This document shows, piece after piece, positions 1-40,393 of a DNA stretch of 40,393 nt. Source of the DNA: Candidatus Hodarchaeota archaeon. Lineage in GTDB: Archaea; Asgardarchaeota; Lokiarchaeia; Sigyniarchaeales; SOKP01. A model generated the notes under the pieces. The model did not search any database, had not been told where the DNA came from, and worked only from the letters and a program-made list of their open reading frames with translations. The first letter of the stretch is position 1. The number at the start of each line of letters is the position of its first letter. The stretch covers positions 1 through 40,393 of the forward strand of contig JBHLKM010000025.1 of the NCBI GenBank assembly GCA_048886685.1, read 5' to 3'. The translations under genes and the position numbers were made by a program.

Positions 1-588
1 AAAGAAATCACTCAATTTGACAAGACGGTGGAGAAGATCGAGCAAGATTTGATTGAATACACAAGGAAATTTCGCTTTTTCGTGTTTCAAAATCTTTCTC
101 ATTCCAAGATTTATGCAGCATTCATCATAAAGAAGAGATTAACTCAAGTAGAGCTAAGGAATCTAACAGGTTTGTCTACGGGAGTCATTTCCGAAGGTTT
201 AAGGTATTTCCTTGATCATAGATTAATACAGAAGTACAAAACACCCAGAAAAAGGAAAAAATATTATATTATGGAATCCATTGGACTTGCCAACTTTACG
301 CGCTTTCATGAGCGTCTTCATACATTTACGAACTTCAAACCCATTGTGGAGGAGATGATACGTGAAATACAAGATCGTGAAGAAGAACTAAAAAAATTAC
401 ATGGCTTCACTAAAATAAGAGATAATCTCCATTCCTTCAAGCAGTTGATCCCCATCTACGGATTATTTGAAAATTTAATTAAGGAAAAAATTAGGAAATA
501 TCAGAATCAGATAATAATCACTCGAAAAGACATTTTCAATACAATGCTGGATAATTACCAATTCAGCCTACCAAGGAAAAGTAATTAG
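1..588 (+). CDS. GbsR/MarR-like winged-helix transcriptional regulator, 5'-truncated by window edge
   Basis: Frame is open from position 1; wHTH pattern LTQVELRNLTGLSTGVISEGLRYFLDHRLIQK...RKKYY. Confidence 0.7.
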   Translation, partial: KEITQFDKTVEKIEQDLIEYTRKFRFFVFQNLSHSKIYAAFIIKKRLTQVELRNLTGLSTGVISEGLRYFLDHRLIQKYKTPRKRKKYYIMESIGLANFTRFHERLHTFTNFKPIVEEMIREIQDREEELKKLHGFTKIRDNLHSFKQLIPIYGLFENLIKEKIRKYQNQIIITRKDIFNTMLDNYQFSLPRKSN

Positions 589-612
589 CTTTAATTTTTT
601 TCCTAATTATGT

Positions 613-708
613 TCAACGAAGTCGAAAATTTTTTTTGCGTGATGTTGCGGTAAATTGGATATATTTATAGTTGTACATTTTTTTGTTTGGGTTCGATTTT
701 TGGCTCAT
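613..708 (-). pseudogene. 31-aa ORF / 5' gene fragment with strong RBS
   Basis: Minus strand GGAGGAAAATACAA-ATG, then MSQKSNPNKKMYNYKYIQFTATSRKKNFRLR*; lies ~45 bp from repeat copy 1. Confidence 0.3.
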
Positions 709-752
709 TTGTATTTTCCTCCGTTTTAAGAGACACAAGGTTCGAGCCTTTT

Positions 753-823
753 TAAATTTTGTCCCAATTTTCTGTGAAATTTGGTTGGAAAGGTAAATTC
801 AGCGTCTGATTTCAATGAAAATT
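753..823 (+). repeat. Array repeat copy 1 (long form; right end diverged)
   Basis: taaattttgtcccaattttctgtgaaat left extension, then the first 36 nt of the 45-bp core exact (from 788). Confidence 0.9.
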
Positions 824-843
824 TAATGAAGAAATAAAGTCTA

Positions 844-1038
844 TTGTTGTTAAAAATAACTAAAATTATTAGAATCGAAATTTTAGTACATAATGCTTTT
901 AAGGAAACGTTTGGGGGAAAAATCAATAAACTCAAATATGTCGATCGATTTGAGAAAATGACTTTCTCACTTATTTTCAGTGTATTTTTCTTAATACTAG
1001 GAACTGTACTAATGGTTTTTTCATATTCGATTGAATAA
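844..1038 (+). pseudogene. Short ORF, probably the 3' remnant of a membrane protein gene
   Basis: TTG start, no clear RBS; C-terminal TM segment FSLIFSVFFLILGTVLMVF; begins right after repeat copy 1. Confidence 0.3.
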
Positions 1039-1094
1039 TAATTAAAATTTTTTTTTTAAAATTTTTTAAAAATTATATCCTTAAAGGATATAAT

Positions 1095-1109
1095 TTATCA
1101 TATGAAGTT
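1095..1109 (+). repeat. Secondary motif TTATCATATGAAGTT copy A
   Basis: Identical 15-mer at 1699-1713; variant TTATATGAAGTTAGG at 11608-11622. Confidence 0.55.
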
Positions 1110-1287
1110 CCTGAAAGTAAATATTAATAGGAAAAAATTATACCATTTTCAGGATAAGTTGTCATGGAAAGGTACCAGGAAGCAGTCTGATCCTATTATT
1201 ATCGATTCAATTAAAAGTCTTAAGTAGTATGTCAAAATCACTCATAACGGATATATTTAAGAGAAATATTTAGATATTTGAGACTTT

Positions 1288-1557
1288 TTAAATTTTTCTT
1301 AGTTTTTTAACCTTTTCTTTATTAACTTTTTTAATTTCTTTTTTTAAGAGTATTATAACGGCATTTAATTCAGCCTTTCTTGACTTTAGTTTAGTGATAC
1401 CTGAATGATCTACTCTCTTTGTATCGTGTAACAATGCTTTTTCAATTTGATTCAATTCCTTATGTTTTACTGCTAATTTAGCCTCTAACTCTTTCAATTT
1501 GGTCTTGTATTCTGACTTAATTTTATTAATCAAGTTCGATTTTGATGGATTAGACAT
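1288..1557 (-). CDS. Small basic coiled-coil hypothetical protein
   Basis: 89 aa, Lys-rich heptad pattern; GAGGT RBS upstream on minus strand. Confidence 0.7.
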   Translation of the reverse strand: MSNPSKSNLINKIKSEYKTKLKELEAKLAVKHKELNQIEKALLHDTKRVDHSGITKLKSRKAELNAVIILLKKEIKKVNKEKVKKLRKI

Positions 1558-1681
1558 AAGATAACCTCAGTTCGGATTCAGTAATATATAAAAAGTTTCT
1601 CTAAGAATTAATAATGAACTTTAGAATTAAATCTAATCTATCTCATAAAAATTTTAGATATTTGATTGGAAAAAATGGATG

Positions 1682-1716
1682 TAACTTCAAGAGTAGGCTT
1701 ATCATATGAAGTTAGG
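1682..1716 (+). repeat. Secondary motif copy B inside inverted repeat TAACTTCA-N17-TGAAGTTA
   Basis: taacttca 1682-1689 and tgaagtta 1707-1714. Confidence 0.55.
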
Positions 1717-1764
1717 GTTTTATAAATTTCTCTAATGATTTCCTAAATTTTATGTATCATGAGA

Positions 1765-1809
1765 GAAAGGTAAATTCAGCGTCTGATTTTCATGAAAATT
1801 CCTTTGAAA
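1765..1809 (+). repeat. Array repeat copy 2
   Basis: 43/45 match to consensus; stub of left extension (ttcctaaatttt) at 1740-1751. Confidence 0.92.
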
Positions 1810-1884
1810 TGATTAGTAGTTCCAAAATCTTTTAAAGATATATCACTTCTTTTCTTATAATCTTAAAAGTGTAAACCAATAAAA

Positions 1885-3906
1885 ATGCCTGAATCCGCTC
1901 CTAATGACTTGAGACACGCTGAAAATTTAAGGCGTGAAGGGAAGCTTCAAGAAGCTCTTGAAGTTATAAATAATATTGAAAAGAAAGGAACACTCACACC
2001 TGGGGATCAGTTAACATTACTTATTTCAAAAGGAAAAATTTTAACTGTGTATCAATTATATGAGGAAACTACTAAAGTTGGGAAATTAGCATATCGCTTG
2101 AGTAAGACATTAGGAAGACCTCATGATATTATTTATTCTCTTCTTTTTAAAGCAAGCTGTTCCTTTCTCGGAAAACCTGAGAAAGCTCTTAAATATCTTT
2201 CTGAAGCTGATAATTTACTCTATTCTCTCTCTGATGTCTCACCTTCATATTTCGACAGACAAATGAAAAATATTTTATTCAAGAAATCATGGGCTCATTT
2301 CTATAAAGGAGATATGAATGAAGCCTTAGAATCAGCACTTAAATGTTTAGAATTGCAGGATAAATATGGACATAAGGGTGATGCTGCATACACTTTACAG
2401 GTGTTAGGAAGCATATACATTTTTAAAGGCGATTATGATCTAGCTCTTGATTATATTTCGAGGAGTTTACCATTGTTGGAAGGAATAGGTGATCAAGCAG
2501 CATTAGCAACAACTCATAATCAAATAGGGGCTCTTTCATTTCTTAAGGGTGACCTCAACCAGGCAATAGAATATTGCAAGAAGAGTTTATCCTCTAAAAT
2601 GATTAGTAATCGAACGAAAGTAGAAAATTTACGCATTCTAGGCTGGATTTATGATAACCGAGGTGAAATTGATAAAGCCTTAGTGTATTACAAACAGGGA
2701 ATTGCTCTAGCAGAGAAAGAGAATATCTATGATCTTTTTGTCTCATTTCAATCCAATATTGGGGGTATATATCTCCAAAAGGGAGAGTATGATCTTGCAT
2801 TAGAATTTTTAGAGACTAGTTTATCACTTGCAGAAGAAATTAATGATGTTATGGGAATATTCCTTTCAATAAATTTTCTGGTAACAATATATCTTGATAG
2901 AGATGATTATGACCAAGTAAATATATACTTGAAACAATTGAAAAAATATGAAACAGAATACATGATGTCTTATGGCTTTCGATTTTTAAAAGCGAGATCA
3001 TTAATTAAAAAAGGAGGGAGTCGTAATCGAACTGAAGCAGAGACATTGTTAAAACAAGTAGCTAACGAGGAAACTAATGTATACTTAAAAACAGGTTCTC
3101 TGATCTATCTTTGTGAGTTTTATATCGAGGAATTAAATCTATTTGAAGATATAGAAGTACTACAAGAGATTAATCCCTTAGTGGAACAATTGTATAAAAT
3201 TTCAGAGGAGCAACGTATGTATGGGGTCTTAGCTGAAGCAAAGTTATTGCAAGCAAAAGTAGCATTAATTCAAATGGAGTTCGACGAGGCGCAAAAATTA
3301 TTGACTCAAGCTCAACGTGTAGCTGAGTTATATGGAATTAAGAATACCGCTCAAAAAATCTCAAGCGAACATGATAATTACTTAAAAAAGCTGAACGAAT
3401 GGAAAACTTTGAAAGAAAAAGATGCTCCAGTGTCAGAACGTTTAAAATTAGCAGAAGTTGATGACGTTGTAGAACGATTGCAAAGAAAAGGTGTGGTAGA
3501 GCCACCTGAATTAGTTGAAGAAGAACCGATCGTATTATTGATCATTGATAAAAGTGGGATTTCGTATTTTAATTATCCATTTAAAAAAGATTGGGATTTT
3601 GAGTGGCTATTCAGTTCGTTCATGTCAGCATTTGAGACCTTTAGTTCTGAAGTATTTTCCGAATCGATTGATCGTATCAAAATTGGCGAAAACTTAATTC
3701 TTATCAACCCGATTGAATTTTTTCTCGTCTGTTATGTAATAAAAGGGCAATCCTATCCGGGTTTACAGAAGTTAAACCGGTTCTCAAATGCTATTAAAGA
3801 TAATTCTGAAATCTGGGAATCCTTGAAAAGAGCAGTTAAAACGGGTGAAGCTTTAGATTTAAATAAACTCCCCGCGCTTAAGATGGTGATCGATGAGATT
3901 TTTTAA
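1885..3906 (+). CDS. Tetratricopeptide-repeat protein (MalT-like TPRs) with C-terminal longin/roadblock-like domain
   Basis: Repeated TPR motifs (LGSIYIFKGDYDLALDY, IGGIYLQKGEYDLALEF); C-terminal IVLLIIDKSGISYF...LFSSFMSAF...FLVCYVIKG. Confidence 0.85.
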   Translation: MPESAPNDLRHAENLRREGKLQEALEVINNIEKKGTLTPGDQLTLLISKGKILTVYQLYEETTKVGKLAYRLSKTLGRPHDIIYSLLFKASCSFLGKPEKALKYLSEADNLLYSLSDVSPSYFDRQMKNILFKKSWAHFYKGDMNEALESALKCLELQDKYGHKGDAAYTLQVLGSIYIFKGDYDLALDYISRSLPLLEGIGDQAALATTHNQIGALSFLKGDLNQAIEYCKKSLSSKMISNRTKVENLRILGWIYDNRGEIDKALVYYKQGIALAEKENIYDLFVSFQSNIGGIYLQKGEYDLALEFLETSLSLAEEINDVMGIFLSINFLVTIYLDRDDYDQVNIYLKQLKKYETEYMMSYGFRFLKARSLIKKGGSRNRTEAETLLKQVANEETNVYLKTGSLIYLCEFYIEELNLFEDIEVLQEINPLVEQLYKISEEQRMYGVLAEAKLLQAKVALIQMEFDEAQKLLTQAQRVAELYGIKNTAQKISSEHDNYLKKLNEWKTLKEKDAPVSERLKLAEVDDVVERLQRKGVVEPPELVEEEPIVLLIIDKSGISYFNYPFKKDWDFEWLFSSFMSAFETFSSEVFSESIDRIKIGENLILINPIEFFLVCYVIKGQSYPGLQKLNRFSNAIKDNSEIWESLKRAVKTGEALDLNKLPALKMVIDEIF

Positions 3907-3968
3907 ATTTTCCTCCAATTTTCTGTGAAATTTGAATGGAAAGGTAAATTCAGAGTTTAACTTTAATA
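3904..3968 (+). repeat. Array repeat copy 3 (long form, right half degenerate)
   Basis: taaattttcctccaattttctgtgaaat extension starts at the TPR stop codon; core exact for 15 nt (3939-3953), then degenerate. Confidence 0.85.
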
Positions 3969-3979
3969 ATATTAATCGT

Positions 3980-4636
3980 TCAATCTCCAGAGTCAGCTGG
4001 GGTGGCACTTTCCGCATCACGGATTACCCTTCTAACCCCTTTTCCAATAGGCTCGCTACCGATAAGTTCTTTCATTCTATTTTTTACTTGTTTTTTATGT
4101 TCTTTACCAAATATATTTTTATATGAACTAGTTGCTCTTAATAAGCTTAACACATACCAAGAGGATTTATCAGGTAGAGGTTTGTTTTCTAAAAGTATTT
4201 CTCTTATATTATTAAAGACTTGTTCTCTGAGATCATTATTAACAAAATCGACAGTAACAGTAGGGAGAAATCTTTTTATATTAAATGAGAGTTTCATATA
4301 GTTTAAAGATTCTAGGTGATCAGTAAAAAGTTGAAATATGTAAACCCCATTTTTTAGTATACTATTAATATAATATTTGATCTTCTTATTGTTTTCTAAT
4401 TGTGAAAGATAAGATAAAACACCATCAAGGAAATTATCTTCTATGGGCGATGTATCAATAATATTAATACTATTACCAACTATTTCAACTTTTCCAAGAA
4501 CTGTTAAATCCATTAATACAGAACCTGCTAATCCATATCCCATAGTTCTTGGGCCGAAATATGGAATAGCGGCAATCTTATTCGCATTAAATAGTGTATA
4601 TATATCAGAAACATATAATATAGCCATTACTTTCAA
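3980..4636 (-). CDS. GPP34 / GOLPH3-Vps74 family protein
   Basis: GLAGSVLMDLTVLGKVEI...D.FLD.VL motif and ~210-aa size typical of prokaryotic GPP34 homologues. Confidence 0.7.
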   Translation of the reverse strand: MKVMAILYVSDIYTLFNANKIAAIPYFGPRTMGYGLAGSVLMDLTVLGKVEIVGNSINIIDTSPIEDNFLDGVLSYLSQLENNKKIKYYINSILKNGVYIFQLFTDHLESLNYMKLSFNIKRFLPTVTVDFVNNDLREQVFNNIREILLENKPLPDKSSWYVLSLLRATSSYKNIFGKEHKKQVKNRMKELIGSEPIGKGVRRVIRDAESATPADSGD

Positions 4637-4733
4637 TCCTCATTGTTAGACTTTTATTGCTATTATGTCAATAAAGTTGATAAATGAATTTTTATTTAAA
4701 CATTCTGGGTCTACTTGACACATAATTCTATAA

Positions 4734-4778
4734 AAAAGTTAAATTCAGCGTCTGATTTCAATGAAAATTCCTGTGAAA
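4734..4778 (+). repeat. Array repeat copy 4
   Basis: 42/45 match to consensus; two mismatches at the left end. Confidence 0.9.
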
Positions 4779-4896
4779 ATATTAAATCTTCACTATGAAA
4801 TCCAAAACCATTTTCCAGAGGAAAGATAAAAAAAAAAAAGGGATTTCTTTTAATTTGTTTTAGCAATTTTGAGTTACTTAAGAAATCTTACTCAGA

Positions 4897-5337
4897 TCAT
4901 CTCTTTTCAGAATAAAGCTTGAAGTTTACGTGACCTATTCCTCCACCTTCTAACCCTGGATCCAAACATCCAGCGATTCCAGCAAAGATCGAGTCATTAA
5001 GTTCATCTAGATCGTCGATGTTTTTGCTATAAAGTTCTATACCGCGTTCCCAAGCCTGTTGCACAGAAATAAGCACAGGAATGAGTGCCCTAGGGCAAAG
5101 AGGACAAGTGGATTCCTTCGCGTTTAAGAACGGGTCAAAAACAATCTTGTCTCCTACCTTGATTTGTGCGAAGCAGTATTTGGAAGATACAACTTCAGCA
5201 ATGAGCTTAGTTCCCATCGTTTTCGCTGCATTTGCAAATATCTTCTCTATATTCCGTGGAACCTTAGCCATATCTTCATCAGATACGCCTATGACATTTT
5301 TTAATACGTTTTTAGCTATCTCATCCATAATTTTCAC
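4897..5337 (-). CDS. Cys-rich TIGR04076-like hypothetical protein
   Basis: AEVVSSKYC...KVGDKIVF...CPRAL...CLDP pattern. Confidence 0.6.
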   Translation of the reverse strand: MKIMDEIAKNVLKNVIGVSDEDMAKVPRNIEKIFANAAKTMGTKLIAEVVSSKYCFAQIKVGDKIVFDPFLNAKESTCPLCPRALIPVLISVQQAWERGIELYSKNIDDLDELNDSIFAGIAGCLDPGLEGGGIGHVNFKLYSEKR

Positions 5338-5392
5338 CCCCTTTTAAGTTTTTCATATAGATCTCATGAGGGATAAAGAGTAAGAAGAATAT

Positions 5393-5410
5393 TTTCCTTA
5401 AAAGCCTTTG
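5393..5410 (-). promoter_or_regulatory. Putative BRE-TATA promoter (CAAAGGCTTTTAAGGAAA)
   Basis: Identical 18-mer at 6843-6860; both lie ~55-65 bp upstream of minus-strand genes. Confidence 0.55.
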
Positions 5411-5488
5411 GCACAAAGTAATTGAACGATTAAAAAGCCCTAAAATTCATAATTTTTAATATCTCAAATACATTACCCACACAAGATG

Positions 5489-5533
5489 GAAAGGTAAATT
5501 TAGCGTCTGATTTCAATGAAAATTCCTTTGAAA
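5489..5533 (+). repeat. Array repeat copy 5
   Basis: 44/45 match to consensus. Confidence 0.95.
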
Positions 5534-5551
5534 AAAAAAATTAAATCGAAC

Positions 5552-6778
5552 TTAATTTTTAATAAGATTATACTTCTTTTTTATCTTTTTAGAGATAAAT
5601 CTTACGCCGAGGATCATTAATGGTAAGAACATTGCCAGTGAATACCCTGGTATTGCAGGATTCGATGGTTGAAAATTACCTATTGCAGCTATAATGAAAT
5701 TATCAATAATGTAAAGATATGTATATGTAAAGTCAGTAACAATTGCTGCCGTAAAAACTACAGTCAAATTATGAGCGGGAATTAGAAATATACATTGACC
5801 AAGCAATCCAGCAGTATGATATGAATATTCATCCATCCATACTAAATAGCCGTAAAATCCATTGGGTTGAGGTGTACCTACTTTAAGCATCCAATTTTCA
5901 GAAATTACCTGCGTGCCATTCCACGTTCCATTATTTAACATTAAGAGCCCAATTCTAGACATAGCTTGAGGTGTGAAATAAAGACCGTATCCTCCAAAAT
6001 TAATCTCTTGACTATTTTCTTGCCAGTAGAAATCTTCTTGAGAAATTCCAATAGGATCAAATAAATATTCCTGTGCAAAATCGGAAGTTTTTTGGCCCGA
6101 TGATTTATTTATTATAGCGGATAAGAGGTGTGTGGAAGCGGAACTGTATCTAAAAGCAGTACCAGGGGTACTATAAAGAGTAGGATTTAAAATTTCTTGA
6201 ATTGTTTGATCCCAATTCCATTCAGGGTCGGTATCTCCGTAGATACCTGAAGTCATCGTTAATAGATGTTCAATACTGATATCTTCTTTGCTGGGTGTAC
6301 TATAATTTAGTGTGGGGAAAAAAGATGAGAAAGTCCGATTTACGTTATCAATAAATCCTTTATCGATAGCGATTCCTATTAAAAGGGCGATTATTGTTTT
6401 AGTGGATGAAAATTGAACATGTAAAGATCCGTTAATTACTACATCTATGCCATAAAAATCAGGTTCCGGACCGTAGCTTTTTTCCTCCCTTAATTTATAT
6501 CCGGAGATGTATTCTTCATGAATGAGAAATCCATTACGAACAATTGAAACACTATGTAAATTAATGCTATATGCCTCAATATATTCATACATCTTATAGA
6601 TTGTTGTATTATTCATGCCTTGATCAGATGGATCAGTAACATTCCATTCATTTGTAGGCCAATATGTTGCGGTTTTTACCTGCCCTTTTACTATTCCTGT
6701 CATCAAAAATGCACTGGTAAACATCAGTAATACGAAAACCATTAGAGTTGTTTTCTTCCAATTAAATCTCATTTTCAT
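5552..6778 (-). CDS. Secreted beta-lactamase-family serine hydrolase with Loki-CTERM-type anchor
   Basis: Signal peptide; SxxK (FSSTKT), HLLTMTSG, FRYSS, GYGYL-like motifs; C-terminal AIPGY-TM-KKIKKK. Confidence 0.9.
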   Translation of the reverse strand: MKMRFNWKKTTLMVFVLLMFTSAFLMTGIVKGQVKTATYWPTNEWNVTDPSDQGMNNTTIYKMYEYIEAYSINLHSVSIVRNGFLIHEEYISGYKLREEKSYGPEPDFYGIDVVINGSLHVQFSSTKTIIALLIGIAIDKGFIDNVNRTFSSFFPTLNYSTPSKEDISIEHLLTMTSGIYGDTDPEWNWDQTIQEILNPTLYSTPGTAFRYSSASTHLLSAIINKSSGQKTSDFAQEYLFDPIGISQEDFYWQENSQEINFGGYGLYFTPQAMSRIGLLMLNNGTWNGTQVISENWMLKVGTPQPNGFYGYLVWMDEYSYHTAGLLGQCIFLIPAHNLTVVFTAAIVTDFTYTYLYIIDNFIIAAIGNFQPSNPAIPGYSLAMFLPLMILGVRFISKKIKKKYNLIKN

Positions 6779-6842
6779 CGTAGATTTTCTTTTTTTTGTT
6801 TTACATTTTTACGTAATTGAATTCAAAATTAAGGAAGATATG

Positions 6843-6860
6843 TTTCCTTAAAAGCCTTTG
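6843..6860 (-). promoter_or_regulatory. Putative BRE-TATA promoter (second copy)
   Basis: Identical to 5393-5410. Confidence 0.55.
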
Positions 6861-7139
6861 TTACAGAATATCAAAATATCTGTAATCTTTTGTTTATGAA
6901 CCCATTTAATAAGTTTTATTTTATCAAAAAGCCTTTTAGCAAATATTTCTTTCTGTTCAAGATAATAATTTATATAATTGTACTGTCTTTTGTCTTCTTA
7001 ACTTCCTACGGGAGTGTTCACCGAAGTTTTTACTTAAGCATTTAAAGTGTTTCTTCTCAGTTCTGAAATTATGGAATCTTTTTAAACAAAAATCACTATT
7101 ATAATCTTGATTATTATAAAAGATCTTCATTAAATACTG

Positions 7140-8681
7140 ATGGAAATACGAAACGCCTTTAAAAAAGTGGTACATTTTGCCAATTGGGAATATAAGGAAA
7201 AGCGACCTAAATCAGTGAAGGTCTTACGAGTCAAAAGTAAAAGTGTATTGTCTTTAGGCGTACTACCTGAACTTCAAATTCGAACTATTGGACCAATTGT
7301 CTTTATTATTGTATCTGATTATGGAGATACTTTGAGGATTTATTTCTTCAATCGCAATGGAGAACGAGTGGGCGTTCAGAATTATGTACCAACACCAAAA
7401 TTTCTAAAAAAGCTAGATAAATCTACTATCGCAAAATATCAGCTTCCTAAAAAGGAACGAATAGAAATTATTGACGATGCGCTAATAGCTCGACGAGAAT
7501 TCAATAAAATTCATCACCATATCAGCAATGCATTAGGAATTTACCATAAATATCCTTACACCGTCTTGGTAAAAAAAGAATTGCCATTAAATTTAAGTCG
7601 AAAACTCGGATGTGAGAGAGTTAGAAAAGAATTCCATATCCCATTTGAACTAATCAATAAAAATTATCTTGAATTTATAGCCGTTGTTGAGTGGTTTTAC
7701 TCCTATCTCACACAATCTATTCTGCTATCAGAAAAAAGCATAAATGAGAATATATTACATGATTTAGCACTTCTCCTTACTACGATATTTAATCTACAAT
7801 TCATAGATAAAATAAAGGAATTAAAACTCACATCCTATGATCTTTCAATTCAAGATAAAAAATTTAATTTAACGAAAGAGTTGGAATTATCGCTTTCATC
7901 TCTTCCTCATATAAAATCGAAGAAAAAGTTATTAGTGTTGCTGAAAAACTATTGCACCATGCTAAAATTACTTAATCGCTATCGAATTTCTTTATCTTTG
8001 CTTGAGGTCATCCAATTATTTATAACATCATGTGAAATATTCAATGTAAACACTGATGCACATGTTTTCTATACTGAAGAGAAATATAATAAACGCTATT
8101 ACTTTTACTTTCGAGTGTTTTCAAAAGCACACGATTTATCAAAAGAGCTTCAAATGGAGCGATTAAAATTCAAAACTTTTTTGCTTTCGTATATCTTTGG
8201 ATTAAATGTTCTAACCTCAGAAGAACGCAATAAAACGCCTTATACTTTATCAGAAGTCATAGAAAACGTAGGTAAGCTAATTAAAAACCTTGAGGTCTAT
8301 GAGGGTATACGTAGGCTTGACGAGTTTGCTTCAGATATGATCTCTGAATATATCCTCAAGTATCTGAAGTTTAATACGATTGATACTATAGAAAATGATT
8401 TGTTAGAATTCACTCTAGAAATTGAAAATCAGAGTAATGATGTTGTCCAAGATTTTGAGTTTGAATTAATATGGAAGCCGAAGAACAGAATTATACTTAT
8501 TTCACAAGAAAAACGAATTAAATCTCCCGATCTGCATGAGCGATTAGAGAGGGAATATCAATTTATAATTCAATCTCAAGGTTCAATAAATTTTACTTGC
8601 CAAATCTCATTTTCCAATCCTCTTTTTCAAGATGAAATTATCAGAAAAAATATTGAACTTCAAAAAATAATGCTGAAATAA
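7140..8681 (+). CDS. Hypothetical protein (possible C-terminal beta-sandwich)
   Basis: 513-aa ORF; no recognised catalytic motif. Confidence 0.7.
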   Translation: MEIRNAFKKVVHFANWEYKEKRPKSVKVLRVKSKSVLSLGVLPELQIRTIGPIVFIIVSDYGDTLRIYFFNRNGERVGVQNYVPTPKFLKKLDKSTIAKYQLPKKERIEIIDDALIARREFNKIHHHISNALGIYHKYPYTVLVKKELPLNLSRKLGCERVRKEFHIPFELINKNYLEFIAVVEWFYSYLTQSILLSEKSINENILHDLALLLTTIFNLQFIDKIKELKLTSYDLSIQDKKFNLTKELELSLSSLPHIKSKKKLLVLLKNYCTMLKLLNRYRISLSLLEVIQLFITSCEIFNVNTDAHVFYTEEKYNKRYYFYFRVFSKAHDLSKELQMERLKFKTFLLSYIFGLNVLTSEERNKTPYTLSEVIENVGKLIKNLEVYEGIRRLDEFASDMISEYILKYLKFNTIDTIENDLLEFTLEIENQSNDVVQDFEFELIWKPKNRIILISQEKRIKSPDLHERLEREYQFIIQSQGSINFTCQISFSNPLFQDEIIRKNIELQKIMLK

Positions 8682-8755
8682 TTAAAATATATTTACGTAT
8701 TCCAGACTAAATTGGACTAATCTCAGCTGGTTAAATACTCTAAGATGAAAGTGTT

Positions 8756-8800
8756 GAAAGGTAAATTCAGCGTCTGATTTCAATGAAAATTCCTTTGAAA
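8756..8800 (+). repeat. Array repeat copy 6 (equals consensus)
   Basis: 45/45. Confidence 0.95.
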
Positions 8801-8826
8801 AAACTTTAAAGGTTTTTGATTAGATT

Positions 8827-9957
8827 TTAGGATTTCTTTAGCTTTTTACTTATAAGGATTACAGCAACCGATAGAATGCCAACCAGAAAGAGGAGATTGT
8901 ATCCTGGAATAGGCTTTTCTCCATCTCTTTCTCCATAAGTACAATCACCGTTATCACTAAATTCATTTCCTTGGCAATTATATTCTACTATACATTTATC
9001 ATTATTCAACAAAGCATTTCCAGAAACAATATTGTCATTACTTGAGGATAAAGAAATCCCATAATAAGTATTGTTATTTGCGGTGTTTCCCGAAATTATA
9101 TTATACTTACTATGACTTAACCATATCCCATTATTATAATTTTCATTTACGGTGTTTCCCGAGATTATATTATACTTACTATGACTTAACCATATCCCAT
9201 TATCATAATTTTCATTTACGGTGTTTCCCGAAATGGTGCTATTATCACAGTATTCTAGATATATCCCATTATTATAATTTTGATTTACGATGTTTCTTGA
9301 AATGGTGTTATTTTTACCAAACCTATAATATATCCCATAACTATTGTTATTTGCGGTATTTCCCGAAATGGTGTTATTATCACCAACTATATAATATATC
9401 CCATAACTATTGTTATTTACAGTATTTCCCGAAATGATGTTGTTATCAGCAGCCATATAATATAACCCATAATTATTGTTATGTACAGTATTTCCTGAAA
9501 TGGTATTATTAACACAATTATCTAAATTTATCCCAGAAAAGCTAAATGAACAATTGTTTATAATTAATTTTCCTTTAGTAACATTGCTTAATTGAATACC
9601 CGCATTCGGACTAACCACTCCAGCGTTATAAAACGTACAATTTTCAATCCTAAAATATACATCCGAGTTTTCAATTAAGACACAACTTCCTATACCTTCG
9701 CCATCTATTATCAAATCTTCTATAAAATATGGTACAGCATAAGTGCCGTTACCTGTACAATTCCCTGCTGCTCTAAATGCAGCCCAACCAGAATTACCGT
9801 CAATATGTATTTTTCCTGATATGGCTGTGACTTTTAAATTATCGTGTTTGAATTCACTGGTAATGAACCTTGGATTTTTAGTAAGAATAGCTATAAAAGC
9901 GAAAAGGATTCCTAATATTATTAGAATTATTGTTTTTATTTTTCGAGGTGATTTCAC
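8827..9957 (-). CDS. NosD/PbH1 right-handed beta-helix surface protein with Loki-CTERM-type anchor
   Basis: N-terminal TM; GNGT...PY.IE motif; repeated N.ISGNT..NN..GI.L; C-terminal PIPGY-TM-KKLKKS. Confidence 0.9.
   Translation of the reverse strand: MKSPRKIKTIILIILGILFAFIAILTKNPRFITSEFKHDNLKVTAISGKIHIDGNSGWAAFRAAGNCTGNGTYAVPYFIEDLIIDGEGIGSCVLIENSDVYFRIENCTFYNAGVVSPNAGIQLSNVTKGKLIINNCSFSFSGINLDNCVNNTISGNTVHNNNYGLYYMAADNNIISGNTVNNNSYGIYYIVGDNNTISGNTANNNSYGIYYRFGKNNTISRNIVNQNYNNGIYLEYCDNSTISGNTVNENYDNGIWLSHSKYNIISGNTVNENYNNGIWLSHSKYNIISGNTANNNTYYGISLSSSNDNIVSGNALLNNDKCIVEYNCQGNEFSDNGDCTYGERDGEKPIPGYNLLFLVGILSVAVILISKKLKKS
9081..9233. repeat. Intragenic 69-bp tandem repeat (2 copies plus partial third)
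   Basis: 9081-9149 vs 9150-9218 differ at 2 positions. Confidence 0.9.
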
Positions 9958-10062
9958 TCTGATTTCATCAAAATCTTATATATCGTCTTGAAGAAAAATT
10001 AAGGCAATATATTATTTAATAGTAAGTTTTGACTTTACAATTTCTTATTTAGATTTATAGCA

Positions 10063-10146
10063 TTCCTAAATTTTGTCCCAATTTTCTGTGAAATTAGAAT
10101 AGAAAGGTAAATTCAGCGTCTGATTTCAATGAAAATTCCTTTCAAT
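10063..10146 (+). repeat. Array repeat copy 7 (most complete long form, ~84 bp)
   Basis: ttcctaaattttgtcccaattttctgtgaaattagaata plus core 10102-10146 (43/45). Confidence 0.95.
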
Positions 10147-10302
10147 TTTACATAAATAAAATATAGAACTTTCTTATTCCAGTATAAATTTAAGCTTTAG
10201 ATTTGGAACTAAAAATTAGATACTTTCAAATAAAATAGTATCATGGTAAATTATAATAATCAAGTAAATTATTTTAACGATATTTTATTATAAAAAAATG
10301 AG

Positions 10303-11139
10303 TTGGTTATTATGTCAAAAATGGATTTAGATTCAGTAGGACAAACGAGAGAGGGAACATTTGAGTATGATTGGAAAATGAGTGCTTTGTATAATTTGTG
10401 TGTTGGTGCACAAGCAGAAGATTTATCCTTTGTTTATGAGAGAGCACAAGGTGGTATGAAAGTGTTTCCGAGTTTTGCAACGATAGTAGCAGGTAGCGGA
10501 ATGATTTTCCCAAAAGGAACTGATTTTGTTCGATTATTACATGGTGAGCAATTGATTCGTCTTTATATGCCTTTTAATCCAGATGGAAAAATAAATACAA
10601 AAGGAGTCATAGACCATATATATGATAAAGGTAAAGCTGCTGTAATACATATAAAAATATCCGGACATTCAGAAGAAGGCGAACATATATTTGATACAAA
10701 ATATGTATATTTCGTTGCTGGTTCAGGAGGTTTCGGTGGGGACCCAGGACCAAAAACTGAGCCCTTAATTCCTCCCGAGGGTGTAGAACCAGATTTTAGT
10801 AGTTCTTATCAGACCAGTACAAATCAAGCAGCATTTTATAGATTAAATGGAGATCTTAATCCTCTACACATAGATCCGAATTTTGCTAGAATGGCACGCC
10901 AACCAAAACCAATCCTTCATGGTTTATGCACATACGGGATTGCTACACGTGCTATTTTGTATGAACTATGTGATAAGGATGTTTCTCGCTTTAAAGAATT
11001 CAGTGCAAGATTTACAGGTGTCGTGTTTCCTGGAGAAACTCTTATAACCGAAGGCTGGAAGGATAATGGACGTTATATTATTCAGGTGAGAAAGGATAAC
11101 ACCGTAGTGCTGGGGAATTCTTATGCCATTGTAGCGTAA
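10303..11139 (+). CDS. MaoC double-hotdog (R)-enoyl-CoA hydratase (hydratase-2 / MFE-2-like)
   Basis: LLHGEQ, YRLNGDLNPLHIDP, ILHGLCTYG, VFPGETL; true start probably Met at 10312. Confidence 0.9.
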   Translation: MVIMSKMDLDSVGQTREGTFEYDWKMSALYNLCVGAQAEDLSFVYERAQGGMKVFPSFATIVAGSGMIFPKGTDFVRLLHGEQLIRLYMPFNPDGKINTKGVIDHIYDKGKAAVIHIKISGHSEEGEHIFDTKYVYFVAGSGGFGGDPGPKTEPLIPPEGVEPDFSSSYQTSTNQAAFYRLNGDLNPLHIDPNFARMARQPKPILHGLCTYGIATRAILYELCDKDVSRFKEFSARFTGVVFPGETLITEGWKDNGRYIIQVRKDNTVVLGNSYAIVA

Positions 11140-11193
11140 ATAATCAAATAATTTTTTCTTTTTCTATCTTTAATTATGTTTTTTGTTTTAATA

Positions 11194-11238
11194 GAAAGAT
11201 AAATTCAGAACCTGATTTCAATGAAAAGTCTTTTGAGA
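11194..11238 (+). repeat. Array repeat copy 8 (degenerate, terminal)
   Basis: 38/45; central CGT replaced by AAC while the flanking CAG/CTG is kept. Confidence 0.8.
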
Positions 11239-11311
11239 AATTAAACAATATAAATAATTAACACTGAAATAATTAAAAGAGATAAATTCAAAATACAATA
11301 TATACAAAAAA

Positions 11312-11533
11312 ATGGTCCCAAAAAAAATGAAAATTGAAACAATCACAATTAATCTCTTGAACCATACTATGTATCATGCTAAATCTTCTGGCATAGAGAA
11401 AATGGAGCTTGAGAAAAAAGGTTTTTTTTCAAGTGCATTAGGATACATCGAAGAATACTGTACCAAAAACGGATTTGATGTTATTAATGTACATGGCTCT
11501 AACAATAGAATTTACGAGCTCATTAAACGCTAA
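11312..11533 (+). CDS. Small hypothetical protein
   Basis: 73-aa ORF followed by a T-run. Confidence 0.55.
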   Translation: MVPKKMKIETITINLLNHTMYHAKSSGIEKMELEKKGFFSSALGYIEEYCTKNGFDVINVHGSNNRIYELIKR

Positions 11534-11607
11534 ATATTTTTCTTTTTTTTTTATAATAATTCATCTTCTTGAATAGGGAAAAAACAGATATATAGATGAA
11601 ATTTTCT

Positions 11608-11622
11608 TTATATGAAGTTAGG
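11608..11622 (+). repeat. Secondary motif copy C (TTATATGAAGTTAGG) at island right boundary
   Basis: Shares ATATGAAGTTAGG with 1704-1716. Confidence 0.45.
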
Positions 11623-11665
11623 TTAATAATTAAAAAAAAAATAATATTAGAGAGAGAAGGTAGAA

Positions 11666-12745
11666 CTAATTCACAAATGTTATAGCGTTTTTTAATGCTT
11701 TTTCCGCATCCTTTATAGTATTTTCAATGATATCTGCAACACTCTCGATTTGGTCTATGGCACCTATACTCTGTCCTAACAAAACGTAGCCATTCTCAAT
11801 ATCACCATCAAAAATTGCAAAAGCTGCAATTGCATCCCTTCTTAATTCTTCGGCAAGTTCTTCCTGTGATATCTCAGAACGGTGATCTGTCAATGCTTTT
11901 TCTTCAGCCATTTTTTCTTCTTTACTTTTTACTAAACCTTTTGCCAGAGCAAATTTGTTTTTCCAGAGTCTGATGGTTCCTAATCCTCCAGTCCTGATAA
12001 TGGTATCTTGAGCTTTAGCCGGTGGGACAATATTCTTATAGTTTTCATGAAATTCACTATCTTTGGAGGCAATAAATCTCGATCCCATCGCAATTCCTCC
12101 TGCACCGAGAGCTAAAGCGGCAGCCATACCTGCTCCTGTAGCAAATCCACCGCACGCTATTTTTGGAATATCAGGATGTTTTTGTTGTACTTGCTGTAAT
12201 AAAACCAAACCACCAACTTTTTCATATGATTGATGGCCTCCTCCTTCGAATCCTGTTACAACAAGCCCGTCGCATCCTGCTGCGACACACTTATCAGCTA
12301 GCCAAAGCGCAGGAGCAACATGGAAATGTTTAATCTGCGAGCTTTGCCTTAATTTCTGGAAATCCTTGTTCTCGGGCATTCTTCTTGCTGAACCTGCACT
12401 GGTGAGTGCATATAGGCATTGTTCTTTCAATTTAGGATTTCCCATTATATGCTTTGCGGTTTCAGAGATCAACTTATCGCAATCTACTGTAAGTCTTGAA
12501 GTTCTTATATTGAAACCAAAAATCCCATCAGTATGCTCCACTAAATAATCAAGATTTTTTTTCATCGCGGTTATAGCGCTTACTTCCCTACCATCCATAG
12601 ACTGGTTTGCATGAGAAATCATACCAAGTCCACCAGCCTCTGCGACCGCTATTGCTAATTCGGTTGTTCGGAAAGGGCCCATCGCAGCGCTTGCGATTGG
12701 ATGTTTTATACCAAACATATCGGTAATATTTGTTTTTATTGTCAA
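11666..12745 (-). CDS. Nitronate monooxygenase / FabK-like FMN oxidoreductase (paralogue 1, TTG start)
   Basis: GIKHPI..AAMG, AGGLG, GFEGGGH, IACGGF, MGSRF, GQSIG; AGGTGA RBS. Confidence 0.9.
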   Translation of the reverse strand: MTIKTNITDMFGIKHPIASAAMGPFRTTELAIAVAEAGGLGMISHANQSMDGREVSAITAMKKNLDYLVEHTDGIFGFNIRTSRLTVDCDKLISETAKHIMGNPKLKEQCLYALTSAGSARRMPENKDFQKLRQSSQIKHFHVAPALWLADKCVAAGCDGLVVTGFEGGGHQSYEKVGGLVLLQQVQQKHPDIPKIACGGFATGAGMAAALALGAGGIAMGSRFIASKDSEFHENYKNIVPPAKAQDTIIRTGGLGTIRLWKNKFALAKGLVKSKEEKMAEEKALTDHRSEISQEELAEELRRDAIAAFAIFDGDIENGYVLLGQSIGAIDQIESVADIIENTIKDAEKALKNAITFVN

Positions 12746-12866
12746 AACACATCACCTTCTATTCTAATTGAATTACACACTAAATAAAACTATCCTTTTA
12801 TGATTGAAATTCTTTTCGGATGAACATAAATAATAGTTTAAAAAAAACTTATAGTAGATAAAATAC

Positions 12867-13946
12867 CTAATCTATAAATGTTATTGCTTTTTTTAAAGAT
12901 ATTTCTGCCTCTTTTACAATTCTCTCAATAATATCCGAAACACTTTCAATTTGGTTTACTATTCCTATACTTTGCCCTAATAAAACTCCACCGTTTTCCA
13001 TATCACCTTGATAAGCTGCAAAAGCAGCTTTTGCGTCCTTTCTTAATTCTTCAGCAAGATCTTCCTGCGATATAGCAGCGCGGTGTTCTTCCCTTTCTTT
13101 TTCTTCAGCCATTTTTTCTTCCTTACTTTTTACTAAACCTTTTGACAGAGCGTATTTATTCTTCCAATACCTGATGGTTCCTAGACTTCCTGTTCTAATA
13201 ATTGTATCTGAAGCTTTTGCGGGTGGTACCACATTCTTGTAGTTTTCATGAAATTCACTATCTTTTGATGCAATAAATCTCGATCCCATCGCAATTCCCC
13301 CTGCACCGAGAGCTAAAGCTGCAGCCATACCTGCTCCTGTAGCAAATCCACCACACGCTATTTTTGGAATATCAGGATGTTTTTGTTGTACTTGCTGTAA
13401 TAAAACCAAACTCCCAACTTTTTCATATGATTGATGGCCTCCTCCTTCGAATCCTGTTACAACAAGCCCGTCACATCCCGCTGCGACACACTTATCAGCT
13501 AGCCAAAGCGCAGGAGCAACATGGAAATGTTTAATCTCCGTACTTTCCCTTAATTTCTGGAAATTCTTGTTCTGGGGCATCCTTCTTGCTGAACCTGCAC
13601 TGGTGAGCGCATATAAGCATTGTTCTCTTAATTTAGGATTTGCCATTATATACTTTGAAGTTTCTGAAATCAACTCATCAGCAGTTACTTCAAGTCTGGA
13701 TGTCCTTACATTGAAACCGAAAATTCCATCAGTATGTTCAACAACATAATCAAGATTTTTCTTCATTGCCTCGAGGTAATTTTTTTCATACCCCTCCATA
13801 GATACGTTTGTATGTGAAATCATTCCAAGTCCGCCTGCGTCTGCGACTGCCACCGCTAATTCGGTTGTTCTAAAGGGACCCATTGCGGCACTTGCGATTG
13901 GATGTTTAATTCCAAACATTTCAGTTATATTTGTTTTTATTGTCAT
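12867..13946 (-). CDS. Nitronate monooxygenase / FabK-like FMN oxidoreductase (paralogue 2)
   Basis: Same motifs and same 359-aa length as paralogue 1. Confidence 0.9.
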   Translation of the reverse strand: MTIKTNITEMFGIKHPIASAAMGPFRTTELAVAVADAGGLGMISHTNVSMEGYEKNYLEAMKKNLDYVVEHTDGIFGFNVRTSRLEVTADELISETSKYIMANPKLREQCLYALTSAGSARRMPQNKNFQKLRESTEIKHFHVAPALWLADKCVAAGCDGLVVTGFEGGGHQSYEKVGSLVLLQQVQQKHPDIPKIACGGFATGAGMAAALALGAGGIAMGSRFIASKDSEFHENYKNVVPPAKASDTIIRTGSLGTIRYWKNKYALSKGLVKSKEEKMAEEKEREEHRAAISQEDLAEELRKDAKAAFAAYQGDMENGGVLLGQSIGIVNQIESVSDIIERIVKEAEISLKKAITFID

Positions 13947-14071
13947 GCTTAAACACCTTAATAATTATGTAATCGGAGCCTAAATAAAAACTATCCTTTA
14001 ATTCATATAATTAAGTTTTAAGATGCATTTCCAACAATTAATTATTTCGAACTATTTTTATAATGAAGAAT

Positions 14072-14824
14072 TTACTGGAAATCATTCAATCGATTTTGAC
14101 TAGATATATTTTTAGAATTCTCAAATACCTCTTGGATGGTTTTAAACTTACTAAGCCGTTGAAGTGTAGAATATTGAGGGAATATCAATTTGATTTGCTT
14201 TTTTGCAAAATTCTCTAAGATTTGTTTTGGGGATCCCCATAATCCCTCTGTTAACTCATCCCTAAATAAATTAATATTCTGATTTTGAGGAAACTCGCAT
14301 AAAAAGAATTGGGTATCAAATCTAATGGGGGATACTTTAGGAGTTATCAATCTTCCGAAATACTTTAAATATTCTGCGGCGTAATAAAGATTTTCTTTAG
14401 TCAGAACATCTGTCATAGTTTTCCTTTTTTTTTGAAGATTTTTTTGATGTTTTCTTAATTTTTTTGGTTTTATTTCAATTTTTTCGGGTGATTTTCCTGC
14501 TTTATTAGTCGCAATTAAAATACCTGTTTCTTCAAATAATTCCCGGATTGCAATAATCCAAAGATTTGCGGGATGTTCACATATTTCTGTTAAGTTAGCA
14601 ATAACATCATCATCAATCCCAATTAATCTTGCTCTTGACTCTTTAGTTAAGTCTTGATCATCAAGAGCGCCACCAGGGAATACATGGTGTTCACTCATAA
14701 ATTTAGTGTCTTTATGTCTTTTAGCCATAAATACTTCAAATTCGCATTCATCGTCAGATCCTGAATTTGATGAGCAGGCACGTAATAAAATTACTGTTGC
14801 AGCTAATTTTGGTTCAATTGGCAT
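14072..14824 (-). CDS. NUDIX hydrolase, NUDT19-like (probable acyl-CoA diphosphatase)
   Basis: AATVILLR, VFPGG..D..D, AIRELFEETG, ITP...RFDTQFF. Confidence 0.85.
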   Translation of the reverse strand: MPIEPKLAATVILLRACSSNSGSDDECEFEVFMAKRHKDTKFMSEHHVFPGGALDDQDLTKESRARLIGIDDDVIANLTEICEHPANLWIIAIRELFEETGILIATNKAGKSPEKIEIKPKKLRKHQKNLQKKRKTMTDVLTKENLYYAAEYLKYFGRLITPKVSPIRFDTQFFLCEFPQNQNINLFRDELTEGLWGSPKQILENFAKKQIKLIFPQYSTLQRLSKFKTIQEVFENSKNISSQNRLNDFQ

Positions 14825-14880
14825 CAGTAATCATTCTGTAGATATTTTAGTATTTTAAAAATATATGAAAAATAGCTGAA

Positions 14881-15726
14881 TTATAATTCTTTATACAAAC
14901 CTGATTTTGTGAAGTTTTTTGAAAAATATCTGCCATTTTTTTTATAATTTATTTCCTTCCATTCCACAACTTCTTCGATATTGTGATCTCCTGTAATTAC
15001 TATGACATCTTTGTTTTTATACGAATCTAAAGAAATATTTACGACTTCTTCAGGGGTCATAGGTCCACCAAACTTTCCAGGAGTAGCAATTGCTGCAGGG
15101 CCAAAGATTTCCGTGTGGGTATTACCTGGACAAATGGCTTTAAGCTTTACCTTTGATTTAATAAAATTTAGTTTAAGTTGCACCATTTCTGTGAAAGCTG
15201 AAATAAATGCTTTCGTTGAATGATACATTGGTTCTCGGGAACCGTGTAAAATCATTGAAGCGATAGAAGAAATATTGAAAATTACTCCTCTGTCTTTCTT
15301 TTGCATCGGTTTTAGTGCTGCATGCATTAAACGAGTTGTTGCCCCACAATGAAGATTAATCATTTTCATAAAAACATTAGATTTGGAATTTTTACCAATA
15401 AAATTTTCCAAAGTACTAAATCCTGCATTATTGACTAGTACATCAAGATTTTTAATTGATTCGATATACGATGCAAACTCTTCCATGAATTCGGTTTGGG
15501 AAAGATCACCTGGAACGATTTCAACGTTGATGCCATATTTTTCCTCCAATTCTGAAGCGAGGGATTCTAACCTGTTTTTTCTTCGAGCAGTAATAACCAA
15601 ATCAAACCCTTGAGAGCCCAAAATTCGTGTAAATGATTCTCCAATTCCTGAACTCGCACCAGTAAGTACTGCGATTCCCGGATCTGTTACATCCATAAAA
15701 TTATTACTTATTTTCATGATAAACAA
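14881..15726 (-). CDS. Short-chain dehydrogenase/reductase
   Basis: TGASSGIG, NNAG, YHSTK. Confidence 0.92.
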   Translation of the reverse strand: MFIMKISNNFMDVTDPGIAVLTGASSGIGESFTRILGSQGFDLVITARRKNRLESLASELEEKYGINVEIVPGDLSQTEFMEEFASYIESIKNLDVLVNNAGFSTLENFIGKNSKSNVFMKMINLHCGATTRLMHAALKPMQKKDRGVIFNISSIASMILHGSREPMYHSTKAFISAFTEMVQLKLNFIKSKVKLKAICPGNTHTEIFGPAAIATPGKFGGPMTPEEVVNISLDSYKNKDVIVITGDHNIEEVVEWKEINYKKNGRYFSKNFTKSGLYKEL

Positions 15727-15753
15727 ATATTTTAAATTTTTATTCCTTAAATT

Positions 15754-17193
15754 CTATTTATATTTAATTTTTTTCCATGGTTTTTCCGACCAATAAAGTA
15801 CCATTCCATCTTTCTCTATTTTATGCACTATATTCTGGAATTCTAAATAGTCTAGATGAACTAGAGTTTCACTAATTGCAAGGATTTTATTCATCTGGTC
15901 CAAATCATCCCCAAAGTGGTTAAGAGCAATTTGGAAAGGGGGCATTGGATTATTTTTAATAATTCTTGAAATATCAAAAAGCCGATTCTGGTGATGATTT
16001 TTAATGGCGGTAATTCTCTCGTGTGGATAGTAAATAATTTGTTCATGTCCAGGTAATATTATCTTGGAATTTAGTTTATCGATTCGATCTAGAGATCTAA
16101 GATAGTGTTCTAAGATATTTTCGAAGTTGTTTTTCTTGTTAAATTCACTTGCACCCGGAATTGCGAGGGTACCCAAATGGGGGGTGATTTTGCTCAATAT
16201 ATGGTCTCCTGAGAATATTATTCCCTCTCTTGGGTAATATACGCAAATATGACCCACTGAATGCCCTGGAGAATGTATGATTTGCAATTCACCATCCACG
16301 ATTTTATCATTATCATTAAGTAATAAATTAGGCTCAACATAATCAAATCCCATACCAAACGGTTGAATCATTAAATCGACTTCTTCCTTAGGGAGTCCAT
16401 ATTTAATTAGTAAATTTCCCCTTTTTTTTGCTGTTTCTTCTATACTATTGTTAATATATAGTTTTAATCTTAATTTGGCAAGCTCATGGGCGATTTTGTG
16501 CAGACAAATTTTTACTTCCGGATTTGCTCTCTTTAGATCAGCTACAAGCCCCGTATGATCTGGATGTTCATGCGTAATAATACAGTAATCAATTTCTTTA
16601 AGGTTTATTTTTAATTCACTTAATGCTTTATAGAAAGCATTTTTCCAATATTGCATGGAATACCCCGCATCAATGAGAACAACATTATTATTTATATTAA
16701 ATATATATAAACTAACAATATTAGAAAATCCAATATTAATCTGGTTGATCCCATCTAAGTTACGGACTTTAAAATATTCAAAATCGATCAAGTTTATCAA
16801 ATGCGAGAAAAACTTTTCCAAGTCCTCGAAATTTTCTACATTTTCTTTTATTTCGGGATACTCATATTCTATATGAGGTTTTATTATATTATTAAAAAAT
16901 TCTGAGTAAGATTCACCATTCTCCAAGAATAGAATATACATATCATGAGAGAACCAAAAAAAATTCTGAAGCAAGTCCACTGGAAATTTCGTTCTTTTTG
17001 AAATTTCTTTTATAAAATGTCTGACCGATGTTTGGGGTATAAAATTGTTAAATTCTTGGAAAAGCAATTTCTTATCTTCAAAATCTAAATTGTATACCTT
17101 GATTATATTTTCCAATTGATATTTTGGTATCCTGATTTCTCTTCTCATATAAACCATCAAATATTTATTAAAGAATAAGGGACCTTCCATCAA
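15754..17193 (-). CDS. Metallo-beta-lactamase-fold hydrolase with extra N-terminal helical domain
   Basis: THEHPDH, PGHSVGH, SGDH, PGH motifs; start probably downstream of 17193. Confidence 0.85.
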
Positions 17194-18043
17194 AGATCGG
17201 AGCCATTCCTAACTGGCTGGCTTTTATTTGCATTTCTTCTTCAGATGGACCAATTGTAAAACGATTAGCGGCATCTAATATTTTAGGTAAGAGATGAATA
17301 TCAGAGCTCGTATTAAGGAAAATCGCTTCTCTATTCAAAACCCAATGAACTACACGATCAATATTGGTTTGATCCTCAAAAGGTTCATACCATGTAGATC
17401 GGATTCTTTCTTTATCACCCCAAGGACGTCGTGCAAGAGATTTTATTGTCTGAACCGCTATACCACGATCCTTACACAATTTCAACAGGTTCTCAAAATC
17501 AGCAGCATATTTAGAATTTTGAATCATCACGTAATTATATGGTAATAAAACTGAATCAAATTCAAAACGCCCAAGGCTACGCAAATGCATTTCAGCAACA
17601 CCGTAGCCGTGACCTGTCACCCCTATATATTTTACCATTCCTTGTTCACGTGCTTCAACAAGGGCTTTTAAGGCTCCATTCTCGCCCATCACTTTCTCCC
17701 AACTTTTTGGATCTGTTAAATTATGTAGTTGTATTAAATCTATTGTAGAAACTCGCAGACGTTCAAGTGATTGTTCTATCTGTTTAATCGCATCCTTATA
17801 ACGGCGTCTAAATACTTTTGTGGCAAGGAAGAAGTTATTACGATACTTCTCCATCCAAGGTCCAATGCGTAATTCTGACTCTCCGTAGCCAGCAGCTGTG
17901 TCAATATGGTTGATTCCGTATTTTAGGAGCACTTCGAGTGTCTCATCCGCTTCATCTTGAGTTACATTACTCAGAGCTGCAGCACCAAAAATAGTTCGTG
18001 TACTTAAATGCCCAGTATTACCAAATTTTTGTTTAGTGATCAT
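17168..18043 (-). CDS. Aldo/keto reductase
   Basis: [30 protein letters not shown]. Confidence 0.92.
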
Positions 18044-18363
18044 TTTTCTATCTACACAAGTTTTTCTTTCATTTTGTAAGATAAATATTATATCTCTTTT
18101 TATTTTGCATTCTAGAAATTATGACTATGATTTTATGCGTTGATTCTATACCGAATGAAATATTACCTATTTAAAAAACTCTAATAAAAAACCAAATTTT
18201 CGACATTTATGGAATTAAATGAATTTTGAACAGAACCTTAAATCAGTTTTATAGACAATAATTATATTGAACTTCACAAAAAAATATATTGGCGAAAAGT
18301 TTTTAAATATTTAAAGAGAAATATTTTGCTGAGATTAAAAAAAAATAAATCAAGTAGTCCTTT

Positions 18364-19878
18364 ATGAGCGAAGAAGAAGAGTTTAATACCGTAATTCAAG
18401 AAATTAAAGAGATTTATCTGTTATTGACCCAAGGAGAACCGAGTCCAGACGATGAAATTGAAGCTCGAACAACCCTAATTGAAAAAATAGCACATTTAAA
18501 AGAATTAAACGCCTTTCAAGTTGAAGCAAACATGCGTTTGTTTGAAGAGACTCTTACTAAATTAGAAACTTGGGATACACTTGATTTATGGTTTACAGAG
18601 TCGGAATTACCCGGAGATATTAAGAAAATTATTAATATCACTGAAGAAATACCAATAATTGAAGAAAAAGAGGAAAGAAAAGAGGAATTTAGGAAACAAG
18701 CACAATCAGATTTGGATTCAGTGAAAATTGATATTAATGAAATTGTAGATCAAGTATCTGATAAATTTAAGGGTGAAATTGATAACCTTAAACAAAAAAT
18801 TGACTTTTTACAGCATGAAATAGAAGTTAAAGATGAAGCTCTTAAACAGACTACACCAAAAAGAATCGTTAAAAAAATAACACCTAAAAAAGATGTAAAA
18901 CTACCTCCACCAAAAATAAAAATCCCTCCCATTAAAAAGCCAGATGTGATACCTCAAGTTAAAGCACCAAATAAAATCGAGGTTGAGAAACGAAAAGAAA
19001 CAGTAGGAGTAAAGTCAATCGAAGATGTTCAAGCAAAAATAGAGAAAGAAATAGAAAAAATAAGACCTACTCCCCCCTTTGAGGAAAAACCGAAAATATA
19101 TGAAGAAATGCACGAGGAGGCAAAATCGGTTTTAAATATTCTTGAAGAATTAGAACCTTCTCCAGATATTACCCCATTAGAAATTAGTATAGATTCAACT
19201 AAAGAATTTGCGTCAATTTTAGATATACTTGATGAACAAGAAACTGTTCCTAAAGTAATAGAAGAAAAAGGTATCGAACATAAAACTGAAGAATCAAAAA
19301 AAATTCCAATAGTTACCGAAGCTTCTCTTGTTGAGGAAGAATCAGAAAAACAAAAAGTAGTAACACCCTTTATTCCTAAAAAGCCAAAAATTACAACTGT
19401 GAGTGTAGAAGAAATCGAGACTGAAGAAATTAAGTCAAGCGGGAAGGAATTATTTGATGTTTTTTCTTCAGTTGGAAATAAAACAGTTGAGACGATTTCA
19501 ACGACAGTAGAATTAACTAGTTTAGAACCTATTAAGGAAAAAAAGAAAAAAGAAGCGAAAAAGAAAAAAAAAGAATCTGACGCTATTGATTTCGTGGATT
19601 TTAGTGTTGATGAGCCAGAAATAGACTCAAAAGAAGAAATTACTTCAAATAGTTTCGAAGAATTACCTAAAGATAAAGATCTTCTTTATCAAGAATTAAT
19701 AGCACTTGAAGGAAGAAGATACTCACTGGAAAAAAATTTTAAAGAGATTGAAAAGAGTTATAATATGGGGTCTATTGATGATTTTGAGTATAAAAATCGT
19801 AATGATGATCTGAGTAGTAAATTAGAAGAAATAACTTCTCGAATTAACAGAATAAGAAGGATAATAGCAAGTATGTAA
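18364..19878 (+). CDS. Acidic coiled-coil / low-complexity hypothetical protein
   Basis: 504 aa, E/K-rich, Pro-rich linker, helical termini. Confidence 0.75.
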   Translation: MSEEEEFNTVIQEIKEIYLLLTQGEPSPDDEIEARTTLIEKIAHLKELNAFQVEANMRLFEETLTKLETWDTLDLWFTESELPGDIKKIINITEEIPIIEEKEERKEEFRKQAQSDLDSVKIDINEIVDQVSDKFKGEIDNLKQKIDFLQHEIEVKDEALKQTTPKRIVKKITPKKDVKLPPPKIKIPPIKKPDVIPQVKAPNKIEVEKRKETVGVKSIEDVQAKIEKEIEKIRPTPPFEEKPKIYEEMHEEAKSVLNILEELEPSPDITPLEISIDSTKEFASILDILDEQETVPKVIEEKGIEHKTEESKKIPIVTEASLVEEESEKQKVVTPFIPKKPKITTVSVEEIETEEIKSSGKELFDVFSSVGNKTVETISTTVELTSLEPIKEKKKKEAKKKKKESDAIDFVDFSVDEPEIDSKEEITSNSFEELPKDKDLLYQELIALEGRRYSLEKNFKEIEKSYNMGSIDDFEYKNRNDDLSSKLEEITSRINRIRRIIASM

Positions 19879-19901
19879 AAAACATTTAATCTTCTTCAGG
19901 T

Positions 19902-20672
19902 TTATCCTATTTTATAAATTGGAGGCATTGTTAGTTTATGCTGTGATGCTTTCATCATTTTCTTAACTTTTTCCAAATCATTGCTATTGAAATCATTTAA
20001 ATCTAAGTTATAATCTATCCTATATAGGATTTCATCTAATAAATCATATTTCATACCTATTTCACCCTCATCTGTTTGCCCTTCCCATAATCCTGCAGAG
20101 GGTGGTTTATTAATGATATTTTCGGGTATATTCAGTTTTTTTGCAATTTCTCTTACTTCACATTTATAAAGACCTCCCAAAGGTTCGATATCAACCCCAC
20201 CATCTCCATATTTTGTAAAGTACCCAATTGCTAATTCAGTTCTATTTCCTGTTCCTCCAATCAAATAAGTTCCCTTAGATTGTGCTACAAAATACCATGT
20301 AACCATCCTTAACCTAGCTTTTAAATTTGCTGTTGCGATTTTATTTAATTCAATATTATTTTCAGTAATTTTTATGATTTCTTCATAAACTGATGAAAGA
20401 TCAAAGATTAAAAATTCTATCCCTAAATGGGTCGCTAACAATTTTGCATCACTCAAATCTTTAGGATTTGATAAACAAGGTAAACCTAATCCTATTACGG
20501 CATCTTTTCCTACTGCATTAGCGCATAAAGTTGAGGTTACAGCACTGTCAATACCTCCACTTATCCCAACAACAATTCCATCAGCATTAGCAGACTTACA
20601 ATAATCTCTTATCCAATTTTGAATTTCAGAAATTATTTGTTCATATTCTAGTTTCCGCATACTATTTTTCAA
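19902..20672 (-). CDS. nadE: NH3-dependent NAD+ synthetase
   Basis: SGGIDS, NLKARLRM, GYFTKYGDG, PPSAGLWEGQTDE. Confidence 0.97.
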   Translation of the reverse strand: MKNSMRKLEYEQIISEIQNWIRDYCKSANADGIVVGISGGIDSAVTSTLCANAVGKDAVIGLGLPCLSNPKDLSDAKLLATHLGIEFLIFDLSSVYEEIIKITENNIELNKIATANLKARLRMVTWYFVAQSKGTYLIGGTGNRTELAIGYFTKYGDGGVDIEPLGGLYKCEVREIAKKLNIPENIINKPPSAGLWEGQTDEGEIGMKYDLLDEILYRIDYNLDLNDFNSNDLEKVKKMMKASQHKLTMPPIYKIG

Positions 20673-20808
20673 TTATTCTTTTATTTAAAATTCTTTTAAT
20701 ATATTTATTCTAAAAGCTAAGATTAAAATAGAAATTTTAAAATTATAAAATTAGAAAAATCTTCTTAATTAATCAAAGTTTAATATAAACTAAGAGGAAT
20801 GATATAGT

Positions 20809-21219
20809 ATGAGTGAAGAATTTAAAGCAATAGTGGATTCATCCTATGATAAAGGAACACCTTTTTGGCTGTATACAAGTGATTACATTTTTGGAATGAT
20901 ACCCACAGATAATGATCGTTGGATTGAAATTTCCTACACTTTTGAAGATCCAGATGAACCTCTTTTCAAAACCGAAAGAAATGCGGATTTATCGTTTCAA
21001 TTTCTCCTTGAGGAAGTTGAAAAAGGAGTATCATTCTATGTTGAGGATTTAAAAGTTCCATTATTGAAAGAGTTCGCAACTACTCTTGAAGGTAAATCAG
21101 GAAATGAACAAATGAATTCTATCATATCTGAATTAATTAGCAATTCAGCTAAATACTCAGCTAATTTACCAATAATAAAAAGTAAAGATCAGCTTAATAT
21201 CTTAAAAGAAAAGGTTTAA
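20809..21219 (+). CDS. Hypothetical protein
   Basis: 136-aa ORF with GAGG RBS. Confidence 0.7.
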   Translation: MSEEFKAIVDSSYDKGTPFWLYTSDYIFGMIPTDNDRWIEISYTFEDPDEPLFKTERNADLSFQFLLEEVEKGVSFYVEDLKVPLLKEFATTLEGKSGNEQMNSIISELISNSAKYSANLPIIKSKDQLNILKEKV

Positions 21220-21244
21220 AATTGAATTTAAAAAATTTAAAAAC

Positions 21245-21736
21245 TTAAATATATAAATTTTTTCTCTGAGTATGCTTTTTAGTAAAAGCCTCATCGACTC
21301 TACGACGAAGCTGGTGTCCGAGATTTTCATCTCTCTCATTAATTATTTTCTTTAGGTAATCTCCTTTTTCTTGTGAAAATTTTTCAATCCCAGATGCTAT
21401 AACACTTTTGTTTTCTTTTATTGGAACGACCATCCCAAAGAATCTAAGCATGTCATTTGGAGACATCTTTTTTCCTATTTTTTCATCAATATCTTTATCA
21501 AGATTCCTAACCACAGTGCCCATTGATAATGCTGAGAATGGGCTCAACTGTTTTGATTTCAACCAATAATAGTTTGGTTTCTTTGAAATAATCGTATCTA
21601 AGTTGCCATCTCTATCTTTTGAACCTAAGACTCTCCAATCCTTGGAATCGCGATCATAATGTTTCTTCATTTCCTTAACGATTGATCTAATTGGAGCAAC
21701 TCCATGATAATCCTTTTCTTCCTCGTTATCAGTCAT
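21245..21736 (-). CDS. Hypothetical protein
   Basis: 163-aa ORF. Confidence 0.7.
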   Translation of the reverse strand: MTDNEEEKDYHGVAPIRSIVKEMKKHYDRDSKDWRVLGSKDRDGNLDTIISKKPNYYWLKSKQLSPFSALSMGTVVRNLDKDIDEKIGKKMSPNDMLRFFGMVVPIKENKSVIASGIEKFSQEKGDYLKKIINERDENLGHQLRRRVDEAFTKKHTQRKNLYI

Positions 21737-21926
21737 AGTCTCTATAATATAAAGTAATATTAACTATAAAAATGTAAAGAAAATACTGAATAAACAACAA
21801 AATATTTTAAATTGAAAAATAAAGGAGTTATATAATAAGATTTCAAAATCTTTGAATGTAAGATTAGATTAAATTTTTCTAATTATAAATTATTGAAATT
21901 ATTTCTTGTAATACTTTGGCTATAAA

Positions 21927-23801
21927 ATGGAACAAAAAATAAGTTATGATAAGTTTATAGATTTGCTTGATAAAAGTATAAAAACGAATGATATCCAACA
22001 ACTACTAAATCTCCTCTCCTCAATTGATAAATATGAAGAAATATTTTTAAAAAATTATCAAAAGCGCAAGAAAGAAGGCGTGTATTACACTAAGAAAAAT
22101 ATTACAGAATTTATAATTAAGGAAGCCCTGCTCCTCTTTCTCAACAAAAACCTTAACCTTAACAACAAAAATTTAATAGAAATTCAAAATTATGAGGATA
22201 TTTTTAAATTAAATTTGAATTTTCGAAAAAAAATTTATGAAACCTTATTAAATACTTCAATTTGTGATCCTGCTTGCGGATCTGGAGCATTTTTAGTAAG
22301 TTCAGCTGTTCTATTATTTGAAATAATCAAAAAGTTAAATCCAAAAGGCACTAATATTGAAATCAAGAAAGACTTATTAAAAAATCTATATGGGTATGAT
22401 ATTAATGAATATGCTGTTGAATTATCGATCCTAAAACTGATTCAGTGGTATTTTGAAGAAGGGAGTACAGATGTTTCAGAAATATTATCTCAATTAAGGA
22501 GTAATATTAAATCAGAAAATAGCCTTATAAAATCAAATTTGAGTAAATATGATATAATTGTTGGAAATCCTCCATATGGAAATATTTTAAAAAACTATGA
22601 GAAAGAACTTCTAAAAGGACAAGAAATCTTTTATCAAGATATTTACTGTACATTTTTACTAAAAGCTTTAGATTGGACAGATAATATTATTGGTTTCTTA
22701 GTACCAAAAAGTTTTCTTCTAAGGCAAGGATATATTAAGTTTAGAAATAAGCTACTATCAGAAGCTAACATCGTAAAAATCTTTGATATCGGGTCAAAAT
22801 TATTTAAAAACGCCACGAATGAAGTTCAGATAATTCTCTATGAAAAGAAGAATCAAAACGATAGTAAAACTCTTAATATTTATGAATTCCCTAAAAATTT
22901 GATAAACTCTTATAAGAATCAAGAAGTAGATTCTTTAAAAATCTGTTATAACATCAAATGTCCTATGAATTTAAAATCCAAAAAGTTATATGTATATACG
23001 AATAGGAAGGATTGCCCTTATTGTAATTCACCCACAATTGAATTAAATCGTATTAGAATTAAACCAGATCCTTTCATTTTTAAACTTATCAGCAAGATTG
23101 AAAGGATAGGTGATCTAAATTACCTTAATCCAATAAAATTCCCCAAACTAATTAGGGGTGAAGAAGATAAAGGTCTAATCATAATTAGGAAGAAATTAAG
23201 ACGTGATACAAGTGGTTCTTGCCTTTTCCTAAGCGCACGGAATGATTTTAACTATTATTATATTAAACGAAATAAATCTGTCAATCTGGAAGAAATAAAT
23301 GCCAATTCTTTAAAAGGTAATAATTTCGAATACTATACTAATCCAAAATTGTTAATTAAGCATAATAATATAATCCCTGAAACTATTTATACCAACAATA
23401 ATGTATGTTTTACATCTTCGATTTATTCTTTACTCCACGATGATATTAAGGAACTACAATACTTGAGTGCTGTTTTAAATTCTAGCTTAATACAATTCTA
23501 CTGTATTTATGCCATCAACAATCAAAAAGATACAACAATTAATTTAAATCAATACATGATAAGACATCTTCCAATCGTAAACCCACCCGACCAATTAAAA
23601 CTAAAACTCACAGAGAATGTTAAGATCATCAATAAGTTATTCAAGGATAATGAGGGTGTTATAACTCAAAATATTCGTCAAGTAATAAAAGAAATTGATG
23701 ATTCAATATTTAACCTTTATTCAATTAAAGAAAACGAAAAAAAGATGATTATTTCTGATGTTAAAAAACGAATTAAGTTTTTCGAGAATGTTTATAAATA
23801 G
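21927..23801 (+). CDS. N6-adenine DNA methyltransferase (Eco57I/TaqI-like, gamma class) with TaqI-C-like TRD
   Basis: GVYYT, DPACGSGAFL, GNPPY, YLSAVLNS...LPI. Confidence 0.9.
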   Translation: MEQKISYDKFIDLLDKSIKTNDIQQLLNLLSSIDKYEEIFLKNYQKRKKEGVYYTKKNITEFIIKEALLLFLNKNLNLNNKNLIEIQNYEDIFKLNLNFRKKIYETLLNTSICDPACGSGAFLVSSAVLLFEIIKKLNPKGTNIEIKKDLLKNLYGYDINEYAVELSILKLIQWYFEEGSTDVSEILSQLRSNIKSENSLIKSNLSKYDIIVGNPPYGNILKNYEKELLKGQEIFYQDIYCTFLLKALDWTDNIIGFLVPKSFLLRQGYIKFRNKLLSEANIVKIFDIGSKLFKNATNEVQIILYEKKNQNDSKTLNIYEFPKNLINSYKNQEVDSLKICYNIKCPMNLKSKKLYVYTNRKDCPYCNSPTIELNRIRIKPDPFIFKLISKIERIGDLNYLNPIKFPKLIRGEEDKGLIIIRKKLRRDTSGSCLFLSARNDFNYYYIKRNKSVNLEEINANSLKGNNFEYYTNPKLLIKHNNIIPETIYTNNNVCFTSSIYSLLHDDIKELQYLSAVLNSSLIQFYCIYAINNQKDTTINLNQYMIRHLPIVNPPDQLKLKLTENVKIINKLFKDNEGVITQNIRQVIKEIDDSIFNLYSIKENEKKMIISDVKKRIKFFENVYK

Positions 23802-23828
23802 ATTTCTTTCTATTTCAAAGTAGTATTT

Positions 23829-24214
23829 CTAAATCTCTCCTTTACCATGCCAAAAAAAAAAAGCAAAATATCCCACTATTACTCCTACTATATCAAGAAC
23901 AATATCATAAATATCAAAATATCGATAAGGCACAAAATATTGGTGGATCTCATTAAGAAACGCATACAAAATTGAAAGAGAGATTAGACAAATAGATTTT
24001 ACTTTAGGATATAATCCAAAGAAAATTAAGAAAGATAGAACCCCAAACTCACAGATATGTAGTAAAGGATTAAGAATTAATGATGTGAATTTAGACGGAG
24101 TTGTTGGTTAAGGATTCCTAAAGAAGAAAAATAAAAAATAACAATGGCAAGTACTATTGCCGGCAAAATTTTTAGGATATCAATATAATTCCAATTTTGT
24201 ACCCTATTAAACAT
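23829..24214 (-). pseudogene. VanZ-like membrane protein, frameshifted
   Basis: MFNRV...AIVIFYFSSL then frameshift and in-frame stop; downstream frame HICEFGVL...YAFLNEIHQYFVPYRYFDIYDIVLDIVG. Confidence 0.75.
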
Positions 24215-24716
24215 TGTCTAAATTCTCCTCAAGCTTAAAATGAAAGGTGCATATATTATCCCCTAGCCCCATTGCTTTTTCTCTTTTAAATATAATTTTT
24301 GGATTGAAATCTTCAAAAGCTGCTTTATAAAAAGGAAAACACATATTTTTGCATATCAAAGGTATTTTATCATAACGACTTTCATTTCTATCCATAGAGG
24401 ACTTATAAGGACATTGCTTAACCTCAATAATTACTTCTGAGTCTGAAATCGCGTTAACTTCATATTTCCACCCCTCTATTGACCATCGAAATGTAAGAAT
24501 TTCAACTAAATCGTTTAAAGTATTTGTCTCAATATTTAAGTATTTTTTAAGTCTTCGAATAATAATTTTAAATAACCTTGTCCAAACTGTAACATCTATT
24601 TTTAGAGCTGTGTCCCAACCTACTTCCTTCTCTATTTCTAACATCCATAATCCATCTAAAGTCACAAAATTTCTTTCATAATAAAACAACTTATCAGCAT
24701 CACGAACCTTTCTCAT
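24207..24716 (-). CDS. DUF6125 / ATC-hydrolase-like (V4R-related) protein
   Basis: DGLW motif, CP...C...F..FNP...C.F pattern. Confidence 0.65.
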   Translation of the reverse strand: MRKVRDADKLFYYERNFVTLDGLWMLEIEKEVGWDTALKIDVTVWTRLFKIIIRRLKKYLNIETNTLNDLVEILTFRWSIEGWKYEVNAISDSEVIIEVKQCPYKSSMDRNESRYDKIPLICKNMCFPFYKAAFEDFNPKIIFKREKAMGLGDNICTFHFKLEENLDNV

Positions 24717-24946
24717 ATTATCATCTTAAATAGTAAATTCTAGCGATAAATACAAAAATGAATTAATATTATAAATAGTAACATTATTTTGATAAAACCA
24801 TCAAGAAACATCAAAATAGAATTCTGTGTTAATTTAACTTATCCTATCCTATTATACATAGATTTCTATATTAAATTTCTATATTCCAATGTTAATCCTT
24901 AAAGTAAACAATATGATAATGTTTATATAGGATATTATAATAACAT

Positions 24947-24967
24947 AAATTAGACATATCTAAATTT
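24947..24967. promoter_or_regulatory. Palindromic operator, DtxR/MntR-like (TTAGACATATCTAA)
   Basis: 14-bp near-perfect palindrome ~65 bp upstream of a ZIP metal transporter. Confidence 0.45.
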
Positions 24968-25029
24968 CTAAAATTTAAAATTATAAGATATCTTATTACT
25001 TTATTTATAACATAATATTTGCTTGAAAA

Positions 25030-25881
25030 ATGGAACCTATATTTTTAGCTTTGCTATTGAGCATGATTGCAGGAATATCAACAACAATAGGAAGCTTTTT
25101 TGCTTTTTTTTTAGGAAAACCCAGTAATGAAGTTATTTCGTTTATTATGGGATTTTCTGCGGGTGTAATGATCTTGCTCTCATTTGTAGAACTATTACAG
25201 GAGGGTATTCAAACAAACGGTATTTTTATAGGAATAATGTTTTTCTTGTTAGGAATGGGAATAATGCTTATAATTGATATGGGAATAACCCACTATTATG
25301 AATATGAAGATGATTCTCGTAGAGATGATAATATTGATTTATCTAGTAAAACTGATCATCAATCGGAAGTTTTTTTTAGGCATGGAACCCGACATCGGCA
25401 TATGCATCATCATCATCAGCTTTCACAACAGACCCAATTGAGAAAAACCTCTGTATTAGTAACTTTAGGTGTTTTTATACACAATTTACCTGAAGGTATG
25501 GCAACTTTTATAGGAACTCTTAAGGAATTTGAACTTGGGCTATTGATAACATTAGCAATAGCTCTACATAATATCCCTGAAGGAGTAGCGGTTGCAGCAA
25601 CAGTGTCATCTTGTAATGATAGCAAAGTAAAACCGTTCTTTTGGTCTTTTGTGTCAGGAATTAGTGAACCATTAGGTGCGCTTTTAGTTGGATTATTTCT
25701 TTTTCCCTTTATTAGTGATGAATTATTAGGTGCGATGTTATCTGTTGTAGGAGGATTTATGATTTATATATCACTAGATGAATTACTACCGATGTCTCGA
25801 TCTTTGGGCAAGGAACATCTTTCAATATTAGGAATCTCGGCAGGAATGTTTGTAATGGCTATAAGTTTAGCTATATTATAG
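25030..25881 (+). CDS. zupT: ZIP-family zinc/divalent metal transporter
   Basis: HNLPEG, HNIPEG, His-rich loop, DELLP. Confidence 0.9.
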   Translation: MEPIFLALLLSMIAGISTTIGSFFAFFLGKPSNEVISFIMGFSAGVMILLSFVELLQEGIQTNGIFIGIMFFLLGMGIMLIIDMGITHYYEYEDDSRRDDNIDLSSKTDHQSEVFFRHGTRHRHMHHHHQLSQQTQLRKTSVLVTLGVFIHNLPEGMATFIGTLKEFELGLLITLAIALHNIPEGVAVAATVSSCNDSKVKPFFWSFVSGISEPLGALLVGLFLFPFISDELLGAMLSVVGGFMIYISLDELLPMSRSLGKEHLSILGISAGMFVMAISLAIL

Positions 25882-26740
25882 TAAGATTAAATAAACGCTT
25901 AGCATTATTGAAGAAAATATTCTCATAAAAGGATTTAGTTAAATTTAGACTTAACAATCCTTTAGTAGAGAGATTATATTCATAAGGTATGTTTGGAAAA
26001 TCTGTTCCAAACAAAATTCGATCTTGATATGAGATTAAATCCTCCGGTTTAGGACGCTGTGTTTTCCTTTCAGGAAAAATATTGTCAGGTATATAAATCA
26101 TTGTGGTATCCAAATAAAGATTCTCATATTTATCTACTAAATTTAAAAATTTCTTATATTCGAAAGCCCCCATATGAGGGACAATTATATTCATATTTGG
26201 ATATTTTTCTATTAATTTAATGAAAATCTTATATCCTACATATTCATTTTTATACGGAGCGGTTCCTATATGAACACAAAGCCATTTTCCTCTGTCAAGA
26301 ATGAGGTCATATATTTCATACATCCTCATGTCATCTACATAAAAATTCTGAACAAGGGGTTGAATTTTAATGCCATTAAAATCATAATCATCGAAGATTT
26401 TTGTTATATATTGCACCCGATCTTTATCTTCTGGCCAAACAGAACCGAAAGGTATGGCATTCTTGTATATCTTACAAAAATCATTTACCCACTCATTGAT
26501 ATAATCTGCCACTCCTTTCTTATGTGCATAATTATATGTAGTAAACGCTTTTACATTGTGCTCATCTAAAAATCTCACTAATTCTTCAATAGACATTTTA
26601 TAATTAATAGGCCACCCTTGAGTATTACCATTTATATCTTTTTTTTCAAAAAAGTTCCAGATTGCGTTAAATATTTGAGGAGGAAAAAAGTGGCAGTGAG
26701 CATCAATGAAATCAAAATCATCGTGTGTATAAAGCATCAA
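25871..26740 (-). CDS. Amidohydrolase family 2 protein
   Basis: IDAHCH, GIKIQP, VHIG, PHMG, LFGTDFP. Confidence 0.88.
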   Translation of the reverse strand: MMLYTHDDFDFIDAHCHFFPPQIFNAIWNFFEKKDINGNTQGWPINYKMSIEELVRFLDEHNVKAFTTYNYAHKKGVADYINEWVNDFCKIYKNAIPFGSVWPEDKDRVQYITKIFDDYDFNGIKIQPLVQNFYVDDMRMYEIYDLILDRGKWLCVHIGTAPYKNEYVGYKIFIKLIEKYPNMNIIVPHMGAFEYKKFLNLVDKYENLYLDTTMIYIPDNIFPERKTQRPKPEDLISYQDRILFGTDFPNIPYEYNLSTKGLLSLNLTKSFYENIFFNNAKRLFNLTII

Positions 26741-26853
26741 TAAAAAGAAATTAAAAACACTTATAAAATTTTGAATTTTAAAATCCTCTTATTTAAATAG
26801 AAATTAGAACACTCGAATTATGTAAAAATAAAGTTTGAAAAAAGTTTGTGGCT

Positions 26854-27015
26854 TTATTCTTTAACTTTTCTCAAAATCGAACTAAGTTCCGTTTTTAGCA
26901 AATCTCTTATTGCTACACGAATTACTTCAGAACGATTGGGATATAAATTCATGTTAACTAATTCTTCTATTCCTGAAAGGTAGGCTTCTGGGATATGGCA
27001 GGTTATTAATTTCAT
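26854..27015 (-). CDS. Ribbon-helix-helix (CopG/CdrS-like) transcription factor, 53 aa, absent from ORF track
   Basis: MKLITCHIPEAYLSGIEELVNMNLYPNRSEVIRVAIRDLL... Confidence 0.85.
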   Translation of the reverse strand: MKLITCHIPEAYLSGIEELVNMNLYPNRSEVIRVAIRDLLKTELSSILRKVKE

Positions 27016-27265
27016 TTTTTTTATTAAACCCCTTTTTCTTTAAAACATATTTCGTTAATGTTTTGAAGCTTACAAAGATATATAGTTGTATATAATACCA
27101 CGATAATACAGAAGAAATATTAATGATTTACTCTGTATTTTTGATTAAAAATTAAATTTAAAAAAACAATTAGTCCCCATTTAAAATTTTTAATGACATT
27201 AAATTAAGTTATTCATTATGTCCTTGCCAGACTTCAAAGTTAAATTGCGTTAGAAACATTAAAAG

Positions 27266-28387
27266 CTATTCAATCTCATCTGGACTCACTTCTTTCCCTA
27301 CCACAGCAGATTTTAATGCAGCTAAAGCAAATTGAGTAGTATATTTTCCTTCTTCTCCTGTTAAAATGGGATCACCAGCTTTTTTTATAACCTCTATAAA
27401 ATGTTTAGTAGAATTAATGAATCCATATTTCCAATCTCGTTCCATATCTGAATATGATTCAATTTTTCCATCTCTAAATATTACAATTGCCGGAAAAAGC
27501 CCAGAGTCGGACATAACGTTTCCTCCCGCTGTTGCTTGATTAATCCACATAGCTCCTTTTGAACCTGTTATTGAAATAAAATCTTCCTCGGCATAATATG
27601 GACTTGGTAAAAACATATCAGGTAATTGGTTATATTCCATTGTCCCATATTTAGAAACCAACCAATCAGTATCCTCAGGAATTTTATATTTCCACATTAA
27701 ATAAGCAGGCAAATCCATAATTTTTCTATCTATCCAAGAATAGACTTTTTCTATCTTTTCTTCTATAAAATGTAATGCAAGCCAGAATTTATGGAATCCA
27801 TCATCAAATACGCATGGTGATCCAACTTCTAAACCCCCACCGCAAGTTTTCGGATCATATCTCCATCTCCACGCACTAGGCGGAACCTCCCAACCTCCTC
27901 CACCAAAAGCTTCAAGGGTTTTAATATGGATTGAATTTATATCACCGATAACTCCTTCTTGTATTAATTGTTTTGCTTTCATTATTGGAGGGTAAAATGT
28001 AAAATTTTCATAGACTTTTAGTTTGACATCATTCTTTTTACAAGTATCAATCATTTTTTCACAATCTTCAACCGTATTTGCCATTGGTTTTTGAACACTT
28101 ATCCCTTTCAATACTTTTTTAGCTGCGTAAAGGGTTACATCGCAATGTAAATGATGAGGTAATAATATTTCTACAATATCTAATTCTTCAGAATCTAGCA
28201 TCTCTTTATAATCCCTATAAGTATTAGTGCTAGAATCCAGATTGAATTCCTTGATTTTATTCGTAGCACTTTTATTCTTGCTATCACATAGACAAGCAAT
28301 TTCTACATCATCATTATCTAGATACCCAAGAACATTAAGGTCAAAAATCCTTCCACAACCGATTATTCCTACTTTCAATTTTTCCAT
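27266..28387 (-). CDS. Gfo/Idh/MocA family oxidoreductase
   Basis: GIIGCGRI, PHHLH, VQKPMA, DDGFH. Confidence 0.9.
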   Translation of the reverse strand: MEKLKVGIIGCGRIFDLNVLGYLDNDDVEIACLCDSKNKSATNKIKEFNLDSSTNTYRDYKEMLDSEELDIVEILLPHHLHCDVTLYAAKKVLKGISVQKPMANTVEDCEKMIDTCKKNDVKLKVYENFTFYPPIMKAKQLIQEGVIGDINSIHIKTLEAFGGGGWEVPPSAWRWRYDPKTCGGGLEVGSPCVFDDGFHKFWLALHFIEEKIEKVYSWIDRKIMDLPAYLMWKYKIPEDTDWLVSKYGTMEYNQLPDMFLPSPYYAEEDFISITGSKGAMWINQATAGGNVMSDSGLFPAIVIFRDGKIESYSDMERDWKYGFINSTKHFIEVIKKAGDPILTGEEGKYTTQFALAALKSAVVGKEVSPDEIE

Positions 28388-28494
28388 AATATCCAGCTTT
28401 TATTCCTAAAATTACTAAAAAAAATATATTTATAAAAATTGAAAAAAAAAAATAGTTTTCTAAATTGAAATTTTCTTTTTTTATTTTTACTTGT

Positions 28495-29525
28495 CTAATC
28501 GGTTTCGGGTTCCTTCGAATCAGAACGTTTGGAACCTGAGGGATAAATATTTGTGGCATCACGTGGTTCAGTATTGTATCCACCTTTTTCCATTCTAGCA
28601 TAGAGTTTTTGCACATTACTCTCCACACACATTTCCATTACTTCTCCTGCAAGAAGGACATAAGAAAATGCGGTTAAAAATGGGATACCCACAAAAAAAA
28701 CTAGTATAATTAATAATCCAAAAACCATCATAAAAGGTTCACCTTCTCCGAAGAATCCAGAAAAATCAACTGAGGTAAGAAAGGTGCTAAATGTAAGTAA
28801 AGCCGAAAGTTCTGCTATTCCTTTTACAATTGATTGGCCCCAAATACTTATAGGTTCAATATATGCTGGTTGACGATATTTTGTATGTTCTCGATAATAG
28901 ACTACACCAGCATCATCAAGTAAGAAATTTCCTGAAATGAAAAATGAAAATAATAAAAATGATAAGATCATTGGCAGAACGCAATACAAAATATATCCCA
29001 TCGTAAAATTAAAGAATTCAGTACCTCCAAAAGCCCCAAATGATTTAGGATATCCAAATATTGGGGTCAAAGCATCATAACAATAAAACCCTACAGAAAT
29101 TGAAAGAAGTAAGGGTAATATTAGCCTTTTGAGTTGAATAACAAGTCCAATATCCTTTCTCTCCCCCATATTCAGAACAATGATTTCATTTTTATATCCT
29201 CTTGATATTTTAAAGAAGAGATCTCTTAATTTCACAAAAACATGTGCGAATTGAGGAGCAAATCGATTATATAGGGCAGCTGTTGCGGGAAGTGCACCGT
29301 ACCAAGCGATTATCACAACTAAGAATACTATAACTATTTTAGTATTATTAGTACGTGTAATTAGAGTATTATAACTGTGTTAGTATTATTAGTACGTGTA
29401 ATTAGAGTATTATCCATCTGAGTCATAAATACAATACCTAGAACTCCAAATATTATAAATGAAACAGCTAAAAGTACTAAATTAATAGGACGCGAATCTC
29501 CTTCCATATTTTTTCTTAACTTCAT
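28495..29525 (-). pseudogene. Multi-pass membrane protein frameshifted by a 41-bp tandem duplication
   Basis: ATG at 29525; the 1031-nt span minus 41 = 990 nt, an intact 329-aa ORF. Confidence 0.75.
29330..29411. repeat. 41-bp tandem duplication
   Basis: 29330-29370 vs 29371-29411, 39/41 identical. Confidence 0.92.
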
Positions 29526-29667
29526 TGTAAAAATCTACAGTTTTTATTTAGATTTATTTAATTAATATTACAATATACCTCACTGTTATAAACTTTAGGT
29601 TGGATTAGTTAATATTTGACACTATTTGATCAAGGATTATATTAAAAAATAAAAAAAAATATTATTA

Positions 29668-29721
29668 TTTGGGGTGCTTTAGAAGTAGTGTCTCTGCGCG
29701 CTTCTAAAACGCTCCGCCAAA
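29668..29721. other. GC-rich long hairpin downstream of hsp20
   Basis: tttagaag/cttctaaa perfect stem extended by ggggtg/cgctcc with G-T pairs. Confidence 0.55.
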
Positions 29722-29728
29722 CATTTTA

Positions 29729-30220
29729 TTAGTTATCGCTTACATCTATTTTCTTGGGTGGTTTTTTACCAAATGTTACCTTTAGAAGTCCATTTGCCAT
29801 TTTTGAGACTATAGTATCCGTATCTGCATCAACTGGCAATGGAATGTCCATGTCTACTTCGATAAATGTAAATCCTTTCCAGAAAATTGCACCACACCAA
29901 TCGTGAGATGATTCTTGTTCTTTTATTTCTTTTTTTACATTTTCTTTCTCAGGAATCTTCGGCTTCTCTGCTTTAATGTTAAGGTGTTTATTAATTAAAG
30001 AAACCTTAACTTCTTCCTTAGTACGACCAGCTAAAGGTACGGTAATCAAATAGCTATCTCCAAGATCTTCTATATTATGTGGTATATGGCTTCCCATTAA
30101 ACCTCTCATAAAATGCATTGCCATATGCTTCATTTTACGTATCTGTTGAGGATTAAATGGAAAACATCCAACCATCCCTTTAGGACCATGGTGCTGACTA
30201 TGAGGATTTTCATTACACAT
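29729..30220 (-). CDS. Hsp20/alpha-crystallin family protein
   Basis: YLITVPLAG..KEEVKV, IPLP.DAD...I.SKMANGLLKV. Confidence 0.88.
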   Translation of the reverse strand: MCNENPHSQHHGPKGMVGCFPFNPQQIRKMKHMAMHFMRGLMGSHIPHNIEDLGDSYLITVPLAGRTKEEVKVSLINKHLNIKAEKPKIPEKENVKKEIKEQESSHDWCGAIFWKGFTFIEVDMDIPLPVDADTDTIVSKMANGLLKVTFGKKPPKKIDVSDN

Positions 30221-30283
30221 ATTTCTTTTCCTCCTTTTTTTGGAATTATTTCTTATTTTATTTTAATTTAACATTTTGATATA

Positions 30284-30931
30284 TTAAGAATACAAGTCAT
30301 CATCGTAAATTTCAATAGGCTTAGATTTTTCTTTACGCTCTTTCTCAATATTAGCAAGTATCGATTGGTATCTAGCGATTTGACCATCAATTATTTCTAT
30401 TCTATGGTTAAGGTCAATTCTCGAAGTCTCAAGTCTTTTTATGACATTTTTAATATGTTGTTGATTTTTAAGAGATAAATCATTCTCATCAATTTCTATA
30501 TACCTGTGGTGGGGGAAACTACAAAACATTGTTTCCACGTTTCTTTTAACTCTTGGAAGATCTGAAATAAGAGTAAATATGGATTCCATAAAAGAATGCA
30601 TACTAGGATAAATATTATTCCTTATGGCGTTTTTCAGAACTTCTTTTCCTTCATTTGTGATATGATATCCTTTTTTAAGTCGTTTTGTATCATCTATCTC
30701 TTCAATCCGGACTAGTTCTTTATCTGCTAGATTCTTTAGTATGGGATATATGGATCCTGCGGTACCTCTCCATAATCCTCTCGGTTTACTAGCTATTTTC
30801 TGAATTATATCATATCCAGTAATTCCGGCATTATTTTTTATTATCTTTAGAACTAATATCTCTAAACCTGTTATTTCTCCGGTTCTCAATTTACCAAAAA
30901 TTGTAATCACCAATATTACGATTATCGACAT
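30284..30931 (-). CDS. PadR-family transcriptional regulator
   Basis: TGYDIIQ...W..TAGSIYPILKNL...KGYHITNEGKEVL; start uncertain. Confidence 0.88.
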   Translation of the reverse strand: MSIIVILVITIFGKLRTGEITGLEILVLKIIKNNAGITGYDIIQKIASKPRGLWRGTAGSIYPILKNLADKELVRIEEIDDTKRLKKGYHITNEGKEVLKNAIRNNIYPSMHSFMESIFTLISDLPRVKRNVETMFCSFPHHRYIEIDENDLSLKNQQHIKNVIKRLETSRIDLNHRIEIIDGQIARYQSILANIEKERKEKSKPIEIYDDDLYS

Positions 30932-30958
30932 ATCGTTTCCAATATATCGTTATCGTAA
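30916..30958. promoter_or_regulatory. Putative PadR autoregulatory operator
   Basis: Four TATCG units bounded by inverted TTACGAT/ATCGTAA at the padR start. Confidence 0.45.
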
Positions 30959-31164
30959 CATTAAAATCAAATCACCCTTAAAAACTTGTGGTCTAGAATT
31001 AGAATATTTTAGGGTTATAATTGCCTTATAATCCTCCTAATTTTCATACGAATCTGTCTATTACCCTCAATATCTAACCATTAAGTTAGAGAAACTATAA
31101 TCGCGATTAATCCAGATTTCTGAATAATAGTCAGAGTAATTTAATTAAAGGGATGATAATAGCA

Positions 31165-31773
31165 TTATTTTAAAATACTTTCCATAATATCTATTCCGCA
31201 TTCTTCACAAAATTCCTGTTTTTCACTTAGAATCCGCGCTCCACAATTTTTACAATGTGTAAGATTTAGTCGCAATTTTTCCATTTCTTCTTTTGCTTCT
31301 TGAAGTTTTTTTACTTCAATAAATTTGGAATAATCTTCCATTGGTCGGATTGTTTTTTCAAGTGAGGCGATTACATCTTTTAGCCATACCATAAATATAT
31401 ATTTTTCAGTGTCTTCAATCGTTTTGAATGATTTATACTCAATGGTAACTTTATCAGGAAATTCTATAAATTTCTTATTACCTATTTCCAAAAATGTATT
31501 ATAAAACAAAATGCCATCATAAATCAATTTCTTAACTTCTTGGTTTTTTTCAACCTCATAAGCTAACTCAAAGCCTGTAGCGCCCTCATTTATCATGTTT
31601 AACAAGTGTTTAAGAAAATCTAACCTTTTTTTCATTGTTTTCTCATTAATTTTGCCTTTTTTAGAATCTATGAAGAGATATCCTCCTGATCGATCATTAA
31701 GTGAATTTTCCTTAAACTCTTTTTCTTTTTCAATTTTTTTTTGCAATTTTCTTATCTGAGTGCCTAATTTCAT
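31165..31773 (-). CDS. Hypothetical protein with C-terminal zinc ribbon
   Basis: CKNCG...FCEECG. Confidence 0.75.
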   Translation of the reverse strand: MKLGTQIRKLQKKIEKEKEFKENSLNDRSGGYLFIDSKKGKINEKTMKKRLDFLKHLLNMINEGATGFELAYEVEKNQEVKKLIYDGILFYNTFLEIGNKKFIEFPDKVTIEYKSFKTIEDTEKYIFMVWLKDVIASLEKTIRPMEDYSKFIEVKKLQEAKEEMEKLRLNLTHCKNCGARILSEKQEFCEECGIDIMESILK

Positions 31774-31952
31774 CTTAGATTAAAATCTAATTATAATTAT
31801 CAATTTAATTAGATTAATTCCCTAGTATCAATAGATTACATTTATTTTAAAATATATGTGATTTTTGATAAATTTGTCTAAACACAGATTTTGAATTCTT
31901 CAATTCTATGGTTACATAAAATATTAAGGAGTAAACTTTTGTAATAATAATT

Positions 31953-32738
31953 ATGCCGATCATTGGAATAGATAATGAAAAGTGTTCTAATTGTAAAGAA
32001 TGTATAAAAGACTGCCCTACGAAAAATTTTACGATAGATGAAAAACTAGAAAGTGTAGTTTTTAATAGTTCAAGGTGTATTCTCTGTGGGCATTGTATTG
32101 CTGTTTGTCCGGAAGATGCGATAAAATATGATAATATGAAAGATGCCGCATTGATTTACGAGGAAAATCAAGATCCAAATGAGCTCATTTCATATGAATT
32201 ACTGCATCAATTTTTACGAGCTAAACGGTCAATTAGACAATACAAACCAAACAAGATTTCCAAGGATCTTATTAATAAAGTTATAAATTCTATGAGATAT
32301 GCCCCAACAGGAGCAAATTTGCGTTATTTTAAATGTTTAATAATTTCAGATGATGATAAGAAGAATTTATTAACAGATTCAATTATTGGTGCTCTAGAAT
32401 CAAGAGACACAAGAGAGCTGTTTCAAGAAATGCGAGAGAAGGATTTAGATCCAATTTTTTATAATGCTCCTCATATTCTCATTTTCTATTCTAAAAATCC
32501 TTATGATACTCGAAATATAACTATCGCCATGACGTATGGTATGTTGAGTGCTCAATCTTTGGGTTTGGGTAGTTGCTGGATTGGGTTTGCTCATGGGATT
32601 TTACAGGATCGTCCAGAAATAAAGAGAAAGTGTACAGGGATTGAGACTTATGTTTTAGGTGTTATGACTCTTGGATATCCTGCAGTGAAATATTTAAGAG
32701 CCCCACCACGTCCCCCTCTAGAGATTAAAGAATTATAA
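31953..32738 (+). CDS. Nitroreductase with N-terminal 2x[4Fe-4S] ferredoxin domain
   Basis: CSNCKECIKDCP, CILCGHCIAVCP, RSIR.Y, APTGAN, GLGSCWIG. Confidence 0.93.
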   Translation: MPIIGIDNEKCSNCKECIKDCPTKNFTIDEKLESVVFNSSRCILCGHCIAVCPEDAIKYDNMKDAALIYEENQDPNELISYELLHQFLRAKRSIRQYKPNKISKDLINKVINSMRYAPTGANLRYFKCLIISDDDKKNLLTDSIIGALESRDTRELFQEMREKDLDPIFYNAPHILIFYSKNPYDTRNITIAMTYGMLSAQSLGLGSCWIGFAHGILQDRPEIKRKCTGIETYVLGVMTLGYPAVKYLRAPPRPPLEIKEL

Positions 32739-32759
32739 AATTATACTAAAATTTCAGTT

Positions 32760-32948
32760 TTGAGGTAACAATGTACCACGCCAATGACATTTTTAGTTCT
32801 TTAACTGTTTTTTCCAGTTTAAAGAACGAGGATGCTCACAGCCACCCACTATACCATCAGCTAAGATTACATTTGGGAATACTTTTCTTAAAATATTATA
32901 TGCACCATTTACATCTGCAATTATGAGAATTCCTTTCGTACTCTTGAA
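32760..32948 (-). mobile_element. 3' remnant of IS200/IS605- or IS607-family tnpB with probable right end
   Basis: Translates FKSTKGILIIADVNGAYNILRKVFPN...GIVG...HP (TnpB RuvC-III region). Confidence 0.75.
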
Positions 32949-33055
32949 TCATTTTTTTAACTTACTTTCTCTTTTTGAAGCAGGAATTTTTTAAGTTTAT
33001 TTCCTACAGGTGCTACAAATTCTTAATTAATATTTCTTTTGAAAAATAATAATGA

Positions 33056-34066
33056 CTAAGTAAAAATCTCTTTAATTAACCACTTTATAGGTTCTAATAA
33101 TTTCGGGTCTTTTTTAAGAACATTTAGTGAATAATATTTAATTGGAATTTTTTCTTTTTTTAATCTTTTAAGGTTAGAAATATTTTTTTTTATCTCAATT
33201 TCTCTTAAAGGTGTCTCATCTTTAATGACATTATTTATAATTAAAAGCGGAACTTTTCCAAACTTCTGGCTTGAATAGGAAGAAATAAATTTTTCTATTA
33301 ATGAATTGACTTCATCACAGGTGTTTTTATCAATATTTTTAATAAGAAGAATTATCGCTTGAGCGATATCTAATCCCACTTTCCCATTTAAAAAATCAGA
33401 TACATTAGACAAAATAATATTATCAATCATTATCCCCAGAATTCTGGTGGGAATATCTAATTTACTTTGACTATTAAATTGGAGCACTTCAATAGATCTT
33501 AAAAAAGTATCTTTACCAGAACCTTTAGGTCCTAATAGTAGAATTTTTTTTTGAAGAGCAATATCTTGGGTAATGATTCTAATTTCAGATTCTGGAAATA
33601 TAAAATCAAAAAATCTATTATAAATAGACAAAAAATCTATTTTAAATTCTTCGCAATATTCTTTAAATTGTTCTAAGGTTGGATTTTGTTTATATTTGTG
33701 TAGAATTAAGTTAAAATTAGGGAGTAATTTTAATTCAGATGCAAATTTTTCCAAAAAATTCTTTTTTGTTTCTAAGTATTTGTATATATCTGTGAGTTCA
33801 TTTTTAAAATATGAGACTCGAATTACACCAGAAATCATAAGTAAATCTTCTCCTCCCCTTGCAATATCAGATTTCATGTAAAAAATAGTGTTAATGGTTT
33901 GAAATTTTCTAAAAGAAAATATAAAGGTATCTTCCACTTCACTAAATTCCAAAATTCTCGATAAATCAGGAAATCCATAGATATTACTAATATCTGTATT
34001 ACTGTAAAGTATATTAGGCCCTATGCGCATGTCAAAATAAGATAACACTAAAAATTTCTCAATCAT
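33056..34066 (-). CDS. Longin/uDENN-like N-terminal domain fused to degenerate small-GTPase-like domain
   Basis: FLVLSYFDMRIGPNILY start; KKILLLGPKGSGKDT P-loop; VPLLIINN, YYSLNV, IKWLI tail. Confidence 0.65.
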   Translation of the reverse strand: MIEKFLVLSYFDMRIGPNILYSNTDISNIYGFPDLSRILEFSEVEDTFIFSFRKFQTINTIFYMKSDIARGGEDLLMISGVIRVSYFKNELTDIYKYLETKKNFLEKFASELKLLPNFNLILHKYKQNPTLEQFKEYCEEFKIDFLSIYNRFFDFIFPESEIRIITQDIALQKKILLLGPKGSGKDTFLRSIEVLQFNSQSKLDIPTRILGIMIDNIILSNVSDFLNGKVGLDIAQAIILLIKNIDKNTCDEVNSLIEKFISSYSSQKFGKVPLLIINNVIKDETPLREIEIKKNISNLKRLKKEKIPIKYYSLNVLKKDPKLLEPIKWLIKEIFT

Positions 34067-34555
34067 AATCGAGATTTCATTTCTTTTTCAATAATAAAAA
34101 AAAAATTGAATTTTTAAGTCTTTCTCATTATAAGTTATAATATGATTCGATTTACAGAATCTTGAAGATCTTTTCTTTTAGATATTATTCCAGACTATAA
34201 ATCTAAGTAAAAAATAGAGAAATTATTAAAGGTTGGGGATTTAGGGAGGTTAAACTTAAAAAAATTTCAGCATTTAAATCTTAATAAAAAAAAATTTTAT
34301 GTCTGCTGAGTTATAATAAATTAGAACAATTTAGCGTTAAATATAAATATCATTATTACTTCTATTAACACAGACGCAAAAAAAATTTCAGATCCTTGAA
34401 ATTTTTAAGTTTAAGATTTGCTTTTAAATTTTTTCTCTATTATCATTGTCATTCTTAATTGTTGCGACAATGAAAGTAGACAAACATCTTATAACTTTTT
34501 GACAGTAAATCTTTAAATTTTACGATATCATGAGACTTAATTTATTGGTGTTTCA

Positions 34556-35018
34556 ATGAATGTGAATAAAACAATGTATAGTAAATTTAAACAGAATAAT
34601 AAAAAGAGAAGCTTGAGAATTACAGAGAAATATTTAAAAAAATTTGTTGATTATGATAAAAAGAATGGACTTTTATATGATAACTTGTATTTAAACGACA
34701 TAAAATTCGTTATTAAAATTCCTTTCCAAGATTCAAGGAAAGAAGGATCAATAAACAATATTAGAATTGCAAAATTTAATTTAACAGATTCAATATATAT
34801 TTCTAATTATGATTAAGAAGGGTTGATTAAATAATTAAATCCAAAAATAATTTAGATACGTTTTATTCTTTATTTAATAAAATTAGGGATATTGATAATA
34901 TTTATGATGACACCATAGAACGTGTGAGATATCCAAGTGAAAGAAAAAAATTTTTTAAAAATCTAACTAAGGAATTAAATATTCTTAAGAAAGACAGACT
35001 TCAATTAAAAGATGTTTA
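34556..35018 (+). pseudogene. Interrupted hypothetical gene
   Basis: 86-aa ORF followed, after stops and a frameshift, by an ATG-less open frame KNNLDTFYSL...LKDV*. Confidence 0.35.
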
Positions 35019-35052
35019 AACATTCTAATATTTAAAAAGAGGTATAAAATAA

Positions 35053-35964
35053 ATGAAAATACATACAAAAAATTTTTCTAATTTTTTGAGAAAATATCCT
35101 TTCTCATTATTTGAAATGGATGGTTCATTGGAGATATGGCAGAAAATATATAACCCTTACATAGATTCAATCGAAAGTAAAATTAATATCTCAAAAAATA
35201 ATTCAATAAGGACATTTAGAAATCACAATTTTGCATTTGATAATGAATTTCAGAAACGAATTGTTGATTTAATTATAAATGAAGTTGAAGAACAGATTTC
35301 TAATTCTATTTCGAAAAGTTCAATAAATAATTTTGAAAAACAATATGAAAAAATTAGAATCGAAGATCAATATTCTGATGATGTAGAAAAAGAAAATAGT
35401 AATCTAAAAATTACCTTCGTTTTTACAAATAAGAAAATACAACCATTAAAATTAATTCAGATGCTTAAATTAACTGGTGAAGTAGAGAAGTTTACTCAAT
35501 TACTGCATAAAAAAGAGCTTAAACAGTATTCTAAGATAATCCCTCAAATTATCTTTATATCCCTGTTTGGTTTTGAAGCTTCAGTAGGAGACTATCTAAG
35601 AGATAATCTTCATGGAAAATTAAATAGAAATATATCAATCTTAGTTGTCCCGCCTATCGATAATAAATTATGGAATAATTATTTTATAACAAATTCAATG
35701 GAAGGTAATAATGATTATAAAAAACATAACTCGGGAATTAATTTCGAATGGTATAATAATTTGAGAAAGAATGGAGCAGGTAATCAATTAAAACTAAAAA
35801 AAATAGAGACTTATTATAAGGATTTAAGGGAAACTAAAGAGATCTCAGAACATAATTCTCAAGAGTTAAATATTTGGGCAGATATCTTGAGCATTAATGA
35901 TTCTCCTATACTATTGGATTTAGAAAAGTCAAGAAAGAAAATTAAGGAATTATTAATTGACTAA
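35053..35964 (+). CDS. Hypothetical protein
   Basis: 303 aa, GAGGT RBS. Confidence 0.7.
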   Translation: MKIHTKNFSNFLRKYPFSLFEMDGSLEIWQKIYNPYIDSIESKINISKNNSIRTFRNHNFAFDNEFQKRIVDLIINEVEEQISNSISKSSINNFEKQYEKIRIEDQYSDDVEKENSNLKITFVFTNKKIQPLKLIQMLKLTGEVEKFTQLLHKKELKQYSKIIPQIIFISLFGFEASVGDYLRDNLHGKLNRNISILVVPPIDNKLWNNYFITNSMEGNNDYKKHNSGINFEWYNNLRKNGAGNQLKLKKIETYYKDLRETKEISEHNSQELNIWADILSINDSPILLDLEKSRKKIKELLID

Positions 35965-36046
35965 TCTAGCGATAAAAATTTAAAACAAGGGGAGTGAAGT
36001 TATTTGATTAAAATTTAACCTTCCCATTCTCTATTTGTCTTTAATT

Positions 36047-36270
36047 TTAAAAAAGTATGAATCTAATATGATAAAATCCATTTTCTAATTTCAAGTCCTT
36101 CTCTGGGGTCTTACCATGACGAATTGTTCCAGCAATCGGAACTTTGTTCAACAGATCCTTATTCTTAGAAATAAGCCCTTCTGGACTACTCCCAATAATG
36201 CAAATATCCCCAAAATTTATATTATACATGTAAGGAGATGGACTAATAATATCAAGATCTTATAGAAGTA
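36047..36270 (-). pseudogene. Internal fragment of anthranilate synthase component I / PabB family gene
   Basis: [21 protein letters not shown]...[15 protein letters not shown]. Confidence 0.75.
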
Positions 36271-36628
36271 ATATGTAGAAACATATTTATATACGTGAAA
36301 TGAAGCTTTCATATTTTGAGTGGTACAATATTTAGACCATTTTTAAAAAATTATTATTTTTCCAGGATACAATCTTCAATTTCCTGAGAGATAAAAAAAT
36401 TTGGGTAAAATTAAAATTTTTTTAATTTTCTCGAATTCTTGAAACAGATTTAAAATTTCTTGATTTCGGGTTTATTTTTTAATCCAAACCTTCCTAATTC
36501 AATTTTAATTAATAATAGGTAGAATTGTATATACATTTGGGACAAATTTCTACAAGTTGTACATACAAATTGTACATACAAATCTCAATCCTCCCTTTTA
36601 TTTAATTTCTTTAATTTTTATGTCAATC

Positions 36629-37183
36629 CTATTTTTTGGGGGGAGAAGGATTCAGTATAGGATATTTATTTAAAAAATTCACTCTTTCATTCACCGTTTT
36701 CTCTGAAAAATCCATAACATGAACCCTTTCTATTGCTCTTCTTTCTAATTCTGGTGATCTTGAAGGCATACAGGTTGCAAAAGTAGAAAACCATTGAGTT
36801 TTTCTTTGAATTTTCCTTAAAGCTTTTCTATCAATTTTTCCGTTAATAAAATCTCTAATTGCTTGAAGGTAGGATTTTCCTGATTGAGATTGAAATCTTT
36901 CTGATCCTTCATAAAGGTAACAAAACTCAAGTAGAGCAACTTTATTTCTCTCTAACTTTTGTATTTCATTTCTCTTTCTTTCTGCATCTTTTTTAAACGG
37001 TTCTAATGTTTTTCTTGAGGGTATACATACACCAACTTGAAAAACATTTTGACAAAATTCTATATATTTCTCTCTACTAATTTTTCCGTTATTATAATCA
37101 TGGATTATTTTATTCATTTCTAAATATTGATATTCATTATTTATGGAAAACTTCTTTTTATGAGCATTTTGCATTTTTATCAT
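36629..37183 (-). CDS. Hypothetical protein with internal duplicated motif
   Basis: IIHDYNNGKISRE...VCIPSR and AIRDFINGKIDRK...TCMPSR. Confidence 0.65.
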   Translation of the reverse strand: MIKMQNAHKKKFSINNEYQYLEMNKIIHDYNNGKISREKYIEFCQNVFQVGVCIPSRKTLEPFKKDAERKRNEIQKLERNKVALLEFCYLYEGSERFQSQSGKSYLQAIRDFINGKIDRKALRKIQRKTQWFSTFATCMPSRSPELERRAIERVHVMDFSEKTVNERVNFLNKYPILNPSPPKK

Positions 37184-37309
37184 ATAACCAGATGTTTTTA
37201 TAGTTTTTAAATCTTCATGTCAATTACCTTTTTTTCAATCTGTTTCATTCCTGAGAAGCTCAGAAATTTAAACTATGAAAAAATAAAAATTAAAAAAATG
37301 TCGTTATTA

Positions 37310-37554
37310 TTAAGGATTTTCCATCTTATTCTTATTAAACCAATATTCGTATGCTTTTTTTATACATATTCTTGCTACTTCTGTATTTGTTTTTAGGCCT
37401 AAATTTTTCTTTATTTGCATGAAGTAATCAAATAACGGTTGGTCATAGTCTTTGGAGAGAATTAGTCTAACTCCTATTTCTTCATTCTTTCTTTTTCCTT
37501 ATTTTCTCTAATTAACATTTCAGCTATTTTCTTTTTCTTTTCTTCATCAATCAT
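37310..37554 (-). pseudogene. Frameshifted RHH-like DNA-binding protein
   Basis: MIDEEKKKKIAEMLIRENKEK, then shifted frame ..EIGVRLIL...LFDYFMQIKKNLGLKTNTEVARICIKKAY; span 245 nt (1 nt short). Confidence 0.55.
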
Positions 37555-37572
37555 ATTTACTCACTTCCTTTT

Positions 37573-38244
37573 TTATGTCCAAATTAATTGTGGTAAGTAA
37601 TTCTTATATGTATCGCCATCTGTTAGTACAAAAGGAAGCATATTATCTCCCGTATTATTCCATTCACTTGAATACAACTTCGAAAATCCACCTTCCCCCA
37701 TTACTGCGATTGAGAAAGTCGGTGTTGTAATATTAGTAATATAGTCAGAAATATCAATAAAGTCAAAACCGATTGTAAACGTATTTATCTCACTAACAGA
37801 GTTATCAAATTTCCAATAAATCTCGACATCTCCCATATAATTTCCGTATCCGTCCCATTCCTCTTCTGTCCAATTACCTTCAAATAGATATACATCTGAA
37901 CTTCCTGTTGCTCCTCCAAAATATGTATAAAGAGAGATCTCGCATTTTAACCATCTCTTCGGTTTGTTTCTCAAATCAAATCTCATTAGAAACCCTCTTC
38001 CCTCTCCAATTGGAACGGAATCATAATCATAGGCAATCTTGACAGAACTACTAAAAGGATCTGTCCCACCTCGTATCTCTATATCATCTATCGCAATATA
38101 ATACCTTTTTGGTTTTGATAAATCTATAGTTGATATAGAAATTCCAATAATAAGTCCTGATGTAAAAACAAGAGCAAAGATCAAGATCAGTTTCTTATTT
38201 TCTTTTAACTTTCTAATTATTGATTCTTTATCCGCTTCAATCAC
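37573..38244 (-). CDS. Membrane-anchored DNRLRE/disaggregatase-like beta-sandwich protein
   Basis: N-terminal TM; RGFLMRFDL...P......EISLY, W.E..W, IDISDYI, YSSE, LPQL. Confidence 0.6.
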   Translation of the reverse strand: MIEADKESIIRKLKENKKLILIFALVFTSGLIIGISISTIDLSKPKRYYIAIDDIEIRGGTDPFSSSVKIAYDYDSVPIGEGRGFLMRFDLRNKPKRWLKCEISLYTYFGGATGSSDVYLFEGNWTEEEWDGYGNYMGDVEIYWKFDNSVSEINTFTIGFDFIDISDYITNITTPTFSIAVMGEGGFSKLYSSEWNNTGDNMLPFVLTDGDTYKNYLPQLIWT

Positions 38245-38428
38245 TTCCTTTATTTATTAATTCCATAATTTTTAATTCTTTAATTGTTAAATCTAATTCT
38301 GAAATTCTATTCCATAAACGTACAAAATCTTTATTCCTTTTTTGCTTAATCCAAATAAGACATTCTAACATCTCAAAAACATTATAAACTCTTTCTATAA
38401 ACTCATTTTTAGTAATTTCTTTAACCAT
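38237..38428 (-). CDS. Small hypothetical protein
   Basis: 63 aa, overlaps next gene, GTGATGG RBS. Confidence 0.55.
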   Translation of the reverse strand: MVKEITKNEFIERVYNVFEMLECLIWIKQKRNKDFVRLWNRISELDLTIKELKIMELINKGSD

Positions 38429-38456
38429 TTAAACCATCACTAATATAATTTAGTTC

Positions 38457-38633
38457 TTATTTATTTAATTTTTTTAATATTTTTCTTTCTTGCTTACCTT
38501 CTATTATATCTTTTAATTTCTCAACAATCTCTATTAATCCATCTATAATCTTATCATCCTTTTCAAAAGGAATAATAAAATTTTCCAATTTGGAAATTAT
38601 CCAATATACCTTTTTTGTATTTTTCCTGTTCAC
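38457..38633 (-). CDS. Small hypothetical protein (58 aa, absent from ORF track)
   Basis: GTG start, MNRKNTKKVYWIISKLENF...KLNK*, packed between neighbours. Confidence 0.5.
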   Translation of the reverse strand: MNRKNTKKVYWIISKLENFIIPFEKDDKIIDGLIEIVEKLKDIIEGKQERKILKKLNK

Positions 38634-38643
38634 TTAAACCATC

Positions 38644-38829
38644 TTATTTAGTTATTTCAATACCACAATCAAAACAGAAACCCTTTTCGGTATAGGCTCA
38701 ACTGCATTTGGGACAATATACAAGCCCTTCGATAAGCTTTTCACCACAATATCGGCAAACTGTCTCTTCATAATAGTGTTTGGGCTTTTTCTTGAAATTG
38801 TGTTTCATATTACAATATGGACATGTCAT
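38644..38829 (-). pseudogene. Four-CxxC double zinc-ribbon protein interrupted by in-frame TGA
   Basis: MTCPYC...CRYCG...CPKCS*AYTEKGFCFDCGIEITK*. Confidence 0.65.
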
Positions 38830-38839
38830 TATTCATACC

Positions 38840-39149
38840 TCATACTATTGACCTGTCTCTTTCTTCTTTATCCTCTTCGCCAAAATCCCTTTCATATTCA
38901 TCCATCTCTTTTCTGAGTCTGAGAATTCGCCATAATTCAAGTCTCGAAAGCATAAGAGATGTTCTTCTTTGTTTTATTGCGAGTTTGATTTCTGTAAGCA
39001 TTAGTTTCTTGTATTCTAATTCTTGCGCTTTTATTTCTGTATCAAATTCGTTAATCAATTCTCGAATTTCAATTAGGGCTTTTGTTGAATCTGTTTCTTT
39101 CTTGGTTATTACATATTTAATCTTTTCGAATAATTCTTTTAGTTCGATT
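38840..39149 (-). CDS. Coiled-coil hypothetical protein; natural start apparently lost (ATC after RBS)
   Basis: Frame open upstream of track start 39058 to GGAAGTGAAAATAAA-ATC GAA CTA AAA. Confidence 0.45.
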
Positions 39150-39176
39150 TTATTTTCACTTCCTTTTATTTTAATC

Positions 39177-39491
39177 TTATTTTCTCGTTGAAAGTGTTCC
39201 TAATAAACCCTTCCCAAAGCTCTCAATAAAGTCTGCCCAATAATCTTGAAAGTCTTCTTCAGACCGACCACTCTCTATAAACACATTCTTTATATCTTTC
39301 CTTAATTCTGTAAGAATATCAAAATATTTAAATTCTTTACCACATTTCTCGCATATTTCTACATTGAAATCATATTGTATATTACAATTATCACAATAAT
39401 AATTGCTTAATTGTCGTGTTTGAACATTTAAAACTGTCAATCTTATATTCTGTAATAATAGTTCAGTATCTTTTTTTTCCACTTTACCCAC
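39177..39491 (-). CDS. Zinc-ribbon hypothetical protein
   Basis: CDNC...CEKCG. Confidence 0.6.
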   Translation of the reverse strand: MGKVEKKDTELLLQNIRLTVLNVQTRQLSNYYCDNCNIQYDFNVEICEKCGKEFKYFDILTELRKDIKNVFIESGRSEEDFQDYWADFIESFGKGLLGTLSTRK

Positions 39492-39645
39492 TTCCTTTTA
39501 TCTAATTTACTCCTGAAGAATAAGGAATTTAATTTGATTTTAATAGAATCTTTAGAATTAATAGATTTTTTACTTTCTTGTGAAATAAATAAAATTATCT
39601 TCTTATAAATTTAAATTAAAAAAAGAAAAAAAATGTTGATTTGAA

Positions 39646-39843
39646 TTATTCTGAACCAAATACCATTCCTATGATTTGTTCATAAGTTAGAAAATATTGA
39701 AATATATTCTCAGGAGTATCTTTTAAACATTCTATATCTTTTTCAAGAAAATCTTCTATTATCGTTTCCATAGGTTGTCTGATAAATTCAGCAAATTTCT
39801 TAATTTGGCCGTATAACTTTTCATTAATTTCTACACTTGGCAT
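39646..39843 (-). CDS. RHH/CopG-like small DNA-binding protein
   Basis: MPSVEINEKLYGQIKKFAEFIRQPMETIIEDFL; AGGTGA RBS. Confidence 0.6.
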   Translation of the reverse strand: MPSVEINEKLYGQIKKFAEFIRQPMETIIEDFLEKDIECLKDTPENIFQYFLTYEQIIGMVFGSE

Positions 39844-40085
39844 TCTTTATCACCTGTTCTTTTCTTTAATTCTTCAATCTCATATCATTTTGCTCTATTT
39901 TGAGATCGTTTGACTTGTAAATCTCTACAAACTTATTTACGTTTTCTGGTTTGAAATTGCTTTCTTTTGGGATATTATTCATATTTACTTTAATCATTTT
40001 TTTAATACATCTCACTATTTATTTTAGGAATTAAATAACATGATATAATTAACGATATTCCTATTTAAATCTGAGTAAATAAAAA

Positions 40086-40102
40086 TATAGACAATGTCTA
40101 TA
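40086..40102. promoter_or_regulatory. Perfect 8-1-8 palindrome, candidate operator
   Basis: TATAGACA-A-TGTCTATA upstream of the small-ORF block. Confidence 0.45.
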
Positions 40103-40188
40103 CATTAAATTAAGGATTTGGTTTAGTTCTTATTTTTTAAACTACACTCAACTTATTTCTATTAAAAAAAAATAAAAAGAGTTAAAAT

Positions 40189-40332
40189 TTATCGTCTTCT
40201 TCTATTCCTATTAAGTCCAACTTTAAGAAGGATATAACCACCAACTAACAATGCTCCGATTATAAGCATAACTACCAGAAAGCCACCGACACCACCAAAG
40301 ATCCCTCCAAAAAGACTTAAGATTTTCTTCAA
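40189..40332 (-). CDS. 47-aa Gly-rich membrane peptide with poly-Arg tail (or 3' remnant of a membrane-anchored protein)
   Basis: MKKILSLFGGIFGGVGGFLVVMLIIGALLVGGYILLKVGLNRNRRRR* (TTG start). Confidence 0.45.
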   Translation of the reverse strand: MKKILSLFGGIFGGVGGFLVVMLIIGALLVGGYILLKVGLNRNRRRR

Positions 40333-40393
40333 ATTTTTTGTTTTCTATAATATCTCTTATTTCTATGAATAAATTAAGTGTTGGAAAGAACAT

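Follow-up and report, generated by a model that had tools for sequence, protein, structure and literature searches.

The 45-bp repeat that separates mostly single genes in the first 11 kb of the analysed stretch of Asgard DNA (the window, 40,393 nt) is probably the att site of a family of integrative elements, and the array would have arisen by tandem accretion of such elements and by mobilisation of cassettes in trans. Because single joint-bounded genes are found at different chromosomal places across species and, in relatives, the joint attaches alternative ends to giant proteins, the joints of these small integrating elements of Loki-type Asgard archaea look like an integron-like shuffling system made from different parts. 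This reading draws on sequence comparisons, in which association with an operon, three junction types, reassorting flanks, empty and filled sites and shared cassettes are apparent. Loki-type Asgard archaea have large genomes of low synteny in which many TPR, LRR and surface-protein families are expanded, and to our knowledge little is known about the means of gene flow among them. The proposal puts forward an enzyme and a site, together with a footprint open to counting throughout the family, and it accounts for assembly breaks at these places. If true, it would also connect the unexplained giant Asgard proteins, which have been mentioned without analysis (10.1101/2023.11.21.568195), with a mobile element.

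All eight co-oriented copies named in the preliminary description were recovered, with starts at 788, 1765, 3939, 4734, 5489, 8756, 10102 and 11194; all are intergenic and on the + strand, and 100 shuffles gave 0 matches. Zero further copies were detected in 11.3-40.4 kb, as had been claimed, and the intervals between copies (755-3267 bp) are gene-sized, which distinguishes the array from a CRISPR array with its regular spacers of 25-50 bp. The presence of eight 45-bp copies was thus verified; their intactness was not, since copies 1 and 3 are partly decayed. Copy 1 departs from the repeat after 35 nt and copy 3 resembles it only over its initial ~20 nt (8 of 35 positions mismatched). The term "structured" is not supported in the sense of single-strand folding, which did not differ from shuffles (z -0.4 to -1.3). 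A left extension of ~50 bp is present on copies 1, 3 and 7. Copy 1 joins a left arm, P (738-787, +; left-arm HMM E 4e-17), which also precedes intact operons in relatives, to the core (788-832, +) in an attP-like P-P' junction. Copy 7 (10059-10146, +) is likewise a long form and copy 3 (3895-3972, +) a left arm with a decayed core. The others possess only a right arm, P': the attL-like copy 2 (1765-1809, +), copy 4 (4734-4778, +), which forms the left end of a cassette common to the genomes G068 and G075, copy 5 (5489-5533, +), copy 6 (8756-8800, +), which has the consensus core, and copy 8 (11194-11238, +). Five of the seven intervals have no recognisable P arm at their end and therefore do not represent clean circles, which counts against the att-site reading. 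Contigs from two public runs, one of them possibly that of the source sample, extend across copies 2, 3 and 8 with zero differences, so that the array is no assembly artefact. It sits to the right of rps11.

Junctions occur in three forms (right arm only, left arm only and complete), all of which meet at GAAAGGTAAA, as would be expected of attL, attR and attP, respectively. The right arm P', i.e. the 45-bp core, contains a TCAG-N3-CTGA dyad with a variable 3-nt centre and two TT(T/C)C-NN-TGAAA boxes. Left-arm-only junctions stop at or just before GGTAAA at four places in the source genome and in a 120-bp mini-unit of G063. This mini-unit, the TPR unit of contig C19, a 2.2-kb P'-beta-helix-P unit of contig C3 and a different 0.9-kb P'-gene-P unit of G075 at the same site as the C3 unit are inserts absent from relatives and bounded by attL and attR; the C3 site is free of an insert in 8 relatives. 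The empty sites, from relatives with 75-89% identity, show a loose AT-rich resemblance, and they are too diverged and too poor in a clear attB consensus for the crossover to be mapped to the base. A simple duplication of the site with each addition, as first proposed, is not supported by these copies, which are asymmetric attL-, attR- and attP-like junctions of an element family.

In relatives, the complete long form was found 77-78 bp before a two-gene operon in seven elements (G064, G024, G017 and three metagenome contigs). The operon encodes an RHH-like protein of 172 aa and a tyrosine recombinase of 302 aa. Next to recombinases with 61-70% identity only the GAA(A/G)GG(T/A)AAAT part of the site is kept, in the same place, and the site variant belonging to these enzymes recurs between tandem elements; at identities of 54% or less this part is absent. 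Site and recombinase diverge together. Alignment revealed all catalytic residues (R151, K175, H242, R245, H268, Y278) and, at 20% identity to XerA, no insertion relative to it, while the IntI profile TIGR02249 scored 53.7 bits against a cut-off of 265 with a match ending at profile position 179. By sequence, the enzyme is neither IntI nor XerA. Its gene is intact and lies apart from the site, i.e. it is not split by att. An operon with 81% identity in G129 has the P arm and lacks the core, which is compatible with attR. Among the scanned element proteins no relaxase match was obtained and P-loop ATPase matches were weak.

The window retains a stub of the RHH/NikA-like 172-aa partner gene that opens the recombinase operon (629-708, − strand; tblastn 81% over 26 aa), comprising the first 26 codons followed by a frameshift, and the DNA from 629 to 823 is 90.8% identical to the site, promoter and gene start of the intact G064 element. 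A TATA-like box in the left arm of copy 1 may be part of the leftward promoter of the recombinase operon. The earlier idea of a recombination site served by a trans-acting recombinase gains from this stub and from the operon next to the long form in relatives. The source assembly contains no intact recombinase of this kind and the source genome no serine recombinase; XerA is its only PF00589 gene, and no repeats were detected near 30 xerA loci. The rarity of the recombinase (7/52 genomes of the genus) while the repeat is widespread (48/51) is an observation against the att-site reading.

The genes carried in the window are an 89-aa ORF of no family (cargo 1, 1288-1557, −), a 673-aa TPR protein in a P'-TPR-P unit (cargo 2, 1885-3906, +), a GPP34-family protein (cargo 3, 3980-4627, −), a 143-aa protein (cargo 4, 4897-5328, −), a serine hydrolase of the beta-lactamase family (cargo 5a, PF00144, 5552-6778, −) with a 513-aa hypothetical protein (cargo 5b, 7140-8681, +), a NosD-like beta-helix surface protein in a P'-gene-P unit (cargo 6, 8827-9957, −) and a MaoC/hydratase-2 (cargo 7, 10312-11139, +). 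Pfam bore out the initial labels TPR, GPP34, beta-lactamase family, beta-helix and MaoC; the TIGR04076 label was not recovered. The genes face both ways, and the orientation of flanking genes is random (12/12/10/9 over 43 copies). The stop codon of the TPR gene lies inside the left arm of copy 3. A quick tree placed it in a clade in which the repeat is found 76-104 bp upstream of 6/7 members, and 3 of these members, plus one more, terminate on the P arm. Cargo 4 recurs in G068 and G075, where it is a cassette bounded by repeats at unrelated loci, and in G026, where it is repeat-free. Relatives of the hydrolase gene exist without repeats in G073, G124 and G128, the 513-aa gene has moved out of a context that is repeat-free in G071 and G022, and the beta-helix gene has its right flank in common with C19:84259. 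MaoC natively belongs to a beta-oxidation operon that is free of repeats. The MaoC segment is homologous to G016 as far as 11188, next to copy 8. As a point against the att-site reading, the gene is oriented opposite to the repeats in G016 and G023, so that independent capture or further rearrangement is needed.

In the source genome, 46 copies were detected on 11 contigs in about 13 co-oriented clusters; 40 of these lie no more than 5 kb from a neighbour (random mean 4.3), and co-orientation amounts to 32:1 (50:0 and 62:2 in further counts). The scattered, randomly oriented copies named beforehand as the adverse outcome were thus not encountered. The notion of one platform locus did not hold, as this genome has copies on 11 contigs and the one-contig chromosome of G005 carries repeats at 8 loci, with both orientations among loci. 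Because of this spread of clusters over 8 places of a single chromosome, with either orientation, readings as ORB/origin or Ter-like sites were discarded. The repeat is present in 98/133 genomes of the Loki-type family and in 0/24 outside it. Viral contigs yielded zero exact matches to the core, and a match in a contig labelled actinobacterial proved to be a mis-binned Loki contig (33% GC, 52-83% identity to G000 proteins). No description of this site was found in the literature covered, which lay mostly outside subscription journals.

At the rps11 locus, genomes have 0 (G002), 1, 2, 3, 7+ or 9+ copies in constant orientation with different cargo. The variable content expected between relatives was therefore observed and a common gene order was not. 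Breakpoints at or inside the repeat, also expected, are evident from flank-sharing pairs, 54/55 of which share one side only and break at the repeat. Unit 4-5 is found at three unrelated loci, with 88-90% homology that starts within the repeat's first 10 nt and unrelated host DNA beyond, and a 298-aa cassette gene recurs at 97% identity in another genus, where the repeat occupies the same position. These edges bear on the view that the repeats are passive scars, i.e. that full-size tandem elements decayed, cargo was swapped by RadA homologous recombination or gene conversion between repeats, and the recombinase is inactive on small cassettes. This is unlikely. Rare recombinases, many units without a P arm and TPR paralogs whose mosaic 3' ends suggest homologous exchange speak for it, but homology that begins within ten bases of the left edge does not, nor do units at new loci whose empty state carries no repeat. 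Moreover, 45 bp is short for homologous recombination and the site is near-identical across two large genera. As a further point against the att-site reading, the contigs examined showed neither an excised circle nor a junction that had closed again; joints that go back on themselves had sides below 50 bases and were cross-copy matches.

According to the att-site reading, elements of ~8-12 kb in Loki-type Asgard archaea (Promethearchaeota) would carry an attP composed of the left arm P, which may double as the operon promoter, a short region of exchange within or beside GAAAGGTAAA, and the right arm P'. The 302-aa recombinase would insert circles at loosely matching AT-rich sites, leaving host-P' at the left end and P-host at the right end. 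Subsequent circles would enter at existing junctions in the same orientation, and operons would then be deleted, for which the 629-708 stub may serve as an example. Short P'-gene-P units, some with captured host genes, would be moved in trans by the recombinase of a visiting element. The window would then show an accretion array whose genome at present lacks an intact enzyme.

The end of a non-autonomous transposon (MITE or rolling-circle, with one-ended capture), unrelated to the neighbouring recombinase, is a very improbable source of the repeat. Variable left edges and host genes captured in either orientation could be so explained, but terminal inverted repeats, target duplications and a significant hairpin are all absent, clusters are strictly co-oriented and the site co-diverges with the tyrosine recombinase. 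It is hardly credible that the repeat is a transcription-factor site, promoter element or small RNA common to accessory genes, even though the dyad with its variable centre, an archaeal BRE/TATA-like motif behind one subfamily of copies and an RHH-like partner that may bind the boxes would suit such a role: flanking genes are randomly oriented, copies also lie inside ORFs, Rfam returned only chance snoRNA matches and no family, and orthologous genes with and without the repeat, together with flank reassortment, largely refute it. An assembly or binning artefact, suggested by clusters at contig ends and a contamination estimate of 8%, can practically be dismissed, since independent contigs cross copies, arrays lie inside a single-contig chromosome and 98 genomes are involved.

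Tandem accretion of IMEs and ICEs is well described: integrase-less CIMEs keep attL and attR, and new elements enter old junctions to form co-oriented tandems (PMC5704250, citing Pavlovic 2004 and Bellanger 2011), and some IME tyrosine integrases prefer AT-rich targets of low specificity (PMC5704250). The Asgard arrays share the co-oriented tandems, att remnants without integrase, putatively AT-rich targets, distinct attL/attR junctions and a recombinase next to the element-side site. Unlike CIMEs, most of their units are single genes, each genome has 8-13 loci, and nearly every species of two archaeal genera carries them. The site involves neither a tRNA nor a fixed target gene; a relaxase or oriT was not identified and no conjugative partner is known. 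With integrons and CALINs, including the Asgard-enriched archaeal ones (Ghaly et al., 10.1101/2022.02.06.479319), they share arrays in which a repeated site partitions small accessory units, the recurrence of such units in different orders and at different loci, an often distant enzyme and a recombinase gene pointing away from the array head. In contrast to integrons, there is no IntI-specific domain, the genes have their own promoters and face both ways instead of being co-oriented cassette ORFs, and the site is an asymmetric double-stranded att junction. The attC ends RYYYAAC...GTTRRRY are absent from both strands of 1-12000, the repeat showed no stable fold, and the initial exclusion of attC was correct.

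In the rAID-1 clusters of Bacteroidales, an XerD-like tyrosine recombinase likewise accompanies intergenic motifs that recur between small genes, some of them immunity genes (10.1101/471110). They keep a 5' recombinase and low-GC co-directional immunity genes, whereas the Asgard enzyme is usually absent and the cargo mixed in orientation and function. Archaeal tyrosine-recombinase elements (PMC8371274), and Yucahu and mini-Yucahu of Atabeyarchaeia (PMC11529989), resemble the Asgard elements in a size of ~10 kb, a recombinase next to attP, an accessory operon gene (as for SNJ2), a short AT-rich target and tandem insertion, but the Asgard site is not tRNA-targeted and its integrase is not split by integration. 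No tRNA gene was detected in the window or at nine loci, which together with the intact integrase gene speaks against integrases of the SSV1, pNOB8 and SNJ2 types. Xer/dif or pdif modules, with a 28-bp dif-like site, XerA or XerCD and alternating orientation, were rejected given the co-oriented copies, the low identity to XerA and the repeat-free xerA loci. For archaeal integrative elements, neither arrays of single-gene cassettes nor an in-frame exchange of tips was found described.

It is tentatively proposed that an active, integron-independent cassette system is at work, in which a mobile operon may reshuffle single accessory genes (TPR, surface, metabolic) in trans between numerous chromosomal arrays and across genera, and swap C-terminal effector-immunity modules of proteins of 12,000-14,000 residues. 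In Rhs and other polymorphic toxins, alternative C-termini with downstream small genes are joined to a large gene and old tips pushed downstream, in a model that relies on homologous recombination and has no part for an integrase (Jackson et al. 2009, PMC2935791). The Asgard layout is similar, but its joint is marked by a 45-bp site that goes with a dedicated recombinase, at varying positions of giant genes, and toxin activity is only weakly indicated: PF14424 matches (E 4e-4 to 5e-3) are below cut-off. Single-sequence folding of a C-terminal module gave no confident structure (pLDDT 34.5), and leads from Atlas searches were all under 0.9. The polymorphic-toxin layout of a large protein with a variable C-terminus, spare C-termini and an adjacent immunity-like gene is absent from the window and present in relatives, several of which have the repeat within or just behind giant ORFs, where it opens variable C-termini that are followed by immunity-like genes. 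The repeat lies in frame inside large ORFs of G064, G012, G010, G145 (twice), G013 and G063, and since P' is an open frame, an element-borne C-terminal module would be fused to the giant protein on insertion.

The eight copies of the 45-bp core were confirmed in the window at positions 788, 1765, 3939, 4734, 5489, 8756, 10102 and 11194, all intergenic and on the + strand, where none would be expected by chance. The cargo names TPR, GPP34, beta-lactamase family, beta-helix and MaoC also hold. The repeat had been described as structured, which single-strand folding does not support: it folded no better than shuffled sequences. No Rfam family matched it. A left extension of approximately 50 bp (left arm P, the core being the right arm P') is present on copies 1, 3 and 7, decay begins after about 20 nt in copy 3 and after 35 nt in copy 1, and copies 2, 3 and 8 are spanned without differences in contigs assembled from public runs.

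The only tyrosine recombinase of this genome (G000) is the XerA orthologue, no serine recombinase was detected in it, and none of 30 xerA loci checked had a repeat nearby. A screen of the genus's other tyrosine recombinases identified a two-gene operon of integrative elements in relatives, encoding a 172-aa NikA/RHH-like partner and a 302-aa recombinase. The operon begins 77-78 bp from the repeat's long form (P-P') and points away from it, and the same arrangement is found in G017 and three metagenome contigs. The predicted enzyme carries the full catalytic residue set, shares 20% identity with XerA and lacks the IntI insertion. Its family occurs in 18 of 159 genomes of the class, every one within the family that carries the repeat. 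Sequence comparison indicates that site and enzyme diverge together: the complete site is present at 78-100% recombinase identity, only its GAA(A/G)GG(T/A)AAAT part is kept at 61-70%, where each element's own site variant recurs between its tandem copies, and a different sequence occupies the position at 54% or less. By alignment, the window itself retains remains of the operon, as 629-823 is 90.8% identical to the site, the promoter and the first 26 codons of the partner gene; contig C20 holds a longer stub. At L197:9516-20906, a distant operon relative (51%) stands at the head of a region that gave a faint phage-portal match, suggesting that proviruses with a different site also use the recombinase family.

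Three junction types were observed. Complete junctions (P + P') precede intact operons and are represented by copies 1, 3 and 7; core-only junctions comprise copies 2, 4, 5, 6 and 8; left-arm-only junctions, ending at or just before GGTAAA, occur on C3, C12 (twice), C19 and in G063. As read from these boundaries, the three types match the pattern expected for attP, attL and attR, strand exchange being placed within the core's first ten bases. On one reading, an inverted TGAA/GGAA...TTCA pair would surround a 7-bp overlap, as for lambda-type integrases. The recombinase or its partner may bind at a further dyad and at TGAAA boxes.

The window forms the initial 40 kb of contig C25 in a genome of 4.4 Mb, G000. 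The preliminary description envisaged a platform at a single locus. HMM searches instead detected 46 copies on 11 contigs of G000 (none in the reversed genome at the same threshold), and 40 of these have a neighbor within 5 kb (random mean 4.3, maximum 16). Across the family, 98 of 133 genomes carry the core, with 48/51 and 38/42 for the two large genera, and the single-contig chromosome G005 holds 18 copies at 8 loci, with both orientations among loci. The repeat is therefore a family-wide, multi-locus feature. It was absent from all 24 genomes searched from other families; one contig labelled as an actinobacterial MAG (L351) is a mis-binned Loki-type contig. Neighboring copies are co-oriented (32:1 in G000, 50:0 and 62:2 in relatives), and genes beside the repeat face both directions equally often.

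The window lies on the right-hand side of rps11; the contig with rps11, C6, terminates in a further copy of the repeat. In the stretch from rps11 to the conserved gene at window position 18364, G002 has no insert, G063 has a 120-bp attL-attR unit, and other relatives carry 1, 2, 3 or 7+ copies with differing cargo in one constant orientation; some have inserts without a detectable repeat. The C6 end (L127:11156-16062), joined to the window start by synteny, reads rps11, a 146-aa gene, a 515-aa gene and the repeat, with no rpoD after rps11; both genes resemble neighbors of the element and of giant genes. On C3, a 2.2-kb P'-beta-helix-P unit occupies a site that lacks an insert in eight relatives and holds a 0.9-kb P'-gene-P unit in G075. 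The window interval between copies 4 and 5 has counterparts at unrelated loci (88-90% identity, homology beginning inside the repeat): G068 carries it as a P'-gene-P cassette of 0.73 kb and G075 in truncated form. The cassette beside it in G068 is one that G000 has on C15. A 298-aa cassette gene has a 97% identical counterpart in another genus, where the repeat is likewise in position, and in one clade of TPR paralogs P' lies 76-104 bp upstream in 6/7. Among pairs of distinct copies that share a flank, 54 of 55 have only one flank in common. The main rival explanation accepts the element origin and regards the arrays as passive, which we consider unlikely.

Host genes have been captured as well, since in relatives MaoC and a 513-aa gene occur in native contexts that lack the repeat; in G016 and G023 the orientation of MaoC relative to the repeats is opposite. 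In relatives MaoC (window 10312-11139) lies within a split MFE-2-like beta-oxidation cluster, which it has left in G000 (C9:39918-41791).

Linkage to the operon, junction types, reassortment and empty versus filled sites are all established by comparing sequences. The repeats are probably att sites of the element family, whose primary insertion would have low target specificity; tandem accretion of elements at att sites and loss of their operons would follow, and small units would then be mobilized in trans. The system is real. In operation it is comparable to an integron or CALIN, yet it fails the tests for attC, IntI and orientation; it resembles rAID-1 and Rhs tip displacement. Att-site accretion with CIMEs is the best fit, although unit size, number of loci and domain of life differ. 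The reviews and Asgard element papers examined contain no description of it, and searches of the accessible literature gave none.

One reading frame of P' is free of stop codons (K-V-N-S-E-S-D...). In intact elements, ORFs with lengths of 190-890 aa begin with P'. Larger ORFs of G064, G012, G010, G145, G013 and G063 contain P' in this same frame, and two of these have open frames of 11,803 and 12,291 codons. Such in-frame repeats fall in C-terminal regions of giant ORFs of up to about 12,000 codons (L123:2139-6620, L250, L256, L262, L265, L266). Proteins of 11,000-14,800 aa with homology to the pre-repeat part are encoded in 35 of 133 family genomes (L229-L243; G060, G002, G066, G068, G121, G129, G118, G110 and others). 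They had no Pfam match in the C-terminal 1,600-1,800 aa tested, and a small gene of Zn-ribbon-like or LRR type comes after the gene of each. After the in-frame repeat comes an S24/S26 peptidase-like domain with a GxSMxP...H motif; in a diverged element (recombinase 69%; L198:1100-2347, 11535-13136) the site opens a ubiquitin-like domain in its place, about 40% identical to a 72-aa ORF on G000 C5. Beyond either domain lie variable ends with weak deaminase-toxin matches, then small or LRR genes. One C-terminal module, an orphan in G064, occurs in fused form in G013 (85% identity, same downstream genes). The arrangement has the layout of C-terminal displacement, with a putative toxin function. 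An unbiased sample of 144 copies had only 4 inside ORFs, and the giant-protein query detected no such gene in G000.

Window positions 5384-5420 and 6834-6870 share a motif resembling an archaeal BRE-TATA promoter, which recurs just after one subfamily of repeat copies that precede TPR genes. A 41-bp sequence occurs twice in tandem at 29322-29403, directly upstream of the ORF at 28495-29316. Positions 11666-13946 hold a tandem pair of related oxidoreductase-like genes (350/359 aa; DNA identity 78-83% in parts), and relatives have one or the other there.
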